From: a phage | Assembly: GCA_026066175.1 (NCBI GenBank) | Contig: GCA_026066175.1_4721.1 | Strand: one strand, 5' to 3' | DNA length: 64,000 nucleotides | In this document: piece by piece, positions 1 through 64,000 of the stretch | How positions within the stretch are numbered: position 1 is the stretch's first letter | Layout: each line of letters opens with the position of its first letter | Position numbers and translations under genes: made by a program | Notes under the pieces: generated by a model | Seen by the model: the letters and a program-made list of their open reading frames with translations, nothing else | What the model was told of the DNA's origin: nothing | Databases searched by the model: none

Positions 1-559
1 AGAACTGATAGAAACTGTGGCATGCAGGAAGCGCCATATCGTCTAAATTGCCTACGTTCCATGCGCTAACGATAATCCGTCGAGAATCAGGATCTTCTTT
101 GAGTTGACGCATCACGTTTGCAATTTGGTCATGGTGTTTAACATACAAGAGATGTTTAACCATACCGTCGTTAACAATACCGCAATACTCATAACCGCGT
201 TGCATCAAAGTACGGGTACGTTCGGTGTCGTGCGGAACAACAACTTTGTAGTCGATCCATTCACGCCATTGTCTACCGTAAATCGGCCCTAGGTTCCCTT
301 CTTTATCAGCCCACTCATTCCAAATACGTACGCCGTTATCCTGAAGATACGCGACGTTCGTATCACCGTTAAGGAACCAGAGTAGTTCGTGAACAACGCT
401 CTTAAGGTGAATCTTCTTGGTGGTGACCAACGGAAACCCTTTCTTTAAGTCAAAATGCATTTGACGTCCGAATACCGAACGTGTGCCGGTACCGGTACGA
501 TCAGCTTTATCGCGACCGCTATCCATGATGTCTTGTAAGAGATCTAAGTACTGTTTCAT
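1..559 (-). CDS. thyA: Thymidylate synthase, N-terminal part; gene runs off the window start
   Basis: Minus-strand translation from ATG at 559..557 reads [31 protein letters not shown]...FPLVTTKK...[12 protein letters not shown]...[14 protein letters not shown]...[11 protein letters not shown], which matches conserved ThyA blocks. About 45 extra residues lie before the DPDSRR block relative to E. coli ThyA as recalled. No stop inside the window. Confidence 0.85.
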
Positions 560-768
560 TTCAATCCTCTAAACGCTTTAGGTAGTTCCTGAAGTTTGTC
601 ACGATATTTAGAATCGCTTAACGTGTAACAACAACCACGTAACACGTTGTATGCGTAATCAGCTTGTAAACCACGAACCATCGGATCCGACGATAGATTC
701 AATGGTACATCATCAAAAATCCACACTTCAACGTTCTTCTTGTGTTCCTTCGTTAACATCGTTTTCAC
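556..768 (-). CDS. Hypothetical protein (70 aa)
   Basis: ORF on the gene strand; its TGA overlaps the thyA ATG in an ATGA arrangement. Confidence 0.4.
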
Positions 769-828
769 CTCACGATAAAGTAAATAGGATTTGTCGAGAC
801 GCCCTATTCTTTTATCGTTGGTTTTCCA

Positions 829-1692
829 TTAGTAATAATATCTGATACGTTCGGGTTTTGCTAAAACACTCTGTTCGAATGGCCTTACATGTACGCAAAC
901 ATCGACAGAATAATAGATACTACCATCGCCACACCATCGCATTACCACACATCCCTTTCTTGTACGAATATGGTAAAACGTCCACTGTGTTTGCCAGTTA
1001 TCGTCTGTGGATTCTTCCGTTCTTTCTTCCGCATCAAGAATCTTTTCACCGACAATATCGCTTAAATCACCATCGATATCGCTGAGATATACCGTCTCGC
1101 AACACTCACGGCTGTGGTACATTTCTACCACGTTATCGTCTTCGCGATGAAAAAGGATAGCTTTACAGTATTCCAGCTGTTCCTCGGTTATTTCTGACGC
1201 GTTAAGTAATTCGTCGTTATCAGTCACCATCCAGATATTTTTGATTACATGCCCGTCGAGCTCCTCCATTGTAAATACCTCGATATTCGGACGAACGGGT
1301 TCAGGTTGAACAATCGGAATACGAACACAACCAATTAAGGCCATCCGTCCTTTCTTTGGTCTAACCGCAAGGTAAGGTGATTTTCTTGGGTGGTTATGCA
1401 GACGTATTTCTAATTCGTCGAATTTAATCCCGTATATACCTAAGAAACGATCGAACAACCGATGAAACTCATCTGTTGCTTCTTCCAACGTTATGGCGTC
1501 TACCGTGAGTTTATGTCCCCTGAACACTCTGGTTAAATCGATAACGTCCAGTGTCTTGAAATATATTTCCGTAAGGGGATGATTTGTATTTTCCAGGTAC
1601 GTAATGGTTCTTTGAACCCAGATTTTAGGCGCAGCGCCTTTAAAACGTTTCAGGTATTTAAAGCGATAACGGGTATGATCTGATGTTATCAT
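829..1692 (-). CDS. Hypothetical protein
   Basis: ORF track gives 829..1779, but the N-terminal extension is encoded by the hairpin at 1765..1789. Start trimmed to ATG 1692..1690, preceded by AGAGAGGAGG. Confidence 0.45.
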   Translation of the reverse strand: MITSDHTRYRFKYLKRFKGAAPKIWVQRTITYLENTNHPLTEIYFKTLDVIDLTRVFRGHKLTVDAITLEEATDEFHRLFDRFLGIYGIKFDELEIRLHNHPRKSPYLAVRPKKGRMALIGCVRIPIVQPEPVRPNIEVFTMEELDGHVIKNIWMVTDNDELLNASEITEEQLEYCKAILFHREDDNVVEMYHSRECCETVYLSDIDGDLSDIVGEKILDAEERTEESTDDNWQTQWTFYHIRTRKGCVVMRWCGDGSIYYSVDVCVHVRPFEQSVLAKPERIRYYY

Positions 1693-1764
1693 TTTAGCCT
1701 CCTCTCTTAGCTTCAGAGAATTCTCAAAATCCGTTAGTTTTGATAGACCGAGTAAGACGGCATA

Positions 1765-1789
1765 AAAGCCTCCCTCCATGGGAGGCTTT
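1765..1789. terminator. GC-rich intergenic hairpin (aaagcctccc / gggaggcttt), putative intrinsic terminator
   Basis: Perfect inverted repeat with a 5-nt loop, followed by T-rich sequence, just downstream of the stop of the 1801..2349 gene. Confidence 0.45.
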
Positions 1790-1800
1790 ATTACGATAAT

Positions 1801-2349
1801 TTACATTACGCGGACAGCGAATTCAAGGACGTATACGTCATCGGCGTCCATTGGGTTTGTGGTCGAATAACCAATGAAACAATACCCCATCGCTGAAACG
1901 AAATCTTCGAGTTTATCAATGCTATTTGCGAGAATGCGATCATCGATGCTCAAACGGCATTTACGCGTTATTTTGTTACCGCGCGGTACGGCGGATAACA
2001 AACACATGAAATGCGTGATGCGGTTGTTATGGATAAACTGCGAATAGACATCAGAAGGATTGAGACTCCCCATAACGTCCTGAATGTGTGCACGACGTCC
2101 AGGTGATACATATTCCGAGTATGCGAATGTCGCTACCGTACGACGATCTTCAGTGAAATACGTATTACCTTCAGGGTGGTAGCTCTCCACGGTTCCATCT
2201 TCGCGGGCGACGGTTACGATAGGTGCACCGTATTCGTCACGGCTGAAATCAACTTTGCATTTATCCGTGAGTGGTAGTATCGTGCACGGCTTCGCGGTGT
2301 TCTCATCCGGGAGATCATAACCACTCATCATTTTCAAGAACATAGACAT
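1801..2349 (-). CDS. Hypothetical protein, paralog of 2436..2975
   Basis: ATG with GAGGT Shine-Dalgarno. Shares the MS(M/V)(F/I)(L/V)KMM N-terminus, a KP(C/F)T(I/L) block and TVAT(F/Y)AYS with the neighbouring ORF. Confidence 0.5.
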   Translation of the reverse strand: MSMFLKMMSGYDLPDENTAKPCTILPLTDKCKVDFSRDEYGAPIVTVAREDGTVESYHPEGNTYFTEDRRTVATFAYSEYVSPGRRAHIQDVMGSLNPSDVYSQFIHNNRITHFMCLLSAVPRGNKITRKCRLSIDDRILANSIDKLEDFVSAMGYCFIGYSTTNPMDADDVYVLEFAVRVM

Positions 2350-2401
2350 AATAGAACCTCATGGTAATAGAAGATAGAGTTAATAGATACTACAACAGAT
2401 T

Positions 2402-2425
2402 GAGGGGGTATTATCCCACCCCCTC
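2402..2425. terminator. GC-rich hairpin (gagggggt / accccctc)
   Basis: Inverted repeat in the intergenic gap between the two paralogous genes. Confidence 0.4.
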
Positions 2426-2435
2426 GCAGGGATTA

Positions 2436-2975
2436 TTACTTCTTATAAGGCGTGACTCTAAAGACACCCTCATTCTGATCATAAACAACCACGAACTGTC
2501 CGGCGAATAGATGACGGAGTAATGAGTCGATATTGTTTATAAATTGACTGTCATTTATCTGTACAAAATCGATTACGCGATCTCGCTTCAAACTACGATC
2601 GATTAAGCGTATTTCAAGCAACGCCATGATAAGTTTATCGTTAAGATATCCGCCTGCCTCCAAGGCTTTTCCATAACTGACGTTTTTGATATCAGCACGC
2701 ATACGCTCGACGTCTACCATGGGGAAACCGCAAGAATACGCATATGTTGCGACAGTGTTACCGTTATCCATCACGTAGACGTTACCGCCGGGATAATCGA
2801 TAAAACGTTGGGTTTTGTCACCATGAACAGCGATTTCTAACGTCGGTTTACCCATCGAATTGCGGTTGAATTCGATGGTCGTCAAGCGATCCGGCACCAC
2901 ATGCAGTGTAAACGGTTTCGAGTTGTTTTGATCGCTGGTATCGCAGTTGCCCATCATTTTTACAATAACACTCAT
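2436..2975 (-). CDS. Hypothetical protein, paralog of 1801..2349
   Basis: ATG at 2975 preceded by TAAGGAG; shared sequence blocks with the 1801..2349 product. Confidence 0.5.
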   Translation of the reverse strand: MSVIVKMMGNCDTSDQNNSKPFTLHVVPDRLTTIEFNRNSMGKPTLEIAVHGDKTQRFIDYPGGNVYVMDNGNTVATYAYSCGFPMVDVERMRADIKNVSYGKALEAGGYLNDKLIMALLEIRLIDRSLKRDRVIDFVQINDSQFINNIDSLLRHLFAGQFVVVYDQNEGVFRVTPYKK

Positions 2976-3050
2976 GTTTAACTCCTTAGTAGTCCTAGTA
3001 GTAGTTAATGAGGGAGTTCACCTCATCAGATAACCTATACTGGTAAGATC

Positions 3051-3362
3051 TTACCGAAACGTTACGTGAAATGAAACAATGTAACCTTCTGGTTTGTCAG
3101 CCTTATATCGAGTACAGAAATAACCAAACTTCGTTAGGAATTCACACAACGCATCGGCCTGATATAACGGTATACGGTCGTCATCGAGTAACGAGCATTG
3201 ATGTGTAATCTTCTCCGAAGGATCGACACGACACAAATAAAGAAGGAATCCTACTATAGCCTGATTACTCGTAAAGTTGTCGAACTCGTCTTTGGCTTTA
3301 AACTCTTTAATGGACGTTAGCGTTTTCGTCAATCGCTCACGATCAAGCATGTTAACCTCCAT
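3051..3362 (-). CDS. Hypothetical protein (103 aa)
   Basis: ORF on the gene strand, flanked by hairpins. Confidence 0.4.
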   Translation of the reverse strand: MEVNMLDRERLTKTLTSIKEFKAKDEFDNFTSNQAIVGFLLYLCRVDPSEKITHQCSLLDDDRIPLYQADALCEFLTKFGYFCTRYKADKPEGYIVSFHVTFR

Positions 3363-3372
3363 ACAAACATAA

Positions 3373-3404
3373 CCCTCCTCCTTCCCTTACGGGTTGGAGG
3401 AGGG
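3373..3404. terminator. GC-rich hairpin (ccctcctcc / ggaggaggg)
   Basis: Inverted repeat between 3415..3729 and 3051..3362. Confidence 0.45.
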
Positions 3405-3414
3405 GATTATGCTG

Positions 3415-3729
3415 TTATTCTGTTTTAGGTGACGAACCGTTCTTCTTGAAGTCGGATTCGTATTTCACATTAGAATCGAGAACCTCACGAACGGTTTTAT
3501 CTGTACAACCGCGGGCGATATACGCGTTCAAATCGTCACGCAATTTACGCATCGTTGTTTTATCCACATCAGAAACATCTGACTTGGTAAGACGGAATGC
3601 AATCGCATCACGAATTTTATTCAACGTTGCTGGATTATTACGCTGCTCTGCAAATACCGCTTTGATGAAGGTACCGCTGTCTTTCGAAGCAACGGCAGCA
3701 TCAAGAATCTCAATATGCTTTTCAGACAT
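3415..3729 (-). CDS. Hypothetical protein (104 aa)
   Basis: ORF on the gene strand. Confidence 0.4.
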   Translation of the reverse strand: MSEKHIEILDAAVASKDSGTFIKAVFAEQRNNPATLNKIRDAIAFRLTKSDVSDVDKTTMRKLRDDLNAYIARGCTDKTVREVLDSNVKYESDFKKNGSSPKTE

Positions 3730-3780
3730 TTTCTTTCCTTTAATAAACGATCATCGTCATATTCATTGCGCAGGATACCG

Positions 3781-5094
3781 TCACTTAGACACCGCCATGC
3801 TTCGCGCTAACGCAACGTCGTACGCATCCATGATTGCGTCGCCGATAGCAGTATGACGAATCAACGGAATACCTACGTCTGGATACTCTTTGGTACCCAT
3901 GATCGATACCGGTTTGTCCTGATAGGCTGCGATCATCGAACGAATGTCCTGAACCTGGTTGTATCGGCAGATGGGTTTAAAGCCTGCTTTACGGAACCAA
4001 TACTCTAATTGAGGCCAATCGGTTTCACCGCGGGCAAGATAATAGAAGGTATCTTTACCGTAGTATTCTGTCATTTTGTCACGAATATTGTTAACGAACG
4101 CATTGACTTCAGCAATGGCTTCTTTATAGCCCATTACCTTACCATGCTGGAAACAATAATCACGTGCTTCTTTCGGTGCTTTGGTTTGCCACCACTCTAC
4201 CGTTGATTCGCTGATACGACCACCGTCAGCGATTTGACCGTGCACGTCAGGGAAGACATCAATACGCGGACCGTTAACGATGGATTCTGGATTAGCCAGA
4301 TCGAAGAACACGATACCGATTTCTAACAACACCCCGTTCTTTTCCAGACTAAGGTTCTCAACATCCAAACAGAATGCAGGCTTCTCTACCGCTAATGGCT
4401 CGAATGAATGGTTGCTGGTATCCGACTCAGCTTCGAGTTCGGTGGCGTCCAGATCGGTATCCGCAGGTTTCAGTTCTAATACAGCATTATCAAGCCCGGT
4501 TAACGAAAAATAGTCTTCGAAGAAATCGGGTACCGTCATGCCATGCAAATCGATACCACAATCTTCCATCCATTGTTTAAACTGGCACTCATCGACATCG
4601 ATCGCTAAACGGCATGGTCCGTAACGATTATCCAATGACGCATCAATCCAGAAGAAAGTGCGTATAAGTAAGTAAGGATTATGCTCCGCGATGATTTCTT
4701 GGCTAGCGTGAGCATCATACACCATTACCTGTATTATTTCCTTACGTGTGTTATACGGATCAACCATCAATCGCCGCACGACTTCTCCCAGGTATTCCAG
4801 CGCACGTGTGTACACGGTAGATCCAACTTGTCCGTACGCGCTTATACCCGTCAATAGTTCCTTATAAGACGCGTCTGAAAGCGAAGACGATAGCACACGC
4901 GCCAGCTCGGCATTGTATATACTGCATGATTTCTTCGGGGCGATAGCATCATGTAACGCTTTAATAAACGCTGGTCCATCAATATCAAACAACCATCCTT
5001 GGCGTCGGTGGGCGGTATATCGTAATAACGCACCGATAGCTGCCTGGGGTGGTGTATATTCTTTTTCGTTAATTTCAAACAGTAGTTCGCTCAT
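3781..5094 (-). CDS. Protein with a C-terminal DnaQ-like DEDDh 3'-5' exonuclease domain
   Basis: Motifs LDVENLSL (Exo I, D-x-E) and HTAIGDAIMDAYD (Exo III, H-x-A-x-x-D-A) in the translated ORF. Confidence 0.5.
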   Translation of the reverse strand: MSELLFEINEKEYTPPQAAIGALLRYTAHRRQGWLFDIDGPAFIKALHDAIAPKKSCSIYNAELARVLSSSLSDASYKELLTGISAYGQVGSTVYTRALEYLGEVVRRLMVDPYNTRKEIIQVMVYDAHASQEIIAEHNPYLLIRTFFWIDASLDNRYGPCRLAIDVDECQFKQWMEDCGIDLHGMTVPDFFEDYFSLTGLDNAVLELKPADTDLDATELEAESDTSNHSFEPLAVEKPAFCLDVENLSLEKNGVLLEIGIVFFDLANPESIVNGPRIDVFPDVHGQIADGGRISESTVEWWQTKAPKEARDYCFQHGKVMGYKEAIAEVNAFVNNIRDKMTEYYGKDTFYYLARGETDWPQLEYWFRKAGFKPICRYNQVQDIRSMIAAYQDKPVSIMGTKEYPDVGIPLIRHTAIGDAIMDAYDVALARSMAVSK

Positions 5095-5110
5095 TTTAAC
5101 ACCTTTTTTG

Positions 5111-5446
5111 TTATTCTGGTTTATCTGCTGACAGACCGAGACCCGCCAGTATTACGTAGTCGTACCACGCTTTTACTTTTGCTTTCGCGTCATCTAAACT
5201 GAATTCGGTGACGTAAGGAAATTCGCCGTTGACTTGGAAAGGCAGCTCGCAGGTGTAGCCGGTATGATCCTTCCAACCTTTCCATTCGATAATCAGAAGA
5301 CCAAAAACAGTCTCAGCGGTAACATGATTGTAGCGGCACGCTTCGTTTGGCGGATATTCTTCCGACCAGGTAATCTCCTGCTGTGCTAAAAGCTGTTGTA
5401 CGACCGCTAACGGTTGTTCCTCATTAAGTTCGATACTATCGATCAT
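5111..5446 (-). CDS. Hypothetical protein (111 aa)
   Basis: ORF on the gene strand; 4-nt overlap with the upstream gene. Confidence 0.4.
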   Translation of the reverse strand: MIDSIELNEEQPLAVVQQLLAQQEITWSEEYPPNEACRYNHVTAETVFGLLIIEWKGWKDHTGYTCELPFQVNGEFPYVTEFSLDDAKAKVKAWYDYVILAGLGLSADKPE

Positions 5447-6039
5447 CGGATACCCTCTTTCTCTTTATCGTAATCACTGCAAACATTAACGAATGCCGTA
5501 TTGCTGGATAGCACACTTACCATCTTACGGATTGCATCCAGCGGTTCAAGTTTAGGATCAATTAACGCACCGGTCAACACGCTGATTGCTCGTGCGATCT
5601 CAGCCAAATTAACATTTGGGTCTTTGTCGTCAATAATGAGCAAACTCTTTGCTGACTTCCGGCGACGCTTGACGATCAACAAGAACGTAATCAGGTTCTC
5701 ACGCCACGCATCAGAATCCAGATTACGTATCAGGGTTAATGCCCGACGTTCTTCTGCCCAGGATGGTTTCTCACGGATCACCGGCATGTAAGCTAATTGT
5801 TCGGCAAGTCCTTTCAGACTGACGCGGTTGGTCCCACCAGGATGTTCGCTGATCCTCAACATCTCGGTTAATATACGCACATATGCGGTTGTTGTTGATA
5901 CGCCACGTAGCGGCAAGAACAAATTATGTCCTGGAACACCATCATGGCTCAACGGTGCGATATAAGTCATGAACCAGCGAATATCATCGTCGGTTTGTTC
6001 TCCAACGACGAATGTAAACGCCTCACGTAAAACACTCAC
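5443..6039 (-). CDS. Hypothetical protein (198 aa)
   Basis: ORF on the gene strand. Confidence 0.4.
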   Translation of the reverse strand: MSVLREAFTFVVGEQTDDDIRWFMTYIAPLSHDGVPGHNLFLPLRGVSTTTAYVRILTEMLRISEHPGGTNRVSLKGLAEQLAYMPVIREKPSWAEERRALTLIRNLDSDAWRENLITFLLIVKRRRKSAKSLLIIDDKDPNVNLAEIARAISVLTGALIDPKLEPLDAIRKMVSVLSSNTAFVNVCSDYDKEKEGIR

Positions 6040-6325
6040 GATGAAATCTCCTTAACGCTTCTTGTATACGTAATCTCTTCGGTAGGTACAGACGTTTGTA
6101 CAAATCGATTAACAGATAACGCAACACTGACGCGACCACCAGGTACTCACCCTCGGATTCGGAATAGCGGATCATGTTAATCGGGTAATTCAAATAAGAA
6201 TAAGAAAAGAGATCATCGTTAGTAAGGCGATGATCCTCAAGATACTGACGAAATATGTTTGCTAAGGCATCGTACTCCATTCCGTAGTAACGCAACGACA
6301 CCTGTCTTGCAGACAGTCGTTTCAT
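6023..6325 (-). CDS. Hypothetical protein (100 aa)
   Basis: ORF on the gene strand; start may be internal. Confidence 0.35.
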   Translation of the reverse strand: MKRLSARQVSLRYYGMEYDALANIFRQYLEDHRLTNDDLFSYSYLNYPINMIRYSESEGEYLVVASVLRYLLIDLYKRLYLPKRLRIQEALRRFHRECFT

Positions 6326-7164
6326 GCTGGGTTACCTTTTAGTTTTTCGCGTATCGCTTCAACAACGCTTGAAGGATCAGTAATAATGGCCGCGATAAGA
6401 TAATCGATAGGTATGTCAAGAATGATTTTCTTCAATTGAAAGGTCGTATCTTTACGACGTACACCGTAAAACACACCATCCTTAAACACGACTTCGTATG
6501 AAATTGGGAGCTGGCTAATGATGGTATTGGCGTAATCCCCTAACCACATCGACCCCGCCATCAAGTGCGCACAAATTGCATGACTGATACGCACATCCTT
6601 GTTCTTCTGGCTGACATCTTTGATTTTAGCCATGGCGACCAGAAGTTCACCAACCTTATTCAGCATGTCGTCGTATACCCCGAAGAACTTAATCAACTGC
6701 CGCGTCCCTAACGACATATACGTCTCTCGAGGTAACACACAACACACCTGTGGTAACGTACCGACACCATAGACGCAACTGTGGGGTGATAACGGAAGCA
6801 GGTCAGCAACCGCATTTTTGATGTTGTTGTAAGCCGTGATATCGTTGAAGGGTGAAAGGCCTTTTGTCATTGGCTTATCGATCGCTACATCGAACTCGGC
6901 AAACGTCCATGCGGCTTTACGAAGTTGCCCCTTTTGGTAGGGCGGGGCCAATACCGCAACAACACGAAGACGGTACTCATGGGTATCACGCAATGTGAGT
7001 TGAATGCCTTCATCATCCCCTTTACGTACAAGCAGATAACGACTTGCGCATCCATCACACACCACCGTGGGTTCATGTTGACCGTACGCGGCGAGGATCG
7101 GTTTACTAAGATCTTTATCGCAGTGTTTACAATGATGATCTTGTTCCTGATAACAGATTTTCAC
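6322..7164 (-). CDS. Hypothetical protein with N-terminal Cys-rich (zinc-ribbon-like) segment
   Basis: HHCKHC ... CDGC spacing near the N-terminus. Confidence 0.4.
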   Translation of the reverse strand: MKICYQEQDHHCKHCDKDLSKPILAAYGQHEPTVVCDGCASRYLLVRKGDDEGIQLTLRDTHEYRLRVVAVLAPPYQKGQLRKAAWTFAEFDVAIDKPMTKGLSPFNDITAYNNIKNAVADLLPLSPHSCVYGVGTLPQVCCVLPRETYMSLGTRQLIKFFGVYDDMLNKVGELLVAMAKIKDVSQKNKDVRISHAICAHLMAGSMWLGDYANTIISQLPISYEVVFKDGVFYGVRRKDTTFQLKKIILDIPIDYLIAAIITDPSSVVEAIREKLKGNPA

Positions 7165-7178
7165 GATTAACCCCTCTG

Positions 7179-8135
7179 TTAATGTAAAACGCGATTTGCC
7201 GGAGCTACAACGGCGTTATCCATAGACAGATTCGTTGCTTTACGATCAGGACTGAATCGACGCGCATTTTCTTCGTGATGGTTAGCAGGGTTATCTTGTC
7301 CCATCAGTTCCTCTGCCTCACTGAACGAGAGTTCTCGAAAGCCTTTCGGATACAAGAACAACGGCTCATCAACATCCAACCCTTCGACAAATCCATGCGA
7401 TAACCAGACACTACCATCTACACTGTAAAGAATCGGTTCGATATCATAATCCAGAACGTACTGATACCAGTAGTTAAACAACTGGGCAATCCAACGGTTA
7501 CGCAGTAAGTAATCAATGACAATCGCGCTACGTACGCTGTGACACCAGCCGATTTTACCGTCAACTCTCTGCAGCAAGGTGCCGTCATTTGCTTGCCGGA
7601 TAACCGCATTAAACAGCCACACGAGATCGGTTGCGAAACTTGCCGCGTCTCGGATGTCGGGGATGTAACGCATGGGTATCGTCAGATGAGAACGGTATTT
7701 AGCCAATGCTTCTTCACCGTTGTCCCCTTCAACACAGAGAATACCATTCGCCGATAGATGACCTTGATTCAACGACTGGGCGATGTAAAGCTCGCCAATC
7801 TCGTTAACATGTTCGACTGTCCCTAGGGTTAACTCGGACATAAAACGGTCGAGATCAATAGGCATCGTCGTGCTCGCAATAAACGGATTCATAGGTCGGT
7901 TTTTATCCGAGAAAACGATCGACCAAACAGCTGCACATTTCTCATCGGTTGGCACAAACGAAACATGCCATTCCTTACGTTTATTCACCACGGACACTTT
8001 CGATGCTTTCCAGCAATGCGTACAAACATAACCGGTGTCTTGTAATGGCGTATCCGAAAACACATCGTAACGAATCGATGCAATTGCGATATCATGCCCG
8101 CAGTGAGGGCAGGTGGTATCAATAAGCGTTTTCAT
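7179..8135 (-). CDS. Hypothetical protein with N-terminal CxxC...CxxC zinc-ribbon-like segment
   Basis: Start trimmed from 8198 to ATG 8135..8133, preceded by AAGGA; CPHCGH ... CTHC. Confidence 0.4.
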   Translation of the reverse strand: MKTLIDTTCPHCGHDIAIASIRYDVFSDTPLQDTGYVCTHCWKASKVSVVNKRKEWHVSFVPTDEKCAAVWSIVFSDKNRPMNPFIASTTMPIDLDRFMSELTLGTVEHVNEIGELYIAQSLNQGHLSANGILCVEGDNGEEALAKYRSHLTIPMRYIPDIRDAASFATDLVWLFNAVIRQANDGTLLQRVDGKIGWCHSVRSAIVIDYLLRNRWIAQLFNYWYQYVLDYDIEPILYSVDGSVWLSHGFVEGLDVDEPLFLYPKGFRELSFSEAEELMGQDNPANHHEENARRFSPDRKATNLSMDNAVVAPANRVLH

Positions 8136-8139
8136 TTTG

Positions 8140-8400
8140 TTAAATTCCTTTTGATAAAAATACGTGGATGTCTGTAAGCTGTTCTTCGGGGATATCATCA
8201 GCTGCTGTTAGAACCTTGGGACCATGTTCGTTGAGGTAGGCTTCCCGCTGAAGCTGATGGAATCGATTGGCTTCTTGGAACTCGGTGTCCGTCATGTAAA
8301 CCAACTTGTACTTCGAACGTTTATTCGGATTATATCTCTTATTACGTTTCTTTGGTTTCTTCGCCATAATAGCCTCGTGAAGGTGGATGGCGCGTACCAT
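8140..8400 (-). CDS. Hypothetical small basic protein
   Basis: K/R-rich N-terminus (AKKPKKRNKRYNPNKRSK); start uncertain. Confidence 0.3.
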   Translation of the reverse strand: MVRAIHLHEAIMAKKPKKRNKRYNPNKRSKYKLVYMTDTEFQEANRFHQLQREAYLNEHGPKVLTAADDIPEEQLTDIHVFLSKGI

Positions 8401-8415
8401 CCACCTTCCTCCATG

Positions 8416-8946
8416 TTAAAGTGCGTTCAATTCTTCAGGTGTACGTACGGTACGGGTGTTAGGATCAACCATTGCCGGTGTGCCAGCAGGACATTTGCGA
8501 ACATCGATCCGCATCTCAGGTTCGATCGGACGAATACGGTATGTTTTACCGTCATCGGTTAATACCGAAATCGTCAACGCCTGGTTCAGTTCATTAACGA
8601 AGTTCACCAAACGTTGTTGACCTCCTTTCGCCCAGAAGTTAAGATCGGTTTCTCCATTGAAATAGCTGATCCCTTCAGCGGTGCCAATCGTGATCTTAAC
8701 GATGCCAGGATAATCACGAAGAAGAGGTGCTTGATAACCTTCGTCCTCTGTATCCAGTTTTACCCACGCACCACCTGTGGACAAGCAATTAACTTCTAAC
8801 GCGGTTGGTGCACTAACCTCCGCTGATGACCAGGTATACATGGTACCTAGTTTTGCGTGTCCGGTTTCCAGTTCGCTGTAATCCCAAGCCTGTGCTGACG
8901 CGGTAATAAAGAAAGCAGCAAGAAACAACTTTTTCATTCTTTTCAA
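8416..8946 (-). CDS. Putative secreted protein with N-terminal signal peptide
   Basis: N-terminus MKRMKKLFLAAFFITASAQA has a basic n-region, a hydrophobic core and an AxA-type cleavage site. Confidence 0.5.
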   Translation of the reverse strand: MKRMKKLFLAAFFITASAQAWDYSELETGHAKLGTMYTWSSAEVSAPTALEVNCLSTGGAWVKLDTEDEGYQAPLLRDYPGIVKITIGTAEGISYFNGETDLNFWAKGGQQRLVNFVNELNQALTISVLTDDGKTYRIRPIEPEMRIDVRKCPAGTPAMVDPNTRTVRTPEELNAL

Positions 8947-8991
8947 TTCCTATTAGAGTGACCGATTATAGTGGTCGAGATTGCTAATAAC

Positions 8992-9426
8992 TTAATTCTG
9001 GTATTGTTTTCGTAATGCGCGATTACGTTTGCGTTCTTGGTTTTTAACGGTACCAAGAAACAGCTTCAATTCTGACGGTTTAAGCGTACCCTCACGTACC
9101 GCACCGTTTTGTTCGATGTGGTACGTCCAATGATCAACTTCCGCGGTTAAGACTAACGTGGTAGGTTGTTCGTCAGGTAGCGCACGCGGCGAGAAAATAA
9201 ACAACAACTCAAAAGGCGTTTCTCGGCTAATAACAGGACGGATGCTCACATCGAGACCCTCCCATCGCTGGGGTTTAAGCATACCGCCAGCAGCACTGAT
9301 CGTTTCCGAACGTTGATCTACAAACTCAGCGAGTTCCCGATCGTCATTAAAGTAGATCTCATGCAAGATATCCGTGTCGATATAAAACCCGCGTTTAAAA
9401 TCGTGACGAACAATTGAATTCTTCAT
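8992..9426 (-). CDS. Hypothetical protein (144 aa)
   Basis: ORF on the gene strand. Confidence 0.4.
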   Translation of the reverse strand: MKNSIVRHDFKRGFYIDTDILHEIYFNDDRELAEFVDQRSETISAAGGMLKPQRWEGLDVSIRPVISRETPFELLFIFSPRALPDEQPTTLVLTAEVDHWTYHIEQNGAVREGTLKPSELKLFLGTVKNQERKRNRALRKQYQN

Positions 9427-9478
9427 TTTAACGCCTTTTGTTGTTTGCTATCATGTCCTATACGAACATGAAAAATCG

Positions 9479-9754
9479 TTAATCTTTACCGTTGAACGTA
9501 ACGCCACGGCCGGTTACCGACGAAGGAACCTTGAGATAATAGAAGTAAATGTAATTGTCGCGATGGCTAAAATGGTTTTTGCAAGCATAGTACTCTCCAG
9601 CTCCAATGAATGATTTAATACGTGTAATTTGAGGGTGTCGTGCAAGCAACGCACGTATCACGATTTCCATCTGATGGTCATTCAAACCCGGTCGTGCGTC
9701 GACGTGGAAATGAAGGTCCTTGAGGAACCGTTTCCAGGGATCAGGCTTTGACAT
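9479..9754 (-). CDS. Hypothetical protein
   Basis: Start trimmed to ATG 9754..9752, preceded by AAAGGAGGTG. Confidence 0.4.
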   Translation of the reverse strand: MSKPDPWKRFLKDLHFHVDARPGLNDHQMEIVIRALLARHPQITRIKSFIGAGEYYACKNHFSHRDNYIYFYYLKVPSSVTGRGVTFNGKD

Positions 9755-9794
9755 CGTCACCTCCTTTAATAAGTAGCAGGAATGCGGCATAGAA

Positions 9795-9812
9795 CCCTCC
9801 CCGGAGGGAGGG
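9795..9812. terminator. GC-rich hairpin (ccctccc / gggaggg)
   Basis: Inverted repeat in the intergenic gap. Confidence 0.4.
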
Positions 9813-9821
9813 TATGTAATG

Positions 9822-10379
9822 TTATTCCATCCAGACTTCTTCGTCGTAATGGTTCTCTATTGCGTTGCGCCAGAAGCGAACGGTATCCAAACTGATCGGC
9901 GTATAGAAATGTTGATCAACACCGACGTTGAGTCCGTTTGCTTTCGCTAACATACAACGATGGATATGTCCAAACAGATTGAAATACCCTGGGTTTCTTT
10001 CACTGGGTTTATGGCATAACCAATAAGACTCGTCGTTATTGATCGGCAATACCAACGGATGTTCATAAACCGCAGCAAATCCCATATCAAGGAGCTTGTC
10101 GCGGAAAGCATCAAAACTCAACCCGCTCGCCTTGCAGGCGTCCTCGTCCCAATTCCCGAGTACTAACTGAACCTGGATATCAGAACGAATGGCTTCAATG
10201 AACTCGAACTTGCCCCAATCGCCCAGATGCCACAACACGCTGTTCTTAGGGAGATTGTTGATGGCTTTCAGCATGTGTTGGTTCATGTCAGCCACGCTTG
10301 CAAACGGACGACGTGAATACACCCGGGTGCGTTCGCTGTCAAAATGCGTATCTGAAGTAAAGAAGATAGATGGGATCAT
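9822..10379 (-). CDS. Calcineurin-like metallophosphoesterase
   Basis: Motifs SDTHFD, HLGDWG, VLGNWDED and GHIH in the expected order. Confidence 0.55.
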   Translation of the reverse strand: MIPSIFFTSDTHFDSERTRVYSRRPFASVADMNQHMLKAINNLPKNSVLWHLGDWGKFEFIEAIRSDIQVQLVLGNWDEDACKASGLSFDAFRDKLLDMGFAAVYEHPLVLPINNDESYWLCHKPSERNPGYFNLFGHIHRCMLAKANGLNVGVDQHFYTPISLDTVRFWRNAIENHYDEEVWME

Positions 10380-10858
10380 CGATCTAATTGCTCCAGAAAT
10401 GCACGCCCTGATTTACTTGCACGCAAATGTTGTTCTGCGGAAGTCAGCAGCACGTCGGTTGGCGTATAGGCTACACTGCCTTTCCACTCCGTCTTCAGCT
10501 TACCCTCTTCGATGCTGAACTGAATCAGTTGTTGGGTGCCAAAATTAAGCGTGTTGGTTGCTGCGCTGAATACACCACCCATCATGCTGTAACCAAAGAC
10601 TTTCGCATCTTCTGCATAGAAGTCGTTGTCGATCAATTTGTTCTGTAGTTCCAGCTGATCGGACGGCAGCAGTCCACCATCAAAGACACTTAGAATACCG
10701 GCTAAGCGATAAATACTCACCTTTCCTGAAACACCCACCACGTAATTGCCGTATGGTGTTTCCTCAAGCTTCGCGACGACGGTGCGATCATCGGAGGTTT
10801 TCATTGAAACCTCAATGCCATCATCGATTTCCGTTAATGTTAAATCAACAATACTCAT
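10376..10858 (-). CDS. Hypothetical protein (160 aa)
   Basis: ORF on the gene strand; 4-nt overlap with the downstream gene. Confidence 0.4.
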   Translation of the reverse strand: MSIVDLTLTEIDDGIEVSMKTSDDRTVVAKLEETPYGNYVVGVSGKVSIYRLAGILSVFDGGLLPSDQLELQNKLIDNDFYAEDAKVFGYSMMGGVFSAATNTLNFGTQQLIQFSIEEGKLKTEWKGSVAYTPTDVLLTSAEQHLRASKSGRAFLEQLDR

Positions 10859-10879
10859 TTGTTTTCTCCGCGTTCATGT

Positions 10880-11566
10880 TTAACACATGATTTCACCATG
10901 TTTCTTTTCAACATACGTATAAACATCATCCAAATAAGCGATGAGTTTATCACGATTCGCACAAAGCGATTTGATCGTTGCAATCTCTTTCGTATAAAGC
11001 TGCTGGCCCAGGGCTGGATAAGTAATCCAAGCATAACCATCAGGTGCGAACTTAGAGATAAGGTAATCGGCGGTTTCCTGTAATGCGAACTCCTTGCTCA
11101 TCTGGCCGTAGCGGTGTTCGATAGCACGAATACCAAAACGTTCACTATCAAGACGACCCATATCCGCCAAACGAAGAACCTGAGAAGCCACAGAACTACG
11201 TGGACCGGAATACGAAGCACGATGTTCAGCAATGAGTACGCGTATCTCCTCGATATCTTCCGGTGTGAAAATATGTTGCTCATTACGAAGTAAGATAATC
11301 GACGCGCGAATACCGCCAATAAGGTGGTGGTATGTTCTGTTCTCATGACAAGCGATATCATGCATGAACGCTGCGGTTAACAGACGACGGCGTTCAACCG
11401 GTCGAATGATACCAACCACATCAGCAAGTTCATTTGCCAGTTCGACAACAGCAAGGACATGTTCTTCTTGATGGGCAAGATCGTTCTTTTTAATGTTATC
11501 AATAACTTCAGTGCGTGTTTCCTGAGATAAGAAATTTAAGCAGTCTAACGAAAATAAAGATTTCAT
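10880..11566 (-). CDS. HD-domain phosphohydrolase-like protein
   Basis: An N-terminal H (EEHVLAV) followed by the HD dyad in AAFMHDIACHE; ATG preceded by AAAGAGGT. Confidence 0.5.
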   Translation of the reverse strand: MKSLFSLDCLNFLSQETRTEVIDNIKKNDLAHQEEHVLAVVELANELADVVGIIRPVERRRLLTAAFMHDIACHENRTYHHLIGGIRASIILLRNEQHIFTPEDIEEIRVLIAEHRASYSGPRSSVASQVLRLADMGRLDSERFGIRAIEHRYGQMSKEFALQETADYLISKFAPDGYAWITYPALGQQLYTKEIATIKSLCANRDKLIAYLDDVYTYVEKKHGEIMC

Positions 11567-11604
11567 CGTACGTACCTCTTTGACTGTATTAATAAATCGT
11601 GTTT

Positions 11605-11645
11605 ACTCACGTAAGTAATATAGCCGTGAAAGGATTTGTATTGGC
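11605..11645 (-). promoter_or_regulatory. Candidate phage early promoter, copy A (minus-strand TTTCACGGCTATATTACTTACGTG)
   Basis: One of four copies of a conserved motif with a TATATTAC core, each 50 to 100 nt upstream of a minus-strand start codon. Confidence 0.4.
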
Positions 11646-11772
11646 ACGTTCGACGTTCATCGTATTTTATGGATTGTCGAATGACGTCATTTTAAGGGAC
11701 ATCCCCGGCCTCCTCCCCAGGAAAGGTGTGGGGAGGAGTTTTTACCAGACTTTTATTAATTCGAGTGCGAGT

Positions 11773-13854
11773 ATGTTAGATAGAATAAATCGCCTAATGA
11801 ACCGGATAACGGTTAAAAATCAAAGCAACAATACCGTGCATGTTGGGGGTATCGATGCCTGGCGTCTTTCGGACGATATCCAGCGAATCTGGGGTACCTC
11901 TCGGTTTATGAAATATATGTTTCGTAACTTCTCTTCCAGCGGTCTTAGCATTCACAACTTCTATCTGCCTGATTTCGTTTATATTCTTGAAACGATCATT
12001 GATGCAAAGAACACCCGCAGCAACAAGCGGATGCTAAAACGCCTTGTTGAAGTCTTGTTAGAAGAAACCTGGCTGCAAAATACCACCATCGAACAGCCAG
12101 CCATTCTTGATAAAGCGCGCATGAAGAAAATGATGACGCTTTCTTTGTTCGATTATCAAGATGAGTATCTCGACATTTATAACCGCAACGTTCCGAAATA
12201 TCGATTAAAAGGCCATGTGTGTGCGATGGGTGCCGGGGCGGGTAAAACAATTACCGCGTTGGCGTTAAGCGCTGCCTTGGGTGTTGACGTCTTCGTGGCA
12301 TGCTGTCCTAAGAACACCATGCGTTCGGCATGGCAATCAGATTTACATAAAGCGCTTGTGGATCCTGCAACCGAATCCGCATTCTGGTCTGATGTGATGC
12401 CCCCAACCCAGTTACAGAAAAGCGATAAATATTACTTCCTGCATTACGAGCAGATGGGATTGTTAAACGAGATCATGCTCAAGCATAAACGCACAGCAAA
12501 ACGTGTGTTGATCGTTGTCGATGAAAGCCATAACTTCAACGATAAGAACAGTCAACGTTCTCAGCGTTTGGTTGATCTGGTACAGACGATGCGTCAAACC
12601 ATGAATGCGGACATACATGTCTTATTTATGTCGGGTACGCCTGTTAAACAGATGGGTTCTGAAATGATCCCATGTTTAGGTTGCATTGACCCGATGTTCC
12701 AAGGCCAGGTGGTTGATAGCTTCAAGTCGATTTACGGTTTAACCAGCAGTCGTGCTAATGATATCTTAAGGCATCGTCTTGGATTCATGATGCATGTCGT
12801 ACCCAAAGAAGCTTACCGTAAGACACGGCCTGAGGTTCAGGACGTATACGTGAAACTGCCTAACGGTAGTGATTACACCATCTCAAGTATCCGTGACGAT
12901 ATGGCGGTGTTTGTGCGTGACCGTGCAAAATACTACAAAGATAACTGGGGGCATTACCGGAAGATTTTCGATGATGCGCTGGATTTCTATCGTCGGACCA
13001 TACGGACGGAAGGTGAGCGTAAAGAACTGTCTCGTTATGAATCCATCGTCGCCCGCTTTCAGAAAGGTTACGATCCTGTCAGGGATAAAGAAGACGCCAT
13101 GTTCTGCAACGTGTTCGAGAAACGAGCGATCATGCCGATTCTTCCTCCCGATTTACGGATTGCGTTCAAAGACGCCAAAAGCGTCATCAAGTACGTCGGA
13201 TTGAAGATTCAAGGGGAAGCCTTGGCAAGGGTTCTTGGCGCAGCGCGCATTCAATGCCACGTTGATATGGTCGAGTATATCGATTTTGAAGGGTATATCA
13301 ACAATGCTGAAGCCAAAGTGCTGATCTTCACGTCATACGTTCAGGTAGTTGAACGCGTTGATAACCTGCTTCGCGATGCGGGCTTCTTACCAGAACCGAT
13401 CTACGGGAAGACCAACAAGAACATTAACCAGATCCTCGCGCGATTACGCGATGATCCTGACAGCGGTCCCGCTATCGCAACCTTTGATAGTTTAGCGGAA
13501 GGGGTTCCTATGTTAATGTGTAACGTCGGCCTTTTCTTAAATAACCCCTGGCGTTCCTCCGATGAGATCCAAGCCATCAGTCGTCTCGACCGTGTTGGTC
13601 AAACCCAACCTGTTCGTATCTATCGTTTCATGCTGGATACTGGCAGCGAAGGTAACGTTTCAACACGAAGCCAAGAGATCATGGAGTTAAGTCGTCAGCT
13701 GGTTGAAGAAATCACAGGTGTTAAATACAATGTGAATAAACAAGCCGACGTTAACCTACAAGAAACGCTGGCTATGGAAGGGTACGATAGATACTTGACG
13801 ATTAATACCCCTGGGTTTGAAATCAAACCGCGTTCCACGTTCTTAGAATGGTAA
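11773..13854 (+). CDS. SNF2/Rad54-family helicase-like ATPase
   Basis: Walker A GAGAGKT, DExH box VVDESHN, motif VI QAISRLDRVGQ. ORF track start 11599 is GTG and reads through an intergenic hairpin and the promoter motif; first ATG after them is 11773. Confidence 0.55.
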   Translation: MLDRINRLMNRITVKNQSNNTVHVGGIDAWRLSDDIQRIWGTSRFMKYMFRNFSSSGLSIHNFYLPDFVYILETIIDAKNTRSNKRMLKRLVEVLLEETWLQNTTIEQPAILDKARMKKMMTLSLFDYQDEYLDIYNRNVPKYRLKGHVCAMGAGAGKTITALALSAALGVDVFVACCPKNTMRSAWQSDLHKALVDPATESAFWSDVMPPTQLQKSDKYYFLHYEQMGLLNEIMLKHKRTAKRVLIVVDESHNFNDKNSQRSQRLVDLVQTMRQTMNADIHVLFMSGTPVKQMGSEMIPCLGCIDPMFQGQVVDSFKSIYGLTSSRANDILRHRLGFMMHVVPKEAYRKTRPEVQDVYVKLPNGSDYTISSIRDDMAVFVRDRAKYYKDNWGHYRKIFDDALDFYRRTIRTEGERKELSRYESIVARFQKGYDPVRDKEDAMFCNVFEKRAIMPILPPDLRIAFKDAKSVIKYVGLKIQGEALARVLGAARIQCHVDMVEYIDFEGYINNAEAKVLIFTSYVQVVERVDNLLRDAGFLPEPIYGKTNKNINQILARLRDDPDSGPAIATFDSLAEGVPMLMCNVGLFLNNPWRSSDEIQAISRLDRVGQTQPVRIYRFMLDTGSEGNVSTRSQEIMELSRQLVEEITGVKYNVNKQADVNLQETLAMEGYDRYLTINTPGFEIKPRSTFLEW

Positions 13855-13860
13855 TTAAGA

Positions 13861-13882
13861 AGCTCTGCCCGAAGGCAGAGCT
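13861..13882. terminator. Hairpin (agctctgcc / ggcagagct) followed by T-tract
   Basis: Immediately downstream of the stop of the plus-strand helicase gene. Confidence 0.5.
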
Positions 13883-13948
13883 TTATGCCGGATTTACCAC
13901 GAAATCGTATGACGCGATATGCGTCTTTAATTAAAGGAAAAGCGCGAA

Positions 13949-15403
13949 ATGAAAATCAAACAAAGCTGGAAAGACGAATTACTTGCATTAGTTAACAGCA
14001 AAAACAGTTTACAACTGACATTAGACGACGTAAAGTTTGAATTAACCGAACCGGTAAGCGAAGTGCCCGGAACGGTCGTTGTTACAATCAAACCGAACGA
14101 TAATAGTCGCTACTTTAACGAGCAGTCTCTGACCTACGTCCGTCGAGACATTGCTAAAAACTTCACCGGGATTCCGTTACGGGTTATCGTTAAGCAAGAT
14201 ACCGCTGTAAGGGATATCATCAATACGATTGCTGAACGTTACGGATTGGTATTTGACACAACCGTCGACTTCCTCGAATCAGAGCTGAATAAACAAATTA
14301 CTTTCGCAGACACCGGTATTAAAGACGTTACTGTTCCGGTTGCAAACACGTCTTATGTTTGGGCTGGTAATCTTCAGTTCAATATTGCGAACGATACGTT
14401 AAGCTTGATTACTATCATCAAGAAAACCAATCTTACGAATCTGGTTTATCTGGATGGTGTTGAAGCTGACACATCGGGGTCGTTACTGTTAGCCACCACA
14501 GCACTTGTTAACGATAGCGTAAATAAGCCGATGGTTGAAAACGAAGATATCGTCGATGAATTCTACAACGTTCTTAATGCTCTAGCCAAATATGGTGACA
14601 TAACTGGCGATGAATTAAATGCCGCCTTACATGCGTACGATGAAGCAGAAAACAGGAATAAAACCACGGTAATAACTCTTGGTGATATCCAGTGTGTTGC
14701 AACAGAAAAAGACGATTGGGAAATTGGACGTTTACGCGGTCAGATGGTTCTCGCGCTCAAATCCGACAAACAACCTGAGCGCGAGAACACGTTAAGGTTG
14801 TTTACGAATGGCGGTGACGTCTCACTAACGTTAAACACAATGAAAGATATCAGTATCGATTGGGGTGATGGGAATAAAGTAACGTTGGATGCTGAAGAAA
14901 GATACGCGCACCACACATACGCCGACAATAACCAGTACCAAATCGAAATTGTGTCTCGTACGGACCCAGATGTGCTGCGACCAAATTATATTTCTGGGAG
15001 TGAGATAACCGAAGTAATTCACTGGGCTACTACTTCAACAATAGCTCTGAATTTTGTTGGATGCGATAATTTAGCGACTGTTCCAGATGAGATCCCAACT
15101 TCGTGGACAACGTTGGACAGCATGTTTGAAAGTTGTACGAATTTGAATGATCCGTCTATCTCTAACTGGAATACAAGTAACATCACATCAATGAATGGTA
15201 TGTTCGGCGGATGCACTAAATTTAACCAACCTTTAGCTGCCTGGGATGTCAGCTCAGTAACTGACATTGGTGGTATGTTTGTCGGATGTGACAGTTTTAA
15301 CCAAGATTTAAGTGGGTGGCGATTACCGTCAGGAGTAAACCACACCAATTACGATGATGGTGCTTTCTCGTGGCAGACGGAACATAAACCGACATTCCAG
15401 TAA
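13949..15403 (+). CDS. Protein with C-terminal DUF285/BspA-like repeats
   Basis: Repeated units TSMFESCTNLN...WNTSNITSMNGMFGGCTKFNQPL..WDVSSVTDIGGMFVGCDSFNQDLSGW; ATG preceded by AAAGGAAAAG. Confidence 0.5.
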   Translation: MKIKQSWKDELLALVNSKNSLQLTLDDVKFELTEPVSEVPGTVVVTIKPNDNSRYFNEQSLTYVRRDIAKNFTGIPLRVIVKQDTAVRDIINTIAERYGLVFDTTVDFLESELNKQITFADTGIKDVTVPVANTSYVWAGNLQFNIANDTLSLITIIKKTNLTNLVYLDGVEADTSGSLLLATTALVNDSVNKPMVENEDIVDEFYNVLNALAKYGDITGDELNAALHAYDEAENRNKTTVITLGDIQCVATEKDDWEIGRLRGQMVLALKSDKQPERENTLRLFTNGGDVSLTLNTMKDISIDWGDGNKVTLDAEERYAHHTYADNNQYQIEIVSRTDPDVLRPNYISGSEITEVIHWATTSTIALNFVGCDNLATVPDEIPTSWTTLDSMFESCTNLNDPSISNWNTSNITSMNGMFGGCTKFNQPLAAWDVSSVTDIGGMFVGCDSFNQDLSGWRLPSGVNHTNYDDGAFSWQTEHKPTFQ

Positions 15404-15422
15404 AAAAAAATAGTTAGCATAA

Positions 15423-15456
15423 CTTCCTCCCTACCCATAACGGGCGGGGAGGAAGG
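15423..15456. terminator. GC-rich hairpin (cttcctccc / ggggaggaagg), bidirectional position
   Basis: Lies between the convergent genes 13949..15403 (+) and 15473..15811 (-). Confidence 0.5.
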
Positions 15457-15472
15457 TTTATGTGGTTATGAC

Positions 15473-15811
15473 TTAGAACCAGAGTTCTTTCATGAAGTAG
15501 GCTTCCATATCGTAAATAAGCCACTCATCTGGGATTTCTAAAGGATCGTCTTCGGTTAAGGTGAGCATGTGCAGGGCGAACGCACGCTTAATATCTTCCA
15601 ACAGCTTATCATCACCGTAACCTTCGGGTAGTTTACGGTCAACCAGCTGGGTTTGTTTATAGACATCGCGGAACGCTTCAGGATTATGTTTATCCATCGG
15701 GAATTGTTCAGCAGCCTGAACCATCGAAAGCGTCCAGCTTACAACATTGTAACGCTCACCGTTAATTTCACTGAACTTATCATCGATTAAACAGATTTGT
15801 TGTATATTCAT
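15473..15811 (-). CDS. Hypothetical protein (112 aa)
   Basis: ORF on the gene strand. Confidence 0.4.
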   Translation of the reverse strand: MNIQQICLIDDKFSEINGERYNVVSWTLSMVQAAEQFPMDKHNPEAFRDVYKQTQLVDRKLPEGYGDDKLLEDIKRAFALHMLTLTEDDPLEIPDEWLIYDMEAYFMKELWF

Positions 15812-16701
15812 ACATTTTCTCCATTCTTATCTTGGCCGCAATCACACTCTTCGGTGTCTTTCTTACTTAAACGTAAGACACCGAGTGCGGCATGCTTGAG
15901 TTCTTGCAAAGCGCTTTTCAGCTGACCTTCTTCATCGAAATCAAAATACTTCTCGTTGTAGCTTAATGCTGGAATCATATTTACGAGAGGTTCGATGGCA
16001 GGCATCAGCATCTCAATCACAACCTTAGGATCAACGAAACGTTCGAACCCTTCAGGAAGTTTACTGGTGATAACTTTGTCGTTCTTGATGAAGAATTTAT
16101 TCTTGAACAGATCGTCAAGGATAGCATTCTCTTCATCGGTACGTTCAGCGTAAGGCCGATCGATCATCTGTACGAAAACACCGTTAAGGGCTTCAGGCAT
16201 TGCGGGGTTCTCACGAAGGTTAAACCCTGCTGGGATTTCGATATCGATCTTCGCCCAGTCGATAACCTGATGGTCTCGCGTATAGATGACGTCAACCTCC
16301 CACGCCAAGCCATCGGTACCTTCTACGGTATAACGTGTTTTAGCTTGACCTTCTGGTGCCATACGCTCGATAGCATCGAACATCTCGACCGGAATTTCCA
16401 CTTCGCTTTCCATGGCATCCCCTGGACCGCGATAAACCTTCGTGGTCATGAAGTACTTCGGTTCTTCGTTGTCGATCTGGATTGCTCGAGCACGTACCTG
16501 GCCTTTAACACCACCCACCGACGTGTTATCGTACAACCACTGGTGTTGCACCATGTGTTCAATTTTCGTGGCGTTCTGACGTAGGATATCTACACCGTCT
16601 TCAGCCAGTTTACCAAAGAAGACCAGCTCACGTTCCTGCTGTGTCTCTCCGCTCAACATCATTAAATTGGCGATTTGTCTCACGCCTTTTACTTTCGACA
16701 T
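15808..16701 (-). CDS. Hypothetical protein (297 aa)
   Basis: ORF on the gene strand; 4-nt overlap with the downstream gene. Confidence 0.45.
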   Translation of the reverse strand: MSKVKGVRQIANLMMLSGETQQERELVFFGKLAEDGVDILRQNATKIEHMVQHQWLYDNTSVGGVKGQVRARAIQIDNEEPKYFMTTKVYRGPGDAMESEVEIPVEMFDAIERMAPEGQAKTRYTVEGTDGLAWEVDVIYTRDHQVIDWAKIDIEIPAGFNLRENPAMPEALNGVFVQMIDRPYAERTDEENAILDDLFKNKFFIKNDKVITSKLPEGFERFVDPKVVIEMLMPAIEPLVNMIPALSYNEKYFDFDEEGQLKSALQELKHAALGVLRLSKKDTEECDCGQDKNGENV

Positions 16702-16716
16702 ACATGCTCCGGTTAC

Positions 16717-16738
16717 AAGGGCTTCATCGGAAGCCCTT
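16717..16738. terminator. Hairpin (aagggcttc / gaagccctt)
   Basis: Inverted repeat downstream of the helicase gene. Confidence 0.45.
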
Positions 16739-16749
16739 CTGCTTTAATA

Positions 16750-19011
16750 TTACAATTCGAAATCTTCATCGATAACGCGTTGGGTTAGCACCTTGTCGCT
16801 GAAGAACTCCACCTTACGTTGATGGTATTTCCGATGTGCTTCAATCGACGTACACACCAGATACCAGAACGTGGGTGTCATACCCTCGAACTTCCCTTTC
16901 AGCTGACGTAGTCGACCTAACACCTGAATGTTACCAGTTCTCGACCCCATCGCTAACGTCATGAACGTCATCACCAAGTCAGGAAGATCGATTCCTGTAC
17001 CAGCCGATTTTACCGTTGTCACACTGATATCATTATCCAGTAACACCATGAAATCTTCTTCAGCGGTATAAGGACCTATCTCCAACTCAGGGATACGTTC
17101 ACTTAAGTAATGCGATAACGACTTGCACATATCAACGGTTGCACAATACACCAACATCTTCATGCCTTCCTGATATTGGTTCATGAAACCTTTGATAATA
17201 ACCGTATAGATAAAGTTGAAATAGGCGAGTTTGAGTTGCTTATTCTTCATGATAGACTGTTCGAATACCGTGTGAGAATAAGAACCTCCAAAGCCTTTGT
17301 ATCGGACTTTATCCGTACTGCGTAGTCGATACGTCACCGCATTTACCGCGATGTATTTCTTGTATTCACATTTCGCATAACGTGCTTCTTTCGGATACAT
17401 CAAATACAGCATCCGCTCGATGAACGGATCGTCAGACACCGCCGTTGCCGACAGATAAATGATTTCCGGAATATTCGCGTAACACTTCACTTTGAACAAG
17501 AAATGCAGAGCTTCGTGACATTCATCGTGGATTAACAATCCAATGCCTGTTTTCTCCCAGAACTCGACTGGATGGAAAACATAAGGTGCGACACAGTTGT
17601 TCTTTTCATAATCGGTTATATAACGCTGAAACATGTTCAGTGAGAATAACGCAATTTTGAAATCCAACTCACCTTGTTCTACCAACGTCTGAAATTCCAA
17701 CATGCTGTAACGAGGAATGTCGGGATGCGGTGGGTCAGACTGGGCTGTACCACGTATCTCGATAACATCACCTGGTTCCATACCGAAGAAACTTAGCAGT
17801 GAGCTACGCCATCCAGGCATGTACCTCGGTGACAGAATGATGCCCGTCCGTACACCACGTCGGAAGGTGATCTCCTGCGACATTGCGGTGTTGTGCGTGA
17901 CGATATGGTCTTTAATAACATAAAGGCTTTCGTCGTTGTCCACCGTGATGCAACGTGCCTTCGCTTTCACCGTCGGCACGATGCCGCCAATCGCTAAACC
18001 AGGAAGCGTGTTAACGGGAAGATCATCTGGAATCTCAATGCCGTCAGGAATAAGCTTAAGCAAATCGGAATGGTAAATTAATGTCTCCATCGTGTAACTA
18101 TTGATGGGGCATTTATACGCGATTCCCCCTAACCGATAAGCCAACTCCCAGACCTCGGTCATTATCTGCGAATCGGTGGTTCTGACCGCAAGGTGAGCCC
18201 ACCCTTCTTCAACACGCAGCACGCAACGATCTTTGATGAGTTCTCTGAAACGATCAAGACCCACGAGTTCTTTCGGTTCGTAAAGTCGGATTCTTACCGG
18301 ACGAGATCGTGACGATCTGTCATTAAGACGTTCCATGATTTCACTCGTGCTGAGCACCTTGTCAGGATCCGTGCATTGCCAGAGATGATCACCACACGCT
18401 TCAACCATTCGTCCATCTTCAAAGAAGACAGCGTAAAGCTGAATATCGTCATGATCAAAGATAGCAGTTACGTTCGTCGGTAAACCATCCGCGCCGATGA
18501 CCTCATCACCCACCTGGAGCTCACCAATCGGCTTCCAACCGCTTGGAACCTTAACGGGTGTATGGAGAGCCAATGCTTTCCCAGACCCCGTGCCTGCGGT
18601 GTTTAGGCTCATTCTGAAAGGGGTATCCTTACCCCCATCCATGTACTCCAACCATTCTTGCTGATCTTCACGCCACGGAAACTTCCAGTTCTTCACAAAC
18701 TCCACTTCCTTACCTGGAACCGGATCGTGGTAAACGATTTCCAACCACTCCTTTCGAATTCCTCGAGAAAAGATAAAATCCAAAAACGACTTCAGCTGTT
18801 CACGAAGTAAGTAGACCTCGCTATAATCGCTTCTTGCTGCGGCGTAGGTGTTGATGGTATCGGTGACCATTCTCCGTGTACGAGGGTCGCGTCGTTTCCG
18901 TAGATGCAAACAACGGTCTCGAAGGTAATGGCCAATCAAATGGGCAAATCGAAGTCCGTATCCGCTCAGCTTCATGCCATGCGAGAAGACGTCGATACGA
19001 GCTAACTTCAT
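16750..19011 (-). CDS. DExH-box helicase with an intein-like insertion in the Walker A motif
   Basis: GTGSGK is followed by a 229-residue insert ending VTHN, then T; removing the insert gives GTGSGKT. Downstream DExH box LLIHDECHEAL. Confidence 0.55.
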   Translation of the reverse strand: MKLARIDVFSHGMKLSGYGLRFAHLIGHYLRDRCLHLRKRRDPRTRRMVTDTINTYAAARSDYSEVYLLREQLKSFLDFIFSRGIRKEWLEIVYHDPVPGKEVEFVKNWKFPWREDQQEWLEYMDGGKDTPFRMSLNTAGTGSGKALALHTPVKVPSGWKPIGELQVGDEVIGADGLPTNVTAIFDHDDIQLYAVFFEDGRMVEACGDHLWQCTDPDKVLSTSEIMERLNDRSSRSRPVRIRLYEPKELVGLDRFRELIKDRCVLRVEEGWAHLAVRTTDSQIMTEVWELAYRLGGIAYKCPINSYTMETLIYHSDLLKLIPDGIEIPDDLPVNTLPGLAIGGIVPTVKAKARCITVDNDESLYVIKDHIVTHNTAMSQEITFRRGVRTGIILSPRYMPGWRSSLLSFFGMEPGDVIEIRGTAQSDPPHPDIPRYSMLEFQTLVEQGELDFKIALFSLNMFQRYITDYEKNNCVAPYVFHPVEFWEKTGIGLLIHDECHEALHFLFKVKCYANIPEIIYLSATAVSDDPFIERMLYLMYPKEARYAKCEYKKYIAVNAVTYRLRSTDKVRYKGFGGSYSHTVFEQSIMKNKQLKLAYFNFIYTVIIKGFMNQYQEGMKMLVYCATVDMCKSLSHYLSERIPELEIGPYTAEEDFMVLLDNDISVTTVKSAGTGIDLPDLVMTFMTLAMGSRTGNIQVLGRLRQLKGKFEGMTPTFWYLVCTSIEAHRKYHQRKVEFFSDKVLTQRVIDEDFEL
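17890..18576 (-). other. Putative intein (229 codons, Ala1 ... His-Asn, +1 Thr)
   Basis: Hint-like blocks GELQVGDEVIGADG near the N-terminus and CITVDNDESLYVIKDHIVTHN at the C-terminus; sits exactly inside the P-loop. Confidence 0.5.
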
Positions 19012-21047
19012 AACGTGATTACATCCTCCGGTTTAGGTTCTTTACGCGGTAGAAGCATGTAGTCGATCGGATGATCTGGCTTCATGGTTGGGATATAACT
19101 GTTCGGGTTTTGGAACGCATCCAGTTGCTCTTGGTGAGCGAACTTCATACTCAAGGAGCGCATGTTCATGTTCTTCTTGAAGGTACTGAAATAACGAGTC
19201 GTTCCCTGTTTCGGCATGCGGTAATCTTTCGTGTGTGGTGAACGAATCATACTCGCGTAGAGAATAACGTCCAGATGCGATAGATTCATTCGTAAACGTT
19301 GCGCACACAGACGATGCCAATAATACAGTACGTTGGCTACTTCTTCTGGTGTCGCTTCATCTTCCGAAAGGAATCCTGCACTGAACGAACCTTTCCCGAA
19401 TTTGAATTCACGTTCGATTTCTTTTGCGTATTCCATCATGTTTTTATGGATGAGTGGCATCTGGAATAGCGTCCGTGAATTGTCCCAATGTTTCAAGTCG
19501 AAGATCACAATCCCGTCTGCTGTTACTTCCCAGCTATGGCGTTTGAGATAACGGATAAACGCTTTGCTTGGTACAACAGGACGTCCACAGAAATCGAAAT
19601 TGACTTTGAGTTTACGATAGCTCTCATCTTTCCTGTCGTAAATCTCCATATCGCAAAGCGTCATGTTGAACAGACGTTGCGGGATAAGCGAACTGATCTC
19701 TTCCGCTTCAGCTACATCGTACAACATGTTCGCCAGACCGAGTTTCATCTTAATCAGCACGTGTTTGCCTTTCAGCTCACGGGCTAATTTGATGTCGTTC
19801 ATGTTCTGGCTGTAACGAAGGATATGTTGATATTCCGGCGGGATTGGTGACGTAGACACGGTGGACGAACCATCGTGATGTTTGGTCGAAAGAATGTTCT
19901 GGGTAACCTGTTGTGAACCTGTACGTGCTGAGCAGTCTCCGATGTTGTCGGTCAATGCAAAGTTATGGCTTAATTCACCATAGCACGTTGCACAGACACC
20001 AGCAGGATCAGAATGATGACAGTAACAAACGGAACGCATGTTCACAATGGTACCGATCAATTCTTTCATGTGAGGCTGTATCGACAACAGCGAACCATCT
20101 TCACGTAAGATGAATCGACCGTGGAAACCTTTAAGATCGGTTTCATCACGTATCGGCATCGGAATGGTTTCTCTGCTTCCACAATCACCAGGATGCAGAC
20201 GTTGTACAACCGCCGTTGCGATTTGCAGCTCACGTCCGAAATATTCTGACTTCTTAATCTGCTCCTTGTTGAACAACAAAGATTTTGCCGCAGAGCGACT
20301 TTCTTTTAAGCTGTCCGGAAGCGAGATCAAGCCTGCTGCATACGAGCGCATCACTGGGTCACGGAAGATCTCCGAGTTGATATCGGTTAAGAAACCACGC
20401 ATCCCAATACACTGCAATACCTGTCCGATTGACACGTGTTCGGTTCTTACCGCACGTGCGATCGGGTTGGCATGCAATGTTTTATCGGTACTTAAAACTT
20501 TTGTTAGTTTCTTGTATGCGCTCTCAATACCTTCGCGGGTGGGTTCCGCTTCAGCGATGATTTTCTTCACTTCGGGATGTACGGTAATCTGATAAAAATC
20601 ATCCGCACAGATGGTCGTTACGTATTCCTCCAACGCATACGTAAAGAAGTTATAAACGTGGTTAAACATATCGAACAACGCTTTCCAGAGAACCTCACGA
20701 TTCTCTTGCGGATACGCATACATGCATTGACGATAGGCTGCGCTTTGTAATGCAACGGAAGAACCTGCCGTAAACTTGCGTTTATCCACCAGGTTCTCTT
20801 TCGTTAACGGTGTCTCAGGATACATGCGATGTAAAGACCAATGCATGTAGCTAAAGAAAATGCGTCGCGCACGCAATTCATGAACACCATCGTCCATCTC
20901 GATATACACACGGTCATTAGGCTGTGCCCACTCGAACACCTCATCAACCGGCCAATGCATAAGCTCTCGCGCCCGTACACGGCGTTTCGTGGTGATCGTC
21001 TGTACTGTATTCATTATTTTTACTTTCCGATTAAGTGGTTTTATCAT
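19008..21047 (-). CDS. Large hypothetical protein (679 aa), Cys-cluster containing; possibly a polymerase subunit
   Basis: ATGA overlap with the helicase start; contains CYCHHSDPAGVCATC. Function not assignable from sequence alone. Confidence 0.4.
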   Translation of the reverse strand: MIKPLNRKVKIMNTVQTITTKRRVRARELMHWPVDEVFEWAQPNDRVYIEMDDGVHELRARRIFFSYMHWSLHRMYPETPLTKENLVDKRKFTAGSSVALQSAAYRQCMYAYPQENREVLWKALFDMFNHVYNFFTYALEEYVTTICADDFYQITVHPEVKKIIAEAEPTREGIESAYKKLTKVLSTDKTLHANPIARAVRTEHVSIGQVLQCIGMRGFLTDINSEIFRDPVMRSYAAGLISLPDSLKESRSAAKSLLFNKEQIKKSEYFGRELQIATAVVQRLHPGDCGSRETIPMPIRDETDLKGFHGRFILREDGSLLSIQPHMKELIGTIVNMRSVCYCHHSDPAGVCATCYGELSHNFALTDNIGDCSARTGSQQVTQNILSTKHHDGSSTVSTSPIPPEYQHILRYSQNMNDIKLARELKGKHVLIKMKLGLANMLYDVAEAEEISSLIPQRLFNMTLCDMEIYDRKDESYRKLKVNFDFCGRPVVPSKAFIRYLKRHSWEVTADGIVIFDLKHWDNSRTLFQMPLIHKNMMEYAKEIEREFKFGKGSFSAGFLSEDEATPEEVANVLYYWHRLCAQRLRMNLSHLDVILYASMIRSPHTKDYRMPKQGTTRYFSTFKKNMNMRSLSMKFAHQEQLDAFQNPNSYIPTMKPDHPIDYMLLPRKEPKPEDVITL

Positions 21048-21122
21048 ACAGTGTATTCATTCCGTTGGAATTTACTCCGGGAGTCCCTTCCCTTAGGTTA
21101 TATAGGTGTTAATATATCTCGG

Positions 21123-21608
21123 TTATCCTGCTTTCTTCTGAAGGCTATAAGGATCCATCGCATCGGAGCGGTCGGCAACGATGGTAAGAATGAAGCCTTT
21201 TATCTGTCTCACTTCGGTAACCCGGAGTCCCCTATCGTTACGATAAACATTTTCTTCGCCGACCAGTTTTGGTCGAATAACATAAACCCCATCAACGAAC
21301 GGAAACGTTGAATACGGATAAATACCAATACGAATAATATTCGGATGATCACCTCGAGGGTCACGTCCAAACACATCAACTCTACCGTAAATCGTGCCGT
21401 CCGCACCTTCCACTTCAATAAGGTCGTTGCGAATATCCTGAAACAGTTGTTCTAAGGTCTCTACGGGATATGTATAAGCGACGCCTAATGCAACATCCTC
21501 AATGGTCTTAACGCTAAATCCGTTAAGCCAAATAATCCGATCATCTGTCCATGTTTCTTCATACGCTGTTAATCCGTCGCCGTATATGTTGGCGTGTGCT
21601 ATCTCCAT
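21123..21608 (-). CDS. Hypothetical protein (161 aa)
   Basis: ORF on the gene strand. Confidence 0.4.
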   Translation of the reverse strand: MEIAHANIYGDGLTAYEETWTDDRIIWLNGFSVKTIEDVALGVAYTYPVETLEQLFQDIRNDLIEVEGADGTIYGRVDVFGRDPRGDHPNIIRIGIYPYSTFPFVDGVYVIRPKLVGEENVYRNDRGLRVTEVRQIKGFILTIVADRSDAMDPYSLQKKAG

Positions 21609-21720
21609 AATCTCATTTCCTCTTCTCTGTTAGGATAAATGACATGCTGGATAACGTTGCCTTTGCATATATTGCTTTATTTCCGTCAGAAATAACGGAA
21701 AATAAAAACAACGGCATAAA

Positions 21721-21751
21721 CCCCTCCCACCTCCACATGGGAGAGGGAGGG
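21721..21751. terminator. GC-rich hairpin (cccctccc ... gggaggg)
   Basis: Inverted repeat in the intergenic gap. Confidence 0.45.
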
Positions 21752-21757
21752 TGTATG

Positions 21758-22120
21758 TTATTCTACATTATCTTCTACGGCTTCGGATTCATCCGCTTCT
21801 GCGAAGCTTTCCTGAACCGCAGTGGTATCCCAGTTCGCTGCGTAATCAGCCATGGCTTCGCGCAGCGCTTCTTCACCCGCATCACCAGCCAGGTCAAGTA
21901 CAACCAACCCTTGTGCGACGTTCTGCGCTACGGTATCGATAACCGTTGCATCCTCTTCAAAGCTACGTACCGGTTCAATGGTACCAACATCAACAGCGTA
22001 GTTCGTGGTTGCGGTAAGGACAGCAACCTGTAATGCGTTGCTGTCTTCGTCATGAAGTGCTGCTTCAATACCGATTGGACGGGCCAGTTCTTGCAGTGTC
22101 AATTTACGAATTAAGTTCAT
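21758..22120 (-). CDS. Small highly acidic protein (120 aa)
   Basis: Very D/E-rich throughout, especially the C-terminus (ESFAEADESEAVEDNVE). Confidence 0.4.
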   Translation of the reverse strand: MNLIRKLTLQELARPIGIEAALHDEDSNALQVAVLTATTNYAVDVGTIEPVRSFEEDATVIDTVAQNVAQGLVVLDLAGDAGEEALREAMADYAANWDTTAVQESFAEADESEAVEDNVE

Positions 22121-22143
22121 TATGTCTTTTCCTCAGGTGAATG

Positions 22144-22572
22144 TTAGCAATCGTTTAAAACTTTTTCGATACGATGGTTGACAAGCTCATTGAACGACTC
22201 TTCTGCTTGTTCGATAATTTCATCAACGTCAATATCTAATCGTTGGGGTTGGATGACGTGCTCTTTCATGGTTTCCAGCCAGTATTCGGCTTTAATCATG
22301 ACGTTAACAACATGTTCAACCTGACTGCGTAGGTCGATAATCTGGCAATCAGGATTATTAATATCGATGACGTGTCCGTGGTGGTTGATAAACCCAAGCT
22401 TATTCGATGCTTTTACGGCATCGCGAGTAAGTTCTTGCAGGATTAACGCATTTACGTAATTCACTGCGACGGAACGATTTTCTTTATCACTCATACCAGG
22501 GATCCTCTTTAAGTGTTCACATTCTAGTGTTAAGCAGTTAAAATAAACCGTTCCTTTAATCAGCATAAGCAT
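22144..22572 (-). CDS. Hypothetical protein (142 aa)
   Basis: ORF on the gene strand. Confidence 0.4.
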   Translation of the reverse strand: MLMLIKGTVYFNCLTLECEHLKRIPGMSDKENRSVAVNYVNALILQELTRDAVKASNKLGFINHHGHVIDINNPDCQIIDLRSQVEHVVNVMIKAEYWLETMKEHVIQPQRLDIDVDEIIEQAEESFNELVNHRIEKVLNDC

Positions 22573-22601
22573 CCTCCTCCCACCGCACGGGCAGGAGGAG
22601 G
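22573..22601. terminator. GC-rich hairpin (cctcctcc / ggaggagg)
   Basis: Inverted repeat in the intergenic gap. Confidence 0.45.
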
Positions 22602-22612
22602 CGTAATATGCG

Positions 22613-23080
22613 TCAGAAAGGAAGACGATCTTTATATTCTAACAACGTATCTTCGAAGCAGGCTGCTAGCTCAGACTGCAATTCGATTCGACCTTGTTCA
22701 CCAAACAACTCCAACAGCATCAATCCACGCGCTGTTTTCGTTGCGACCTCTTCACAAATACAAAGGTCGTGTGCAACGTCATCACCAACATCCTTACGTA
22801 ACTGTGCTGCAATGGGCTTAAGATTGCCGTCCTCGTCGTATTCGTCACGAAACGCATCATAAGCCGCATCAATGTTCGCCGTCCGCGTCAATCCTTCGGA
22901 ATCTCGCCAGTCTCGATAGAGTCCAAGCAGACGATTGTGATTCTTCGTCTTGACGTTAGGTGCTGGAAGATTGCGCAATAGATGCGGAGTAATCAATGCA
23001 ATCACGCTGTCTGAATGATCCATATCTACCTCGTTAGCTTTCGCAATCATCCGCATCGATGATCTGACCACCAGCAACAT
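22613..23080 (-). CDS. Hypothetical protein
   Basis: ORF on the gene strand; start uncertain because it overlaps the 3' end of the upstream gene. Confidence 0.35.
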   Translation of the reverse strand: MLLVVRSSMRMIAKANEVDMDHSDSVIALITPHLLRNLPAPNVKTKNHNRLLGLYRDWRDSEGLTRTANIDAAYDAFRDEYDEDGNLKPIAAQLRKDVGDDVAHDLCICEEVATKTARGLMLLELFGEQGRIELQSELAACFEDTLLEYKDRLPF

Positions 23081-25202
23081 TCAACTGGTGATACAATATC
23101 CTCAACGCACGGTTACCCCCAATGGGATACTTCTCGAAGTTGGTCGCAATCGGAATCGCAGAGGGTTTGTCGGTTGCATAGATGCTTTCCGTGATGCTAT
23201 CCACCTGTTTCGGGTTGTTCGCGTAATCCATGAATACGCTTGCGAACCATCCACCGGCGAAGGCGGTGACTTCGCGATGTTCAGATTCACCACAATAACG
23301 TGTTGGTTGCTCTTTACCAGGAGAACTGTACTTATCACTGTTGCTGAGTTTCGACGGCAAACCATGTGCTTGCAGTTTAGGAATACCTACCGCAGACCAA
23401 TCGTTTGCTGTCTTCTCCAACATCATGATGTACGTATCACCAATCGCAATATCGTTCTTGGTGGTTCGCCATTGACCAGAACGACCACGATAGCGTACAG
23501 GGCCTTTCTTCAACGGGAACTCTCGAATCAGGTTCTCCATACGCTCCGAGCCTGCTGCGATACTGTCTGTCGGGATATAGACTTCTGTACCATGGCGTTG
23601 TACGTAACGTAGATGGTCCCATTTATCGTCATCTGTGATACAATGTTTCTCAACAACCTGCTCCACAAACTCAGGACTAACGATATAGTAGTAACGCATC
23701 AATGTGTTCCATGCGGTTTCCAGATCGCCTGCATCCATTACCGGTTTCAGTTCACGCATGATCTGGTCGCCAACACCATTGATATACGGTGCGTTAACAC
23801 GACTTAAACTCATCCTTTTAATTACCGTGCTGTCGTCGAACATAAAGTCCGCAACATTCCCCCATTGGTCTACGGGCATCTCGTCATCTTCCATGATATC
23901 CGTTACGACGAATTTATCACCCGCCATACCGGTAAATTTAAATCCGATACCAGGGACCACATCGTAGGTATACGTGATGGTCACACGCCAGTCATCAAGA
24001 TTCTCCTTACGATAATCACGGGTCGGCAACACATGACGTAGCTGACCGTTCGGATTGCGAATGTCAATACCATGCTCAGCATCAGCGAGGTTCAACCACC
24101 ACATCACCGTCTGATGATGTCTGATGGGTGTACCAGCACGTTCACGTTCGTATTTACGCACCGCATCCTGAATACGGGTATACAGCAGACCGATGGCGTT
24201 TTCATATTTCAGGAATTGACGATACGGAGGACGCATCTTCTCTTCCATCATAATCGCACGCTCGCGGGCTTGACATCCAGAACGACGATGTCGATCGCTG
24301 ACAACATCGATATCCGTTACACGCGCATTCGGCTCAGCGTAAGTGAGATCATCGTAAACATAATCCACACGCTGAAGATTGCACGTCATCATGTCAACGA
24401 CGCTGAGGATAGGATCGATTTCGCGTGTTGCTGCAAGTAACCCATCTTTACGAATACGCTCACCGTTCTCGGGTATTGCTTGATATACCTCGTCATCACC
24501 GTAGAGATTGATTGGGTATCGCGATTTACCTGATGTAATTGTTCGCTTCTCAATACCGGTACTGGTGAAATGCTTCAATACACCACGACGAGCAACACCA
24601 CCATCTTCAATACACTGGTAGAAGCTACCGAAACACACCTTGCAATCGCGACCGTAACCCCACTCGCGTGTTTCTTGATTGATCGCTGGGCTTTCCATCA
24701 AACGAGAATATCGCGGTACAATCTGGCCTCGACGAAGGGAATGGAACAAGTTGGTTGGTCGAAAACGGAAACCGTACTGCTGATGCATGATGTGATGCTC
24801 AGGCACTTCAAGCAAGCGTAGCTCGTGACGGTTACCATCCTCTTGGTTTTCATACAGCACGTAATGCATCGTGTTTGTTTTGATGCTGTTTGCTGTATGT
24901 CCTGGTTGAAACCGCGGAATGATATCTATGATGCGAGATTCAACTGGAAACTCTACTGACCAAGTGTTCTGTCCGTACTGGTATTCAATCCCCGTCGTTA
25001 ATCGGGACGGCTTCGCATCTTTGATAACCAACGCTTGGCTAAGATGTCCACCAAACATCGCAGCGCGCTGTGCTGAGTTATAATGCAATAGCCCGTTAAG
25101 TCCAGTCCCTACACCCGTATACTCCTGTTTAATGGGAATGATTTTACCTTCAGCGATTGCCTGCTTCACAGATTCATAAAGAGGTTTTTCTTTATAATGC
25201 AT
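23034..25202 (-). CDS. Multisubunit RNA polymerase beta-subunit-like protein (C-terminal beta motifs)
   Basis: FTGMAGDKFVVTDIMEDDEMPVDQWGNVADFMFD resembles the beta GDKxAGRHGNKGV...ED.P...G.P.D region. Start trimmed from 25367 to ATG 25202..25200, preceded by AGGAAG. Confidence 0.5.
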   Translation of the reverse strand: MHYKEKPLYESVKQAIAEGKIIPIKQEYTGVGTGLNGLLHYNSAQRAAMFGGHLSQALVIKDAKPSRLTTGIEYQYGQNTWSVEFPVESRIIDIIPRFQPGHTANSIKTNTMHYVLYENQEDGNRHELRLLEVPEHHIMHQQYGFRFRPTNLFHSLRRGQIVPRYSRLMESPAINQETREWGYGRDCKVCFGSFYQCIEDGGVARRGVLKHFTSTGIEKRTITSGKSRYPINLYGDDEVYQAIPENGERIRKDGLLAATREIDPILSVVDMMTCNLQRVDYVYDDLTYAEPNARVTDIDVVSDRHRRSGCQARERAIMMEEKMRPPYRQFLKYENAIGLLYTRIQDAVRKYERERAGTPIRHHQTVMWWLNLADAEHGIDIRNPNGQLRHVLPTRDYRKENLDDWRVTITYTYDVVPGIGFKFTGMAGDKFVVTDIMEDDEMPVDQWGNVADFMFDDSTVIKRMSLSRVNAPYINGVGDQIMRELKPVMDAGDLETAWNTLMRYYYIVSPEFVEQVVEKHCITDDDKWDHLRYVQRHGTEVYIPTDSIAAGSERMENLIREFPLKKGPVRYRGRSGQWRTTKNDIAIGDTYIMMLEKTANDWSAVGIPKLQAHGLPSKLSNSDKYSSPGKEQPTRYCGESEHREVTAFAGGWFASVFMDYANNPKQVDSITESIYATDKPSAIPIATNFEKYPIGGNRALRILYHQLNVAGGQIIDADDCES

Positions 25203-25233
25203 AGGACTTCCTATTATCGAATTGAGGTACGTC

Positions 25234-25587
25234 ATGTCTAATACGCCCCTGAACGACTTTCTTAAGACAAACCCCGATGACCTCATCCACAACCTTGATT
25301 TCAGGAACGTTGTTGAGATGCATCTGGAATATTTCAAAAATGCCGGTTTGGTTTCTACGATAGACATACCACCCGAACGCGCCTACGAATTCGATGGTAA
25401 CTTTTATGGATTATGTCGGGTTATGCTTGGCGAAGGCAGTGAACCTATGCACTGGGTTACCCTAAGAATCAACGGTTATCGTGATCCTACGGAATACACC
25501 GCCGATGTCCTAACGATGAAGATTGTCGATTCAAGCGCCATCAACACGTTAAAACAGCAATATCGCACAATCCACTACAGCGCTTAA
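25234..25587 (+). CDS. Hypothetical protein
   Basis: Track start 25222 is TTG; first ATG at 25234 is preceded by GAGGT. Followed by a hairpin. Confidence 0.4.
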   Translation: MSNTPLNDFLKTNPDDLIHNLDFRNVVEMHLEYFKNAGLVSTIDIPPERAYEFDGNFYGLCRVMLGEGSEPMHWVTLRINGYRDPTEYTADVLTMKIVDSSAINTLKQQYRTIHYSA

Positions 25588-25592
25588 GATAA

Positions 25593-25621
25593 CCCTCCCA
25601 CGGCGTAAAGCGGCGGGAGGG
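25593..25621. terminator. GC-rich hairpin (ccctccc / gggaggg)
   Basis: Lies between convergent genes. Confidence 0.45.
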
Positions 25622-25653
25622 CATTTATGCCGTCGTTCGATGCTTTTAGCGCA

Positions 25654-26934
25654 TCAGAAGCGATTTACAGGACGACCTGTCCACGCGTTCAGGATAGTGT
25701 TACGTTCCATCTCAGCGCGACGACGCAGCCCGTTCGGCGTCTGCGGTGCTGGTGGCATCCCCCATCCTGCAGGTTGCGCACCCATGCCTGGCCAAGCCCC
25801 AGTATTGAACATCGTACCGTTACGTTCCGCTACACGGTTCATCAGCATATCGAACGTACTATTACCTCCTGGTTGGTTAGCACCTCCTTCCCACGGATTA
25901 GGTTGAACCGGCGCGGTCTTACCTAACAGGTTATCGATGACATTACCTGATGCAGTAGGACGTGGTTGCATACCTTCATGTGCGGCGGCTGATGGATTTG
26001 GCTTAACCGTAGGTTGCGGTCGACTGTTGAGCGTTACACCCATGTTGTATTTCGCTGGAGGAATCTGTCCGCGATGCTGATTAATCGGTTCAAAGTCCTC
26101 AACCCAGGTAACGTCGCAATACCCATTCTCTTTACCGTCGTACTTATCACCAAACAGTTTGATGAGGTTATTCAACGGTTCCATCAGCTTAGCGAAGCTG
26201 TGGATAAGGCAATCGAAATACGGTGCATGCGGATCGCTTGACCCAGCGTTATACGTTTCACTGACTTCGCTTGCGTGCGGGATAACATACTCAACCAGGT
26301 TTCTCAGCATGTTAAGATCTTTCTTGGAGATCTCAACACCACACCAGTACGTTTTCTTATCTTTCGTGCTGATGTGTTCTTCTTCCATGAACGGGAAAGT
26401 AACAACGGCAACACGGGTCATCTTCTTACCCATGTAGGTTGCACCAGTACGACGAAGATAGATTTTAGACAGCGTATACGGTGTATCACGTTTCAGCCAA
26501 ACGGTAACCAGTTTACCCAGGGTCGTTAACGTCTTATCGCTGGCGTCCGCAAGGATGTTGAAGAACTCTTTCTGCTTCGGACCGAAACGTTTTGCTTCTT
26601 TCGGGTTGATCGCGGTTTCAACCATCCAAATCAGCATGGAGCACAGCGTAGCGTTAAAACGGACAACCATCGCACGACGCAGGAACTGCAGCACTTCCGA
26701 TTCGCCGTTCATCACGTCTTCACTTAACGGATGGAACAGCACACGTTCGGCAAGATGGCTTCCTGTACGCACTTCGGTAACCGGCATCAGCAACGGCATG
26801 CTTTCCACGGTAGCGGCAACTGCAACAACCTTACCATCACCATCTGTAAAGCGGTACTCTAACTCATGAGCATCGTTTTCAAAATAGTTAACGCTTTGTA
26901 GCGCTTTACGATAAGCTTCAATAAGCTTCGACAT
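25654..26934 (-). CDS. Hypothetical protein (426 aa)
   Basis: ORF on the gene strand; Pro/Gly-rich C-terminal tail. Confidence 0.45.
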   Translation of the reverse strand: MSKLIEAYRKALQSVNYFENDAHELEYRFTDGDGKVVAVAATVESMPLLMPVTEVRTGSHLAERVLFHPLSEDVMNGESEVLQFLRRAMVVRFNATLCSMLIWMVETAINPKEAKRFGPKQKEFFNILADASDKTLTTLGKLVTVWLKRDTPYTLSKIYLRRTGATYMGKKMTRVAVVTFPFMEEEHISTKDKKTYWCGVEISKKDLNMLRNLVEYVIPHASEVSETYNAGSSDPHAPYFDCLIHSFAKLMEPLNNLIKLFGDKYDGKENGYCDVTWVEDFEPINQHRGQIPPAKYNMGVTLNSRPQPTVKPNPSAAAHEGMQPRPTASGNVIDNLLGKTAPVQPNPWEGGANQPGGNSTFDMLMNRVAERNGTMFNTGAWPGMGAQPAGWGMPPAPQTPNGLRRRAEMERNTILNAWTGRPVNRF

Positions 26935-26962
26935 ATTGTATTTCCTTTTCTTTTACGACAAT

Positions 26963-26983
26963 GGTCCCCCATGACAGGGGACC
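26963..26983. terminator. Hairpin (ggtcccc / ggggacc)
   Basis: Inverted repeat in the intergenic gap. Confidence 0.4.
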
Positions 26984-26989
26984 TATGGA

Positions 26990-28576
26990 TTAGAAGTTGC
27001 CTTTGGTGGTTACAGCATCAACCAGGTTGAACAAATCGATGCTCAGCTTATACACTTCCTGCTGGCTACGGTTAAGCAGCGGGCTATAAGCAGAAGGGTT
27101 GATGTTCGGCATGGTGTATGGAATCGGGGCAGAGCCATCAACGCTGATCTTGAACTGGCTATCCAGGAACAGGTTAATTGCGCCACTTACCATAACCGCA
27201 TTCGGGTTGTTCCCTAACATCGACGGTAAGATGTTGATGATCATATCGGAACGCATCTGCTCAGCAGCACGGTTACAGTCGTAGCCTTTAATGAACGGTA
27301 CCGCATCGGTAACCGCAACCGCCCACTGGCCTGGCATGATGCCCAGCTCTGGGTGACCGTGGTTGTCTGCAATGAAACGGAACGATTCCAGCATGCGATA
27401 CGTCATCGCCGCAGGCATCATGGACGCCAGCGAGGAGCAATAGATCGTTGGATAATCGATCACATCCCAGCTTTGGCTATCCGTTGGCATCCAACCGAAT
27501 TCGGTGGTTGCTGATGTACCGCGACGGGCTTCCACATACGGGAACAGCGTCAGGACATCACGGATATGTTCACCGAAATGCCGTTTCATTTCACCCCAGC
27601 TCAGGCTACCGTTAAACGAAAAGCCCTCATCACGCATGATCTCATTGAACATCGTGTGCGCAACCAGCGGTTGTTCACGGACGTATTGAGAAGCCTCAAC
27701 GTAAACATCCTCGTTGTTGGCCTCGCCGGGATGAGAACCTAGCTCGAAGGTCTGACGAACGGTACCCACGCTATCGAACGCTTTCTTCAGATAGATGGTT
27801 GGGATATTTGTATCGATGCTGGCGGGTTTTACCTTCTCTGTTGCAAAACACAGCGCAGCATCCATACCACGAACAACCGGTTCCTGTTGTGGTCGGTATG
27901 TTGAGTGGTTCACGACGTCCGCATACATCGGGTCGAACTGTTGCATCACGTTCTGCATCGAAGGATCCATGAACTGATTGTCCATACCACCATTACCGAG
28001 CCAACGTGCAGTCGATGCGTAGGTCAGCGTATCCTGCACACGGGTACTGAACTGAACGTCGTTGTTCATTGGGTCATACGCCCCGGTAAGCAGATGGATA
28101 GCATCTTGAGGAGCTGCACGTACAACCTGTTTACCGAACATATCAACGGTGGTTGTTTCCAGCACGATAATGACGTTGGTGAAGAAGAACTGCAATTCGT
28201 TCGGTAGATCTTGTACGCGGGTTGTGTATGCATCCAACGGAACAGAATAATCGGTGTATCCAGACACGTAATGAACACGTTTGCTTCCTGGAGCTAACGC
28301 AACCGATTCTTCTGCTGCCATCATGAAATGGAAACGACGGGTACCCCAACCATTAGCAATCTCTGAAACCCCTTCCGGCTGTGCGGTTTGCTCTAACATC
28401 CCGGCAGCCAGTTTATTGATCGCTGATGGTGTTGTCGCGGTGCCGAATCGCGTTGTGTTAATAAACTCTTCCAGGCTATGCATGCTGTCAGCGTGGAACT
28501 GAATTGGACGACGGTGCACATTGTTGTATGGTGCGGTTTCAACCATCAGGATTTCACGAACATTCATCGATACCAT
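26990..28576 (-). CDS. Hypothetical protein (528 aa)
   Basis: Long ORF with consistent coding composition. Confidence 0.45.
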   Translation of the reverse strand: MVSMNVREILMVETAPYNNVHRRPIQFHADSMHSLEEFINTTRFGTATTPSAINKLAAGMLEQTAQPEGVSEIANGWGTRRFHFMMAAEESVALAPGSKRVHYVSGYTDYSVPLDAYTTRVQDLPNELQFFFTNVIIVLETTTVDMFGKQVVRAAPQDAIHLLTGAYDPMNNDVQFSTRVQDTLTYASTARWLGNGGMDNQFMDPSMQNVMQQFDPMYADVVNHSTYRPQQEPVVRGMDAALCFATEKVKPASIDTNIPTIYLKKAFDSVGTVRQTFELGSHPGEANNEDVYVEASQYVREQPLVAHTMFNEIMRDEGFSFNGSLSWGEMKRHFGEHIRDVLTLFPYVEARRGTSATTEFGWMPTDSQSWDVIDYPTIYCSSLASMMPAAMTYRMLESFRFIADNHGHPELGIMPGQWAVAVTDAVPFIKGYDCNRAAEQMRSDMIINILPSMLGNNPNAVMVSGAINLFLDSQFKISVDGSAPIPYTMPNINPSAYSPLLNRSQQEVYKLSIDLFNLVDAVTTKGNF

Positions 28577-28577
28577 T

Positions 28578-30164
28578 TTATTTTTTTCCTCTTAAATTTA
28601 CTACATGTTCATTTAATCGAACAACTAATTGCACAAGCTGCTGACGGATATCTGCTGGGCAAAGCATCAATCCTTTACGATCAGCGGGGACTTTCTCAAG
28701 GATTTCAGGGCCTGCTGCTGAAACATCCCAATCCCATTCACAAAACGCATCGGCTACCATGTTAATACCGACAACCGGTAAAGTTGTACGTTCATCTTCA
28801 TACATGGCATGCGGATACAATTTATTGACGGTAATAATCTCCTGTGGTTTTAATTGGTGGATAATCTGATAAACATCATCACGTTTAACCTGGATGCCTA
28901 CGGTTAATGCGGCCAGTTGAGGGAAACCCCAATGGTCTAACAAGCATGCCGCAATCGCTAACGCTTTTGCCTGATGCACGGCTTCAATCGGTGCCAGACT
29001 TCTCGCCGGAAGATGGCTGTCCAACAACCATTGCGCCAGTGCTCGGCATCCGCGATTGATCGGTTTTAACTCAACGGTATCATCATGCTTCGCGTAGGTG
29101 TATCCGTCGTAACGTTTTGCGATACGCGCATACATGTCTTCAACCTTACCGTACGGTGCGGTTTCATCAACGTCGTGTAACACCCGTTCCATCTGGGTAA
29201 GATAAGCGATATCAAGAATGAGTACACGTGGTGAACGTTTATCTTTCACCATCAGCGCATCAATCACACCTTGGCTATCTTCATCTTGCGCATTCCCTCG
29301 CGGAGTTTTCTCACGTATGGGTCCGCTGAAACGACGTTCCGTACAGAGGTTATTCACATAACTGAAAATCAGCGTCACCAGATGCGTACAACTGACCAAC
29401 ACCCCATCTTTAACGACGGGCTGCACGGCTTGGTCCAAATCACGTACCGCAAGGCGTCTGACGATGGCTTGCGAACGCAACCAACCCGGCACTTTTTCTG
29501 TTGACATGTAATCCACGGTCATCGACAACGTGATCTTTTTATCGCCTGTCTGTGCACGGATATAGTCTTCCAGTCGGTCATAAGCTGCGATATCATGAAT
29601 GCGTGTTTTATACATCAGCGACATCGCCACTTCTTCTTTACGTACTGTCCCGTACGTTTTCCCCGCATCAATCAGGAACTCAGCCCAGATAGGCACCATC
29701 AAACGAACGTAAATCGCTAACGCGGTTAACTCAACATAATCGTTTCGTAAATAGGTTTTCTCTGGGATATCATCCTCGCCTAATGTCGTTTTCATATCCG
29801 GCGGTAATTTTACCCAACCTGGGGTATTACACAACGCCAGAATCTCTTCGTATACAACAGGTTTGTAGATTTCACCAACAGCGCGGCTCAGCTCCTCCAT
29901 TTGTTGTTGTGGCGCAATGTAATTATCCATCGCTTCACGTGCTTTAACGAACCCTTCAAAGATATCATCGGTTCGACGTGGGTTCTTTTGCTCTATCCAG
30001 GCAAGATACTTGTTAATCTCTCGCATCTGATTGCTGGCCATATCCCCATCGATCTTGATATACCCTTGGCCTGAAAATTCCACGGTACGTCCATCACGAT
30101 GTTTGATAAGATAATGGTCTAGCTTTTCTTTGCCTTGCGTCGTAATGACGGGCACAATGTGCAT
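28578..30164 (-). CDS. Hypothetical protein (528 aa)
   Basis: Long ORF; promoter motif copy D lies about 55 nt upstream. Confidence 0.45.
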   Translation of the reverse strand: MHIVPVITTQGKEKLDHYLIKHRDGRTVEFSGQGYIKIDGDMASNQMREINKYLAWIEQKNPRRTDDIFEGFVKAREAMDNYIAPQQQMEELSRAVGEIYKPVVYEEILALCNTPGWVKLPPDMKTTLGEDDIPEKTYLRNDYVELTALAIYVRLMVPIWAEFLIDAGKTYGTVRKEEVAMSLMYKTRIHDIAAYDRLEDYIRAQTGDKKITLSMTVDYMSTEKVPGWLRSQAIVRRLAVRDLDQAVQPVVKDGVLVSCTHLVTLIFSYVNNLCTERRFSGPIREKTPRGNAQDEDSQGVIDALMVKDKRSPRVLILDIAYLTQMERVLHDVDETAPYGKVEDMYARIAKRYDGYTYAKHDDTVELKPINRGCRALAQWLLDSHLPARSLAPIEAVHQAKALAIAACLLDHWGFPQLAALTVGIQVKRDDVYQIIHQLKPQEIITVNKLYPHAMYEDERTTLPVVGINMVADAFCEWDWDVSAAGPEILEKVPADRKGLMLCPADIRQQLVQLVVRLNEHVVNLRGKK

Positions 30165-30210
30165 AACAACCTCTTTTCGCGGTTCCCTGTTAAACGTTTT
30201 CTATAACGCC

Positions 30211-30248
30211 ATCAAGGAGGTAATATAAGCGTGAATAATTTTGGATTC
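30211..30248 (-). promoter_or_regulatory. Candidate phage early promoter, copy D
   Basis: Plus-strand ggaggtaatataagcgtgaataatt matches the motif shared with copies A to C. Confidence 0.35.
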
Positions 30249-30366
30249 CTGCTGAGTCATCGCTCAGCATGCAAGGCATCCCGCCGAAGCGAGACACCTT
30301 GCACTAACGGAAAATACTCGCGTTACCTTCTGAATCGAAGACCCAGAATGCGATACTAAAGCATCA

Positions 30367-31155
30367 TTAGAATGCTAAGCCATCAAAGGCGATTGACGGA
30401 TCATCATCGTCATTTGCGCTAGGCGCGTCCCAACGCGTGTCAGGGGCTGCTGGAGCCGAACTTGAGGCATTAGAGTTACCGTTGTACTGGCCGTTACCAG
30501 CATTACGGTTACCGCCACCGTTGTTATTGTTACGATTGTAGCTGTTGTTACCATTACTTACGCTACGGCTTTCACCGTCAAAGTTGGTTGCGAGGATGCT
30601 TGGTAACACCGCACGATGAATACGTACGAATTCCAGCGCACAAAGCGGAGAAACAACACCGATCTGCAAAGGTTGTCCAGACTCATCAACCAAAGCGTGG
30701 AAACGCGGTGGTTTGAACACGAATTGGATGTTCGGTTTTTGGTATGCGGTTACCGCGATGTACACCGAACCATCGTCATTCTTACCGACCCACGTTGTGC
30801 TCTCGGTAATCTGCTTTTTCTTACCTGGGTTATTGCGATCATCGATAACCTTTTCGTTCTTCATCGCAAAGCGTTGACCAGGTTTACCCTTAGCAACCTG
30901 CTCAAGGATCGCCAGTAGGTTATAGAACGCGTATGAACTCATACGTGCCCAAATGCTTTCAGCACGACCCTGTTGGTCTTTACGTCCTGTATAAACCGTA
31001 ATACGTGGTTGATTTTTAGCGACGCTAATTTTCAATGATGGAATTGAATTACCGCCCTCAACCTTCTCGTCCGCCCACAGTTTCCAGTTGTTGTCGTCAT
31101 AAGCCGTAGGAATGATATTTCCTTGTGGTTTACTGCCCGAATTCCAATTGCTCAT
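30367..31155 (-). CDS. Putative ssDNA-binding-like protein with Gly/Asn-rich linker and acidic C-terminal tip
   Basis: C-terminus ...NGGGNRNAGNGQYNGNSNASSS...DDDDPSIAFDGLAF resembles the disordered linker and acidic tail of bacterial and phage SSBs. Confidence 0.3.
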   Translation of the reverse strand: MSNWNSGSKPQGNIIPTAYDDNNWKLWADEKVEGGNSIPSLKISVAKNQPRITVYTGRKDQQGRAESIWARMSSYAFYNLLAILEQVAKGKPGQRFAMKNEKVIDDRNNPGKKKQITESTTWVGKNDDGSVYIAVTAYQKPNIQFVFKPPRFHALVDESGQPLQIGVVSPLCALEFVRIHRAVLPSILATNFDGESRSVSNGNNSYNRNNNNGGGNRNAGNGQYNGNSNASSSAPAAPDTRWDAPSANDDDDPSIAFDGLAF

Positions 31156-31229
31156 TTTCAGCCTCGTTACGTAGTGTGAATCAATTTCTGACTTCAGATG
31201 ATAGTCAATATTAGTTAAAAATTACAGCC

Positions 31230-32018
31230 TCAACGAAACATGTCCAACAGAAAACGTTTCGCAAACGGGTCTCGTAATTGGTTAACGCCGAAGCGGGTAC
31301 GGTCTTCCGTGGTTAACGGATTCCATTGACTTTGTTTCGCAAGGTCTAATAACATCCTTTTTACTTTCACCGGTCCGCTATTGAACTGTACCGCTTGGTC
31401 ACCGAACGTACCCAGGGTCATTTTCGTAAAGGGGAGGTTCGCAACCTCTGGACGATCACCCCCCGTCAGTTTGGTTGACCATTGATGTTTTCGTTTCAAA
31501 GTTCCGGTATGGCTCTCTACCAAAATAAGTTCACCAAAACCGGTTCTTGCTAACAGGTCAGAAACATAATGGGTGGTGATATACGACGTCTTGGTTATCG
31601 TGGGTAATTTACAATCCATTGATTCGATATTCGGAAACTTCTCTACCGACGATAGCAACCCATGATAAAGTGCTGCAAGCCCTTTTTGTTTTTCGGTATG
31701 CGGCTCCTTGTGTATGGCGTGCGGATAAACACGCTTGATCGATGCGTAGGTTGGCGCATAAATCCGTAAACGAATATGCGGGATAACTTCGTTAGCCAGT
31801 TGCCGTAATTGCGACAATTCGTTTTGGAAATCACCAGCAATCATTGACACCGGTAATCGGTGCTGCTCAACATCCTCGTAGCTTTCAACGAAGTTACGTG
31901 CTAACGTACGCAGGTTAAAAAGCCAATCCATCGGCGTCTCCGGCTGTTGCTGTATTGCCGTGAGTGTTACCGACGTCCCTACCGATAACGGATAATCACC
32001 TAACGAGCGGGTGTACAT
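31230..32018 (-). CDS. Hypothetical protein (262 aa)
   Basis: ORF on the gene strand. Confidence 0.4.
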   Translation of the reverse strand: MYTRSLGDYPLSVGTSVTLTAIQQQPETPMDWLFNLRTLARNFVESYEDVEQHRLPVSMIAGDFQNELSQLRQLANEVIPHIRLRIYAPTYASIKRVYPHAIHKEPHTEKQKGLAALYHGLLSSVEKFPNIESMDCKLPTITKTSYITTHYVSDLLARTGFGELILVESHTGTLKRKHQWSTKLTGGDRPEVANLPFTKMTLGTFGDQAVQFNSGPVKVKRMLLDLAKQSQWNPLTTEDRTRFGVNQLRDPFAKRFLLDMFR

Positions 32019-32029
32019 ATCACTCCCTC

Positions 32030-33175
32030 TTATAGCGGTAACGTATCAAGCCATGCAGAAACCTTCAGGGCATCAACGTTCGGATATTTATTGCGTACAC
32101 GTTCAACCAATAAACGCTTCACGTTGTCTTTTGTCAAGTCCCCACCTTTCTCGATAACGTTGTTAACAAAACTGTTCTTTAATAACGATTGGTTATTTTT
32201 GGCATCGGTTTTAATCGACCAAATGAAACCTGGGTATAAAGCAGGAATAGAACGGAACGTTTTCGCTGCATCATCTTCCTTATCGCAACGGATTCGGATA
32301 TGATCCCCTTTTTTCAATGAGGCAAGTTCCCGTTCCAAAACACGTACGATTTCATCGCCAACAAGACCATGCAATTTTATCGTCTTGTAGACATCGGCTT
32401 TCTTGTTCTCAACGAACTCCCATTGGTCATTGAACGATTCGGTTAATGCGTATCGAAGATAACCTTTCGGACCTTCTTCTCCATGCGCAAGACGTCCGAA
32501 CGAACCTCCCACCATGATACGCCCTTTCTGCGACTGTAAGTGAATATGCCCACTTACAATCCATCCTTGCGTTTTCTCCACCATCACGTTATACGCATCG
32601 CTGCTATGCACACATGTTGCTTTTAACGCTTCGGGTGGTAGTTGATACTCAAACGCACCGTGCATCAGAATAAAGTCGGGCGATCCTTTCTCATCAATGA
32701 GTTTGTTCACAGCTGCTAACGTCACGTCTGGGTCATGGCTGTAGTTATCAGGAAGATAAAGCACTTTCAACCCGAAGTCTTCATCGACCATGCAGAGATC
32801 GTCATAGTAACGAACTTTCGCACCGATTTCCATGACTTCATTCTGTTCCACAAACCACTGGCTTTGCTTCTGATCGTGTAAGTTGGTGCCCTCAAGAAAG
32901 ATCAACGTAATATCGTGTTTTCTTGCGTATCTTAACAGCCAGGTACCCCAGGCACGAACAGCAACCACATCGCTTGTTACAAAGGTCGTAATACGGTCGA
33001 AGACATCACCACTGAATGTAATCACGTCGAGTAACGCCGGGTCCTCTTTCGTGATGTAATAACGCAGCTGGCTAATCAGGTTTACCGTTGGCGTTTGACG
33101 ATGGATAAAATGAATATCCGATAAATTGATTCCTCGTAATACCCCAGGCGTTTTATTTCGGCTGAAGTCTCGCAT
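32030..33175 (-). CDS. Calcineurin-like metallophosphoesterase, Mre11/SbcD-like nuclease candidate
   Basis: Ordered motifs LSDIHF, FSGDVFD, EGTNLHD, LMHGAF and VSGHIHL. Confidence 0.45.
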   Translation of the reverse strand: MRDFSRNKTPGVLRGINLSDIHFIHRQTPTVNLISQLRYYITKEDPALLDVITFSGDVFDRITTFVTSDVVAVRAWGTWLLRYARKHDITLIFLEGTNLHDQKQSQWFVEQNEVMEIGAKVRYYDDLCMVDEDFGLKVLYLPDNYSHDPDVTLAAVNKLIDEKGSPDFILMHGAFEYQLPPEALKATCVHSSDAYNVMVEKTQGWIVSGHIHLQSQKGRIMVGGSFGRLAHGEEGPKGYLRYALTESFNDQWEFVENKKADVYKTIKLHGLVGDEIVRVLERELASLKKGDHIRIRCDKEDDAAKTFRSIPALYPGFIWSIKTDAKNNQSLLKNSFVNNVIEKGGDLTKDNVKRLLVERVRNKYPNVDALKVSAWLDTLPL

Positions 33176-33951
33176 TAGAATTCCTCTAAATCGTTGCTGC
33201 TGATCGTCCCGGTTGTCGACGGAATATTGCTACGACCTGCTGTTGTCGAAGCCGGTGCGGCCAGGTTCAGTCCGTTCAATAACCCACGCTCTTTTACCGT
33301 ACGACGTGAGCCGTCACGAACATCATAAAGAGGTACGTTATAATGGTCGAAAATCCGAAGCCATTGTACGTAATCCGCAACCACATGTTCTTTGCTCTCG
33401 TTCGGCGCAAAACGATCGAGTTGGTGGTCAACGTAAGCTTTTGCGCTTTCAGGATTGAAATTGTACTGTCGGCGGGCCTTGTCCACCATCGCAAGAAAAC
33501 AGGTGTTAGGGTCGCGGTTGATATACGAACGCGTTCTGATGAAAATCGCTGGGACCGTAAACAGAACCTTGTTGTTATTTCCATCAGCAACAATGTTAAC
33601 AGCACGGTGTGGCTGACCGGCGATTTTACACCAGTCGTGAACGATGGTACTATTACTCAACATCTCTGCGTATTCAGGGTCCTGCGAAAACATGCCTGCG
33701 AACGGATGCAGGAAATGTCTCACGAACAACGATTCAGGCAGGATGTTGGGACGCGTCATCTCCTGTAACCCTTTTCGTAGAAGCTCGCTGTTGTCGACTA
33801 ACTCCTGCCATATGTCCGGTCGTGTTTTCGGAATAGAAGGATCCTGAGCGCGGCGGATACGTTCTTCCTCGTTTACCACCACTACCCCAGCCGGATACCC
33901 TAGTAAATCCGTTCCTTCGTTAACGTTGCTGTTAGTTTGGCGCGCCTTCAT
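33175..33951 (-). CDS. Hypothetical protein (258 aa)
   Basis: ORF on the gene strand. Confidence 0.4.
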   Translation of the reverse strand: MKARQTNSNVNEGTDLLGYPAGVVVVNEEERIRRAQDPSIPKTRPDIWQELVDNSELLRKGLQEMTRPNILPESLFVRHFLHPFAGMFSQDPEYAEMLSNSTIVHDWCKIAGQPHRAVNIVADGNNNKVLFTVPAIFIRTRSYINRDPNTCFLAMVDKARRQYNFNPESAKAYVDHQLDRFAPNESKEHVVADYVQWLRIFDHYNVPLYDVRDGSRRTVKERGLLNGLNLAAPASTTAGRSNIPSTTGTISSNDLEEF

Positions 33952-34339
33952 TTACTTCCTCCTGCCATTTAACAAAGTTACCGCGTTCAGATCGCAAAAC
34001 ACCGCTTAAATCGTACGACATGCCTTTCTCTGTGACAATCCCTCCAATCTGGAGATCGACACGTTCCGTCGTTGAATCAATATACTTAACACGGACTTTT
34101 AGTTCCACGCGATCATAATACCGCATTAAATAGTCGTACAACATTCGATACGTCGCATCTTCTAATTTAGGTGCGCTGTATTGCGATGTTGCAATCAGGT
34201 ACGGTAATGAAACGATGGAACCTTGGTAACAATACGATTGGGAGTAGTTCGATATTGCAAAATTGGTCATGAGTCCATCTAGCTTCTTACCTGACGCTGT
34301 TAAAAAGCTTGATAGTCCTGGTAATGGATTCGACGCCAT
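33932..34339 (-). CDS. Hypothetical protein
   Basis: Start trimmed to ATG 34339..34337, preceded by GAGGAG; this removes the apparent overlap with 34353..34805. Confidence 0.4.
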   Translation of the reverse strand: MASNPLPGLSSFLTASGKKLDGLMTNFAISNYSQSYCYQGSIVSLPYLIATSQYSAPKLEDATYRMLYDYLMRYYDRVELKVRVKYIDSTTERVDLQIGGIVTEKGMSYDLSGVLRSERGNFVKWQEEVNEGAPN

Positions 34340-34352
34340 GAGGAACTCCTCG

Positions 34353-34805
34353 TTATTTTCGGTTGAGCGCTGCCAGCGTTTCGTAATCAGGCATGTGCCC
34401 CAATTGAAGATCAACAGGAACAGATGTTTGTGCCGCTGGTCCGTGGAATATTCGTTTATGCATATCGATATACCCGCATTCCAAACAAACAACATCAGCC
34501 AATTCCGACGGGTGATGTGGCGGGTCAATCCGTAAACGTTTATAATATTCCAACTGCCACCAGGCATGGAAATAGTTGTTGTATGCTGCTGACTTCTGGT
34601 TCGCGCATTTAAGTCCGTAAAGCACCCAAAGCTCAGCCATGAATTTCTTCATGTTTTCAATCGCGGGTACATCAGGTTTCATCACGGTAGAAATAAAAAG
34701 CAATGGTGAGTTATTATCACCAAAACAACCTTGTAGTGTATTACCAAAACGTTCAATATCCAGGCAAAGATACTCGCTTGATTTACCCTCAAAATGAACC
34801 GTCAT
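34353..34805 (-). CDS. Hypothetical protein (150 aa)
   Basis: ORF on the gene strand. Confidence 0.4.
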   Translation of the reverse strand: MTVHFEGKSSEYLCLDIERFGNTLQGCFGDNNSPLLFISTVMKPDVPAIENMKKFMAELWVLYGLKCANQKSAAYNNYFHAWWQLEYYKRLRIDPPHHPSELADVVCLECGYIDMHKRIFHGPAAQTSVPVDLQLGHMPDYETLAALNRK

Positions 34806-34929
34806 CGATATCTCCCATTAAAAACGTTTTCTATTTCATAGAGTGCTGGAAATTCGTAGAAAATTACAAAAAGAAAAAGAAGGGCGCGGCCCCTCCCCAC
34901 CCGAGGGCAGGGAGAAACCGCAGATATCA

Positions 34930-35394
34930 TTAAACCAGCGCCGCGATAACGTCGTTGACGTTGCGACCGCGCAGCTCAGCCGCTAAGCGAATCACTTCAT
35001 CCAGGGAACGCGTTGTACGAATCTTGGCCACTTTCCAATTTTCAGGATACTGTTCGAAGTTCAGCAGCCAGGTCATGACTTTCGCTTGTTCCACACCGTT
35101 CAGCTTGATGGTCGTACGCGGATTGGCTTTAAACCACTTCTTGCTTAACTGTGCCATACGGCGAACAGGGTAAGCATAAGCGCGAGTCCAGTCTTTGGAC
35201 AGATTGTCGAGTAATTCACGATAGCTGCTGTCGTAGTCTTTGTTAATACGACGTAACAGCCAGTTGGCGGTCATCTGGTAGAGTTTATCGTCTTCACGTA
35301 AACGCATACCTGCCATCGCTAAATAAACAATAAGGCCCGCACCCATAATCAGAGACAGGATAAACAGAATTTGAGTTTCTTGAGCTAATGTCAT
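34930..35394 (-). CDS. Putative membrane protein with one N-terminal transmembrane helix
   Basis: ILFILSLIMGAGLIVYLAMAG hydrophobic segment; start trimmed to ATG 35394, preceded by GAGGAT. Confidence 0.4.
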   Translation of the reverse strand: MTLAQETQILFILSLIMGAGLIVYLAMAGMRLREDDKLYQMTANWLLRRINKDYDSSYRELLDNLSKDWTRAYAYPVRRMAQLSKKWFKANPRTTIKLNGVEQAKVMTWLLNFEQYPENWKVAKIRTTRSLDEVIRLAAELRGRNVNDVIAALV

Positions 35395-35485
35395 TTTACT
35401 ATCCTCGGATTTATTAGGATTTGATTTCCAATATAAGGACAACGCCTTATACAGTCGATTGATGTTGTACATCGCATCTGTGATG

Positions 35486-35525
35486 TATCACAGAAGTAAT
35501 ATAGCCGTGAAAATTATTGTATTAA
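35486..35525 (-). promoter_or_regulatory. Candidate phage early promoter, copy B
   Basis: Plus-strand cagaagtaatatagccgtgaaaattattgtatt is nearly identical to copy A. Confidence 0.4.
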
Positions 35526-36361
35526 CGTGTTCTCCTGTCACGATGGGTATATGACTGTAATCCGATGTCCATATGCGGTAACGTCAATGTTTGCCAGATC
35601 TGTTGTGCGTAGCGATCGAGTGTGTAGTCGTTGGTAACGCAGTCAACAGGTTCAATGAGATGCGTCGTATATTGACTTTTCTCTGAAAACGGATCAACGT
35701 TAGCAGTATCTCCTAGTCCGCTTTTCACCGTGAAAACAAGACGAGTAACCACCATCGCTTTACGTTGTTGCTCGTTATAACGAAGGCCACGATAAATCGC
35801 ATAGCTCGCGCCTTTCAGGCTTCGGGTATAACGAAGGTCAGATGTTGTCCCGCCAATTTGATGCAACATCCAGTCTAATGTATCCCGCCAGTATTTATCA
35901 TCCGTGTCAGGTACCTCGATACCGTAACGGGTGGGAAGCATATCCAGAAGCAGTTTGTAGAGTCCACGACGCAAGCCGTGTTCTTCTGTTTCTGATAACA
36001 TCTTTCCTCCAACATAACGAGAAATACGTGTTCGTAAATACGCACGAATAAACATGCACGTCATTACTGTTTTCGAGTGGCTGGTGATGTCTTCAAAAGT
36101 ATCAACACTGAAACTCGTTTCGATCAACCGTCCGTTAAAGTACAATGCAGCTACATACATCGCGCTACTGCTGTCTCGGTCGATGTTCAAACGACCGCAG
36201 ATATTGGCTGCGTCGTTCATGGTAAATTCGAGTTTGTCGTGTTCAATACGGTAGATAATATCTTCTTGGGTTGCCAGGCTCGCAATACGACGATAGCCTG
36301 GAGTAGTACGTTTAACGCTCATAATGGTCCTCGATTTCAATTTTAGGATTACAGACGGCAT
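35522..36361 (-). CDS. Hypothetical protein (279 aa)
   Basis: ORF on the gene strand. Confidence 0.4.
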   Translation of the reverse strand: MPSVILKLKSRTIMSVKRTTPGYRRIASLATQEDIIYRIEHDKLEFTMNDAANICGRLNIDRDSSSAMYVAALYFNGRLIETSFSVDTFEDITSHSKTVMTCMFIRAYLRTRISRYVGGKMLSETEEHGLRRGLYKLLLDMLPTRYGIEVPDTDDKYWRDTLDWMLHQIGGTTSDLRYTRSLKGASYAIYRGLRYNEQQRKAMVVTRLVFTVKSGLGDTANVDPFSEKSQYTTHLIEPVDCVTNDYTLDRYAQQIWQTLTLPHMDIGLQSYTHRDRRTR

Positions 36362-36364
36362 AAA

Positions 36365-36390
36365 CCCTCCCCGCGCTATGCAGGGAGGGT
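36365..36390. terminator. GC-rich hairpin (ccctcccc / gggagggt)
   Basis: Inverted repeat in the intergenic gap. Confidence 0.45.
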
Positions 36391-36412
36391 AGCCATTGGT
36401 TGTCTTCGCCGG

Positions 36413-37051
36413 TTAGCCTAATTTACCTCCGGCGATGTTCGTGAAGTCTTCACCATCAGGGACCTGCAACAGAATACGTGCCATGTCCCAGTTGGTCAAT
36501 GTGATTGCTTTATCATCGATACTCAGTTCTGGTAGGTCGAGCTCATGATCATCGAACTCGTAGGAAATGCTCCATGTTTCATCAGTTTTAGGATCAGTTA
36601 TCAGCACACCGTCTGTTACACGCATGTAATCAGGGTGCAGCTCATTACTGAACGTGCTGAACGGATCGGTGTAACATTCAGCATAACCCTCGATCTGCTG
36701 ACGCTGTGCCTTCGTACGTAACTCAGGACACGCCATGATCAGCTGTCGGGAAATGCCGTTAGCCGCTCGGAAATCTTCCACGGTGATGCACGGCATCACC
36801 ACATCGTCATGGAAGATATTCTCCGACTGTCTCAACAAGGTCTTACGAAGTTCAGTATAGTTGATCTGATTGAACGTATCGAATGTTGCTAACGATTCCG
36901 CGTAAAAATGCTTTACGTGTTCGTTTGCGCCACCGAGACTGTTCATCAGCTTATGACCATACTCCATAAAGCTTTTATCGAGCCCAGTATTCATTTCTCC
37001 GAACCGTAGTGCACGATAGCTGTCTCGTCCACCTGTAAATATTTGCGCCAT
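36413..37051 (-). CDS. Hypothetical protein (212 aa)
   Basis: Immediately downstream of the beta-prime gene; N-terminus TGGRDSYRALRFGEM...FMEYG loosely recalls the beta GGQRFGEME...EAYG block. Confidence 0.4.
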   Translation of the reverse strand: MAQIFTGGRDSYRALRFGEMNTGLDKSFMEYGHKLMNSLGGANEHVKHFYAESLATFDTFNQINYTELRKTLLRQSENIFHDDVVMPCITVEDFRAANGISRQLIMACPELRTKAQRQQIEGYAECYTDPFSTFSNELHPDYMRVTDGVLITDPKTDETWSISYEFDDHELDLPELSIDDKAITLTNWDMARILLQVPDGEDFTNIAGGKLG

Positions 37052-37066
37052 TACAGGCGTCCTCCT

Positions 37067-37304
37067 TTAGCATTGGTTATTGATTGCTTCTATTTCATCG
37101 ATATACGGTTCTACGTCATCGCCCTCCACGAATTCGTTGAACCAACAGTCAATCGTTGAGATAACCGGTGACTGATGTTCACATTTCTTAGATACCTTAA
37201 ACGGAACGTTGTTATCCATCATACCGAGTTCGGGTCGGAATCGCCCGAAATGTTTCGCAGTCCAAATGTCTGGGACGATATGGTTGTTCATAGCGTCTCC
37301 GTCG
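37067..37304 (-). CDS. RNA polymerase beta-prime N-terminal subunit, exon 3
   Basis: Frame is open upstream of the track ATG back to the proposed 3' splice site; the exon begins c-gac-gga-gac (xDGD) and continues AMNNHIVP...LGMMDNN, which aligns with beta-prime DGDQMAVHVP...LMMSTNN. Confidence 0.6.
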
Positions 37305-37683
37305 CTGTTTGTCGACTATATCTTCATCTTCATTGCGAAGAGACTCTCGTTTGGGTTTGTGTTTAACAAAGCCTACTCTACTCAACATCGCGTCTTTCGA
37401 TAGTCTGTGAGCACACATCTTAACGAATATTCGTGGGTTCCTACAGACAGGTGAATATTCTTGTTGAGATGCTTCGCTGCGGATTATTCCCGTCCTACCT
37501 CTTTTACCATACCCAGTTCATTACGCTGGCCCTCATCGATGTCACCATGATGAGTTGGTGTGTAGTCCGATTACAGAAACTTCCCGTCAATTAGAGAGTT
37601 TTAACTATGCTCCTGTTACCAGGAACCAGATCCCGACGGCATCAATAAATCAACGTAAGTTATTGATTTAATTGAAAAAACTG
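37305..37683 (-). ncRNA. Group I intron 2 (about 379 nt)
   Basis: Minus-strand core elements AAUUGACGGGAAG (P), AAUAAUCCGCAGCG (Q), GCUCACAGACUAUCG (R) and GAAGAUAUAGUCG (S). Preceding exon ends in U, intron ends in G, and an internal GAUCUG can pair with exon CAGAUU. Confidence 0.6.
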
Positions 37684-37702
37684 AAATCTGCATTATCTAA
37701 AC
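37684..37702 (-). CDS. RNA polymerase beta-prime, 19-nt mini-exon (exon 2)
   Basis: gtttagataatgcagattt supplies (C)LDNADF when joined to the flanking exons. Confidence 0.55.
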
Positions 37703-38071
37703 CTTCGATATGGTTCGCTACGCCATACCCGCACATACGTGCAGCTTACGTCTTTCACGTAAGAAGAGACTATATCTTTCACCCTCAGCTTTACCTGTTA
37801 GGGGCTCCCATTTCGGCGGTCGTTTGACCGGTGGTTTCCCACGCCGCTTGGCCCTAACGCCCGTAAGCGATAGTCGTTGAGCACATCTCCGTTCTGGAGA
37901 CTTCGCTGCGGATTCCCCAATCCTTACTGCTTTTACCGTACCTGAATGATTAGTTCAGCCCCATGCTCTGTTCCCAGGCATGGTTGGTGAGCAAGGCTCT
38001 AAGTAGGTTCCCGCTATTAGAGAGTTCCTCGTGATAGCATTACTGTGTCACTGGGCCTAATGACCCTTTCA
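37703..38071 (-). ncRNA. Group I intron 1 (about 369 nt)
   Basis: Minus-strand core elements AAUAGCGGGAAC (P), GGAAUCCGCAGCG (Q), GCUCAACGACUAUCG (R) and GAAAGAUAUAGUC (S). Proposed P1 pairs exon AUGAUCU with GGGUCAU across a UGAAA loop; intron ends in G. Confidence 0.55.
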
Positions 38072-39305
38072 AGATCATCACGCTTAACCCGATGGTATTA
38101 TCCTGCGGGTCGCGTTTAACCTTGGTGATTTCAAGACATTGGTTACTGCTACGGTCAAGTGATGGATTTCGAACAAAGCCACACACAATCCCATCGAACG
38201 GTGTATCAGCAATAAGCTCGTCATGCAGCTCGCTCATCATCGGATGATAATTGCGGACATGCTCTGCAACGAACGCACGGGCTGCTCTTGGTGAATAACC
38301 ACGATGGAATAACTTGGATTGGATATGTTCTTTATTGGTTAGTGTAAATGGTGCGTACGGAAAATGCAGATGATAATAACGATGGTTTGCTGTTATCGAA
38401 CTGATGACCGTACGTGTGGTGAATGGATGTAATGTACCTAATATGTTCTTACGTGTGATCCCTTTCTTCTTACCAATGAACTCATCGAAAATCGCCGAGT
38501 GATACTGCAACAGCTTCAATTGCACTTTCGCCATCCAGTTTTCTTTCTTTCTGGCGCTTAGTGGCGTGGTTGGATGATAGATGCTATTCAATGTTCCGAT
38601 GGCGTCTATCGCACCTTCCATTTTGCTGTCAGCGTAACGTCCTGTTGGCGTGTTCTCGATCACGAACATCATGGCTGCAGGAAAGCTGATGTACTGACTG
38701 AAGAATTTATCCCGATGAATACGGATGAATTCGCGTAGCGTATCAACCTTCTCCATGTTCTTCGGTCCACGTAGTGTTGGGCCTTTATACAAGATCTCCA
38801 TGATACGATCGAAGTTCTGTATAAAGCTATTTATACCGCGTCGTATTCCGAATACATCGAATTGCTGTTCCAGATAGTTCTTAAGTTCGATCGGTCGTTT
38901 TACGTTCGGACGGTAACTGGCATCAATGAGCCACGTCATCGTTTCAAAGCTTTTGATATTCAACTCGCTTGCCAGCACGAGATGGACCAACGGGTTAATG
39001 AACGCATCGATACCTTCCGGTACGCGCGCCCAGACCGTTGAACGAATCTCTTGTTCTGCTGGATAAGTGACAACCGTTTTACAGTTCGGGCACACCGTCC
39101 CTAATAACTCACCGCGATTATAGAAACCACAACCGCATTGCGGGGTGATATCCAAGGTATCGCTAGAGTAAACACGGGTGATGAAACTGTTTAATTTCTT
39201 CTTCTCTTCCACGACCTTCGTATCATAATCGTTCAACAATATCGGCGTAAAAGGAAGTTCTGCGAGCTGTCTATCGAAACTGACGATATCGAGCATGATG
39301 GCCAT
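38072..39305 (-). CDS. RNA polymerase beta-prime N-terminal subunit, exon 1
   Basis: N-terminal zinc-binding CGCGFYNRGELLGTVCPNC and RNPSLDRSSNQCLE matching beta-prime RQPTLHRLGIQAFE. The track ORF continues to a stop at 38040 through intron sequence (LKGSLGPVTQ). Confidence 0.6.
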
Positions 39306-39347
39306 GGGGTATCTCCTGCAAATGAAAAAGAACGTTAGGACGTATAA

Positions 39348-39371
39348 GGGAGGGAGGTTGCCCTCCCTCCC
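39348..39371. terminator. GC-rich hairpin (gggagggagg / cctccctccc)
   Basis: Immediately downstream of the stop of the 39398..41296 gene. Confidence 0.5.
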
Positions 39372-39397
39372 GTCAGTTTACATCGAACGTTCTTCCA

Positions 39398-41296
39398 TTA
39401 GAACAGGTTGAATGCCCCGCCCATGCCGTTACCGCCCACATTCGGACGATCGTTACGTGCGTAGATGTTACCGCTGATGGTACCCAGACCACGAGCACGT
39501 GCTGCCATGTTACCACGAACAGCGGTACCTGCCAGATGCTGGATGTTCTCAGGACGGATGGTGAAGCCTGCTTCAGCAGCCGCTTCAATCAGTGCCTGCA
39601 GCGCCAGCGGATCGAAATCATAACGCATCGCCCAGCCAGTTTGTTCCCAGCTACCAGACAGAACGCGGTCGATGATTTCGTGACGAGCAACCACACGCTG
39701 AGACATCGACATATCGGTACGGTCGAAGCTGTCTTCCCAAGCTTCTACGGTATCCGGGTTAGTGATGTTCATCATGTACAGATCGTCCATATCACGAATA
39801 TCGTGACGGTTACCGTCCTGGTGGTTGTAGTGACCCAGCGGGATACGGTTACCGGTCGCGTAGACCAGCGGTGAGCCGTACGGATATTTCTTGCTGAAGC
39901 AACCCAGGGTAACATCATCGAACGCACGGAAGAGGGCTTTGTAGCCTTCGGAGTATTCCTGTACGTCCCCTTCAACATTACCCGAGAAGATCTTCTCAGC
40001 CGCCGGGATCATACGCAGCAGCCAGCTGTACTCACCTTCTTCTGGTACGTCGATAGAGATCAGCAGAGACGGATACAGAACCTGTTGCAGGAACTTGTAA
40101 ATCTGCTCGTTGGTTTGCGTAGACAGATCCAGCGGTGCAGTCACTTCAGGATCCAGCACCATCGCCAGAGCACCTGGGTTATGCGGACCAATACCACGAG
40201 CTGCGTTGCTGATTAAAGACTGCGCCCACGCCATGCCGCTGTTCAGCGTAGCGATGGTACCAATCAGACCCAGCACGAAGCTGTTCGGCGTGAACGCATC
40301 CAGTTCCAGCGGATACATGCTGGTCATTACGTAGCGCGGTTGGTACTGTACAGTTGGCGGTACCGGATAACCGTTAACCAGAACAGGACCTTGCTGGAAG
40401 GTCGGGTTCTGCGGGCTGTAGGTCAGATCGATATAACCGGTGGATGCAACCAGACGCTGCTGGCTATCGTAATCGCCCATCGCTTGACGGATGCGGTTAG
40501 AGATAGTTACAGTAATGTCGGAGCGTACCGGGTTACCCGCGATATCGCTATCCTGCATGCCGCTGGTGTTATACTGAACGCTACTGATCGGCTGATCGCT
40601 TGCCATCATACCCAGGTTGAACTGAGGCAGGCCCAGTCTGTCAGCAAAACGCATTTCGGTTGCCGTCTGGATCGCGTTATCCGCTGCGGAAAGCAGGGTG
40701 GTTGCCAGATGCGCAGATTCAGCAGTGATTTCATTGGTCACAACAGCCAGACCAGCGATACGTACCGTACCGTTAGCTTTACCACCGATAGCCGCATACA
40801 TCGCTGCCATGACTTCGTTGATGAACGTGCCGTTCAGGTTATCCACCCAAGTACATGGTACCAGGATGTTACCGTGAGGACCACGTTCTTCACGACGTGG
40901 CAGCGGAGCCAGGCCAGCAACCAGCGGAAGGACGTAACCGAAGAAGTGGTTATGATCACCCACTTTTACACCGCTCATCACAACCAGAGTCGGATACGGT
41001 ACGCTGTACTGATTCGGGTCAACCGCAACAAAGATGAAGTCGTCTTTGAACTGGGTATCTTCCAGATATTTCTCCATCAGACGACGGAGATTCAGTACCT
41101 GCTCGGAGCCGGTATTACGGCTGATACGACGGCTCAGTGTACGGTTAATCGTACGCATCGTATGAGTTACTTTAGGACGGTCAGCAAAATCTGCAGCGGT
41201 TTCGACCGCCTCGTTAGCATGCTGCGCCGTGCGGGTTTCAGCCACGCGGATGTCTACGTTATCGTTACCGTTATTGTTACGTACGTCTAAGCCCAT
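39398..41296 (-). CDS. Candidate chimallin-like phage nucleus shell protein (632 aa); major capsid protein not excluded
   Basis: Size of about 70 kDa, high-expression-like codon choice, its own promoter motif and terminator, and proximity to a PhuZ-like tubulin and phage RNA polymerase genes. Confidence 0.45.
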   Translation of the reverse strand: MGLDVRNNNGNDNVDIRVAETRTAQHANEAVETAADFADRPKVTHTMRTINRTLSRRISRNTGSEQVLNLRRLMEKYLEDTQFKDDFIFVAVDPNQYSVPYPTLVVMSGVKVGDHNHFFGYVLPLVAGLAPLPRREERGPHGNILVPCTWVDNLNGTFINEVMAAMYAAIGGKANGTVRIAGLAVVTNEITAESAHLATTLLSAADNAIQTATEMRFADRLGLPQFNLGMMASDQPISSVQYNTSGMQDSDIAGNPVRSDITVTISNRIRQAMGDYDSQQRLVASTGYIDLTYSPQNPTFQQGPVLVNGYPVPPTVQYQPRYVMTSMYPLELDAFTPNSFVLGLIGTIATLNSGMAWAQSLISNAARGIGPHNPGALAMVLDPEVTAPLDLSTQTNEQIYKFLQQVLYPSLLISIDVPEEGEYSWLLRMIPAAEKIFSGNVEGDVQEYSEGYKALFRAFDDVTLGCFSKKYPYGSPLVYATGNRIPLGHYNHQDGNRHDIRDMDDLYMMNITNPDTVEAWEDSFDRTDMSMSQRVVARHEIIDRVLSGSWEQTGWAMRYDFDPLALQALIEAAAEAGFTIRPENIQHLAGTAVRGNMAARARGLGTISGNIYARNDRPNVGGNGMGGAFNLF

Positions 41297-41356
41297 TTGG
41301 GAATCCTCTTTTTCTTAACTTTTAAATGACGTCATTGAATCAGCTTTTTCTCGCTC

Positions 41357-41395
41357 ATTCACCTAGGTAATATAACCCTGAAATTTTTTTCAATA
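41357..41395 (-). promoter_or_regulatory. Candidate phage early promoter, copy C (upstream of the chimallin-like gene)
   Basis: Plus-strand cacctaggtaatataaccctgaaattttttt matches copies A, B and D. Confidence 0.4.
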
Positions 41396-41534
41396 TTGGT
41401 GCAACCTTATTGAACGATATAAACCCCCAGGTGAATGCTGCCGAGAAGCAACATTCTATCTACATATAATCAGGATATGTCTGTAAACTTTTACTTCTCG
41501 TCATATCCGTTTACTATCTTCTTACGGAGTTCGT

Positions 41535-42629
41535 ATGTTTCGTGTTTTAAATAACCTCCCGCGAACATCATCGGGTGTGCAACCCATCCCTCAGAAAGAC
41601 TACCTAATACGCGAAGTTCAAAGAAACCTACAGACAATCCAGAACCACTATCAAGGTTTTACCTTCGCGGTTCAGAGCGATCACATCCTTGCATTGCTGC
41701 TCGCACAGCTCCCTATGAGATACGACATCTCAGTACAAACTTACTACGACATGATCGCTGACCTTACACCAGAATTGGGGAATCGCGTTAAGCTAACAAC
41801 AGCGCGATACGCGGGTAAGTTATTTAACGGTGCGTTCTATCCAGGATTGCATGAAGCGATCATCGCAACCAGCGAAAGCCGTCTTATATCGCGTGACGTT
41901 CTCGATAACTGGCGTAACTGGTCTCCGGTCAGAATCGTGACACACCCCTACGCGAATCTTCGTTATATCCCTCTGCATCAAAAGCCGGTTGAAGAAGGAC
42001 GGGGTTTTGCAGTTATCATGATCGATGTTCCTTTATTAGCATTGCAGTATCGCATGTGGTCATTGGTCATGGGTCACAACGTCGATGGTAAATGGGTGGT
42101 TAAAGAACCCGTTACAAGTTTCATTGCCAGTTTTCCTTTGGTCAATGCGTTATATACACACAACGACGTGGCTATCCGCAATCGTTGCTTATGGGTACCT
42201 CCGGCTAAGAATCCGCTCAAGTCACCGATTTACGTCAACGATCTGGATAACGTTTTCAGTCAAGTGGTGCTGACCGTCCAACATCAGCTATTACGAAGAA
42301 AACGTAGTTACACCGACATGTTGAAACAGATACCGAGTTTATACGAGGATCAATTTCAAGCAACACGCATGGGTTACACGATCGATCTTCGACAAACACG
42401 GTGGGCAAGGGATCTCGGATGTTTGTCTTTATGGCAACAGCTTGTTACCTTGCAAAACGTTTCAGAAAGCGTCGGCTTCAGTAGTCAAACCGATAACGAC
42501 TTATATCGTGCAGCCGATCGAAGTCTAAAAGAAGGGAACTGGGAATCGTCTCCTTTACCCGGTGATCTACGACGTGAGGTTACCGCACAGGTTGCTGATC
42601 TTTTAAAAATTCTTCCCGCTGGTGTATAA
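41535..42629 (+). CDS. Hypothetical protein (364 aa)
   Basis: ATG preceded by GGAG; diverges from the chimallin-like gene; followed by a hairpin. Confidence 0.45.
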   Translation: MFRVLNNLPRTSSGVQPIPQKDYLIREVQRNLQTIQNHYQGFTFAVQSDHILALLLAQLPMRYDISVQTYYDMIADLTPELGNRVKLTTARYAGKLFNGAFYPGLHEAIIATSESRLISRDVLDNWRNWSPVRIVTHPYANLRYIPLHQKPVEEGRGFAVIMIDVPLLALQYRMWSLVMGHNVDGKWVVKEPVTSFIASFPLVNALYTHNDVAIRNRCLWVPPAKNPLKSPIYVNDLDNVFSQVVLTVQHQLLRRKRSYTDMLKQIPSLYEDQFQATRMGYTIDLRQTRWARDLGCLSLWQQLVTLQNVSESVGFSSQTDNDLYRAADRSLKEGNWESSPLPGDLRREVTAQVADLLKILPAGV

Positions 42630-42631
42630 TC

Positions 42632-42663
42632 CCCTCCTCCTTCCCTGATGGGTTGGAGGAGGG
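42632..42663. terminator. GC-rich hairpin (ccctcctcc / ggaggaggg)
   Basis: Lies between convergent genes. Confidence 0.45.
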
Positions 42664-42668
42664 TTATG

Positions 42669-44822
42669 TTACTCTGCGGTTTCTTTTTTCGGTTGGTAGC
42701 TTGCAGCGATATCTTGGGCTAACAGTGTGTTGTTTTTATTCGAAATGAAAATACCGTAACTTTCCATTAATGCGTAATACGAGCGAACGAGTGTAGAAAT
42801 CAATCGACGAATATCCATACCTTGGATGAAAATATCGGGAAGCCCAGAGGCTTCGATCACCGGTAATGGTATCGTTAAATTGCTTATCGTTTTCTTATCG
42901 TTACGTACAATCCAATCACGGAAACGTTGTTGTAACCCTTTATCCTCCCAGGAATCAATCCAATCATTAAGAAGCGTTTTGTTCTTCGTTGCCAATGGTA
43001 CACGAACCCCAACATAAGGCGGTTCAGGGCAATGGCCGTACGATTGCGCAAACACCTCTTCCCACATGTCGTACGACTGCTTGGTAACCGCAACATGGGG
43101 TTTTACTTTAACGCGTGTTAAGAAATCAGGATCGCCGCGTTTCATCGATTCCACGATTTCGTTTTCTAACGCGATGATATCATCAAGTACCAATCTGATA
43201 CTGATCTTCTCGTTACGTAACAGTTTATCCATGATACCGCACATCATGCGCTCAACACGTTGTACGATCATTTTTGGTGCTGATGCGTCACGCATAACGG
43301 GACCTTTCAATTCCAGTTTCGGCGGATTGATTGGAACCCCTTCACGCATGGTCATGTAACCGTAATAGTTTTTACCCATTGAAGTCAACGACAGAATCAA
43401 GAACATATACTCGTTCTTCATTTCCATCACGTACATATGCTCTTTCGCGACGCCGATATTACCCGAACACATTGCCATCAGATGAACCGTAATCTGCGTA
43501 ACCAGGTAGATAAGCGTATTCGCTAAGCGCGTTGAAATCGGATTGATCTCCATGTTGCCAAACCGCCACTGAACCCACTCCTGACAGGTAAATACCGTTG
43601 AGTCGGTATCAGACAACACACCCACTTCACGGATGGCTGACGGAAACGCATAAACACCAGCGGGTTGGTTCTCGGTACGCCAGAACGCCATAATCAGGTC
43701 AGCGTAACTCTGGATACGCTGCAACATTAACTTTGTCGTGGCTGCGGTGAGACGATAACCCAGTTCGTTGCCTTTTTCTAACGCAACGTAAATCGCTTCA
43801 CCATTTAAGAACTCGGTACACTGTGCTGTAATCCAGGCAACCGTGTTATTATCCATGGATGCAATAATGGCTTTCGCCTCTTCCATCGTTTCAACAGGTT
43901 CGGTGGCCAATTCACATAACGAATCAAGGAACCCACGAACAAACTCAGGGTTCAGTTCGCGTAACGAATACAAGTTGTTGCTATACATGTAACAAGCACG
44001 TTCCAACGGCGTTAAGCCGTTAATCAACTCCTGAATGACCAGTTCTTTTTCCGGGTCGAAAATATAGCGATGCAGGCATTTTGATACATTAGCCCAAACC
44101 TCTTCCGGTGTCGGGTAATGTAGCTGGTATTTTACCATCACCTGCTCAATGGCTTTACGGTCGCTGTTACGGACAATGCTTACGATATTTTCAATCGCGA
44201 TATCACAATCGTAATAATGAAAATTACCTGCCAGGAACCGTTCGTTATTCGCATTCGCTGAACCGGAAGCGCATCGGCATGTCGTGGTTAAACTCGGGTG
44301 TGCGATCGGGTTATAAAAAGGATTGAATTTAGATGCCTGTGTTCCCGACAAACTGTTGTTGTCTAACTTGGTATTGGTCTGTCGTTTATCATGCAGTTCC
44401 GCTTCGTCTTTACGTCCATGCGCTTGTGCAATAGACATCTGTTTCTTTTGTTTCTTACGCAGCTTACCGTTTTCAACCGCAAAGTCGCTTAACACGCTGG
44501 AACGTGTTTCACGTGGATAACAGTTCGCCCATACCGGGGTAATGATTAAATTATTTTCTTTGATATCGTTGATATACTGACTGAACTTAATAAGTTCTTT
44601 TTCGCGGTTCCCTTCTGTACGTTGTGTTAAAACAAGACAGTCGGGATCGACCATCCCATGTGCACCACCTGGCTTGATGGTATCAAGTACGAACCGTAAT
44701 GCTTCTTGTTGAGAAATACCACGCATGCGCATTAAGAACAGGGTATAATCCTGCACCGCTTCTTTGGTCATATCCAACGTACGACCGTATCCGTTTTCGT
44801 CGTAAAAGAACGGATTTTCCAT
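42669..44822 (-). CDS. Large hypothetical protein (717 aa)
   Basis: Long ORF; an isolated LSDTDS is reminiscent of polymerase motif C but not sufficient for a call. Confidence 0.4.
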   Translation of the reverse strand: MENPFFYDENGYGRTLDMTKEAVQDYTLFLMRMRGISQQEALRFVLDTIKPGGAHGMVDPDCLVLTQRTEGNREKELIKFSQYINDIKENNLIITPVWANCYPRETRSSVLSDFAVENGKLRKKQKKQMSIAQAHGRKDEAELHDKRQTNTKLDNNSLSGTQASKFNPFYNPIAHPSLTTTCRCASGSANANNERFLAGNFHYYDCDIAIENIVSIVRNSDRKAIEQVMVKYQLHYPTPEEVWANVSKCLHRYIFDPEKELVIQELINGLTPLERACYMYSNNLYSLRELNPEFVRGFLDSLCELATEPVETMEEAKAIIASMDNNTVAWITAQCTEFLNGEAIYVALEKGNELGYRLTAATTKLMLQRIQSYADLIMAFWRTENQPAGVYAFPSAIREVGVLSDTDSTVFTCQEWVQWRFGNMEINPISTRLANTLIYLVTQITVHLMAMCSGNIGVAKEHMYVMEMKNEYMFLILSLTSMGKNYYGYMTMREGVPINPPKLELKGPVMRDASAPKMIVQRVERMMCGIMDKLLRNEKISIRLVLDDIIALENEIVESMKRGDPDFLTRVKVKPHVAVTKQSYDMWEEVFAQSYGHCPEPPYVGVRVPLATKNKTLLNDWIDSWEDKGLQQRFRDWIVRNDKKTISNLTIPLPVIEASGLPDIFIQGMDIRRLISTLVRSYYALMESYGIFISNKNNTLLAQDIAASYQPKKETAE

Positions 44823-45131
44823 AAACCCTCCAAAAGTCGTGTAGCCTATCTACATCATCTCGTATATCTGTTAAAAAAGAAAGACGGCATAAAAAAGAAC
44901 CGATCCAGCCGAAGCCAGATCGGTTGAAAGGATATTAATAACAGGGAAATGAAAGTGTGACTGAAAGATATCGATGATGTTCGTGAAATAAGATCTCTCG
45001 TATACAGTGATGCCAGATCAGAGGGAGGTTGTAAACGAGAGACGGTTCACTAAAGGAGTAACAAACGCGAACCTATCTTATTTCACCGATGGCGCTAACC
45101 ACTCAAAATATATAGTGCTGTATGTAAAAGT

Positions 45132-45545
45132 TTACTGATTAATCAAGTCGTTAGCAACGATCTTGGTGTAGCCTGCTTGATTAAGAATCTGATTAATTTT
45201 TGTTACATCTGTCGCATCATCAATAACGATGCTGGGTTTATAAATCAACGTCTTGGTAACAACGATCGTACTCTCCTTAATCCAGGGAATCCCTAGGATC
45301 ACATACTCGCCATCAGCGGTGATGACCTCAACGTAGTTATATTTCGTTGGATCATTCGGAACGCTAGACGGAAGCCGGGAATAGATCTGCTGATGGATAG
45401 CGTCAACATCACGGCCGTTACGTACAGCGGTACGGTAGTTGTATACCGCACTAATTTCCACTCCGTTGAAGTTAACCCCAAGTTCTGAGGCGTACACATC
45501 AAAACTCACAACAGAGCCAATCTTTTCTAAATCAGAAGCTGGCAT
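45132..45545 (-). CDS. Hypothetical protein (137 aa)
   Basis: ORF on the gene strand. Confidence 0.4.
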   Translation of the reverse strand: MPASDLEKIGSVVSFDVYASELGVNFNGVEISAVYNYRTAVRNGRDVDAIHQQIYSRLPSSVPNDPTKYNYVEVITADGEYVILGIPWIKESTIVVTKTLIYKPSIVIDDATDVTKINQILNQAGYTKIVANDLINQ

Positions 45546-45556
45546 AATAGCATCCT

Positions 45557-45955
45557 TTATTCAAAAATGTATTCGTATCCGAACGTTGTCGCTGACCAAA
45601 CTCGGATAGATGATAATGTTCCGCCACGATAAAACGTTTTTGTAAATTCCATATCCTGGACAACACGATAATAAACACGTGCGATGATACGTACAACGAG
45701 ATTTCGTGATAACGATCTCTCTTCGCAGTATTCGTCGATAAAGTCATCGTCGATATCCGATAAGACAACATCTGCGATTTCTTGCAGGAGATTCCTCATC
45801 AGCATCTGCTTTCCTTCGATACCCCATCCCGACAAACAGTAATCGTCTTCTGCCTGACTGTAGATGTCATAGACCGCCTGTTCAAGCAGTTGCTCAAGAT
45901 AGTGATCATCGCGTTTTATAACATGGCGACGGCGCTCAGAGGCGTATTTTTCCAT
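45557..45955 (-). CDS. Hypothetical protein (132 aa)
   Basis: ORF on the gene strand. Confidence 0.35.
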   Translation of the reverse strand: MEKYASERRRHVIKRDDHYLEQLLEQAVYDIYSQAEDDYCLSGWGIEGKQMLMRNLLQEIADVVLSDIDDDFIDEYCEERSLSRNLVVRIIARVYYRVVQDMEFTKTFYRGGTLSSIRVWSATTFGYEYIFE

Positions 45956-46398
45956 CCTGTGTTTCTCTTGTTAGGCGTATGTATTAACGACGCCACCGTC
46001 TTTTCTGGATCATCCCATAATGCGCGACGAAAACTGGACACCACCATAACGGTAGGATAGATCTGTACAACCTCCCAACCGTAACGATGTGCATTCGTCG
46101 TGCGCCCAACATTGAACAAACACAATTGATTCAAGAAACAGAGCTGCATCTTCGTAAACAATAGCGTGTCTTCACGTTTCACGTAACCGAGGATATAGGC
46201 GTTCTCGAACGCTTCACGTGCTAAGACAGGACGGTTAAGATAACGTAGCGACAACACCAACAACGCGGTGATACGCAACGGATCTTCGGGTCCTTTTAAA
46301 TCATTCAGCTCATTCTGCAACCAATCCGGAATCGCCACCGTTAGGCGATAGGTGTCTGTTCCACGATCAACCACATTTAATGTTGAAAAAGGCAACAT
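45916..46398 (-). CDS. Hypothetical protein
   Basis: ORF on the gene strand; start uncertain. Confidence 0.35.
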   Translation of the reverse strand: MLPFSTLNVVDRGTDTYRLTVAIPDWLQNELNDLKGPEDPLRITALLVLSLRYLNRPVLAREAFENAYILGYVKREDTLLFTKMQLCFLNQLCLFNVGRTTNAHRYGWEVVQIYPTVMVVSSFRRALWDDPEKTVASLIHTPNKRNTGWKNTPLSAVAML

Positions 46399-46990
46399 AC
46401 CCGTGAATTCCTTCTAACTCGAGGTCGTTCTCGTCGGTTTTCGGTAAAAGTCCGTTAGCTGTCAGCATCCTTGTCATCGCGCCATCGAAGCACGGGAAGA
46501 TAAGGTTAATAGTTTCATTAATCGCATCAACGTAGCTATACACCGCTTCGAAGTAATCGCCGTCATGATCGATACTCACCAGATCCTGGCATAGGTCTTC
46601 AGCAATCGTTTCATATACCGGCGGATACCACGAATGAAACGGTCGCTGCATACGTAACGACCAATACTCATACGTCGTATACTGAAGCACGTCATAGGCT
46701 GATACGTTAATGCGGTCAAAGAAAGCATACGTGTCCATGTGTTGGTACAACATCGCCAACACGGTTTCCAAACACACAGCTATCCGCACGCCATCATCTT
46801 TCCCGTTAAGGAAATTCGGTTTCTGCCGGTAACGCACGAATGCCGATGGCCTTGATTGTACTATTCCACCACCAACCATAATGTCATACTCGTATCTAAC
46901 GTGAAATTGAAATGCCACCAATCTTCCACGCGTGGAATCCAGGTGCGGAGGATCTGATGAACCTCGCTTCGCATCACGGACAACCGACAA
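46367..46990 (-). CDS. Hypothetical protein
   Basis: Overlaps neighbours in other frames; start uncertain. Confidence 0.35.
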   Translation of the reverse strand: MSVVRDAKRGSSDPPHLDSTRGRLVAFQFHVRYEYDIMVGGGIVQSRPSAFVRYRQKPNFLNGKDDGVRIAVCLETVLAMLYQHMDTYAFFDRINVSAYDVLQYTTYEYWSLRMQRPFHSWYPPVYETIAEDLCQDLVSIDHDGDYFEAVYSYVDAINETINLIFPCFDGAMTRMLTANGLLPKTDENDLELEGIHGYVAFFNIKCG

Positions 46991-47418
46991 CGGAAATCAA
47001 ACTTCTCATCACGACCATAGTCTTCATGCAGGAAAACCTCATCCAAAACAAACTCAAGTTGTGTATCGACATCACGACCCGAGATATTTCGTTTGTACAG
47101 ATACAGTTCGATCGTGTCATAAAGCAACGTATGGATATCGTAATTGCCATTCGGTGAGAAATAAGGTAAGCGTTCATCGAACATCAAAAACAGATATTCA
47201 CTGTAGTTTAAGAACGGGATGATGTACCGACGTCCTGTCTGTGGTGCGCGAATATGTATCGAAACCTGACCTGGACGCGGAATCGCCGACGGTTTAGCAT
47301 CGTCTCTCTGAAATTGCTCTAAAGATCGCAACAAAGGTGGCCGCATTGTAACTCTCCAACGCCCAATTGTAAGGCCCTTCCAACATGTGTTCCCATACGT
47401 GAATAAACTCACTACCAA
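46861..47418 (-). CDS. Hypothetical protein
   Basis: N-terminal part looks like low-quality extension; start uncertain. Confidence 0.3.
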   Translation of the reverse strand: MVVSLFTYGNTCWKGLTIGRWRVTMRPPLLRSLEQFQRDDAKPSAIPRPGQVSIHIRAPQTGRRYIIPFLNYSEYLFLMFDERLPYFSPNGNYDIHTLLYDTIELYLYKRNISGRDVDTQLEFVLDEVFLHEDYGRDEKFDFRCRLSVMRSEVHQILRTWIPRVEDWWHFNFTLDTSMTLWLVVE

Positions 47419-47923
47419 AAACCGGTTCTAACGTCATCGTAAGATGCGTAAGTTCAGAAGCTGCAGCGTGATACGCGTCCACGTGTCTTTCCATCGAAGG
47501 TTCGTCTTCGTTGAAAATACGCTCGGTATCACCAGCACGTTCAATAAGTTCGGTAATGAGATCGATCCAAGTTTCGTGGCATGTCAGTGTTTCCTGTTCT
47601 CGACTTTGTATGCCGATGTCTGCGTGTACGCTGGACTCGAACCGGTCGAAAAGGACCCGAAGAACGTGCACCTTGTCGATGTATTTCACCGTTATCCAGG
47701 AAAGCGGTTGCCATCGACTCAACATCCATCCGGTGCTCGGGAACCCCAAACTCATATAGTACGGGTTGCACGGGGCCAAGGACGGAACGGCGTTGTTTGT
47801 AGCGTTCCTTAACGGCGAGGCCTTGTTTGACATAAATGGGTTCATTGGCGAGTTCTGCGGCTTTTCGTTTTGCGTGGGCCAATCGAAGTTCTTCCAATTG
47901 TCCAAGCCATTCAAATTGTTCAT
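47294..47923 (-). CDS. Hypothetical protein
   Basis: Overlaps 47541..48518 by about 380 nt in another frame; true start is probably internal. Confidence 0.3.
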   Translation of the reverse strand: MNNLNGLDNWKNFDWPTQNEKPQNSPMNPFMSNKASPLRNATNNAVPSLAPCNPYYMSLGFPSTGWMLSRWQPLSWITVKYIDKVHVLRVLFDRFESSVHADIGIQSREQETLTCHETWIDLITELIERAGDTERIFNEDEPSMERHVDAYHAAASELTHLTMTLEPVFGSEFIHVWEHMLEGPYNWALESYNAATFVAIFRAISERRC

Positions 47924-48518
47924 CTGTTAGCTCCTGGGGACGTTCAACAACCACGCCCGATGGGCAGACATTGATCGTAATGTTAATTGATGGCATCGCC
48001 ATCACTCGAGGATTACTATTACGTACACGGATAACATGTTCGGTTGCTGATTTACGATCAACGCAATATTCTGTCTCCTGAAACTCAAATGCTTTTAACG
48101 GTGCTGGTTTTGTTTGACGTTTTGGAACACGGCCAAGATCAACAATATAGGCATAATCGCACACACGTTCTATTCCGTAAATACGGTTATCCGACCAATT
48201 CTTACCAAACAGCTTGTTGTGATGATAAGACAAATATTCGGTTACCATACCCTGGACAACATCGAAGTCTTCTCGAAATTCAGGTTGGTACCAAATCGGG
48301 CCGAGAATATCTGCGAACGATTCATGACGATAGCGGCAATCATGCCGTGTCCAGGTCATCCTCTGATTAAGATCGAAATCAACCAGCAACTCAGTTAATT
48401 GCAGTTTTGCCTTCGGAGAAAGCTGGCGTTGATGATGCAAACTCAGGCAATCGATAAGCGGTAACGAAACCCACGACGCTAACGTATACAAATCGATCCT
48501 GGCTAATCTCTTGGTCAT
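47541..48518 (-). CDS. Hypothetical protein
   Basis: Long ORF; C-terminal Arg-rich tail may be spurious read-through. Confidence 0.4.
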   Translation of the reverse strand: MTKRLARIDLYTLASWVSLPLIDCLSLHHQRQLSPKAKLQLTELLVDFDLNQRMTWTRHDCRYRHESFADILGPIWYQPEFREDFDVVQGMVTEYLSYHHNKLFGKNWSDNRIYGIERVCDYAYIVDLGRVPKRQTKPAPLKAFEFQETEYCVDRKSATEHVIRVRNSNPRVMAMPSINITINVCPSGVVVERPQELTDEQFEWLGQLEELRLAHAKRKAAELANEPIYVKQGLAVKERYKQRRSVLGPVQPVLYEFGVPEHRMDVESMATAFLDNGEIHRQGARSSGPFRPVRVQRTRRHRHTKSRTGNTDMPRNLDRSHYRTY

Positions 48519-48609
48519 ACTCTTTTCCTAAGTCCCCATTGTTTATACACACGATATCTGGGAATAGTTAAAATATACGGCGTAAAACGAAACAGGAGAG
48601 TTTCTCGCG

Positions 48610-48930
48610 TTATTTTCTTCCTCTTTTGATACAACCGATACCCCTCTCATTTAAAGCCTCCCAGGCGCGGTTTATTTCATCTTCGGTTGCTCGCGTATCT
48701 CGCGGAACCACCATCACGCAGTCTTCTATCGGCCAATGCGTAGGACGAGGAGCAGCAAATAAATCGTCCCATTCAAACGTCCATTTCTTCTTCGAACGGT
48801 TATAGTAAAGTGTGAGGTACGTACGCGTATACGCTGGGTAGCCTTGTAACACGGCGAAGTCTTTTCGATCTTGATGTGCTTGATTCCATTCGTTAAAACG
48901 GTTTCTTATTCTTGTCCACCATTTTCCCAT
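48610..48930 (-). CDS. Hypothetical protein (106 aa)
   Basis: ORF on the gene strand. Confidence 0.4.
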   Translation of the reverse strand: MGKWWTRIRNRFNEWNQAHQDRKDFAVLQGYPAYTRTYLTLYYNRSKKKWTFEWDDLFAAPRPTHWPIEDCVMVVPRDTRATEDEINRAWEALNERGIGCIKRGRK

Positions 48931-48987
48931 AAACTCTCCTACACGGCATAAAAGCCTGCCCCGAAGGACAGGCTCATCATGATACTT

Positions 48988-49185
48988 TTAACCTTCCATC
49001 TTCAATGAGGGATGGTTGACGATATGTGCATGTTTGGTTGGGTCATACGACTGATAAGGGAAATAGCCATGCCATTGACGGCCTTGACATTTCGTACACA
49101 GGAACTGACCATCACGGCGTTGATGCTCGTATGCCAATTCAGTGCTATCAACGTGACCGCAACGTTCGCAGATAAACAGCGACAT
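48988..49185 (-). CDS. Small zinc-ribbon protein (65 aa)
   Basis: CERCGH ... CTKC spacing. Confidence 0.4.
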   Translation of the reverse strand: MSLFICERCGHVDSTELAYEHQRRDGQFLCTKCQGRQWHGYFPYQSYDPTKHAHIVNHPSLKMEG

Positions 49186-49201
49186 AGCGCATCTCCATGA
49201 A

Positions 49202-50182
49202 TTAGAAAAGCAAGAAACCGCTGTTCTTCGCTTCCGCTACGGTTTCATCACCCACCTTCGGTGCTTGTTGACGTGCGTTACGATGTTCAACAAAACGTTT
49301 TGCTTCGTCCGCGATTTGTTTGATAATACCCCCTAAACGATCGGTGCTTAATACGAACGATGTCGCTTCACGAATCGGGCTGCTTTCCGGCACAAAACCA
49401 TCACAGCTATAAATAGCATTAACACCCATGACTTTTGTTGCATCTTTCGGATACAACGTACAGAAAGCAATCGGGCTATCATGCTCTTTGGTCCACTCGT
49501 ATCCCATGAACGTGTTCAATTCGGTGATGGTCGGTTCCAAACCGGTAACACGAGGATGGTTTAAGAAGTTCTCCAGATCAGCGCTATCCAAGCGACGGTT
49601 CTCACCAGAGAACAACACACAGAGTTGGCTGATAACGATCTGGACATCCAGGTTAACGTCTTGCTCCGATTTCCCGTTTTCGCCATTCATGTGGTAGCTG
49701 ACAATCACAGGACGTTTCAACCCTTCTGCGGCTGCCATCAGTCCTTTGAACGTACGGTCAGCATTGATGGTCTGACGTTCATCGTCGAAGGAGGCAACGA
49801 TACAACAGACGACACGCTCACCGCGTTCCAGCAGGTTAGCGACCAGCGCAGGGCCTGCAACGGAACCCGAACCACCGCTTAAGCTGAAGACGACGATGTT
49901 GAATTTACCTGGCGTATGCTTATTAAGAATACCTGGGATTTGTGAGCAGATCAGTTCAGCATTCTCATCGCGTTTCTTACCGGAACCATCAAGCTCGCGG
50001 CCTGCTGCATCTTTAAAGATGTAAATGTGATCATCGTCCAGTGCGCTATCACGTAGGTTAGCACGGCTGGTATCAACATACGTCATGCTGTGTAATCCTT
50101 TCGCGACTTCGCCTTCAAATGCTGAGCCGATTTCGCCGCCACAACCACCAACCGCCCAAATATGTACTTGGTTCTCTTGCAT
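49202..50182 (-). CDS. phuZ: Tubulin/FtsZ-like GTPase, PhuZ-like
   Basis: N-terminal WAVGGCGGEIG and the tubulin-signature-like SLSGGSGSVAGP; size of 326 aa; ATG preceded by TTAGGAG. Confidence 0.55.
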   Translation of the reverse strand: MQENQVHIWAVGGCGGEIGSAFEGEVAKGLHSMTYVDTSRANLRDSALDDDHIYIFKDAAGRELDGSGKKRDENAELICSQIPGILNKHTPGKFNIVVFSLSGGSGSVAGPALVANLLERGERVVCCIVASFDDERQTINADRTFKGLMAAAEGLKRPVIVSYHMNGENGKSEQDVNLDVQIVISQLCVLFSGENRRLDSADLENFLNHPRVTGLEPTITELNTFMGYEWTKEHDSPIAFCTLYPKDATKVMGVNAIYSCDGFVPESSPIREATSFVLSTDRLGGIIKQIADEAKRFVEHRNARQQAPKVGDETVAEAKNSGFLLF

Positions 50183-50246
50183 GTGAACTCCTAACTTGAT
50201 ATGTATTTAACGCACAATGAATCTTTCTTTACTAAAGGGGTGACCC

Positions 50247-51089
50247 ATGGGTGCTATTGACTACAGTGTCGATCGTATCTGCCGTACAATACCGGCAGAT
50301 ATTCTACAGTATTGCTATATCGATCGTTACGATTGGCGTAACCGCTATCCGCGTTCCGTTGAAGATATCATTACCGATTGGGTAATCCGTAAACGGGTTA
50401 TCGGAGACATCGATATCTACGGGGGGCTACAGACCGTTATTCCTCTTGATGATGCAGGCGTTACGATTGAAGAAGTCACCATTAACTGTTATGTTTTCCA
50501 TATTCCGCTGGAAGCGACACAAGGACGTTATATCACGTCAGCCTTGTCGATTATCTCTGGGAGCGTGAATAACTACGGAATCAACTATAACGGTCAATGG
50601 GGGGCGTTCAACCAAACCCAGTTCCAACGACAGCTTTGCGGATGGAACCCCGCAAGCAACGCATTGCAACAAGGGATGAATGCATTCGGTCCGGTGAACA
50701 TCCTCAGTACTGCTAACGTTGACATCATCGCACCTAACACCATCATGGTGAACAACGTCACACCGGTTCAATTCCCGTTGAGCTTACGCTGTTTCCTTGC
50801 CCATGATCCAGAACTAACCAACCTCAGCATGGAAGTCTGGAACGACTTTTACAAGCTCTGTTTATACGCCACACAAAGTGACATCTATAACAGAACCGTT
50901 ATTCGTCTCGATCGTGGTGTTACCGCACAAGGTCAAGAAGTCGGTGCATTCAAGGAATACATCGATCGCTTCGCTGATGCGGAAAACACCTACCAGGAAT
51001 TCCTGAACGAGACGTGGGCAGGCGTTGCTGCATGGAACGACCCACAAACGAAACGTCGGGCAATACGTCTGCAAACCGGTTACTTCTGA
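50247..51089 (+). CDS. Hypothetical protein (280 aa)
   Basis: ATG preceded by AAAGGGG; followed by a hairpin. Confidence 0.45.
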   Translation: MGAIDYSVDRICRTIPADILQYCYIDRYDWRNRYPRSVEDIITDWVIRKRVIGDIDIYGGLQTVIPLDDAGVTIEEVTINCYVFHIPLEATQGRYITSALSIISGSVNNYGINYNGQWGAFNQTQFQRQLCGWNPASNALQQGMNAFGPVNILSTANVDIIAPNTIMVNNVTPVQFPLSLRCFLAHDPELTNLSMEVWNDFYKLCLYATQSDIYNRTVIRLDRGVTAQGQEVGAFKEYIDRFADAENTYQEFLNETWAGVAAWNDPQTKRRAIRLQTGYF

Positions 51090-51590
51090 TTATCTGTGGT
51101 TCCCTCCCTCGGCGAGTTCGAGGGAGGTCTCAACAAAGCCAGCAGCAACACCACTCGCCGATATCTGTAAGGTATCGTTGAAGATAAGATCGTCAGGTAA
51201 ACAATCGAAGTAAATACCATATTGCGTGTTTGTCGTATTAATGATCAATGACGGCGTCGGTCGCGTTTTCTTAATGTCGGTGATATACAAACGTAAGAAC
51301 GTTTCACCGTCTTCGCTATCCGTAAAACGATACGCGTTACCAGAAAACTCGACACGTGGCGTAACGATAAACTGCACGCGATCGTCAGCCGGATGGATAT
51401 TTAGCCACCGTGCGATATCATCTGTGTTCACGTTGTGCATACTCAGCACGGTATACGCAAACAACGTAGCATGATGTTTGGAATAATGCAGTACATAAGC
51501 CGCATCTTTCTTTTTGTGAACCCCTTCAACGTATTCTATTGTCGTGTAGCCTGATTTATAAAGCTTTACTTGCGGTTTCTCATTCATCAT
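51090..51590 (-). CDS. Hypothetical protein
   Basis: Track start 51671 is TTG; first ATG at 51590 forms an ATGA overlap with the stop of 51587..51886. Confidence 0.4.
   Translation of the reverse strand: MMNEKPQVKLYKSGYTTIEYVEGVHKKKDAAYVLHYSKHHATLFAYTVLSMHNVNTDDIARWLNIHPADDRVQFIVTPRVEFSGNAYRFTDSEDGETFLRLYITDIKKTRPTPSLIINTTNTQYGIYFDCLPDDLIFNDTLQISASGVAAGFVETSLELAEGGNHR
51102..51127. terminator. GC-rich hairpin (ccctccctc / cgagggagg)
   Basis: Downstream of the plus-strand gene 50247..51089; overlaps the 3' end of the minus-strand ORF. Confidence 0.4.
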
Positions 51591-51886
51591 AACAACCCTT
51601 CCCGTTTCATCGCAGAACGCATACTTGCGTAAAGCGCATTCTTCATTGCACCTGGACGTAACGGATAACAAATCTCATATCGACGTCCTTGTTTTACAGC
51701 GATCTTCCTTCCATTCAAAAACAACGTTCCATTATCCAGCAAGAGCTCACCTTGCAATACCATGAGCCCTGCCTTAACATGCCGTCCTTCTTCTTTGGTT
51801 AACACTTTGTAGCCGTGTTTATCCAATAACCACAACTCGTAAATACCGTGCGCAGCCTTCGGTGTTACTTTCTTTTTCGTCGTCAT
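51587..51886 (-). CDS. Hypothetical protein (99 aa)
   Basis: ORF on the gene strand. Confidence 0.4.
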   Translation of the reverse strand: MTTKKKVTPKAAHGIYELWLLDKHGYKVLTKEEGRHVKAGLMVLQGELLLDNGTLFLNGRKIAVKQGRRYEICYPLRPGAMKNALYASMRSAMKREGLL

Positions 51887-51898
51887 GATCGATACTCC

Positions 51899-52279
51899 TT
51901 AAACTCCTTGTCGGATCATCACCAACCGGAGCATATTGTATTCCAACGTGGCGCTTTCTAATTCGAATTCATATCGATACCAGAAATTCGGCTCCAATTG
52001 GTTTACAATACAACAACGCACCTCCGTTTGCACCTTCCTTGACAGCTCACGTAAGAAACGGGTTACCTCCGGTTTGAAGTAGTGCGCCAAACCTAACCGA
52101 TCGGAATAAAACAGGCCGCTGTCATTCGCAGCCTGCAGGATAACATATTCGACCATCAGATGACGTACATTCGGTTCAGGTACCGACGAACATAACGCAA
52201 GATCCAACACATCAACGATCGGACCAACGTACACGGCAGCACGGTATTCACGAATAACATCAACGTTATCCATGGCCAC
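51899..52279 (-). CDS. Hypothetical protein (126 aa)
   Basis: ORF on the gene strand. Confidence 0.4.
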   Translation of the reverse strand: MAMDNVDVIREYRAAVYVGPIVDVLDLALCSSVPEPNVRHLMVEYVILQAANDSGLFYSDRLGLAHYFKPEVTRFLRELSRKVQTEVRCCIVNQLEPNFWYRYEFELESATLEYNMLRLVMIRQGV

Positions 52280-52286
52280 CTACTGA

Positions 52287-53111
52287 TTAGTTGTTGCTTT
52301 CCGATAGGTTGATATAGTCAAACGCACGATCGCGTAAACAGGCATAACGAGGCAACGCGCTAAGGATAATCATCTTCAGCTGCATCGCAAGCGACATGCG
52401 TTCTTCCTCGGTCGCATCATCCCCCCATTTACCCGGTTTAACCTGGATGGGTTCCTGAGGATCCTGCGGAAAGATAAAACTCAACAGCAGGTAATCCGTG
52501 CGGAATTCCCATACCTCCCGTCCATCGCTATTGGTTTCTTTACGCAACGTGAACGGCTGACGCTCCGTGGTAGGATCCAACATCAGTGGACGACCACGAA
52601 CAACCTCAAGTTTACGTGGGCTGACGAACGTTGTTCGTTCTGGAAGATGCTTTTCAACCTCGTCGGTATCTAACAAGAACAAAATGATATCATCAAAATG
52701 CTCGGGTGCGAACGTGTGTATTGGCTCACCGTCGGTGTAGGAACAGATCGCCTGGAGTATGGGTGTTTTATCCGAGAAGCTCTGGCATGACCCGCGCGTG
52801 ATCGGTAAGGTATTCCAAAGATGTTCTGTAGACAACTCCACCGGCACCAACGGCTGATCATCGATGAACACCACGCAGGTCATCCCAACAGGAATATGTC
52901 CGTCGTTATTCGGTTCGAAGACCAAGCGAAGTTTACCGGTGATCAATGCTAACTCATCCGGCAGTAAACGATTCGCTGAACGCGCCAAACGGAATCCGGT
53001 TGCTTGGTGATATGGTTCGGGTTTATAACCACGGACAATAAGGGAAACCTCCGCAAGTTCGATGCTTACGAAGGCGTTTTTGATGTCCTTATTGTTCATC
53101 GTTAACGTCAT
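52287..53111 (-). CDS. Hypothetical protein (274 aa)
   Basis: ORF on the gene strand. Confidence 0.4.
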   Translation of the reverse strand: MTLTMNNKDIKNAFVSIELAEVSLIVRGYKPEPYHQATGFRLARSANRLLPDELALITGKLRLVFEPNNDGHIPVGMTCVVFIDDQPLVPVELSTEHLWNTLPITRGSCQSFSDKTPILQAICSYTDGEPIHTFAPEHFDDIILFLLDTDEVEKHLPERTTFVSPRKLEVVRGRPLMLDPTTERQPFTLRKETNSDGREVWEFRTDYLLLSFIFPQDPQEPIQVKPGKWGDDATEEERMSLAMQLKMIILSALPRYACLRDRAFDYINLSESNN

Positions 53112-54126
53112 TGTTCATTTTCTCCGTTGCAACAAATCGTTCAAGTTCATTCAGTAAACGTGCTTTTAACGTCGCATCCACGTCTGGTGCATGTTTATCA
53201 CGGTACCATTCTGTTCCGTTGTACTGTAAACTTACATGCCATGTGCCTAATGGACTATCTTCTGCCGCTGCGATGAAGTTCTTAACACCGGTTTTGGTTG
53301 GATACTCCATGATCGGCATGGCTTTATCTGGATCCATCAGCGTAAGATCCTGGAAGTTATAATCCAGAAGTGTCAACATGCGTTGCTTACGTAGTAACAC
53401 TCCGCATTGCAGGATGGTAAAATCGATTCCCCAGAAACGGAGTTTACCGCCCACGCCTATTGGCGTATGCCCACGATAAACCGCAAGATAGATTTCCCCT
53501 TTATCGGTTTCTTTGTTGTAGCCTGCGATGAACGCTGCGGTGATCAACGGCTGTTCGCCTTTCGCTAAAAAAGCAGGATGGCTACGATACAACCAATCGC
53601 TACGAATCAAATCGGTAACCTGACCTAAACGTGCGGTGGGTACCATCGTTGACCCTAAGGTTTCATCAACCGGGATCTGATAATACTCGAACAGAACCCC
53701 ATCGACTTCTTCGGTTGCATAAGGCGTACGCTCTGGATCGTTAAGTACCTTACGAAGTTTCTCATCGATTTCGTTTACACGATCGTCATGCGCTTTCTCA
53801 CGGCTTCCAACAACGAAAGCAACCAGATTGCGTACACTTACGAAGACGTCATCTTTTTCGGTCTCGGTAAGATCTTCCGCATCAGGCATCGTTGTCCAGT
53901 GCAAAGGACCTTCTACCACCTTAAGCCACTTATCTTCACGTTCAGGATAAACAAACGGTTTATGAACAGGAACATCCGTGTGTTGAACACGTAACAGTAA
54001 ATTGCATAACGGAGGTAATGTTTTCTCTAACGGTGGAACAATACCTGATGTAACAGCAATGACATAACGGTTAAGAACAAGAGAAGCGGAATAGGTAATG
54101 TTATCTAATCCTGGTAATTGATCCAT
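53089..54126 (-). CDS. Hypothetical protein (345 aa)
   Basis: ORF on the gene strand; an AT-rich region lies upstream. Confidence 0.4.
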   Translation of the reverse strand: MDQLPGLDNITYSASLVLNRYVIAVTSGIVPPLEKTLPPLCNLLLRVQHTDVPVHKPFVYPEREDKWLKVVEGPLHWTTMPDAEDLTETEKDDVFVSVRNLVAFVVGSREKAHDDRVNEIDEKLRKVLNDPERTPYATEEVDGVLFEYYQIPVDETLGSTMVPTARLGQVTDLIRSDWLYRSHPAFLAKGEQPLITAAFIAGYNKETDKGEIYLAVYRGHTPIGVGGKLRFWGIDFTILQCGVLLRKQRMLTLLDYNFQDLTLMDPDKAMPIMEYPTKTGVKNFIAAAEDSPLGTWHVSLQYNGTEWYRDKHAPDVDATLKARLLNELERFVATEKMNNDVNDEQ

Positions 54127-54129
54127 GAT

Positions 54130-54330
54130 AGAAATCCTTATTGGTTTTGATCTGTTGTTTAATTAACATATTAAGTTTTAAAGAGGTTATGTTTTACGTC
54201 ATATTCGATGTTTGTATTGATGAATTAGAATACTTGTATTTTTAAGCGAGTATAATAATAGTAATAAACCTAAATTAATCTCTGTTACTTACTGTTCTAT
54301 CTAAAGATAGTAAACTGATATAATGCTCCC
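54130..54330. promoter_or_regulatory. AT-rich non-coding region, candidate promoter cluster or other regulatory element
   Basis: About 200 nt of markedly AT-rich sequence with no ORF, containing tataataatagtaataaa and the palindrome ctatctaaagatag, followed by a hairpin near 54370..54388. Confidence 0.3.
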
Positions 54331-54463
54331 CACCACCCCATTCTCCCAAGTAATACTGGCCTACCGGCCCTCTCCTTTTTAGGGAGAGAGGTAAGCATTC
54401 AGTATTGCTCAAATGAATAAGCAAAGCTGTAGAGATTTACTGCCGCTTTACCTCTCTTATCTA

Positions 54464-54814
54464 TCAACACCCTATCTCTGCATAAACCTTCAATGCTTCG
54501 AATGCATCTCCCTTCTTTGTCATCGTCTTGTACAGACGTGATTGAGCAATGATTTTTACCCATTGCTTAGGATCATGAAAATTCACGTTTTCAAAATGAG
54601 GTGTGTGATCATCATTGAATTTGATGTACCCTAAAAGCAATCCGGTATGAGAACCTCGACGGAGTTCGATATGGGGTTTGAAGAAGATACGATTGTCTGG
54701 TGGATACCAGCTTACCGTGTAGTAATGGTTTCCCGAAACAACGATTTCATGAACCTGTTTTGTTTCGTCATCGATAACCGCGTTCACGCAAGGAATCATT
54801 AATTTTTGAAGCAT
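54464..54814 (-). CDS. Hypothetical protein (116 aa)
   Basis: ORF on the gene strand. Confidence 0.4.
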   Translation of the reverse strand: MLQKLMIPCVNAVIDDETKQVHEIVVSGNHYYTVSWYPPDNRIFFKPHIELRRGSHTGLLLGYIKFNDDHTPHFENVNFHDPKQWVKIIAQSRLYKTMTKKGDAFEALKVYAEIGC

Positions 54815-55398
54815 GGGACATAAACCTCCATCAACATCGCATAAAGCGCACCAAGCCCGTGTAGGACTCGGTTAGGGGCAAAGGTAGGTGTATAGCAGAC
54901 TTGTTCAGTGGGCGCTTGCTGACGCAGATCGAGAGGATCCCCGTTGATAAGCATTTGTAGAAGATCGGTGTCGTCCTGTAAGGTATCTTCATCGATATAC
55001 GCATCAACACAGAGCAGTCGATGTAACTGTTCGGGTTTAATTGAGATGCCGACAACCATGCAGTTGTTGTAGGTCGCGTTGTCCAGAAAGAAGTGAATAA
55101 CCCCTGCTTGCGGATCGCCGCTGTAATGCAGCCATTGAGTAAAACCCGCCGACATCATCCACAACGGGTTATGTTGCAATGCGCCGACAACACGGGTTTC
55201 GAATTCCAAACCGAACTTCTGGAAGATCGCGCCCATCTGGAAACGATCTTCATCCAAACGGTAACGGAAGATACAGGCATCAGAGCCTGTTGAGTTATCA
55301 TACACCGAAAGATACCCACGATGGATTTCCACGGTAACGTTGTTATCATTAAGCGTAGCGCTTGCGACGCCGTTAGCAAAGGTTGGTACAAAGCTCAT
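54799..55398 (-). CDS. Hypothetical protein (199 aa)
   Basis: ORF on the gene strand. Confidence 0.4.
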   Translation of the reverse strand: MSFVPTFANGVASATLNDNNVTVEIHRGYLSVYDNSTGSDACIFRYRLDEDRFQMGAIFQKFGLEFETRVVGALQHNPLWMMSAGFTQWLHYSGDPQAGVIHFFLDNATYNNCMVVGISIKPEQLHRLLCVDAYIDEDTLQDDTDLLQMLINGDPLDLRQQAPTEQVCYTPTFAPNRVLHGLGALYAMLMEVYVPCFKN

Positions 55399-55973
55399 CT
55401 TGTAATCCTTAATTTACCTGAATGAATGATTGTTGTTGGGTCGACGACGCGACCGTATTTCGCGTTACGTAGTACACGATGCCCAAAGAAGTCAGCGGTT
55501 TCTAACACAACCGTATAACAACCCAGTTGATGTTGGTGCCCCCAAAACCGCTCAATGGGAATCCAGCATGGTGTCATGCCTTTATGTCGCCAATCGGTAA
55601 CGCAACCAAATTCAGCAAACTGCTCAGTAAACCACTCGTCGATATCGGTATCCGTAAAGAGAAAGACATGATCTCTAACCAGATAAGCGAATCCAGGATA
55701 AAAAAGCTGCGGGTCGTCAGCGTCACGAAGATAGACACGAAGTTTATCTAACGTGCCCTCGATAACGATCGTATCGGGTAATCCTGGCGGTGTGAATCGA
55801 AGTTGGAAATTATCCTCGTTTGCTGAAGCGTTAACCAAATACCCCAATTGAAGAGGTCGATGCAATTCGAAGAGATTGAACGTTAGTGCATATTCGATAT
55901 ACTCTAATCCTATATTCATGTTTGACCTATGTGGTATGGATGACATTACGTTGCCTTCCGCGGATATAATCAT
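55395..55973 (-). CDS. Hypothetical protein (192 aa)
   Basis: ORF on the gene strand; 4-nt overlap with the downstream gene. Confidence 0.4.
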   Translation of the reverse strand: MIISAEGNVMSSIPHRSNMNIGLEYIEYALTFNLFELHRPLQLGYLVNASANEDNFQLRFTPPGLPDTIVIEGTLDKLRVYLRDADDPQLFYPGFAYLVRDHVFLFTDTDIDEWFTEQFAEFGCVTDWRHKGMTPCWIPIERFWGHQHQLGCYTVVLETADFFGHRVLRNAKYGRVVDPTTIIHSGKLRITR

Positions 55974-56057
55974 GAAGGTAATGTAGGTTTATTTTAATCT
56001 CCATTTCGCGATGATATGACAGTCTTTATTACGTTTACCATCTGAGGGAGCATGCTC

Positions 56058-57296
56058 ATGTCTTCTATTTTACAGGTGTTTAATGCGCATGCGGAAGGCA
56101 TTGACATCGACGAGTATTTTGTTAATCAGGTTATCCGTTACGCAACACGCTTCCGTACGCAAGACCAAGAACACATGCGTTTTTTCGGTGGGGTTTTATT
56201 AGGCGTACAGAAAATCCGATTCACAACAAGACATAACGATATGTGGTTTTCCGACGTCTTGATGATGGATGAAGAAAGCTTACGACGCGATTTAAGTAAA
56301 CTGCCCTTTTACAACACGCAAACCAACCGTGTTGCGTCAAATGCGTTTAACCTTAGCTGCTGTTGGTTGCTTCATGCGATTTTCCACAGCAAACAGATCA
56401 AAAAAGAAAAGGTTCGTGAAGCCGGGATGCTTGCAGCAATGCAAGTCCTTCATTATAAATTCATTTGTGGCCTGGTGGCACGCCGTTATCCGTACAACGC
56501 TGATCCAGCGATTGCTATTAAGGCGTATGATGAGTTGACCCTCAAATCAGGCATCAAGCGCATGAACAGCTGGAACGAGTATATCGATGAACGCTGTAAT
56601 GCTATCATCGCACGTAATAGCACCCACTTCAGTCGTTGGTCGACCTTAGAACCGGATAGCGTTGCTGAGCGTTTCGTACGTGACGTGAATACCGGGATTC
56701 GTAAAGTAATCAACCGTATCACCGACACCTATTACGCGATGTATGAAGAAGGTAAGAAAATCGGCACGTCATCACAAACCGTAGAATTAGATGACGGTCT
56801 CGCTGTTCGCGACATTAAACGTAACGAAACCACCTACCGGCAATACCTGTTCGAAATCGCTTATGACCGAACAAGTTTCGTTAAACGCGAACTAATGGTG
56901 GTTATCCTCGACGTGCATCATACAACCAACCTCCTGTCTCTTGAACGCGCATTAAGCTATATCAGCGCTAATGTAGAACGTCCAACGAAAGACGGAAAAC
57001 AGGTCTCTCAAATGCTGCGGCTTGTAATGGAACATGCGATCGAATACATCATCTTGAATAAAGTCGATATGCGTGACTTAACGTTCTTATTCTACATGCG
57101 TAACGTCTACACGTCTAACCGTACCAGCAACCCGAAACTGTTAGAACTTCGTAAGATCGGCTCTGAAGTCATTAAGAAAGCAACCAACGCAAGAAACGAT
57201 GCTGAAGCAGCAGCAACCCGCACCGGGGTCTTTCTGTATATCCTGCTTCGTGTGTTTAGCCGTAATTACTATGTTCGTCGTGCGATGTCTCGGTAA
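56058..57296 (+). CDS. Hypothetical protein (about 412 aa)
   Basis: Two ATGs at 56052 and 56058; the second has better spacing from GAGGGAG. Confidence 0.45.
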   Translation: MSSILQVFNAHAEGIDIDEYFVNQVIRYATRFRTQDQEHMRFFGGVLLGVQKIRFTTRHNDMWFSDVLMMDEESLRRDLSKLPFYNTQTNRVASNAFNLSCCWLLHAIFHSKQIKKEKVREAGMLAAMQVLHYKFICGLVARRYPYNADPAIAIKAYDELTLKSGIKRMNSWNEYIDERCNAIIARNSTHFSRWSTLEPDSVAERFVRDVNTGIRKVINRITDTYYAMYEEGKKIGTSSQTVELDDGLAVRDIKRNETTYRQYLFEIAYDRTSFVKRELMVVILDVHHTTNLLSLERALSYISANVERPTKDGKQVSQMLRLVMEHAIEYIILNKVDMRDLTFLFYMRNVYTSNRTSNPKLLELRKIGSEVIKKATNARNDAEAAATRTGVFLYILLRVFSRNYYVRRAMSR

Positions 57297-57435
57297 AGTT
57301 TTACTGCTGTTGGTTATTATTTGAAGCATAGGGCTTCACCCAGGAGTACCATCCCTTTAAGCCATTTGTCCTCTCCTGGTTAACTGTCGTTCTCTCACAG
57401 TGCTCGACAGACCAAAAATGCTCAGGCCCCATAGT

Positions 57436-57464
57436 CCTCCTCTGGGAATGGAACCCAGAGGAGG
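57436..57464. terminator. GC-rich hairpin (cctcctctggg / cccagaggagg)
   Basis: Eleven-bp stem downstream of the plus-strand gene. Confidence 0.5.
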
Positions 57465-57484
57465 CTATGTTTATTATGCTGTCT

Positions 57485-57805
57485 TTAAAACTCAATTCGA
57501 CCTTTTGTGGTAAATAATACACCTCTTTGCCAACAGAAAAGATCCTCCGATTGCGCACATACACGAATACCGGCATCGAACAAATGTTTTGTTCTGGCGC
57601 TTAAACAATCTGAATCTTCTACGTACAACAGAAGACGTTGACATTTATTCTGAATGCGTTCAACAAGAATGTTCTTATCGCTTAAAATAGAATGCGCGTT
57701 ATCCGTTAAGTTATCGTCTGTTTCCAGCTGTTTAACAAGTTTGATTAAAATACGTAATTGCTCGAGTGTGTCATGATCAAGTGAATCGCCCATGGCGTAC
57801 CTCAA
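57485..57805 (-). CDS. Hypothetical protein (106 aa)
   Basis: ORF on the gene strand. Confidence 0.35.
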   Translation of the reverse strand: MRYAMGDSLDHDTLEQLRILIKLVKQLETDDNLTDNAHSILSDKNILVERIQNKCQRLLLYVEDSDCLSARTKHLFDAGIRVCAQSEDLFCWQRGVLFTTKGRIEF

Positions 57806-57835
57806 CGTTATACGTCGTTCGTATTATAATACTTA

Positions 57836-57863
57836 GACTCCCCATCGGAATTAACGGGGAGTC
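57836..57863. terminator. Hairpin (gactcccc / ggggagtc)
   Basis: Immediately downstream of the terminase gene stop. Confidence 0.45.
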
Positions 57864-57875
57864 TGCAAATCGTGC

Positions 57876-60107
57876 TTAGAAAAAACCTCCCGGACGATAT
57901 TGTCCCATCGTCATCCACGCGTTACGAGAAATATTCCGTTCGTTTGAGGAGCGGCTTATTTGACGATACGTGTTCGCGCGTTCTTCCCTTGCTTTCGTGA
58001 TCATCGCGTCAATAGAAACAGACGCTGAATCCTCCCCACGTATCTTCCCTTTATACGTAAGAAGCTCTGCCTCCAAACGATCCAAAATGAGGCCGTTGGT
58101 TTCGGTTTTGAGCAGCTCATAGATTTCAGCAACACGTTGACGTAACTTCGCCTGCTGTTGGTTCAGATACGCTTCGTAGGGGTCTATTTCACCGGTCACC
58201 GATGCCGGTAAACGACTCATGACTTTAAGGGGATCGATACCATAATGGATCTGTTTCTTAGCACGCTTAATGAACCACATCGCCAACATCCACGCAAAGG
58301 TCATGTCGTCGTGCATTCCATCCTGGTGGTCGACACGTCCGTCTTTAATCACCAAGCCGAGAATCTCAGAACACAGCATCTTGTCGCGTAATTGTCCACG
58401 CGTTTCTACAATACCTTCCATCAAGATGTCGGAATATAATTCCATACGTTTGCGCGCATCCGTGGTGAAACCCAGATGCTTCTTACGTTGTGCGTACCAG
58501 CTTTCATCACGCATGCTTAACGGTAATTTCAAGTCTTCAAACATCGCCGGGTTGTCAGCATGTCTGTCCACAATGGTGTTATAGACACGTTTGAATACAT
58601 CGATACCCGCTTGTCTTAGGAACTCCTCGATCGCGTCTAACAGCATAATCGCACTGCTTTTACGTTCAGGAATCAACGTCACATTTTTATATCGCATCAG
58701 GAAGTTCGCTATCCAGCGCGCAAATGAAAGCAAGCTTAACTTATTAAAACGACCTGTCGCCACAACCTCTGCTGTTTCCACGTCAACCATGACCAGACCG
58801 ATAGCATCTCGACCAATCGCATCACTGGTATCCAAACCCGCAACCACCTTATTGTTCTGCATGTAGGTTTCGATCTGACCTCGAGGGATATACCAGTTAA
58901 CGCAGTAGCCTTCAGGTGAAATCTCAATGTGGTCGATTTCACGTTGTCCCGCCATGATCATTTCAACCATCTCAGCGGTTAACGGGCTTTCTGCTGAACC
59001 GTTGGTCCAGATGTTCATGTAGTCGCGGTCTTTCTGGAGTTTGTCACCTTCCGTTTCGTTCATGGTTTTCGCTAACCATTCATCACTGAATCCCAGCTGG
59101 GCATGGTTCCATTGCGCACCAATCCTGACGGTCGCCTTGCTAAGTTCGCACGGTACATTGTTCAATACCGTTTGATGTAAATGTTTTTCGTTACGGCAAT
59201 CAAAGAAACTTTCAGAGAACGGCGCTGAACGCATGAAAACTTCATACGCCCATTTTCCTTCACGTTTATCCAATTCCCCAGCCGTTGTTGTGTAGATGAT
59301 ACTGGTTAAGTCACCGTTACTTAACGCTTCATCACGTGCCGCACCCATCGCACCGATACCGGCAGGAACAATGATTTCAATGTATTTCGTAAACGCGGTT
59401 TCGTCGCTATGGAATATCGGGGTGGTTAGACCACGGCCGATGTTCGTGGCTTGTTTCTTATCCGAACGCGGAATCTTCACCGAAAGCTTGTTCTTAAAAC
59501 GTGTGTAGGTGACGTTTTCTTTGTTCGATGAGTCACGGCTATCCAGCGTCCAGAGATACGCCGGTAACAGATCACGGATACTACGCACGTCTTCTACTGT
59601 TTTCGTACGCGCATCACCGTCTTTTGTTAGCTGGATGACTTCGGTGTTACGACTGCGTACATACGTCAGATAGCAAAACAAACCTAACATGGTCATGGAT
59701 TTACCAGTCTGACGTATCTGTATCTGATACCAGTTCGTTCGTGTGAATATCCCCCACAGCATCGGAATATTACCGCGGTTAGCACGGAATGAGATTTTGT
59801 TGTCACCCGCTTTTGCTGGGACACGCATCACTTCACGGAAGAAGTACCATGGATTGAGGTAACATTCTGCACTGATCATCTGAATCTGTTCAGACGTCAA
59901 ATTCGGCGCATGAGGATCCACACCAATCAATCTTGGATTCAACAACGCCATGAAGAACGCGGAGTTACGAACGCCGAATTCACGACGGTATAAAATCGCT
60001 AAATCACGCCAACTTGTGTTTGTTGTTTCCCAGTGCGGAACCGCTTGAGGAAAATAATCCCAATCCTCCTCAAACAGAATGATTTTCTTCGGATCAACAA
60101 TCGACAT
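57876..60107 (-). CDS. terL: Terminase large subunit
   Basis: Walker A-like IQIRQTGKSMTMLG in the N-terminal ATPase region and an acidic DHQDGMHDDMTFAW segment in the C-terminal nuclease-like region; size 743 aa. Confidence 0.55.
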   Translation of the reverse strand: MSIVDPKKIILFEEDWDYFPQAVPHWETTNTSWRDLAILYRREFGVRNSAFFMALLNPRLIGVDPHAPNLTSEQIQMISAECYLNPWYFFREVMRVPAKAGDNKISFRANRGNIPMLWGIFTRTNWYQIQIRQTGKSMTMLGLFCYLTYVRSRNTEVIQLTKDGDARTKTVEDVRSIRDLLPAYLWTLDSRDSSNKENVTYTRFKNKLSVKIPRSDKKQATNIGRGLTTPIFHSDETAFTKYIEIIVPAGIGAMGAARDEALSNGDLTSIIYTTTAGELDKREGKWAYEVFMRSAPFSESFFDCRNEKHLHQTVLNNVPCELSKATVRIGAQWNHAQLGFSDEWLAKTMNETEGDKLQKDRDYMNIWTNGSAESPLTAEMVEMIMAGQREIDHIEISPEGYCVNWYIPRGQIETYMQNNKVVAGLDTSDAIGRDAIGLVMVDVETAEVVATGRFNKLSLLSFARWIANFLMRYKNVTLIPERKSSAIMLLDAIEEFLRQAGIDVFKRVYNTIVDRHADNPAMFEDLKLPLSMRDESWYAQRKKHLGFTTDARKRMELYSDILMEGIVETRGQLRDKMLCSEILGLVIKDGRVDHQDGMHDDMTFAWMLAMWFIKRAKKQIHYGIDPLKVMSRLPASVTGEIDPYEAYLNQQQAKLRQRVAEIYELLKTETNGLILDRLEAELLTYKGKIRGEDSASVSIDAMITKAREERANTYRQISRSSNERNISRNAWMTMGQYRPGGFF

Positions 60108-60119
60108 ATAAACTCCTCC

Positions 60120-60146
60120 GATGGAGGGTGCCGAGCACCCTCCATC
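60120..60146. terminator. Strong hairpin (gatggagggtgc / gcaccctccatc)
   Basis: Twelve-bp stem between 60158..61897 and the terminase gene. Confidence 0.5.
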
Positions 60147-60157
60147 GTTGTATTACC

Positions 60158-61897
60158 TTATGCGACTTTACTAATAACGACGGCAGTGATACCGAGATGG
60201 AGGTCAACGCCGTTCTGTACTTTAATCCAGCGGATATACAGGTTAGCGTTATCCTGTCCCGTACCACCTGGGACGTTATTGTTCTTATTCCATTGTGAGA
60301 TTTCGAAACGTTTCTGCACGTTAGGGCCAACCATGATTTCAAAGTGGGTTGGTTCTGGTGCTTTCGATTCCGTCTTCTCAAGATAAAGCGGATGGGTTGA
60401 GTAGTAAAGCTGATTCAACCATTCACCCAGGTCTGAGTGTTTGTTCGTCAAGTCAACGTACGCGTTACCGGCAACGTCGTAAGAGAACAACGCTTTCGTA
60501 TTACGGCCGTATACATCCGTTGTTGTTGGGGTGGTCTGCGAACTGAAGGTAACTGTCCAGTAATCACCGGATGTTGCCGAACCGGCTTGCAGCAACGTCA
60601 TGCGAATCGTCTGTGTATGACGTACACGTTTGTAAACGGTAGGGTCGACTTCATCCAGCCAGATGTTGTACGCAAACTCTTGAGGTTGTCCGTATTTCTT
60701 CGGACTGAACTCAGGACTGTTCAACGCTAATTGGACTTTGTCGGTGACGTTGTAATACCGTTCACGGTCAACGTTATACAGCCAGAACACCAGCTCGTAA
60801 CCCACAGCGTCAGATACCCATTGCGGATAACAGAACAGCTTAACGCTATACGCGCCCTTCGCTTCTTTCGAAACGACGGTGTATGGAACACTGATGTGTT
60901 TCACTGCACCTGGTAATGCGTAGGAGGTATCTTCATCATCATCCAGGTAGTAGTGCAGCGCCAGTGGGTGTTTGCTGTTAATGACCTGAGACGTGAAGAC
61001 GTTAAGACCATCCAACACAACCTTGTTCCCGGTAACAGGCCAGTACTTGATAGAACCGTCGCTGTACGTGACTTCTGCCTGAAGGTCGACGGAGTCCAAG
61101 TTGACGTTGATTGGTAGCTCAAGGAGTTTGGAATCGCTGCTGCTAAGCCAGGTCGATTTCAGTCGTACTCCGTCTTCCAGGATGTACTTAATACCTTGGT
61201 CTGGTGTACGGACATAATCAGTAATACGAACGATCATGCGTTTCATCGACAACGGTTGTGGACCATCACCGTAACCGACCACCATCACTTGTTCGAAGTC
61301 TTCTACAGGTTTAATGCAGTAGCCTTCACGGGGTGCCCAGATGGCTTTGTTCGTTCCGTCTTTATAAGCGATAAGCTGACAGGGAATAAAATCGCTGATC
61401 TTATTACCGCTATTGTCATACATCGCACTGATGATTTCGCCGTTAGCGCTGATATCAGAACCACGGAAGACCGCAATACGTCGAATATCCGAACCGTGTA
61501 GATGGAAACGACGGTCAATGTTCATCGTTGCTGGAATGGTGTTCGTATTAATCAATACCCGCCAGGTATCGTACGACCAGGTTGGATCGATCCCTTCAAA
61601 GGTCGTTGTTTCATCACCTTGACCATCGAAGGGTGCTGACAATTGACCGATGAGCTTAAGGGTACTCAGTTTCGTTCTGTCATCAACAGCGATAACCCGG
61701 TACACCGCGTTGGTGTCCCAGTCTTCAACTTTATCATCCACGTTGGGAACATAAAGCTTCCAGTCTTCTTCAACACCATTGTAGATCTCTTTATACGCAT
61801 ATGTGGTATAGCGTCTGTCGAGATCCTGAATAGCGAGTTTATCCGGATGCTGTTGTGCGTAAAGCACCGGATTGGTAATCTCTCTTCCCATTATCAC
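60158..61897 (-). CDS. Hypothetical protein (579 aa), possibly virion-associated
   Basis: Long ORF adjacent to the terminase gene; ATGA overlap with the upstream gene. Confidence 0.4.
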   Translation of the reverse strand: MIMGREITNPVLYAQQHPDKLAIQDLDRRYTTYAYKEIYNGVEEDWKLYVPNVDDKVEDWDTNAVYRVIAVDDRTKLSTLKLIGQLSAPFDGQGDETTTFEGIDPTWSYDTWRVLINTNTIPATMNIDRRFHLHGSDIRRIAVFRGSDISANGEIISAMYDNSGNKISDFIPCQLIAYKDGTNKAIWAPREGYCIKPVEDFEQVMVVGYGDGPQPLSMKRMIVRITDYVRTPDQGIKYILEDGVRLKSTWLSSSDSKLLELPINVNLDSVDLQAEVTYSDGSIKYWPVTGNKVVLDGLNVFTSQVINSKHPLALHYYLDDDEDTSYALPGAVKHISVPYTVVSKEAKGAYSVKLFCYPQWVSDAVGYELVFWLYNVDRERYYNVTDKVQLALNSPEFSPKKYGQPQEFAYNIWLDEVDPTVYKRVRHTQTIRMTLLQAGSATSGDYWTVTFSSQTTPTTTDVYGRNTKALFSYDVAGNAYVDLTNKHSDLGEWLNQLYYSTHPLYLEKTESKAPEPTHFEIMVGPNVQKRFEISQWNKNNNVPGGTGQDNANLYIRWIKVQNGVDLHLGITAVVISKVA

Positions 61898-63987
61898 TCA
61901 CCTTTGATTGTGTAAAACTTCGTGAAGTCCACGCGATCTTTCAAGAACTCACGACTGACACGTTCTAAGAACCGCAACTGTTTAACTGTTACTTCAAGCG
62001 GTCTCCAACTGTCGTGTGGATGAATAGAAACCATCCGCCAATCGTAATTGCGTAACGCAGGATCGTAATCATAGAACCATTTATACGGTTTCATGAAGTC
62101 CATCAACTTAACGTCCTGCATATCGGGATCGGGATCGATAACACCGTTGATAAGATCGTACGTTACCGCCATCAGCGTTGGACTGATCAGCTGATATTTG
62201 TTTTCGATCGTGACCGGCGTATCGTACTTCACGCGAGGGAAATACAATGACATATAGTCTTCAACGCGTTTGTCGGTTTCAAGACTTTTGTCGCGTAGAT
62301 AATACGTGTCTGTGTTCACGAGACCACGGATAGGGGCAATAACATGGTAAATCGCATAAGGCACCCCATCGTTGACTTTGATGTCGGCAGGGTATTGCGT
62401 GTCCTCTGCGGTAACCACTTCGCTACGATCGTAAATACGTCCACCAACCACAATACGAACAACATGGTCGTCACGAACATTAAACACGTCGTCGTAAGAA
62501 AGCTGATTATGCATCGTCCAACCGGTATCGTAAACGGTTTCACCGGTTAAGTCCGTACGTGGGAAACCGGTGCATCTCACGGTAACCGTGTGCGTGTTCC
62601 CTTCACTGAAATACCGTTTCGCGTTGATCATGATCGTTGGCCATTTTACGATATAATCGATATCGCGTACCAAGCTGTAGCTTTTGGTTGCTCGCTCGTC
62701 ACCTAACCATACTTCGATTTGACCAGGTTCGAAAGGCAGCGGATATTCAACATCAATACCCGTCGTAACATCCAACCATACGGTGTGGTTACGATGTTGT
62801 ATTGTGGTCTTATACGCTAAGAAGTAGGTGTCGAACAATACCAACCCGGTTTGTTTTCTTCCATCCAACGACCACTTAATCACACCGCTCTCTTCCGTTA
62901 CCACTGAAGCATCGTCGGTAACATCCTTCCATGTGTTTGCGACAGGTTGTCCGTTACGAAGATTGACGCTATAGCAACGATAGCTTGCCCATTCACGAAC
63001 AGGTACGTCGGCAACACCCTTCACGTAATCAAGCGTTCTTCCGCCGACGCCTGAACGACCCTCAACATACGACGTTGTTGGGTATTGCGGATAGAAATAG
63101 CGTCCAGCAGGATGTTGGGTAATCCCTAATAAAAGACCGCTACTGTCATATTCGAAGAACGTTGCGTTTGCACGCAGCCCCCACGGGACTTCAGCAGCCG
63201 GTGTACCCATATCGTCGGTAACACGTTGTGGGCTATCCGCAACCAGTTTCGCCATCGCGTTATACCCGTAAGCAGAAGTCACCATGTCGATCGTGATATT
63301 GCTTTCCTTATTACGCATGATGCGTGTATAATTGCTGGCTTCAAGTGTGCGTGCAAAGAACTCGGGTATATTCGCGTTCTGTTCTAACATCGCACCGACA
63401 ATGACATCGTCAGGAAGTTTATACAACTCGTGGATGCGATTATGCTCGAAGGTCAAATGCGTTTTCAAGCCGCTATCACGGACAATAACTTCCAACGTTA
63501 AATCGCGAAGTGATTCAGCACCATCAGCACGTTCAACGAAATAGCTGACGTAATCAACAGGAATCCCGTAATCACGATGCGTAAGCATGCGGATACTATT
63601 TTCCTGGTTGGTGTGGTAGTAACGTCCTTTTCCGTTAGGGCCTTTCACGTAAATATCGACATCATCACGATACTGAATCTTAATATCTTTCTCATCTTTC
63701 GGTGGATGAATCAGATACTTCACTTTCTTGTCCAGATCGCTGTTATACGTTTTAAGGTCTTCGACACGGAAACTGTAACGATGGACAACCGTACCGTCGT
63801 AAACGACCTGAATGCTATCACCGATCTTAAAACTTGACGGCGGGATATCTTCAACCGCTTCACCGTTGATGCTACAATGCGTCCAACCGATTCCGGTTTC
63901 CTGGATCTTTTTACGCCATGCGTATAGCTGACGTTGCCACTGCAGAACCTGTGTGGAACTCGTCACGATACCGCCCAGGATATGCAC
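61894..63987 (-). CDS. Hypothetical protein (at least 697 aa), possibly virion-associated
   Basis: Long ORF; the reading frame may continue beyond the window end, so the true start may lie outside. Confidence 0.4.
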   Translation of the reverse strand: MHILGGIVTSSTQVLQWQRQLYAWRKKIQETGIGWTHCSINGEAVEDIPPSSFKIGDSIQVVYDGTVVHRYSFRVEDLKTYNSDLDKKVKYLIHPPKDEKDIKIQYRDDVDIYVKGPNGKGRYYHTNQENSIRMLTHRDYGIPVDYVSYFVERADGAESLRDLTLEVIVRDSGLKTHLTFEHNRIHELYKLPDDVIVGAMLEQNANIPEFFARTLEASNYTRIMRNKESNITIDMVTSAYGYNAMAKLVADSPQRVTDDMGTPAAEVPWGLRANATFFEYDSSGLLLGITQHPAGRYFYPQYPTTSYVEGRSGVGGRTLDYVKGVADVPVREWASYRCYSVNLRNGQPVANTWKDVTDDASVVTEESGVIKWSLDGRKQTGLVLFDTYFLAYKTTIQHRNHTVWLDVTTGIDVEYPLPFEPGQIEVWLGDERATKSYSLVRDIDYIVKWPTIMINAKRYFSEGNTHTVTVRCTGFPRTDLTGETVYDTGWTMHNQLSYDDVFNVRDDHVVRIVVGGRIYDRSEVVTAEDTQYPADIKVNDGVPYAIYHVIAPIRGLVNTDTYYLRDKSLETDKRVEDYMSLYFPRVKYDTPVTIENKYQLISPTLMAVTYDLINGVIDPDPDMQDVKLMDFMKPYKWFYDYDPALRNYDWRMVSIHPHDSWRPLEVTVKQLRFLERVSREFLKDRVDFTKFYTIKGE

Positions 63988-64000
63988 TTCACGACCCGTC

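Follow-up and report, generated by a model that had tools for sequence, protein, structure and literature searches.

A mosaic DUF7941 and leucine-rich repeat protein as a probable fibre subunit of a Goslar-like jumbo phage

Why a phage genome should carry tandem repeats of a kind otherwise typical of bacterial surface proteins is the question raised by one gene in the 64,000 nucleotide stretch of phage DNA analysed here, which is referred to as the window. The gene, at positions 13949 to 15403 on the plus strand, is a complete CDS of 484 amino acids and a stop codon in the list of open reading frames, exactly where the original prediction had placed it. That prediction described C-terminal DUF285/BspA-like repeats, and suggested that these could be either a virion surface or receptor-binding module or a domain acquired from the host. 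Tandem repeats are indeed present, as approximately four units of 25 or 26 residues. When residues 356–470 are compared with themselves, there are 19 identities at an offset of 25 and 14 at an offset of 26, and the peak is above all 1000 shuffles of the sequence, where the best offset had a mean of 11.7, a standard deviation of 1.5, and a maximum of 18. The top pair of 22-residue repeats, WNTSNITSMNGMFGGCTKFNQP and WDVSSVTDIGGMFVGCDSFNQD, scores 70 BLOSUM62 units.

Profile searches identify these repeats as members of a known family. PF03382 (DUF285), the profile that the original prediction had named as a check, matches residues 387–466 with an E-value of 2.6e-25, its 88.9 bits being far above the gathering cutoff of 25. 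TIGR02167, the 26-residue PARCEL repeat, matches in two stretches and reaches 50.9 bits where 30 are required. The repeats have an LRR-type solenoid fold, with conservation of at least 90% across 45 homologs at the scaffold residues F393, W407, F419, W432, and W457. The description of the repeats as BspA-like holds at the level of the fold, since the closest folds to the LRR part are bacterial cell-surface BspA-type proteins (4fs7, 6mlx) and surface LRR proteins of gut Bacteroides, but it is loose at the level of the family, since PF13306 (LRR_5, the BspA/TpLRR family proper) has no match at E<=1. The Mbov_0838 family, NF045896, which stands for the bacterial surface lipoproteins and adhesins with DUF285, reaches 62 bits against a cutoff of 500, and a phmmer search of the PDB chains by sequence finds nothing significant, the best E-value being 0.25.

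The placement of the protein in the virion comes from its N-terminal DUF7941 domain, which the original prediction missed. PF25613 (DUF7941) matches residues 4–187 (E 2e-25, 90.3 bits against a cutoff of 27, profile positions 5–193 of 276), and this module also matches phrog_1037 and phrog_2935, both of which are annotated as "virion structural protein". In the AlphaFold2 model, residues 1–160 are an alpha/beta domain, residues 161–178 are of low confidence, and there are helices within about residues 179–232, with a beta-sandwich at residues 239–340 and the LRR at residues 345–484. The modelled N-terminal domain matches the fold of phiKZ gp127 (PDB 9XQD chain '0'). This is an outer peripheral baseplate protein of phiKZ (PDB 9XQD), which sits at the end of the gp139 band in each lobe of the baseplate star (PMC13250141). 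The module is also 34% identical to residues 7–195 of Goslar gp22 (E 3e-27). With a profile score above the cutoff, an N-terminal fold of the gp127 type, and a chimallivirus genome around it, the protein belongs with the DUF7941 fibre family.

The linker that follows has a pLDDT below 50 at residues 168–175, yet its entropy is only 0.18 bits, and it aligns well with the linker of Goslar gp22 (IIK.TNL.NL.Y.D.G...TS..LL). It is a candidate for a strand that docks onto the N-terminal domain of the next protomer, a role suggested by the work of Basu et al., in whose AlphaFold 3 model the protomers join head to tail. The middle domain, a beta-sandwich, has no confident fold match in the structure comparison, and a carbohydrate-binding role for it is therefore not established. 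The N-terminus of the protein, MKIKQSWKDELLALVNSKNS, as read from the sequence, contains neither a hydrophobic signal-like segment nor a lipobox, which fits assembly in the cytoplasm. The features of the gene and of its flanks are listed in Table 1.

Table 1. Position, extent, and mean column entropy of the features of the gene and of its flanking hairpins. Positions are those of the window and residues those of the 484 amino acid protein.
Feature	Position	Strand	Residues	Entropy (bits)	Remarks
Terminator-like hairpin	13860..13883	+			After the SNF2-type helicase gene; -19 kcal/mol, z -3.9
DUF7941 N-terminal globular domain	13949..14428	+	1–160	0.11	Conserved; putative anchor/polymerisation module
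Linker	14429..14503	+	161–185	0.18	Predicted disordered; sequence conserved
Exchangeable variable cassette	14504..15400	+	186–484		From identity drop, allele classes, incongruence, dS, and dN/dS
Helical segment	14504..14653	+	186–235	0.67	Helices 202–214 and 220–232 in AlphaFold2 models
Beta-sandwich domain	14654..14983	+	236–345	0.94	Invariant D-W-G-D-G at 304–308
LRR solenoid, DUF285/PARCEL	14984..15400	+	346–484	0.80	Units 366–468 at nt 15044–15352, then cap
Repeat U0			366–391		Degenerate; read from sequence
Repeat U1			392–417		Canonical; read from sequence
Repeat U2			418–442		Canonical; read from sequence
Repeat U3			443–468		Canonical; read from sequence
C-terminal cap			469–484		After the repeats; read from sequence
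Strong hairpin	15417..15461	.			Between the gene and the convergent minus-strand genes; plus strand -28.4 kcal/mol, z -5.3

The bracketing hairpins and the convergent genes downstream make the gene look like a stand-alone transcription unit. The first hairpin separates it from the helicase gene upstream, and there is a terminator annotated at the matching position in Goslar. The second is also strong when read on the minus strand (-26.7 kcal/mol, z -5.7), has a U-run a short distance downstream, and is likely to be a bidirectional terminator. Three σ70 promoters are found around the gene where 3.9 would be expected, a count that is uninformative. Chimalliviruses have RNA polymerases of their own. 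The neighbours of the gene are replication and transcription genes, not a tail gene cluster, which counts against the protein being part of a fibre. A Pfam scan finds no matches for the neighbouring 753 amino acid helicase and two small ORFs. There is no second copy of the gene in the window, as a tblastn search of the full 64 kb with the protein finds only the gene itself; the other DUF7941 genes of Goslar are located elsewhere in its genome.

The region is collinear with gp157–165 of Goslar at about 85–88% nucleotide identity, and the 484 amino acid protein is the ortholog of Goslar gp161 (YP_009820846.1, HOV27_gp161), in synteny with gp160–gp164. Goslar, which was isolated from duck dung, is a nucleus-forming E. 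coli jumbo phage listed under the Chimalliviridae. In both genomes the gene lies between the SNF2-type helicase and the convergent gp162–164 block, and in both it encodes the DUF7941 and LRR architecture, at 483 amino acids in Goslar and 484 in the window. The two N-terminal modules are 96% identical, in contrast with 32% for residues 186–340, 47% for residues 341–484, and 60.8% over the full length. Given this low identity, and the saturation of the synonymous sites of the cassette between the two phages, the window carries a different allele class from gp161.

The family to which these two proteins belong was described in 2026, and the window protein is a further member of it. Ten DUF7941 proteins are reported for Goslar, including gp161, which is a DUF7941 module followed by an LRR (Basu et al., bioRxiv 10.64898/2026.04.21.720040). 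Purified gp22 forms filaments as seen by negative-stain EM, this being the only one of the proteins for which filament formation was shown, with AlphaFold 3 prediction for others, and it was proposed that a baseplate-anchored "DUF7941 fibre cloud", made by a chimallivirus-specific family, recognises hosts (bioRxiv 10.64898/2026.04.21.720040). By mass spectrometry, a method that does not separate external from internal or injected virion proteins, CsCl-purified virions yielded 27 peptides of gp161, which cover 53.8% of it, and its number is estimated at ~111 copies (74–174) per virion (Table S4, bioRxiv 10.64898/2026.04.21.720040). One of the peptides is from the C-terminal LRR region (bioRxiv 10.64898/2026.04.21.720040). 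The virion proteomics that the original prediction had called for therefore already exists for the ortholog, although gp161 is absent from the Goslar cryo-EM model. The presence of gp161 in virions, together with the 96% identity of the N-terminal module, counts for virion association of the window protein.

Within the family, the window protein is not of the same construction as gp22 and gp23 of Goslar or gp126 and gp127 of phiKZ. Those have nothing beyond the DUF7941 module, which comprises an N-terminal domain, the linker, and in some cases a small C-terminal domain, and they are high-copy building blocks, at ~580 and 2140 copies per virion. In the window protein, the C-terminal domain is replaced by an extension of 300 residues, made up of helices, beta-sandwich, and LRR. 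This arrangement is shared by a paralog of 584 amino acids (the P0056–P0108 class), which is probably gp92 of Basu et al. The paralog has both DUF7941 and DUF285, the invariant DWGDG, and the LRR scaffold residues, but it is only 43–47% identical and 100 residues longer, and rather than being an isolated unit between terminator-like hairpins it is in a tail-fibre cluster, by a 175 amino acid DUF7941 gene and a 967 amino acid fibre gene. This location, beside DUF7941 and tail-fibre genes, counts for the fibre reading of the window protein.

The proposal that such repeats are uncommon in phage proteins is only partly right. By tblastn at E<=1e-5, 32 of 50,697 phage records have matches, some of these to the DUF7941 N-terminal module only. 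Nearly all of those to the DUF285 part are in myoviruses of >140 kb. At the three loci examined, in Tr1, pEt-SU, and LAh10, the DUF285 genes adjoin tail-assembly, virion-structural, and baseplate genes. The homologs labelled as E. coli, Salmonella, or Shigella are contigs of 235–244 kb, the size of a phage genome, and apart from phage-sized contigs there are no Enterobacteriaceae among the homologs seen. The sole named homolog outside the Goslar-like phage group is from Candidatus Saccharibacteria. The fusion of DUF7941 to DUF285 is common to all of the Goslar-like genomes sampled and to the 584 amino acid paralog. The suggestion of a host-acquired domain is thus without support, and an E. coli origin of the DUF285 sequence is rejected on the ground that its enterobacterial homologs are only on phage-sized contigs.

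The bacterial DUF285/PARCEL and BspA/TpLRR surface proteins, of Mycoplasma, Listeria, and Bacteroides, share PF03382, TIGR02167, and the LRR solenoid with the window protein. They differ from it in that the window protein is without a signal peptide or lipobox, has about four repeats rather than dozens, and is fused to a virion module.

Comparison of the orthologs reveals that the gene is a two-part mosaic with a precise boundary and an exchanged cassette, which is new here. Nucleotide identity to Goslar is 88–94% from position 13992 to about 14441, is only about 50% between about 14500 and 15400, and is back at 84–95% directly past the stop codon. The break is sharp, at about nucleotide 14500, which is residue 185. 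In an alignment of 57 orthologous sequences, made up of the window protein, Goslar gp161, and 55 database clusters, pairwise identity in residues 1–185 is 85–100%, with a median of 96%, while in residues 186–484 it is 37–100%, with a median of 73%. The latter fall into five allele classes at 70% identity, and that of the window is shared only by P0001–P0003. In the columns of the LRR, invariant scaffold residues are interleaved with highly variable positions.

Across six genomes, the relatedness of the cassettes contradicts that of the backbones. The flanks of the window are 85–89% identical to those of all of the other genomes compared. The window and L003 (GCA_025812035.1) are 95% identical in the nucleotide sequence of the cassette, with flanks at 85–86%, and the cassette of L005 is 89% identical to that of the window. 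L006 and Goslar are 96% identical in the upstream flank and 53% in the cassette, while L003 and L005 are 98–99% identical in the flanks and 92% in the cassette. Between the window and L003, dS is 1.51 in the upstream helicase, 0.41 in the downstream orf112, and 0.85 in the downstream orf297, as against 0.19 in residues 1–185 of the gene, 0.19 in residues 186–340, and 0.06 in residues 341–484. Values of 0.06–0.19 within the gene, with 0.41–1.51 in its neighbours, confirm recombination. Between allele classes, the synonymous sites of the cassette are saturated.

The cassette also differs from its surroundings in the selection acting upon it. The dN/dS is 0.03–0.17 for the neighbouring genes and 0.09–0.10 for the N-terminal module, but 0.28–0.56 for the cassette in recent comparisons. 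When the window is compared with L005, the cassette has 70 nonsynonymous changes to 32 synonymous ones and the N-terminal module 8 to 24 (Fisher p 2e-5), giving dN/dS of 0.56 and 0.09, respectively. Some sites of the cassette are thus under relaxed or diversifying selection. Positive selection across the gene is not claimed, as the dN/dS of the cassette as a whole, while raised, is <1.

In one natural lineage there is an in-frame TAA at codon 277, which leaves variants of 276 amino acids (P0067, P0073). Programmed read-through of these is rejected, since the two are 97.5% identical to each other and carry a single CAA-to-TAA change in one lineage; this is a simple nonsense mutation.

The organization of the protein, in which the anchor is conserved and the distal part is hypervariable and passed horizontally, is that of a modular receptor-binding protein. 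As in the classical examples, the T4-like and T7-like tail fibres and the tailspikes, there is a conserved anchor and a hypervariable tip, the breakpoint is at a domain boundary, and cassette and backbone are in discord. Among the known phage receptor-binding proteins the typical form is a trimer, either a beta-helix or a fibre, in contrast with which the window protein would present a predicted LRR solenoid on a polymerising subunit.

The presence of gp161 in virions, the gp127-type fold of the N-terminal domain, and the mosaic of anchor and tip best support the first of the two suggestions in the original prediction, that of a virion surface or receptor-binding protein. In a Goslar-like chimallivirus, the protein is probably one of the subunits of the DUF7941 fibres anchored at the baseplate, with a ligand-binding tip of its own. 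The DUF7941 domain, of 160 residues, and the conserved, disordered linker at 161–185 would serve to build the protein into DUF7941 filaments of the head-to-tail type, or it may instead be attached directly to the outer peripheral baseplate. Residues 186–484, with their two helices, DWGDG beta-sandwich, and LRR solenoid of four units, would then project outward and bind the bacterial surface, most plausibly LPS or another envelope glycan, or a surface protein, and through this binding the virion would make contact with its host early and, probably, reversibly. The target of this extension, if it is displayed, would be a surface structure that varies between strains. As the binding part sits behind a near-invariant N-terminal module, whole cassettes could be swapped between lineages, and specificity altered, by homologous recombination within this module and within the flank downstream. 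From the evidence as it stands, we infer incorporation into the filaments, exposure of the LRR, the nature of the ligand, and an effect on host range.

In genome-wide screens the receptor of Goslar on E. coli K-12 is the LPS outer core (GluII), for which the receptor-binding protein is listed as unknown. Two further observations count against the fibre reading: Goslar also has conventional tail fibres, and the existence of the lineage with TAA at codon 277 implies that the tip may be dispensable.

It is unlikely that the protein is instead packaged in the virion and injected, so that its LRR, once ejected, would bind a protein of the host cytoplasm or envelope, as do LRR effectors such as YopM, IpaH, and SspH1, and would not recognise the cell surface from outside. 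The N-terminal module is homologous, in both sequence and fold, to gp22 of the external filaments and to phiKZ gp127 of the outer baseplate. The paralog is in a tail-fibre cluster, and the closest LRR fold is that of bacterial cell-surface proteins of the BspA type and not that of an effector.

Placed after this, and also improbable, is an external adhesin that binds not the bacterium but its environment, be it gut mucus, extracellular matrix, or biofilm polysaccharide, as has been proposed for the Ig-like decorations of capsids. Such an adhesin would keep virions where their hosts live. In oral and gut bacteria, LRR proteins of the BspA type attach to matrix proteins of the host, and the fold is closest to surface LRR proteins of gut Bacteroides; Goslar came from duck dung; and the persistence of the nonsense lineage suggests that the tip is inessential for infection. 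However, exchange of cassettes and a raised dN/dS would be expected for a target that varies between strains, and less so for conserved animal or matrix ligands.

That the DUF285 part is a recent host acquisition or passenger with no role in the virion, as an accessory "moron" or a decaying gene, would agree with the mainly bacterial surface-protein occurrence of the domain, judging by the Pfam and NCBIfam family names, with the slightly lower G+C of the gene (0.427 against about 0.46), and with the natural nonsense variant, but it is highly improbable given that the 55 ortholog clusters compared, and the paralog class as well, carry the fusion whole and at full length, that dN/dS is <1, that peptides of the C-terminal LRR region of gp161 are found in purified virions, and that there is no Enterobacteriaceae homolog beyond phage-sized contigs; the virion proteomics and the purifying selection largely exclude a functionless passenger.

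If the protein is a fibre subunit with its own tip, residues 186–484 may represent an uncharacterised kind of phage receptor-binding module. This can be put forward only tentatively, and the balance is somewhat against it. In such a module, a short PARCEL/LRR solenoid that follows a DWGDG beta-sandwich would be carried in about a hundred copies on polymeric DUF7941 filaments and not on a trimeric fibre, and the module would be traded by Goslar-like phages as a host-range cassette, with the N-terminal module and the downstream flank as recombination arms. In the full-text literature, no paper was found that joins leucine-rich repeat, receptor-binding protein, jumbo phage, and tail fiber.

The replicating genome of nucleus-forming jumbo phages is enclosed in a protein shell that shields it from host defences targeting DNA, and this protection makes these phages attractive for therapy. 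Little is known of how they recognise their hosts, a role for which this locus offers a concrete candidate. Population genetics marks residues 186–484 as the fast-evolving, exchanged part of a protein that is detected in virions, which is independent, sequence-based support for the recent proposal that DUF7941 fibres take part in host recognition. The precise boundaries of the exchange, at about nucleotide 14500 and at the stop codon, are ready-made junctions for swapping the cassette, and if the LRR is indeed part of a host-range cassette then such swaps should re-target nucleus-forming jumbo phages.

The helicase gene downstream of the fibre gene contains, relative to its counterpart gp164 in the reference jumbo phage Goslar, an insertion of 229 aa that splits the Walker A motif precisely between GTGSGK and T, with exteins that are approximately 99% identical between the two phages. 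The insertion begins with ALALHTPV and ends with IVTHN, followed by Thr, and from these termini it looks like a mini-intein in which Ala would be position 1. A Pfam search of the insertion gave no match. The same 753 aa form of the helicase, with the insertion, is also present in the related loci L003 and L005–L007. In another relative, L008, the recorded length of the helicase product and its weak match to LAGLIDADG_3 suggest that the site of the window's putative mini-version holds an intein of full size, complete with a homing endonuclease.

Upstream of the fibre gene, the SNF2-type helicase ORF is longer in the window than in Goslar (gp160) and L005–L007, where it is 693 aa, or in L003, where it is 648 aa. 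Across positions 11599–11748, at the 5' end of this ORF, the window has almost no nucleotide identity to Goslar, and an internal codon is probably the true start.

Features of the window and of related locus L008
Feature	Location	Strand	Remarks
SNF2-type helicase, mechanical ORF	11599..13854		GTG start, 751 aa
N-module of fibre gene	13949..14503		low dS
D-W-G-D-G motif	14860..14874		residues 304–308, beta-sandwich
Downstream ORF	15473..15811		112 aa, low dS
229 aa insertion	17890..18576	-	within helicase ORF 16750..19011
Fibre gene ortholog with in-frame TAA	L008 3001..4452		lineage P0067/P0073
Helicase gene	L008 5822..6831		product recorded as 876 residues, extends past locus end

Within the fibre protein, a D-W-G-D-G motif is conserved through all allele classes and the 584 aa paralogs amid highly variable sequence, its D, G, D, and G being invariant and its W reaching 90% conservation or more. 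The motif is similar to the signature of PKD domains, but the Pfam match is sub-threshold; it may form a turn with a structural or metal-binding role. In one natural lineage (homolog clusters P0067/P0073, 16 member sequences) codon 277 has changed from CAA to TAA, dividing the otherwise intact reading frame into a 276 aa DUF7941 ORF and a 193 aa DUF285 ORF, which may mean that the LRR tip is dispensable or that this is a knockout of recent date.

In every genome pair, dS is much lower in the N-module (0.19–0.66) and the 112 aa ORF (0.20–0.42) than in the genes further out (0.7–1.9). On this sequence comparison, both segments look as if they have been repeatedly homogenised, as would be expected of recombination arms flanking the variable cassette.

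Follow-up and report, generated by a model that had tools for sequence, protein, structure and literature searches.

The window (the whole stretch of phage DNA analysed here, 64,000 nucleotides) carries on its minus strand a gene encoding a 753-aa protein of 86.9 kDa (16750..19011). The start of this gene and the stop of the RNA polymerase beta-subunit gene lying upstream (19008-21047) share 4 bases. The protein matches PHROG 16, 'DNA helicase' (E = 2.5e-24), and gives a weak match with the XPB helicase model. The presence of the motifs DECH (aa 496-499; 17515-17526), SAT (aa 521-523; 17443-17451) and QVLGRLR (aa 696-702; 16906-16926), all encoded on the minus strand, identifies it as a superfamily 2 DExH helicase (XPB/Ssl2-like). 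Its orthologs include gp164 of Escherichia phage vB_EcoM_Goslar, gp040 of Pseudomonas phage EL and gp251 of Erwinia phage Rebecca.

The helicase contains an insert of 229 residues (A146-N374, 25.7 kDa; 17890..18576, minus strand) located within its Walker A motif. The N-extein (aa 1-145; 18577..19011, minus strand) ends with GTGSGK, the first six residues of Walker A (18577-18594), and the C-extein, which carries the three helicase motifs (aa 375-753 and the stop codon; 16750..17889, minus strand), begins with Thr375 (17887-17889). This is the Thr of Walker A and, as residue +1, it would serve as the acceptor nucleophile in splicing. A preliminary description of this DNA had proposed an intein-like insertion in the P-loop of a DExH helicase at this position, with no indication of strand. 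The minus-strand translation of 17890-18576 gives exactly the residues that it quoted (ALALHTPVKV...IVTHN). The boundaries are also as described, with NTAGTGSGK before and TAMSQEITF after the insert, and these flanking residues confirm that excision restores GTGSGKT with Thr at +1. The three motifs listed above bear out the choice of host protein. The plus strand of the interval was searched for ORFs of at least 80 aa and contained none.

The window is collinear with Goslar, a nucleus-forming jumbo phage of E. coli that is available in culture as a model, and the nucleotide identity is 78-91%. Goslar gp164, annotated as 'DNA helicase', is a protein of 524 aa that shows 4 amino-acid differences from the window protein outside the insert (99% identity). 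The alignment of the two proteins includes a single gap, which corresponds exactly to A146-N374 (687 bases). Clearly, the exact absence of an in-frame insert from gp164 represents the strongest type of comparative evidence for an intein. Such an arrangement lies far beyond what chance could produce. The preliminary description had suggested alignment with an intein-free homolog, and had considered that its own interpretation would fail if homologous helicases kept the 229 residues as a conserved, non-excised domain; gp164 is empty at this position and lacks precisely these residues. When the intein DNA was compared with complete E. coli genomes using megablast, no match was obtained, and it is therefore not a prophage copy. 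Its GC content is 0.49 compared with 0.46 for the exteins, a difference too small to be read as recent transfer.

The insert is an intein, that is, an element with the Hint fold. A phmmer comparison with the solved class 3 DnaB inteins of Mycobacterium chimaera (Mch DnaBi1; 6rix and 6riy) and M. smegmatis (Msm DnaBi1; 6bs8) gave E values of 1.3e-13 to 6e-13, with a full-length identity of about 20%. These inteins start with ALAL and have HxW, RC and THN in common with the insert, and the N-termini nearly superimpose (ALALHTP in the insert; ALALDTP or ALALYTP in the solved DnaB inteins). An AlphaFold model of the insert, obtained with an alignment of 56 sequences, has a pLDDT of 91.3. Using this model, Foldseek retrieves the same class 3 inteins as best matches (target-normalised TM 0.83-0.87), followed by endonuclease-bearing inteins (for example, PI-SceI).

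Sequence matches and alignment define two Hint lobes, both encoded on the minus strand. The N-terminal lobe (intein residues 1-70; 18367..18576) includes blocks A and B and carries Ala1 (18574-18576), Cys61 at B:7 (18394-18396), His64 at B:10 (18385-18387) and Trp66 at B:12 (18379-18381). The C-terminal lobe (intein residues 194-229; 17890..17997) includes blocks F and G and carries Cys209 at F:4 (17950-17952), Thr227 at G:5 (17896-17898), His228 (17893-17895) and Asn229 (17890-17892).

The Pfam Hint models remain below their gathering thresholds with both the insert and the whole protein (E 0.007-0.18) and cannot therefore be used as proof of an intein. The NCBIfam model intein_Cterm (TIGR01443) passes its cut-off on residues 207-229. 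The generic profile search recommended in the preliminary description is thus weakly positive: it succeeds with the NCBIfam model and fails with those of Pfam. PHROG terminase, primase and helicase-loader families match the insert only through members that themselves bear inteins. A word-indexed protein search with the insert alone returned one partial protein, and a full-length query was far more informative. Together, the empty allele in Goslar, the class 3 DnaB matches, the confident Hint-fold model and the presence of inteins at the corresponding position of orthologous helicases establish the nature of the insert. The Hint-like N- and C-terminal blocks reported initially are recovered by both sequence and fold as blocks A, B, F and G, and the terminal His-Asn is His228-Asn229.

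Class 3 inteins are recognised by Trp at B:12, Cys at F:4 and Thr at G:5; they do not need an N-terminal nucleophile and have Ser or Thr at +1 (PMC5222942, PMC5050341). The insert includes all of these features (W66, C209 and T227, together with A1 and T375). Eight residues, G13, G31, H64, W66, C209, T227, H228 and N229, are invariant in the 56-sequence alignment. Position 1 is Ala in 47 of the 56 sequences and +1 is Thr in all 55 listed relatives. The relatives are found in varied ATPases (DnaB, Snf2, PhoH, TraG/VirD4-like, SecA, Clp/AAA and UvrD-like) and nearly all occupy a P-loop at GK/T, where the slash marks the point of insertion; a PhoH-like subgroup occupies GR/T and one relative lacks the motif. 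The best matches in both sequence and fold, Msm and Mch DnaBi1, are experimentally class 3, closeness being judged here from the top matches.

Class 1 was rejected because the intein has no nucleophile (Cys, Ser or Thr) at position 1, which is Ala. Class 2 of the Mja KlbA type was likewise not retained: Mja KlbA, a characterised class 2 intein, has Cys at +1 and no Cys at F:4, while here +1 is Thr and F:4 is Cys. The preliminary description had correctly noted Ala instead of Cys or Ser at position 1, and a Cys in the C-terminal block (Cys209), and had left the choice between class 2 and class 3. With a Trp/Cys/Thr signature that is invariant in the 56 relatives and Thr at +1, the second of these can be kept and the first abandoned.

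From its sequence, we consider it very probable that this element is a class 3 intein inserted at the P-loop GxxGxGK/T of the conserved superfamily 2 helicase in a nucleus-forming, Goslar-like jumbo phage, that it splices by the class 3 pathway and that its endonuclease has decayed. In the translated precursor, Walker A would be split between K145 and T375 and the protein would presumably not bind ATP. Cys209 would attack the K145-A146 peptide bond to generate a thioester-branched intermediate at block F, and the N-extein would then be passed to the side chain of Thr375. Cyclisation of Asn229, aided by His228, would release the 25.7-kDa intein, and an O-to-N acyl shift would join K145 to T375 to give a helicase of 524 aa with an intact GTGSGKT (computed masses are 86.9 kDa for the precursor, 61.2 kDa for the ligated helicase and 25.7 kDa for the intein). 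We infer that splicing occurs from an intact catalytic set, strong purifying selection and the presence of an identical 753-aa protein on 15 metagenome contigs; the chemical steps would follow the class 3 order. Across three diverged alleles (dS 0.3-0.9), dN/dS is 0.04-0.25 for the Hint lobes and 0.01-0.09 for the exteins.

Other interpretations were weighed against these data. BIL domains occur in variable, non-conserved protein regions and typically lack a ligation-competent +1 site. They appear among the lower-ranked fold matches, which raises the possibility that the insert is a BIL or another Hint domain that cleaves without ligation. This was rejected, and is hardly conceivable, since the insert lies in Walker A, which is catalytic and highly conserved in this core helicase, with a nucleophile (Thr) at +1 and a terminal His-Asn, an exact empty allele exists and the best matches are true inteins. 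The insertion might alternatively be dead, leaving either a helicase pseudogene or a protein that tolerates the 229 residues as a permanent domain. An intein pseudogene, Arth_1007, is documented elsewhere (PMC3196547), and the endonuclease part of the present intein is clearly decayed. However, the catalytic residues are all intact in three alleles diverged to dS 0.5-0.9, dN/dS is low in both Hint lobes and exteins, and the same allele recurs on the 15 metagenome contigs, which are independent. In addition, the insert separates the K and T of Walker A, and a P-loop intein in RadA is reported to disrupt ATPase function (PMC6195587). We therefore give very little credence to a non-splicing insert.

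An alternative of a different kind concerns only the chemistry: Thr375 might attack the N-terminal junction directly, with Cys209 simply assisting. Ala1 is compatible with this class 2 route as well as with class 3, but the +1 residue is Thr and not Cys as in Mja KlbA, the full signature is invariant in the 56 relatives and the class 3 mechanism of the closest solved inteins is established by experiment. This makes it a most improbable route here, even though direct attack by the +1 residue is the class 2 mechanism and, for want of a Cys F:4 mutant, inteins with a class 3 signature might in principle use it (PMC5222942).

The two lobes of this class 3 intein are separated by a middle domain (intein residues 71-193; 17998..18366, minus strand), which appears to be the remnant of a second LAGLIDADG half-domain. 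Its predicted fold is helix-strand-strand-helix-strand-strand and its pLDDT is 84. It can be aligned to the second LAGLIDADG half of the Rebecca intein (for example, VWELAYRLGGIA with VQYLVRSIGGIA), and the alignment with Rebecca also indicates that the first half, together with its motif, is deleted from the window intein. The domain has no match in Pfam (PF14528 and PF05204 included), whereas the Rebecca intein and that of the metagenome relative P0004 (see below) pass the LAGLIDADG_3 cut-off. When the isolated domain is submitted to Foldseek, the natural-protein matches are mostly LAGLIDADG enzymes, each of them weak (E at least 0.02). The motif region is ELIKDRC in the window intein and IKGHC or VKGRC in the sister alleles, with Asp at position 116 in the former and Gly in the latter. 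Since this region differs among sister alleles, there is no conserved catalytic acidic residue. The dN/dS of the middle domain (0.09-0.29) is nevertheless below that expected for a neutral relic.

An active LAGLIDADG endonuclease has two such half-domains, or one that pairs as a homodimer, each with a catalytic Asp or Glu. These sequence comparisons point to an inactive LAGLIDADG endonuclease remnant and to an intein that is probably no longer mobile. It would descend from a LAGLIDADG-bearing ancestor by loss of the first endonuclease half-domain and of the catalytic acid. With both lost, inheritance is probably vertical or by flanking recombination and not by homing. The purifying selection may reflect structural requirements of splicing, or a role that the domain has kept. 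It could also be argued that the half-domain forms homodimers and acts in the manner of I-CreI, a LAGLIDADG endonuclease with a single motif, and that the intein still homes into empty alleles. The domain is modelled confidently as one alpha-beta-beta-alpha-beta-beta unit, it is under purifying selection and empty alleles coexist in nature. On the other hand, it has no LAGLIDADG Pfam hit where its full-length relatives pass the cut-off, no acidic residue of the motif region is conserved across sister alleles, and divergence among the mini-intein alleles is similar to that of their exteins, which fits long vertical descent better than recent spread. An intein that remains mobile is accordingly very unlikely.

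Position B:7, which adjoins the catalytic centre in the motif, is Cys in the window intein (Cys61) and in 38 of 56 relatives; it is Thr in class 1 inteins, whereas Msm DnaBi1 has Asp. Judging from the sequence, Cys61 might conceivably act as a redox or metal sensor. Redox- or metal-gating has been shown for splicing of Msm DnaBi1. It is possible, if rather unlikely, that the half-LAGLIDADG domain and the Cys61/Cys209 pair render splicing conditional here (for example, redox- or metal-gated) and that the domain has been kept for this gained role. Should this be the case, the helicase would be activated at a particular stage, or in a particular compartment, of the nucleus-forming infection cycle.

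In public data, Goslar-like helicases are found with three alleles at the GK/T site. The empty allele (524 aa) is found in Goslar and P0005. The mini-intein of 229 aa with Ala1 is found in the window, P0002 and P0003, and these inteins are 81-83% identical. The third allele, in P0004, is an intein of 352 aa with Ser1 and a complete two-motif LAGLIDADG endonuclease. It is located on metagenome contig ERZ16268287 scaffold_1988 (L004:3436-4491), at the same GK/T codon of a near-identical helicase. The P0004 intein has kept the class 3 Trp/Cys/Thr signature and the Thr-His-Asn, its endonuclease passes the Pfam cut-off and it is likely to be an active homing element aimed at the site that is empty in Goslar. 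Its Hint lobes are 53-56% identical to those of the window intein and the middle regions of the two cannot be aligned by BLASTP, while the exteins are about 97% identical. Given the much greater divergence of the inteins, the two types are probably separate acquisitions.

The extein DNA in the approximately 400 bases downstream of the site occurs as two haplotypes, one shared by the window and Goslar and the other by P0003 and P0004. These do not track intein type, indicating that recombination has occurred around the site, and the mismatch between haplotype group and the presence or type of intein suggests repeated recombination or co-conversion. When the exteins of the window are compared with L001, L004, L005 and L006, nucleotide identity between alleles is 75-85% near the intein site and on its downstream side, and 93-100% elsewhere. 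The drop covers approximately nucleotides 360-840 of the spliced gene (about 17480-17889 and 18577-18650 in the window).

Relatives of the window intein were found in 551 phage records, and the representative protein clusters that contain them number more than 10,000. Only one of these clusters is closer than about 45% identity, and the lineage of the window intein is rare.

The mechanism is not new: the archetypal class 3 inteins are those that interrupt P-loops in phage helicases and terminases. The mycobacterial inteins Msm DnaBi1 and Mch DnaBi1, together with that of mycobacteriophage Bethlehem, also interrupt the P-loop of a helicase. Features common to the window intein and these DnaB class 3 inteins are the ALAL start with no nucleophile at position 1, His at B:10, Trp at B:12, Cys at F:4, the Thr-His-Asn ending and Ser or Thr at +1. 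They differ in their host, a superfamily 2 DExH helicase in the window and the RecA-type DnaB in mycobacteria, and in size: the window intein keeps an endonuclease remnant of about 120 aa, whereas the solved DnaB inteins are mini-inteins of 139-146 aa. The 'classic' P-loop inteins of phage terminases (TerL1-a) are inserted after the invariant Lys of Walker A and immediately before its nucleophilic Thr (PMC5050341). This is also the insertion point in the window, although the host proteins differ.

EL gp040 and Rebecca gp251 come from two other chimalliviruses: the same gene, downstream of the RNA polymerase beta-subunit gene as in the window, contains an intein at the identical GK/T codon with the same class 3 residues. 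The EL intein (31% identity to the window intein) starts with Met instead of Ala; InBase lists an EL ORF40 intein. That of Rebecca (41% identity) includes both LAGLIDADG motifs and passes the Pfam cut-off, unlike the window intein. A search of the literature yielded no report dealing specifically with inteins of Goslar or of chimallivirus helicases.

For annotation purposes, the product of the gene should be described as a precursor that contains an intein and yields a helicase of 524 aa; generic Pfam Hint models miss this intein. The locus also provides a natural test system, with an empty site in the cultured phage Goslar and, at the same codon, a mini-intein or an endonuclease-bearing intein in its metagenome relatives. 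The three alleles permit tests of intein homing, loss and competition between co-infecting chimalliviruses. The compact Ala1/Thr+1 class 3 intein, of enterobacterial phage origin, is a possible engineering part.

Several other differences between the window and Goslar were observed. Two group I intron-like elements occur in tandem on the minus strand, adjoining an ORF for an RNA polymerase beta' fragment (38040-39305). The first (37305-37674; 49.1 bits for a gathering score of 50, E = 4e-11) corresponds to the annotated intron of Goslar, and the second (37746-38083; 27.9 bits, E = 9e-5) coincides with an insertion of 357 bases that Goslar does not have. Conversely, the window lacks, at approximately 37291-37309, about 1.4 kb that Goslar has beside its group I intron (167846-169282), including the HNH endonuclease gene gp186; both the intron and the intein of the window are thus endonuclease-less versions. 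Close to the thymidylate synthase gene, about 880 inserted bases that are also absent from Goslar are occupied by an ORF of 316 aa (829-1779, minus strand), which matches only PHROG 2650, a family of unknown function (E = 1e-22). Finally, two stretches, 4391-5107 and 14499-15158, are too diverged from Goslar for blastn alignment and fall within genes matching gp147 (3'-5' exoribonuclease) and gp161 (BspA-like leucine-rich repeat protein), respectively.

Follow-up and report, generated by a model that had tools for sequence, protein, structure and literature searches.

The gene analysed here encodes an ortholog of gp168 of Escherichia phage vB_EcoM_Goslar, an early-transcribed, strongly acidic protein that is abundant in purified Goslar virion preparations. 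Our preferred but tentative reading, to which we give a probability of about 0.35, is that gp168 is a particle-associated polyanionic binding protein (a decoy, a shield or a chaperone), the body of which would sit on a conserved partner while its acidic surface and tail would mask a basic surface that binds nucleic acid. The family is already catalogued: gp168 is annotated as hypothetical in Goslar and has been mentioned as a high-copy virion-associated protein, with no characterised family. On the other hand, we found no report of its paralogy with gp170, of the insertion into the polymerase operon, of the invariant body versus the charge-conserving tail, or of the early class versus the abundance in virion preparations.

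The acidic gene and its locus

The 64,000-nucleotide stretch analysed (the window) is 88% identical to Goslar at the DNA level over positions 19000-25400, and by this sequence relationship it is assigned to a Goslar-like nucleus-forming jumbo phage of the Chimalliviridae. Its genes are called here by the names of their Goslar orthologs, and the features of the locus are listed in the table. The gp168 open reading frame (ORF) runs from an ATG start to a TAA stop over 120 codons, and a GAGG sequence is located 9-12 nt 5' of the start codon. The initial annotation had described a small, strongly acidic 120-aa product with few basic residues, and this description was borne out by 26 Asp and Glu (21.7%) against 5 Lys and Arg, with 1 His and a net charge of -21. 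Its remark on the acidic last 30 residues also holds, since 10 acidic and 0 basic residues are found there. The calculation of pI and charge that it proposed gave a pI of 3.5 (EMBOSS pK values) and a charge of -20.8 at pH 7; the value of 4.05 returned by Biopython is the lower bound of that routine. Among the 89 ORFs of at least 100 aa in the six frames of the window, gp168 is the most acidic, with a charge per residue of -0.175 compared with -0.108 for the next ORF and a mean of -0.005 (sd 0.054).

Tryptic peptides of Goslar gp168, for example EAMADYAANWDTTAVQK, are listed in Table S4 of a study of Goslar virions (bioRxiv 10.64898/2026.04.21.720040). Together with a dN/dS of at most 0.02 over codons 1-99, these peptides establish that the gene is real. 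Therefore, the overlapping plus-strand ORF at 21644..22033 is spurious.

Table. Features of the gp168 locus in the window
Feature	Position	Strand	Basis or remark
Acidic-protein CDS (120 aa), ortholog of Goslar gp168 / YP_009820853.1	21758..22120	-	ORF, alignment, peptides of ortholog
Body of gp168, codons 1-99, predicted helical, net charge -13, motif common to gp170	21824..22120	-	dN/dS, AF2 helices
C-terminal tail of gp168, codons 100-120 and stop, hypervariable, acidic, net charge -8	21758..21823	-	Homolog comparison
Shine-Dalgarno-like GAGGAAAAG	22126..22134	-	5' of gp168 ATG, inside the 23-nt spacer behind gp169
CCCTCC...GGGAGGG hairpin, conserved	21721..21752	-	5-10 nt past gp168 stop; z = -4.4
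gp166-like CDS (161 aa), final gene of the lineage-specific cassette	21123..21608	-	Homology
Non-virion RNA polymerase beta'-like subunit (Goslar gp165), downstream cassette flank	19008..21014	-	Homology
gp169-like CDS (116 aa), upstream neighbour	22144..22494	-	Homology, frames of relatives
CCTCCTCC...GGAGGAGG hairpin, conserved	22573..22601	-	3' of gp170 stop
gp170-like CDS (136 aa), tail-less hypervariable paralog of the acidic protein	22613..23023	-	BLASTP, hhalign
Non-virion RNA polymerase beta-like subunit (Goslar gp171), upstream cassette flank	23034..25202	-	Homology

The genes of the locus are arranged on the minus strand in the order gp171, gp170, gp169, gp168, a 150-nt spacer (annotated as gp167), gp166, gp165 and gp164, the last of which encodes a helicase in Goslar. 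The two non-virion polymerase genes are direct neighbours in Erwinia phage RAY and Proteus phage 10, with the helicase gene next in line. It is therefore apparent that the gp166-gp170 block is an insertion specific to the Goslar lineage. Comparison of gp168 with gp169 and gp166 for paralogy showed no similarity. A longer, 142-aa ORF for gp169 is present at 22144-22572 on the minus strand; however, 1-nt indels in Goslar and further relatives put its first 26 codons out of frame, so the ATG at 22494 is the true start. An ORF at 21613-21738, corresponding to gp167 of Goslar (region 21609-21757), is broken by 1-2 nt indels among close relatives, and the read density of gp167 in the Goslar RNA-seq data is low. 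This ORF is probably not a gene and would represent a non-coding spacer with two conserved hairpins.

The read density in Goslar was about 1.4-1.6 reads per nt from gp171 to gp168, 0.4 in the spacer and 1.0-1.25 thereafter. The flat density from gp171 to gp168 indicates that gp168 is co-transcribed with the polymerase gene. Since the density dips only past gp168, the hairpins of the locus are at most partial terminators, and a separate transcription unit of gp169 and gp168 between the two hairpins is not supported for the same reason. In relatives, the hairpin 3' of gp168 has invariant stems and a variable loop and is followed by a second small hairpin; it is possibly a partial terminator or a processing site. 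The sequence CATATTAC, which precedes the hairpin 3' of gp170, matches 7 of 8 positions of the phiKZ-type early promoter core, but it was not retained as an early promoter because a single match of this quality is about what chance predicts.

Some features of the window outside the cassette were also recorded. Hairpins of the form CCTCC...GGAGG occur at gene boundaries, with 19 pattern matches in the window against 0.32 expected by chance. They fall into about 13 loci (e.g., 3374-3403, 11709-11736, 15426-15452, 21723-21750 and 22573-22601 in the gp168 locus, 25594-25620, 36366-36388, 42633-42662 and 57436-57464), and their stems are invariant and their loops variable in relatives. The hairpin often precedes T(T)ATG (20 occurrences against 1.8 expected); this combination was considered as a late-promoter signature and was discarded because the enrichment is confounded, and in part explained, by Shine-Dalgarno and ATG pairs. 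Exact TATATTAC motifs were found four times, at 11615-11622, 30220-30227, 35496-35503 and 41367-41374, all on the minus strand, between genes and in sense orientation; one of the four is located 5' of the chimallin gene. With its flanking letters the motif reads TTTCA(C/G)GG(C/T)TATATTACnnnnGTGA, which matches early promoters that have been predicted in phiKZ and 201phi2-1 (PMC7058600, Table 2). The Rfam scan of the window at gathering thresholds gave no match, and the tRNA scan found none.

The helicase gene orthologous to Goslar gp164 (16750-19011, minus strand) encodes a 753-aa product compared with 524 aa in Goslar. The difference is an insertion of about 228 aa in the P-loop (GTGSGK/ALALHTPV...IVTHN/T, junctions marked by slashes; residues about 147-373), the flanks of which are 98-99.5% identical to Goslar. 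The insertion gives weak matches to a Hint domain and to an intein-containing terminase, and by its sequence resembles a mini-intein. Relatives are polymorphic for it, since the product is 753 aa long in one (L015) and 524 aa long in another (L014) and in Goslar. The intron-associated HNH endonuclease gene gp186 of Goslar is absent from the corresponding region of the window, at about 37292-38064; an intron-like segment at about 37309-37696 is kept with 92% identity to Goslar, and the roughly 369 nt behind it have no Goslar counterpart.

Relatives, selection and a proposed two-part architecture

The window protein and Goslar gp168 (YP_009820853.1, HOV27_gp168) are 90% identical overall, differ at one position in residues 1-99, and share length, synteny and flanking hairpins. 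The tail alleles differ, with ESFAEADESEAVEDNVE in the window and KTFDGSEEDCAEEDSIE in Goslar, but their charge is equal. The orthologous group comprises 23 homologs at 87-100% identity plus one divergent protein (P0024) at 51%, and the position of the window gene behind gp170 and gp169, between the two non-virion polymerase genes, matches that of the group. When 1.84 billion representatives were searched exhaustively with HMMER, only the Goslar-like cluster and P0024 were retrieved, and a word-indexed search of 5.8 billion proteins together with scans of viral and metagenome contigs added only Goslar-like phages. P0024, 126 aa long, comes from a 3.9-kb contig on which the genes are arranged as here, apart from the missing gp169. 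No Pfam family matched at E <= 0.1, and thus neither Ocr (PF08684) nor ArdA (PF07275) was found; PHROG gave no match and NCBIfam no meaningful one. A profile search against all PDB chains (E <= 10) returned chance matches only (DHDPS, adenylate kinase and subtilisin), and an AlphaFold 3 model of Goslar gp168 matched no known protein (bioRxiv 10.64898/2026.04.21.720040).

Five of the proteins (P0001, P0012, P0013, P0015 and P0020) derive from Goslar-like contigs of about 240 kb that form part of assemblies submitted under the names Shigella sonnei, Shigella flexneri, E. coli O157 and Salmonella Enteritidis. Jumbo phages of the Goslar group have therefore been repeatedly co-sequenced with clinical enterobacterial isolates. 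At one locus (L007, JACXXQ010000003.1), the gp168 protein is 100% identical to that of the window.

The gene next but one upstream, gp170, was identified as a paralog of gp168 (BLASTP E 5e-5; hhalign E 6.5e-5 over a 37-residue motif). The common motif, V-A-x(3)-A-x-G-L-x-V-L-x-L-x-G-x(2)-G-x(3)-L, covers residues 57-93 of gp168. When the two profiles were compared with 711 ORF segments of the window, each was the best non-self match of the other (E 0.0095 and 1.8e-4), and the next-ranked matches had E of about 1. The two genes are in tandem and remain together in a divergent relative (L002). In contrast to gp168, gp170 has no acidic tail, carries a net charge of -9 and is hypervariable. The gp170 proteins of the window and of L014 (8001-8414) are only 57% identical, whereas identity between the two reaches 99.3% for the flanking gp171 and 100% for the body of gp168; this pattern suggests allelic replacement or diversifying selection at gp170.

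Between the window and five Goslar-like relatives, dS over codons 1-99 of gp168 was 0.58-0.92 and dN was 0-0.013, giving dN/dS of 0.00-0.02. In the comparison with Goslar, the dN/dS of the gp168 body was about 0.01, and those of the other genes were 0.006 (gp171), 0.027 (gp165), 0.051 (gp170), 0.061 (gp166) and 0.14 (gp169). The constraint on the body is thus comparable to that on the polymerase subunit gp171. In the tail (codons 100-120), dN reached 0.38-0.64, and 21 distinct sequences were found among the 24 homologs. Nevertheless, the charge was kept in all 24, at -7 to -9 for the tail and -20 to -22 in total; even the tail of P0024, which cannot be aligned, has a charge within the same range. 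From this pattern we infer a folded body constrained by a partner and a disordered tail selected for charge only. AlphaFold2 gave mean pLDDT values of 37.7 with the 23 close homologs and 42.9 when P0024 and the paralog family were added; both models are unusable, and both place helices at roughly 28-44, 58-78, 80-96 and 99-112.

Transcription class and abundance in virion preparations

In published RNA-seq data comparing knockdown of chimallin (ChmA) with a control, the log2 fold change of gp168 was +0.84 to +1.12 (bioRxiv 10.1101/2023.09.20.558163, Sup. Table 2), and all genes from gp162 to gp175 were unchanged or slightly increased. In the same study, gp41, gp58, gp60, gp61, gp207, gp208, gp209, gp7, gp22 and gp23 showed log2 fold changes of -3 to -7, i.e., 8- to 100-fold drops, and early-class genes were found to keep their expression throughout infection (bioRxiv 10.1101/2023.09.20.558163). 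Because their transcripts are not lowered when nucleus formation is blocked, gp168 and the other genes of gp162-gp175 belong to the early, vesicle-stage class.

Label-free quantitative mass spectrometry of purified Goslar virions placed gp168 among twelve unmodelled proteins with more than 200 copies per virion (bioRxiv 10.64898/2026.04.21.720040). According to Table S4 of that study, gp168 was present at about 219 copies per virion (range 146-344; 8 peptides, 50% coverage), gp169 at about 92, gp170 at about 2.8, gp166 at about 1, and the polymerase subunits gp165 and gp171 at 0.25 and 0. Compared with its paralog gp170, gp168 was thus enriched about 80-fold at equal mRNA density, and simple cytoplasmic carry-over is excluded. 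Chimallin (about 126 copies), PhuZ (about 171) and ChmC (about 78) were detected in the same preparation and were ascribed to co-purifying assemblies, and packaging was validated by the authors for gp60, gp61, gp208 and gp209 only (bioRxiv 10.64898/2026.04.21.720040).

These values have to be read together with the transcription classes. The validated proteins gp60, gp61, gp208 and gp209 are all of the late class, and so are gp58, gp207 (a subunit of the virion polymerase) and the major capsid protein. This late, nucleus-dependent class is common to the modelled and validated virion components and does not include gp168, which shares the early class with the contaminants chimallin (gp246), PhuZ (gp234) and ChmC (gp176). 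Two further proteins, gp158 and gp214, are early-class like gp168 and lie outside the validated packaged set. One rival explanation is therefore that gp168 is not a virion protein but an abundant early protein that belongs or sticks to another assembly, such as nuclear shell fragments or PhuZ filaments, and co-purifies with the virions. The class shared with the three contaminants and the uniformly late class of the validated packaged proteins both speak for it. However, gp168 exceeds chimallin in copy number, so that a stoichiometry of more than 1:1 with the shell protein would be required, and the continued expression of early-class genes leaves packaging feasible. We regard co-purification as doubtful, though as an alternative to be taken seriously.

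The high copy number would also suit an internal head or structural protein that balances the charge of, or spaces, packaged basic proteins and DNA and has no inhibitory target. The retention of charge rather than sequence in the tail and the very strong conservation of the body, as seen in structural partners, agree with such a role. It is nevertheless unlikely, because gp168 is early-class whereas modelled and validated virion components are all late-class, because the protein is absent from every other chimallivirus lineage with similar capsids, and because it is missing from the cryo-EM model.

The location of the cassette between gp171 and gp165 and the flat read density from gp171 to gp168 raise another explanation, namely that gp168 is an accessory of the non-virion RNA polymerase, serving as a chaperone for assembly, import or cleft shielding. 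An acidic protein could fill the DNA-binding cleft, and dedicated import factors for this polymerase are described in phiKZ (PMC13622101). As a variant, gp168 may, by analogy with Iwr1, shield the DNA cleft of the phage RNA polymerase and thereby license import into the phage nucleus. On the other hand, the polymerase subunits amounted to 0-0.25 copies in a preparation rich in gp168, and other chimalliviruses have the same polymerase without the cassette. Both observations disfavour the role of a polymerase accessory, which we consider quite improbable.

Two other small, acidic proteins are encoded in the window by the orthologs of gp158 (10376-10858) and gp162 (15473-15811), both on the minus strand and with pI of about 4.4-4.5. 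Both are early-class, as gp168 is, yet gp158 holds the second rank of all unmodelled proteins in the virion preparation from Goslar, and gp162 is present there at about 127 copies. No similarity of either to gp168 was obvious by inspection, and the gp168 and gp170 profiles matched neither ORF.

Possible modes of action and significance

An acidic composition by itself is compatible with many roles. Ocr (T7 gp0.3), ArdA, Arn, Gam, gp5.9 and Ugi are small, very acidic, early-expressed phage DNA mimics, and gp168 resembles them in size, acidity and transcription class. It differs from them in that it has no sequence similarity to them and its phage hides its DNA; moreover, we know of no description of virion enrichment for Ocr such as that found in the gp168 preparations. 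A classical mimic would block host DNA-binding nucleases early in infection, as an anti-restriction or anti-defence protein of the Ocr, ArdA or Arn kind. The compositional profile (120 aa, a pI of 3.5 and thus below 5, net charge -21, 21.7% Asp and Glu), the early class and the location within a lineage-specific accessory cassette are all in line with this function, and a possible delivery with the virion would permit action ahead of any gene expression. Several observations point the other way. No relation to Pfam families or solved structures was detected, Ocr, ArdA and the solved mimics included. The DNA of chimalliviruses is enclosed first in a vesicle and later in a protein nucleus, and these phages have been described as escaping every known defence that targets DNA (PMC12931631). 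In addition, the near-invariant body (dN/dS about 0.01) does not resemble a product of an arms race, although the paralog gp170 does vary, and the protein is enriched in purified virion preparations. Because the DNA of these phages is shielded, arms-race variation is lacking and homology is missing, a classical anti-restriction function is less likely than a particle-associated binding or decoy function, and we hold it to be improbable. A polyanionic decoy for a nucleic-acid-binding protein, a role broader than anti-restriction, is plausible.

Short, disordered, Asp/Glu-rich tails in which charge is kept over sequence are also known from E. coli SSB, T7 gp2.5 and T4 gp32, where they are attached to a basic DNA-binding core. 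The tail of gp168 is of this kind; however, its body has a net charge of -13 and a pI of 3.7 and is not a basic core, and no SSB or OB-fold family was matched in the Pfam and NCBIfam searches.

In our preferred reading of gp168 as a particle-associated polyanionic binding protein, it would be an early-transcribed, abundant accessory protein confined to Goslar-like nucleus-forming jumbo phages. Its small helical body would dock on a conserved partner, and the negative charge would be the sole conserved property of its disordered C-terminal tail. The large phage particle to which the protein would attach is most likely the virion, or possibly some other phage assembly that co-sediments. Its action would be electrostatic, the acidic surface and the tail occupying the basic nucleic-acid-binding surface of the partner, which need not be a restriction enzyme. 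If the decoy function is right, gp168 represents a new sequence family among the small acidic binding proteins of phages.

A more specific proposal is that gp168 is a pre-loaded decoy: a product of the early operon of which about 200 copies per capsid would be ejected with the genome and would neutralise nucleic-acid-binding sensors or nucleases of the host at the vesicle stage, before phage expression. T4 IPI* and P1 DarA/DarB travel inside the capsid, in copy numbers of tens to hundreds, and are able to act before phage gene expression. Of these, T4 IPI* is a basic protein that is expressed late and matured by proteolysis. None of them is homologous to gp168, the packaging and injection of which are putative. 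To our knowledge, an early-class product that acts across generations is a combination not described for chimalliviruses. We consider the pre-loaded decoy a long shot.

Nucleus-forming jumbo phages are candidates for phage therapy. If gp168 merely co-purifies with virions, it is an ordinary lineage-specific protein. If it does enter the capsid and is injected, it would offer a small and tractable candidate for a factor of the early vesicle stage, and its invariant body and charge-only tail would provide clear handles for mutational analysis.

Follow-up and report, generated by a model that had tools for sequence, protein, structure and literature searches.

A conserved junction of hairpins and a probable early promoter between chmC and an RNA polymerase subunit gene in a Goslar-like jumbo phage

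Phages of the phiKZ type transcribe their genomes independently of the host enzyme. Among jumbo phages that have two multisubunit RNA polymerases, early operons are preceded by a highly conserved AT-rich motif of ~10 nt whose centre is near -10, and in every phage examined experimentally this motif is the early promoter of the virion polymerase; the virion polymerases of the chimalliviruses are multisubunit enzymes that recognise such an AT-rich, -10-like element. More specifically, phiKZ early promoters consist of an extended -10 box together with a T-rich motif located upstream of -19, the consensus given in a recent engineering study being tatattaaaaaaaatttaagatgTATATTACaaatgtg, and they have been stated to drive the genes for subunits of the non-virion RNA polymerase (nvRNAP). 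They include the promoter of PHIKZ054, which encodes the nuclear shell protein and counterpart of chimallin, and for which a primary start site has been mapped. The phiKZ nvRNAP itself is reported to depend on gp68 for promoter recognition. At the other end of transcription units, 61 phiKZ terminators have been located experimentally, in which a hairpin is followed by TTATKYYGT (Putzeys et al. 2024, PMC10914365).

The locus described here is a spacer of ~200 bases (30165-30366) that lies between chmC and a homolog of PHIKZ068 in the window, the whole 64,000-nucleotide stretch of DNA analysed. Over ~4 kb, the locus shares 88% DNA identity with Escherichia phage Goslar (Chimalliviridae), a jumbo phage which serves as the E. 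coli model among nucleus-forming phages, and the 132-196 kb region of Goslar is colinear with the window. The nearest sequence found was the metagenomic contig JACXXQ010000003.1, with 99.4% identity over the locus; a scan of genome contigs recovered no relative. Beyond the gp68 homolog come homologs of phiKZ gp69 and gp70 and an RNAP beta-like protein (Table 1), so that the block as a whole shows synteny with phiKZ gp65-gp71. The PHIKZ068 homolog showed 99.6% identity to Goslar gp175. The gene upstream of the spacer had been labelled SSB-like in the original prediction, and this label was not borne out. Its product is the ortholog of Goslar gp176, identified in the literature as ChmC, a protein with a predicted Whirly fold that prefers RNA over DNA in binding and is required for infection. 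Its identity to phiKZ gp67 is 33% (E 7e-20), and a Pfam search of the protein matched no family and found no OB-fold SSB domain. The resemblance to SSB proteins is confined to an N/G-rich linker and an acidic C-terminal tip, which explains the earlier label.

Table 1 Features of the chmC-gp68 junction and of the genes and signals around it (window coordinates)
Feature	Position	Strand	Basis or remark
chmC (ortholog: Goslar gp176 / phiKZ gp67)	30367..31155	-	stop TAA 30369-30367
Small hairpin GAUGC-UUUA-GUAUC directly after stop (weak)	30352..30365	-	folding
hp0, UUCUGGGUC-UUC-GAUUCAGAA	30328..30348	-	-8.2 kcal/mol sense vs -2.9 antisense
Bulged hairpin UAACG.CGA-GUAU-UUC.CGUUA (weak)	30305..30325	-	centroid structure
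hp1, GUGCAAGGUGUCUCGC-UUCG-GCGGGAUGCCUUGCAU, 16-bp stem, three G.U pairs	30269..30304	-	folding
AUGCUG box, straddling hp1 end and hp2 start	30265..30270	-	terminator-tail match
hp2, GCUGAG-CGAUGA-CUCAGC, abutting hp1	30251..30268	-	folding
Early-promoter motif, copy D	30210..30249	-	38.5 bits on Goslar matrix
Motif sub-element: A-tract	30244-30236	-	
Motif sub-element: TTCACG	30235-30230	-	
Motif sub-element: core TATATTAC	30227-30220	-	
Motif sub-element: TGA	30214-30212	-	
Predicted transcription start, conserved TGA, 6-8 nt past TATATTAC core	30212..30214	-	inferred
5'UTR hairpin GGCGUU-AUAGAA-AACGUU	30193..30210	-	one compensatory change
Shine-Dalgarno AAGAGG (30175-30170) and ATG (30164-30162) of gp68-like gene	30162..30175	-	sequence
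PHIKZ068 homolog, fifth nvRNAP subunit	28578..30164	-	PDB 7ogp_B / 9rjs_B, E ~6e-28
gp69-like	28576-26990	-	homology to phiKZ gp69
gp70-like	26934-25654	-	homology to phiKZ gp70
RNAP beta-like	25367-23034	-	homology
First canonical terminator downstream of copy D, then ATGCTTATGCTG	22601-22573	-	
Chimallin, preceded by motif copy	39398-41296		PDB 7SQT, E = 0

Read along the minus strand, the spacer carries in order the chmC stop codon, three small hairpins, the two hairpins hp1 and hp2, an A-rich stretch, the promoter motif, a 5'UTR hairpin, AAGAGG and the ATG of the gp68-like gene. The two hairpins and the motif that had been placed on this strand within 30165-30366 are thus all present. The order claimed for the hairpins has to be reversed: gcaagg..ccttgc, the core of hp1 (30302-30271), comes first, gctgag..ctcagc (hp2) second and the motif third, the original prediction having listed both hairpins in plus-strand order. 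The three smaller hairpins near the stop codon and the 5'UTR hairpin (30210-30193) had been missed. We read the spacer as the junction of two transcription units, in which chmC would end at hp1/hp2 and an early promoter would start the unit of the nvRNAP subunit, and we put the probability of this reading at roughly 0.6.

The promoter half of the junction was examined with the 18-mer TTCACGCTTATATTACCT, found at 30235-30218 on the minus strand. When up to three mismatches were allowed, this sequence occurred five times in the window, on the minus strand only, against 0.25 occurrences expected. The 8-mer TATATTAC alone was not enriched in the window (4 found vs 2.4 expected), and the signal therefore resides in the extended motif. 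We derived a 40-nt weight matrix from 12 copies of the motif in Goslar. It identified six sites in the window, four strong and two weak, and gave no hit in shuffled sequence; the strong sites are in gene orientation and precede minus-strand start codons by 13-60 nt. Goslar itself has ~12 clear copies of the motif, all on the minus strand and all in gene orientation, and the consensus for the Goslar group is tAat.cAaaa..TTTCAcG.cTAtATTACcTa.gTGA, with a TGA that is conserved among the aligned copies. The copy in the spacer was rightly named copy D, as it is the fourth when counting along the minus strand. Motif copies precede both the PHIKZ068 homolog and the chimallin gene in the window, two genes of a class that has to be expressed early, as their phiKZ counterparts are; upstream of TTCACG, copy D has CCAAAATTA and the chimallin copy GAAAAAAAT.

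In phiKZ, the TATATTAC core is likewise present upstream of PHIKZ054 and directly upstream of PHIKZ068. That the motif represents the Goslar-group version of the phiKZ early promoter for the virion RNA polymerase is a well supported assignment as judged from these comparisons. The phiKZ core has been retained in a phage with proteins only ~24% identical, and its retention across distant relatives suggests that the way in which the virion RNA polymerase recognises its promoters is ancient and conserved. A full-text literature search with the string TATATTAC returned irrelevant papers only. A host sigma-70 promoter was not supported and was rejected, and recognition by sigma-70 is not expected given the independence of these phages from the host enzyme.

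The hairpins upstream of the motif were then considered as folded RNA. hp1, which starts 62 nt past the chmC stop codon, has a predicted folding energy of -26.5 kcal/mol (z = -7.1), and none of 200 shuffled sequences folded as well. hp2 reaches -10.2 kcal/mol (z = -3.2), and the 131-nt part of the 3'UTR at 30366-30236 has a z-score of -5.5. The antisense strand of hp1 folds at only -15.7 kcal/mol. This strand asymmetry, which hp0 shares, arises from G.U pairs; it speaks for a function at the RNA level, in the sense transcript, and against a DNA palindrome. Hairpin promoters are known for the virion RNA polymerase of phage N4, and the position of hp1 and hp2 directly upstream of a promoter would also suit elements that act as DNA, whether as a cruciform, as an N4-like hairpin promoter or as a protein-binding palindrome within the promoter. 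We consider such a role very improbable: in DNA, and likewise in the opposite strand, the three G.U pairs of hp1 turn into mismatches, hairpins of this sort are absent from the other promoter copies or replaced there by canonical terminators, and the multisubunit virion polymerases of chimalliviruses use an AT-rich, -10-like element. The N4-like form of the idea was rejected on the G.U asymmetry and on the absence of hairpins at other copies. Strong structure upstream of promoters was not a general property (p = 0.17) and was limited to the 4-5 copies that come after terminators. A hairpin at the 5' end, as found downstream of copy D, was not significant as a general feature of early transcripts among the 12 Goslar copies (p = 0.13).

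Conservation was assessed in the orthologous spacer of eight distinct Goslar-like genomes with 86-99% identity to the window over the locus. Variable columns number only 3 of 87 in the stretch made up of hp1, hp2, the sequence between the elements and the promoter, and none of 21 in the ribosome-binding region, against 50-65% of the four-fold degenerate columns of the four flanking genes in the same genomes. Motif copy D is invariant. hp1, which occurs once per genome, was identical in the Goslar-like loci retrieved for it; in the alignment of the eight genomes a single one of its 36 columns varies, and the change turns the first pair from G-U to A-U. In the relatives, the stem of hp2 is invariant and its loop shows a G to A change, and the loop of hp0 is changed from UUC to GAA or AAU. 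The hp0 stem has a G-U to A-U and a C-G to U-G change, with one A.C mismatch in the relative L008. The weak hairpin directly after the stop codon has a G-U pair in the window that is G-C in Goslar, and the 5'UTR hairpin shows a compensatory change, U-A in the window being C-G in Goslar.

RNAalifold analysis of the Goslar-group 3'UTR detected two-sided covariation in none of 51 pairs, so that structural support within this shallow clade consists of stability, selection and strand asymmetry. On these grounds the elements of the spacer are real, non-random, under strong purifying selection and favoured on the sense strand. A long-range helix between the 3'UTR and the promoter, also proposed by RNAalifold, was rejected, as 5.5% of random genomic 25-mers pair equally well with the promoter segment. 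An Rfam search of the spacer matched no family; its best hit, istR, scored 20.5 bits where the gathering score is 45.

Such strong constraint could in principle reflect a small coding gene hidden in the spacer, and a GTG-initiated ORF of 42 codons is indeed present on the plus strand at 30231-30359. This ORF is stopped prematurely in L028 and its differences are nonsynonymous, and all three sense frames contain several stops. The hidden ORF was rejected on these three points, and we give coding constraint next to no chance of being the explanation.

In order to place the junction within the family, we compared the spacers that precede the gp68 homolog in 14 further chimalliviruses. The upstream gene is followed by a strong hairpin in phiKZ, PhiPA3, Phabio, PS119XW, 201phi2-1, Moabite, FBKp24, SA002, RAY, PCH45, SPLA10 and RSL2. 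In the same 12 phages an early-promoter-like core, called by its likeness to TAyATyAy, precedes the gp68 homolog by 29-59 nt. For PhiPA3, PS119XW and RAY, with bulged hairpins that the perfect-stem finder under-calls, RNAfold structures were used. Specifically, in the five Pseudomonas phages phiKZ, PhiPA3, Phabio, PS119XW and 201phi2-1, the chmC stop codon is followed by one strong hairpin with a (U)AUGCC tail, and an A-tract together with (A/T)GAT(C/T)TATATTAC lies 30-35 nt before the start codon; in phiKZ (NC_004629) the hairpin is at 57907-57935 and TATATTAC at 57984-57991. In Serratia phage Moabite, an annotated terminator hairpin is followed by TTTCACGTATATATTACCTAATTGA, very near the Goslar-group consensus, and in FBKp24, SA002, RAY, PCH45, SPLA10 and RSL2 the strong hairpin is again followed by the TAyATyAy core. 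Of the remaining spacers, that of pEa_SNUABM_54 (59 nt) has the core and no hairpin, and that of LucasX a hairpin and no recognisable promoter core. hp2 is confined to the Goslar group among the chimalliviruses compared. The hairpin sequences at the gp68 junction are unrelated among phages, and unrelated to hp1. A hairpin has therefore been kept at this position through complete sequence turnover, and this is the best evidence obtained here for a function of the structure itself. Overall, the comparison shows that the arrangement of chmC, hairpin, early promoter and gp68 is ancestral to the family.

Whether the hairpins resemble the terminators of this phage was judged against two sets, the annotated terminators of Goslar and those hairpins between genes of the window that are strong. 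Both sets show a stem rich in GC, in many cases closed by a UUCG loop, and (T)TTATGCCGT directly after the stem, a signature that agrees with the phiKZ terminator motif. ATGC[CT] follows 9 of the 37 strong minus-strand hairpins of the window (24%), against a background of 2.3%. hp1 belongs to this class by two features, since it has a UUCG loop and ATGCTG after its stem; it is a stable, GC-rich sense stem-loop that comes after a stop codon, with the ATGCYG box at its foot. The AUGCUG box at the hp1-hp2 boundary is the counterpart of ATGCYG within the (T)TTATGCCGT tail. The hp1 stem is followed by GCTGAGCG, in which no TT(T) run is present, the box is partly base-paired within hp2, and a generic scan for terminators made of a hairpin and a T-run called neither hp1 nor hp2.

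The same order of elements is found elsewhere. Three promoter copies of Goslar (43257, 49723 and 86696) are preceded by canonical terminators. At these three modules 23-26 nt separate the TATGCYGT box from the promoter, and in the spacer 27 nt separate the ATGCTG box from copy D. The region is thus an instance of a recurrent terminator-promoter architecture with what seems to be an atypical, T-poor terminator, and termination at hp1/hp2 is a plausible function. The original prediction, which had described a terminator followed by a promoter as a clean example of how transcription units appear to be delimited in this genome, holds for the promoter half, which is well supported, and for the recurrence of hairpin and promoter. 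It does not hold for a canonical terminator, and the example is not a clean one: typical terminators in this phage have a GC-rich hairpin directly followed by (T)TTATGCCGT, and at hp1/hp2 the T-run is absent, its place being taken by a second hairpin.

The missing T-run after both hp1 and hp2 is what would be expected if the hairpins were barriers for 3'-end protection or processing instead of terminators. Transcripts would then read through and be trimmed by exonucleases back to hp1/hp2, and the promoter would add early expression of gp68. Several stacked hairpins in a 3'UTR are typical of stabilisers, and read-through and overlapping transcription units are common in phiKZ (PMC10914365). However, hp1 shares its UUCG-capped stem and the ATGCYG box with Goslar and phiKZ terminators, and the orthologous hairpins of the Pseudomonas phages are followed by UAUGCC. 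We consider barriers of this kind possible but unlikely.

The same departures from the canonical tail bear on regulated forms of termination. Since hp1 and hp2 have no U-run and the AUGCUG box is half-buried in the second stem, the tandem hairpin might be a polymerase-specific or factor-dependent terminator, which stops one phage polymerase, or transcription at one stage, and lets the other read through. This idea is a distinctly speculative one. If true, the gp68 operon would switch from promoter-driven expression early to read-through later, and the AUGCYG box after the hairpin would be a sequence-specific termination signal for the sigma-less, multisubunit polymerases of chimalliviruses.

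hp1/hp2 might also be a conditional terminator or a protein-bound RNA, acting on one polymerase only or through autoregulation by ChmC, and would then tune the chmC:gp68 ratio. The near-invariance of both hairpins in the eight genomes, the departure from the canonical tail with the box partly sequestered in hp2, and the location of the element in the 3'UTR of the gene for an RNA-binding protein would all agree with this. Yet canonical terminators at other places have stems that are just as invariant when the window is compared with Goslar, with variation in their loops, and the invariance of hp1 alone therefore needs no extra function; moreover, UUCG loops are intrinsically constrained, published work on ChmC saw no sequence-specific motif, and hp2 is confined to the Goslar group. 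Taking both sides into account, we find this explanation improbable.

We therefore return to the junction of two transcription units, for which the neighbouring genes suggest the following layout. A promoter copy at 35486-35525 precedes a single gene, after which a strong hairpin with a T-run is found at 34922-34885. From ~34800 down to chmC no early motif precedes the genes, so that their transcripts probably come from the nvRNAP or from read-through; this unit would close at hp1/hp2. Beyond copy D, no canonical terminator is met before the one that follows the RNAP beta-like gene (Table 1), so the early unit would carry the gp68-, gp69-, gp70- and RNAP beta-like genes, its part after the gp68-like gene probably spanning 22573..28576.

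According to the mechanism that we propose, the sense transcript of chmC would end in a highly structured 3'UTR in which hp1 is dominant. hp1 and hp2 would most likely stop, or strongly reduce, transcription arriving from upstream, and may also stabilise the 3' end of chmC. Some 40 nt further, the polymerase that is injected with the DNA would meet a putative phiKZ-type early promoter made of the A-tract, TTCACG and the TATATTAC core, the virion RNA polymerase being expected to recognise copy D. Transcription is predicted to start ~6-8 nt past the core, near 30213, and would yield a leader of ~50 nt with a small hairpin and a strong Shine-Dalgarno sequence. The resulting mRNA would encode the PHIKZ068-like nvRNAP subunit, then the gp69-like, gp70-like and RNAP beta-like proteins. 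In this way production of the second polymerase could begin as soon as the phage has infected the cell, and would not depend on the upstream genes. The initiating polymerase, the exact start site and actual termination by the hairpins are inferred.

The junction is a conserved, ordinary regulatory element of a known kind, and the current understanding of transcription in these phages is unchanged by it. The points that are new, and modest, are the early-promoter consensus of the Goslar group, the survival of the phiKZ TATATTAC core in very distant relatives, the conservation of the junction across the family and the atypical, T-poor tandem hairpin. The ATGCYG box after the hairpin points to a feature common to the terminators of the Goslar and phiKZ groups. 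In practice, these signals could be used to annotate transcription units and to design expression cassettes for the engineering of Goslar-like phages.

Copy D and the early promoters of phiKZ have an identical TATATTAC core; both show an A-tract and then TTT upstream of it and a TG shortly after it, and the placement immediately before the gp68 gene is also shared. Another likeness is that tens of copies per genome lie upstream of early genes, among them those for nvRNAP subunits and chimallin. The phiKZ A-tract is AAAAAAAATTT, and the Goslar-group copies are likewise A/T-rich upstream. The two groups differ in the block between A-tract and core, which is TAAGATG/GAGATC in phiKZ and TTCACGGC/TTCACGCT in the Goslar group, and in the number of early promoters, with 28-32 copies in phiKZ and ~12 in Goslar. 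With respect to the intrinsic terminators of the phiKZ type, hp1 is alike in being a stable, GC-rich sense hairpin just after a stop codon whose stem has an ATGCTG box at its foot, and its UUCG loop is as in several Goslar terminators. It differs from them in having no TT or T-run on either side of the box, in its longer stem of 16 bp with three G.U pairs, and in the second hairpin that overlaps the box.

Among phages with their own RNA polymerase, the class boundaries of T7 are an example of terminator-promoter junctions. The locus described here resembles T7-like junctions in that a putative unit-ending hairpin is followed within tens of bases by a candidate promoter for a phage polymerase. 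In contrast to such junctions, this one involves multisubunit polymerases that have no sigma, and the site of transcription is a vesicle or the protein-walled phage nucleus.

At promoter copy D, the minus-strand early-promoter motif upstream of the PHIKZ068 homolog, three Goslar-like metagenomic genomes (L008, ~3923-3962; L026; L027) were found to carry a 40-nt insertion directly after TATATTACCT, at a site orthologous to position ~30218 of the window. The insertion is bordered by a TTACCT direct repeat. It places a new hairpin, CCTCTATGA..TCATAGAGG, where the transcript is predicted to begin, and a degenerate ATGTTACCT remains. It looks like the exchange or duplication of a promoter module. 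Weaker promoter-like copies were also present in the window (see table). The TACATTAC core of the 18.5-bit copy lies only ~5 nt ahead of the ATG of ORF 55395-55973; at that distance the mRNA would be leaderless, unless the start codon is mis-called or the copy does not function. A further, degenerate copy falls within coding sequence.

Coordinates of the features discussed in the window
Feature	Coordinates	Strand	Score or size
Weak promoter-like copy	55968-56007	minus	18.5 bits
Weak promoter-like copy	21087-21126	minus	23 bits
Degenerate promoter-motif copy	46390-46407		
Hairpin with box (example)	48975-48952	minus	
Hairpin with box (example)	44925-44898	minus	
Hairpin with box (example)	36390-36364	minus	
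Hairpin with box (example)	22601-22573	minus	
Hairpin with box (example)	9813-9794	minus	
Hairpin with box (example)	1789-1765	minus	
Hairpin, 17-bp perfect stem	14747-14788	minus	-27.6 kcal/mol
Group I intron-like element (Rfam Intron_gpI)	37305-37674	minus	49.1 bits, E 2.7e-11; just below gathering score of 50
Group I intron-like element (Rfam Intron_gpI)	37746-38083	minus	27.9 bits, E 6e-5
Helicase-like ORF	16750-19011	minus	753 aa
Insertion in helicase-like ORF	17884-18573		~690 nt
Spacer upstream of chmC	31156-31229		74 nt
C-terminal part of chmC	30367-30560		

The spacer upstream of chmC, the gene for a Whirly-fold RNA-binding protein, is strongly conserved (5/74 columns variable across eight genomes). 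The early-promoter motif was looked for in this spacer and was not present. A promoter of the middle or late class, used by the non-virion polymerase, may lie there, or else an element that acts in translation. The C-terminal part of ChmC itself consists of an N/G-rich low-complexity linker and an acidic tip, DDDDPSIAFDGLAF. The combination recalls the tip with which bacterial SSB binds partner proteins at its C terminus; ChmC, however, has a Whirly-type fold and a preference for RNA.

The RNAP beta'-like ORF 38040-39305 is closely followed downstream by two group I intron-like elements in tandem, in a region where Goslar has one annotated intron and an HNH/NUMOD1 homing endonuclease gene. The endonuclease gene is missing from the window (Goslar 167847-169281 has no counterpart), whereas the second intron-like element accounts for ~370 additional bases. 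Relative to Goslar, the helicase-like ORF carries an insertion that keeps the reading frame open, and its product is longer than the 524-aa Goslar gp164. A Pfam search found no domain; an intein, an extra domain and a fusion are the candidates.

A box, (T)TTATGCCGT, follows the hairpin and is common to Goslar-group terminators, both in the window (examples listed in the table as hairpins with box) and in the Goslar terminators compared (L002-L006). Another hairpin, with a 17-bp perfect stem, sits within a plus-strand gene, antisense to ORF 13949-15403, and is among the window's three most stable. Conservation of the box after the stem may mean that these phage polymerases terminate, or that 3' processing occurs, in a sequence-specific way. 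Similar to the box are the TTATKYYGT tail described in terminators of phiKZ and the UAUGCC tails that follow the chmC hairpin in the Pseudomonas phages.

Follow-up and report, generated by a model that had tools for sequence, protein, structure and literature searches.

Two group I introns without endonuclease genes very probably interrupt the NADFDGD codons of a Goslar-like phage RNA polymerase beta' gene

Group I introns are removed by an established, guanosine-initiated two-step splicing mechanism, and an inserted intron protects the homing site (PMC3984707). In T4-type phages, introns that have no ORF or a defunct one are mobilised in trans, as described for collaborative homing, mobE and I-TevIII (PMC2790892; reviewed in PMC3984707), and 32 of 45 Bastillevirinae introns carry an endonuclease (PMC11878797). 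In PhiPA3, the gene for the beta subunit of the virion RNA polymerase contains a putative group I intron with an HNH endonuclease, gp210, the study of which provides a framework of competition and immunity for intron endonucleases (Birkholz et al. 2024, PMC11620839). The occurrence of HNH-bearing group I introns in polymerase genes of chimalliviruses has also been reviewed (PMC12908238). Furthermore, the split polymerase genes of jumbo phages have been discussed as products of intron mobility (PMC7598289).

The locus described here has a counterpart in Escherichia phage vB_EcoM_Goslar, whose Intron_gpI (NC_048170, 169269-169645; gp186 HNH/NUMOD1) is orthologous to the second of the two introns reported below (intron 2). 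Both occupy the same site (F codon, UU/C; slashes mark splice junctions), share 92% identity over the ribozyme and have the same P1-loop hairpin. However, the Goslar intron carries a 1062-nt module, consisting of a 12-bp P9 stem and a 336-aa HNH/NUMOD1 ORF, which is missing from intron 2; in addition, Goslar lacks our intron 1 and has another intron, B, which lies 13 nt downstream of the annotated intron 2 orthologue and is left unannotated in the Goslar record. The PhiPA3 gp210 intron is similar in being an HNH-associated group I intron that cuts a chimallivirus polymerase gene at invariant catalytic residues, whereas it lies at another site, in the virion polymerase beta subunit gene, and is a single, endonuclease-encoding intron, compared with two introns encoding none in the present case. 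The T4-type trans-mobilised introns likewise persist without a working endonuclease and can be moved by one encoded elsewhere; unlike them, the introns studied here are accompanied by no related free-standing HNH gene in 64 kb, and a trans-acting enzyme would need to be supplied by a co-infecting relative. The DNA polymerase introns of the SPO1/SP82/Bastille type (I-HmuI-like nicking HNH) and the Bastillevirinae introns rank among the sequences closest to both introns. The SIOphi introns score 37-61 bits against the profiles of our introns and share a P5 three-way extension with them; the SPO1/Bastille-type introns differ in belonging to Gram-positive phages and to other host genes. Several IA-type self-splicing introns close together in one phage gene also occur in phage Twort, which reportedly has three group I introns in orf142 and two in nrdE, but these are other genes in another host, while our internal exon measures 13 nt and lies within a catalytic motif. 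No literature linking NADFDGD with group I introns was found.

The window, i.e. the whole 64,000-nt stretch of phage DNA that was analysed, shows 91.4% nucleotide identity to Goslar at positions 36400-39400, and its source is assigned by sequence to the Goslar-like nucleus-forming jumbo phages. The genes around the introns are on the minus strand, and the region of interest lies between a 421-aa ORF and an ATG-initiated 74-aa ORF. The features of the locus are as follows.

41296..39398, minus strand: chimallin (PF25677, phrog_4795), adjoining the polymerase gene, which lies directly downstream
39305..38040, minus strand: naive 421-aa ORF (phrog_2987 'RNA polymerase beta subunit', profile positions 1-414 of 478)
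38063..39305, minus strand: exon 1, non-virion RNA polymerase beta' N-terminal subunit, phiKZ gp55 homologue (phrog_2987 positions 1-414)
37697..38062, minus strand: intron 1, putative group I intron of 366 nt, no ORF
37684..37696, minus strand: micro-exon 2, 13 nt, AUAAUGCAGAUUU, in frame in the spliced CDS
37305..37683, minus strand: intron 2, putative group I intron of 379 nt, no ORF, no P9
37067..37304, minus strand: exon 3, to the stop codon (phrog_2987 positions 426-475)
37291..37067, minus strand: ATG-initiated 74-aa ORF (phrog_2987 positions 426-475)

A scan of the whole window at the Rfam gathering thresholds returned no match, because both introns score below the 50-bit gathering cut-off of RF00028 (group I intron); they are seen only with E-value thresholds. 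The latter gave two minus-strand matches, 37674..37305 in intron 2 (49.1 bits; E 4.6e-11 in a 1.6-kb search and 1.8e-9 in the whole window) and 38083..37746 for intron 1 (27.9 bits; E 1.1e-4 and 4.3e-3, respectively), both aligned over the full model (positions 1-253), and no further RF00028 match across the 64 kb. The Goslar orthologue of intron 2 also falls below this cut-off (46.9 bits), which is the detection limit of one generic model and not a biological criterion.

The ends of intron 1 were placed by group I rules, with U before the 5' splice site and G as the last intron base. In the Goslar alignment, the window matches from 38200 to 38065, up to ...AAAGG, the next block starts at window position 37696 (ATAATGC...), and Goslar reads AAA GGT TAT AAT GCC unbroken at this site. 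The 5' splice site of intron 1 lies after U38063 and its terminal G is at 37697, which gives a predicted ligated junction of AAA GGG U/AU AAU GCA. Intron 2 was placed by the beta' motif (...GAU UU/C GAC GGA GAC...), with the 5' splice site after U37684 and the terminal G at 37305. Every junction in the window is nucleotide-identical to the unbroken site of a relative, namely Goslar for intron 1 and two other Goslar-like loci (L019 and L013) for intron 2. An earlier note on this DNA had let the region start at 38071 and had described two introns of about 370 to 380 nt lying about 20 nt apart; intron 1 starts at 38062, the introns measure 366 and 379 nt, and the spacer between them is 13 nt. The near-identical P, Q and R blocks quoted in that note are indeed present in both introns: the P block is CUCUCUAAUAGCGGGAA in intron 1 and CUCUCUAAUUGACGGGAA in intron 2, the Q block is AAUCCGCAGCGAAG in both, the R block is GUGCUCAACGACUAUCG and GUGCUCACAGACUAUCG, respectively, and the S block is AAGAUAUAGUC in both.

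Exon 1, which has 92% nucleotide identity with Goslar gp247, ends in ...AAA GGG U, and the naive ORF runs from it 8 codons into intron 1, to a stop at 38040. Micro-exon 2 completes the Y codon, encodes N-A-D and begins the F codon, and exon 3 starts with C GAC GGA GAC GCU AUG, i.e. (F)DGDAM.... Joining 39305..38063, 37696..37684 and 37304..37067 yields a 1494-nt ORF of 497 aa in frame, with the predicted ligated sequence AAAGGGU/AUAAUGCAGAUUU/CGACGGAGAC; the predicted spliced protein contains the junction-spanning peptide GYNADFDGDAMNNH and restores ...KGY/NADF/DGDAMN.... This 497-aa product matches phrog_2987 continuously over positions 1-474 with 446 bits, compared with 382 + 23.5 bits for the separate fragments. 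It also aligns to phiKZ gp55 (PDB 7OGP_A) with an E-value of 8e-75, and the alignment runs through both junctions ('vmilkgyNADFDGDamnnhivpd' in the spliced product versus 'vlclkapNADFDGDqlnltlmpd' in phiKZ gp55). Because of this alignment, the introns are placed in the universal Mg-binding NADFDGD loop of beta', where intron 1 splits the Y codon and intron 2 the F codon.

Secondary-structure models were built by taking P1 and P10 from exon complementarity, P3, P4, P7 and P8 from the conserved core, and the rest from domain-wise folding, which was used because constrained folding of whole introns gave spurious long-range pairs and was dropped. Rfam's own P1 was also rejected for both introns (an exon-intron hairpin, UGAUGAUCU/GGGUCAUUA, for intron 1 and an AU-rich hairpin for intron 2), as it puts the splice site on the wrong strand or ignores the exon. 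In the resulting models, both introns have the U at -1 paired to G in a P1 with a guide sequence, a terminal G that goes together with exon restoration, and P3-P8 with a 6-bp P7. The core helices P3, P4, P6, P7 and P8 of a group I intron, with the P3/P7 pseudoknot, are placed in each. The elements outside the core are listed below.

38053..38066, minus strand: intron 1 P1, exon GGGU (38066..38063) with guide GCCC (38056..38053), 4 bp
37702..37767, minus strand: intron 1 P9 domain, four-way junction of three hairpins, one with a GAAAG loop (domain fold)
37642..37675, minus strand: AU-rich hairpin in the intron 2 P1 loop, 13 pairs in the fold, invariant in 7 sequences
37627..37639, minus strand: intron 2 internal guide sequence, CCGUCG (P10) followed directly by GGAUCUG (P1)
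37305..37313, minus strand: intron 2 3' tail of 9 nt after P7', GACAAACAG, where Goslar has the 12-bp stem with the HNH ORF

Intron 1 is predicted to consist of a minimal P1, P2, P3-P8, a 60-nt P7.1/P7.2 insert and the four-way P9 domain. In the 6-nt loop of its P1, bases CAUUA (38062..38058) are complementary to UAAUG of the micro-exon (37695..37691), with which they would form P10. P1 itself is without covariation support because it is invariant in the 6 sequences compared, and P9.1 shows one compensatory pair. In intron 2, the guide occupies intron positions 45-57, behind the hairpin at positions 9-42. Here, exon CAGAUUU (37690..37684) and GGAUCUG would form a 7-bp P1, and CCGUCG would pair with exon 3 CGACGG (37304..37299) as P10, beside P1 on the guide strand. 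Bases 2-6 of the micro-exon would be used in the P10 of intron 1 and bases 7-13 in the P1 of intron 2. The corresponding P1 of Goslar (exon CCGACUU, guide GAGUCGG) differs by two double changes, in which synonymous exon changes (GCC GAC for GCA GAU) are matched by changes of the guide. The intron 2 model further contains P2 with a GUAA loop, P3, P4 with a bulged A, the P5 three-way extension, a long P6/P6a, P7, one hairpin between P7 and P3', and P8; it has no P9 because only 9 nt follow P7'. Between P7 and P3', intron 1 has three hairpins in its 60-nt insert, and intron 2 has 51 nt with one clear hairpin and one compensatory pair.

The orthologue sets, although small (6-7 sequences of about 92% identity), bear on these folds. 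Intron 1 has 119 pairs, 98.3% paired, with 4 compensatory pairs among 6 sequences, and intron 2 has 117 pairs, 98.2% paired, with 6 pairs changed on both sides among 7 orthologues, the percentages being inflated since the models had been built on the sequences of the window itself. The count of six in intron 2 was reached in 0 of 500 shuffles, slid controls gave 0-2, and two of the six pairs lie in P1, between exon and guide. The MFE z-scores (-1.85 and -1.36) do not set the introns apart in thermodynamic stability, and the nearest relatives of both introns are phage introns of the IA type. Both inserts are ribozyme-shaped in our models and are under selection for the fold. The models agree with the short 3' tail of intron 2 (about 9 nt after S) and with the guide about 50 nt from its 5' splice site across an extra hairpin, both of which had been noticed from the letters alone. 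In the structure check suggested at that time, P1 to P9/P10 could be placed consistently and with covariation; intron 2 has no P9, and the P1 of intron 1 is invariant.

All six frames of both introns contain at least 3 stops each, and the longest open stretch is 78 codons. The seven internal ORFs (33-68 aa) had no significant match in Pfam (best E 0.16, below the cut-off), and tblastn with two related HNH proteins detected neither a remnant in the introns nor a related HNH gene in the 64-kb window. Both window introns are thus compact and without the intron-encoded endonuclease of homing introns, as the earlier note had held. In contrast, armed versions occur in relatives. Besides the Goslar module, which lies in the P9 of intron 2, the intron 1 of a metagenome contig (L019) has a 323-aa HNH ORF in its P1 loop, as a 1-kb HNH insert between the 5' splice site and guide GCCC. 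The two HNH proteins are 27% identical, and the proteins of the armed orthologues contain HNH_3 plus NUMOD/I-HmuI-like domains, a class known as the nicking homing enzymes of SPO1-type phages. By this comparison, both window introns appear to be streamlined forms of HNH-carrying elements of sister phages.

Searches of IMG/VR and metagenomes with exon 1 found eleven further Goslar-like loci, i.e. 12 genomes with the window, among which seven different combinations of introns occupy four sites within 27 nt. The introns are distributed as follows.

Window: intron 1 + intron 2
L018, L005, L015, L016 and L020: intron 1 + intron 2 + intron B after GAC GCU, with two 13-nt micro-exons
Goslar: intron 2 with the HNH/NUMOD1 ORF + intron B
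L004: intron C (after AAC GCU) + intron B
L013, L014 and L017: intron C only
L019: intron 1 with the HNH ORF, no other intron

Intron 1 occurs in 7 of the 12 genomes (its orthologues are in L005, L015, L016, L018 and L020, and in HNH-bearing form in L019), and so does intron 2, which is absent from L019, L004, L013, L014 and L017; no record with intron 1 was found in the phage collection searched. Presence and absence are therefore polymorphic at both sites, as in mobile introns, and the comparison of the beta' locus among relatives that the earlier note had proposed revealed both endonuclease-bearing versions and intron-free sites, while none of the 12 genomes is intron-free over the whole stretch. 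As in the window, removal of the introns restores the frame exactly in the other 11 genomes compared. Furthermore, among more distant chimalliviruses, Pseudomonas phage T2P has an intron at N/A and Xanthomonas phage LucasX one at A/P of the same motif, giving six insertion positions in 27 nt across chimalliviruses. The window and L018 are 99% identical over the 9-kb locus compared and differ by one whole intron (B). Just upstream of the intron B site, they show 14 mismatches and one indel in 254 nt, compared with about 1% elsewhere, and this excess suggests recent recombination at the site. A simple co-conversion tract was rejected as an explanation since the states are mosaic, and B may have been either gained or lost.

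A question raised by the proximity of the two introns is whether one was copied from the other and re-inserted 13 nt away, such that they would be recent paralogues, as implied by the earlier suggestion of a duplication or repeated insertion of one lineage. The two introns are homologous (nhmmer E ~1e-9; global alignment z 8.8), both have the P/Q/R/S blocks, and both contain the P5-junction motifs CACCAAC and GGUAAAAG, 52 nt apart, which are not present verbatim in other sampled introns. Paralogous spread to a nearby site does apply in the same gene to introns B and C, which are true paralogues (z 39), lie 18 nt apart in L004 and share the 5' exon ACGCU. However, the shared blocks equal the RF00028 consensus, and nhmmer profiles of each intron family and alignment z-scores ranked introns of unrelated phages above the neighbour in both directions. 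The intron 1 family profile gave 87 bits for Av-05, 71 for PhiPA3 gp065, 61 and 57 for Bacillus SIOphi and 38 for J2-1, against 25 for intron 2, and the intron 2 family profile gave 49 bits for PhiPA3, 37 for SIOphi and 29 for Av-05, against 27 for intron 1. Likewise, the local-alignment z-scores of intron 1 were 23.6 with Av-05, 21.6 with SIOphi and 20.3 with PhiPA3 gp065 versus 12.4 with intron 2, and those of intron 2 with PhiPA3, J2-1 and SIOphi all exceeded that with intron 1. The P5 three-way extension is common to both introns and to those of PhiPA3, SIOphi and J2-1; in the P5 domain, intron 1 aligns better with SIOphi and J2-1 (z 9-10) than with its neighbour (z 4.8). The peripheries also differ, with a minimal P1, P7.1/P7.2 and the four-way P9 in intron 1 and a large P1 loop, a long P6a and no P9 in intron 2, as do the GC contents (51.6% vs 42.2%), the position of the ORF in the armed versions (P1 loop vs P9) and the HNH proteins found there. 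The two introns are therefore not each other's nearest relatives, and on these rankings, architectures, GC contents, ORF positions and HNH divergence, local duplication is unsupported and improbable; separate arrival is the better reading of the sequences, in which introns 1 and 2 appear as homologues within a single broad clade of IA-type phage introns. The two shared P5-junction motifs leave room for a distant special relationship between them. Introns B and C have a 3' domain similar to that of intron 1 (P9), which suggests modular exchange.

It is less likely still, to the point of being very doubtful, that the introns are dead relics in a naturally split gene, without splicing and with the polymerase subunit made of two polypeptides. 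The Goslar RefSeq annotation (gp247 + gp185) implies two polypeptides, polymerase genes of jumbo phages are split into several subunits (PMC7598289), the 74-aa ORF downstream of intron 2 has its own ATG, and the Rfam scores are below the cut-off. Nevertheless, such a split would leave NADF plus read-through residues and an untranslated DGD upstream of the ATG, and it conflicts with the helices that keep pairing by compensatory changes, including that between exon and guide, and with the exact in-frame restoration at both introns and at those of the 11 other genomes. Weakest of all is a single composite intron or twintron, in which 38062..37305 is removed whole and the spacer is not an exon. 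In its favour are the short distance between the two cores and the reported ability of group I ribozymes to skip exons (Landthaler and Shub 1999). However, each intron has its own P1, P10 and terminal G and stands alone in some genome. The spacer is a conserved piece of coding sequence that directly adjoins exon 1 in Goslar and exon 3 in L019, and taking out its 13 nt, which do not make up whole codons, would delete N-A-D and shift the frame. Neither a nested intron nor a non-exonic spacer was found, and a single intron is excluded because each junction matches a relative's unbroken site to the nucleotide, all of which bears out the initial view of two separate introns.

Taken together, the beta' gene of this Goslar-like phage is very probably split at Y/NADF/DGD by two independent, self-splicing group I introns, probably of the IA type, without endonuclease. 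Each ribozyme would fold on the pre-mRNA, an external guanosine in P7 would attack the phosphate after the U of the P1 U.G pair, and the terminal G would then dock while P10 aligns the next exon, and the exons would be ligated. Once both introns have been removed, exons 1 and 3 would be linked by the 13-nt micro-exon, which would act as the P10 partner for intron 1 and the P1 partner for intron 2, and the 497-aa protein with an intact NADFDGD could be made; efficient splicing of intron 2, a P9-less form, is a prediction of the model. The two introns would have arrived separately, and endonuclease-free introns would spread only by ordinary recombination or with an endonuclease from a co-infecting relative, by which the window introns may be mobilised in trans. 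The unarmed introns probably make this allele resistant to the HNH endonucleases of relatives, because an inserted intron splits the homing site (PMC3984707).

A wider, tentative reading, which we consider possible but rather less than an even bet, is that the 27-nt catalytic-loop stretch is a battleground of co-infecting Goslar-like phages, in which armed introns face unarmed shields. HNH-armed introns would attack alleles with empty sites, and endonuclease-free introns would persist by splitting the target, thereby acting as shields. Successive rounds may have stacked up to three introns, parted by two 13-nt micro-exons, the B/C lineage may have jumped between the two sites sharing the 5' exon ACGCU, and endonuclease modules would enter and leave the ribozymes as discrete cassettes. 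The separation of transcription and translation in nucleus-forming phages might relax the cost of many introns in an essential early gene.

Because the introns lie below the Rfam cut-off, ordinary gene calling cuts this essential polymerase subunit short at 421 aa, with an orphan of 74 aa left over; the Goslar RefSeq record shows the same pattern. With the exact splice sites, the correct 497-aa protein can be entered in annotations. The targeting of conserved active-site codons by introns is a well-established principle, so the locus is instructive as a further case of it and not as a new kind of element. It is also a compact natural experiment, in which armed and unarmed versions of the same introns coexist among relatives. 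As Goslar can be cultured, the locus is suited to asking what intron endonucleases do in competition between nucleus-forming phages, a role proposed for PhiPA3 and phiKZ, and the protection that unarmed introns may give is likewise addressable. What is noteworthy is the population-level intron hot spot at the polymerase active site.

Besides the two introns of the window, the catalytic motif of the non-virion RNA polymerase beta' gene carries further group I introns in Goslar-like relatives (B and C) and in other chimalliviruses, which are placed as follows.

Intron B, insertion point: after GAC GCU (D-A|M-N)
Intron B orthologue, L004 5620-5976 (IMGVR_UViG_3300011560_000001): inserted after GAU GCC
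Intron C, L004 5252-5601, present too in L013, L014 and L017: after AAC GCU (N-A|D-F)
Matching 3' domains: L004 5549-5588 (intron C) and the 3' end of Goslar intron B
Pseudomonas phage T2P, L006 1754-2074: intron in the same motif, at AAU|GCG (N|A)
Xanthomonas phage LucasX, L007 1638-2010: intron in the same motif, at GCU|CCA (A|P)

Intron C proved to be a paralogue of intron B, with 78-86% identity in two blocks (z 39). In L004 only 18 nt separate the two, and the 5' exon ACGCU is common to both sites; the paralogy, the close spacing and the common exon suggest ectopic spread of the B/C intron between neighbouring sites. Intron B of L004 departs from the near-universal U before the 5' splice site: it is preceded by C, which gives a C-G pair in P1, an assignment made because no other junction retains ...GDAMN.... 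In T2P, a short CDS annotated as 'HNH homing endonuclease' lies at the 5' end of the intron.

Intron B (354 nt), at 37292/37291, is also one difference between the window and its 99% identical relative L018. The 254 nt just upstream of this site (37548-37295) hold 14 mismatches and one indel, compared with about 1% divergence elsewhere, and several of the window-only states among the window/L018 differences form compensatory pairs in P7.2 and P8. Over 40 nt, the P9 domain at the 3' end of intron 1 (window 37702-37746) shares about 90% identity with the corresponding domain of introns C and B, despite the unrelated cores; the introns are mosaic.

The Goslar RefSeq record (NC_048170; L001 2155-5443) divides the polymerase subunit between two CDS, gp247 and gp185 (the latter hypothetical), and lists one Intron_gpI; it has no annotation for intron B, the second one (locus 2734..2380). 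A 12-bp inverted repeat, ACGUGCACCGAC/GUCGGUGCACGU, marks both ends of the HNH module of Goslar. In the window, the mechanically called exon 1 ORF runs 8 codons into intron 1 (38040-38062), ending …GSLGPVTQ*, so automatic annotation of exon 1 would yield a wrong C-terminus.

Related introns were also found at other phage loci. Pseudoalteromonas phage J2-1 (L008 408-1357) has three tandem matches to the Rfam group I model RF00028 within 1 kb, with an unnamed gene on one side and a gene for an HNH homing endonuclease on the other; this is another case of a phage gene with stacked introns. Both window introns have among their closest relatives a group I intron (79 bits) in PhiPA3 gp065 (L012 572-865), a phiKZ gp71-like gene for another non-virion polymerase subunit. 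In the Vequintavirinae coliphage Escherichia phage Av-05, an unannotated group I intron (L009 414-752) adjoins the terminase large subunit. Among non-orthologous introns it stands nearest to window intron 1, with 87 bits and 79-84% identity over about 100 nt, a likeness that hints at exchange between unrelated coliphages.
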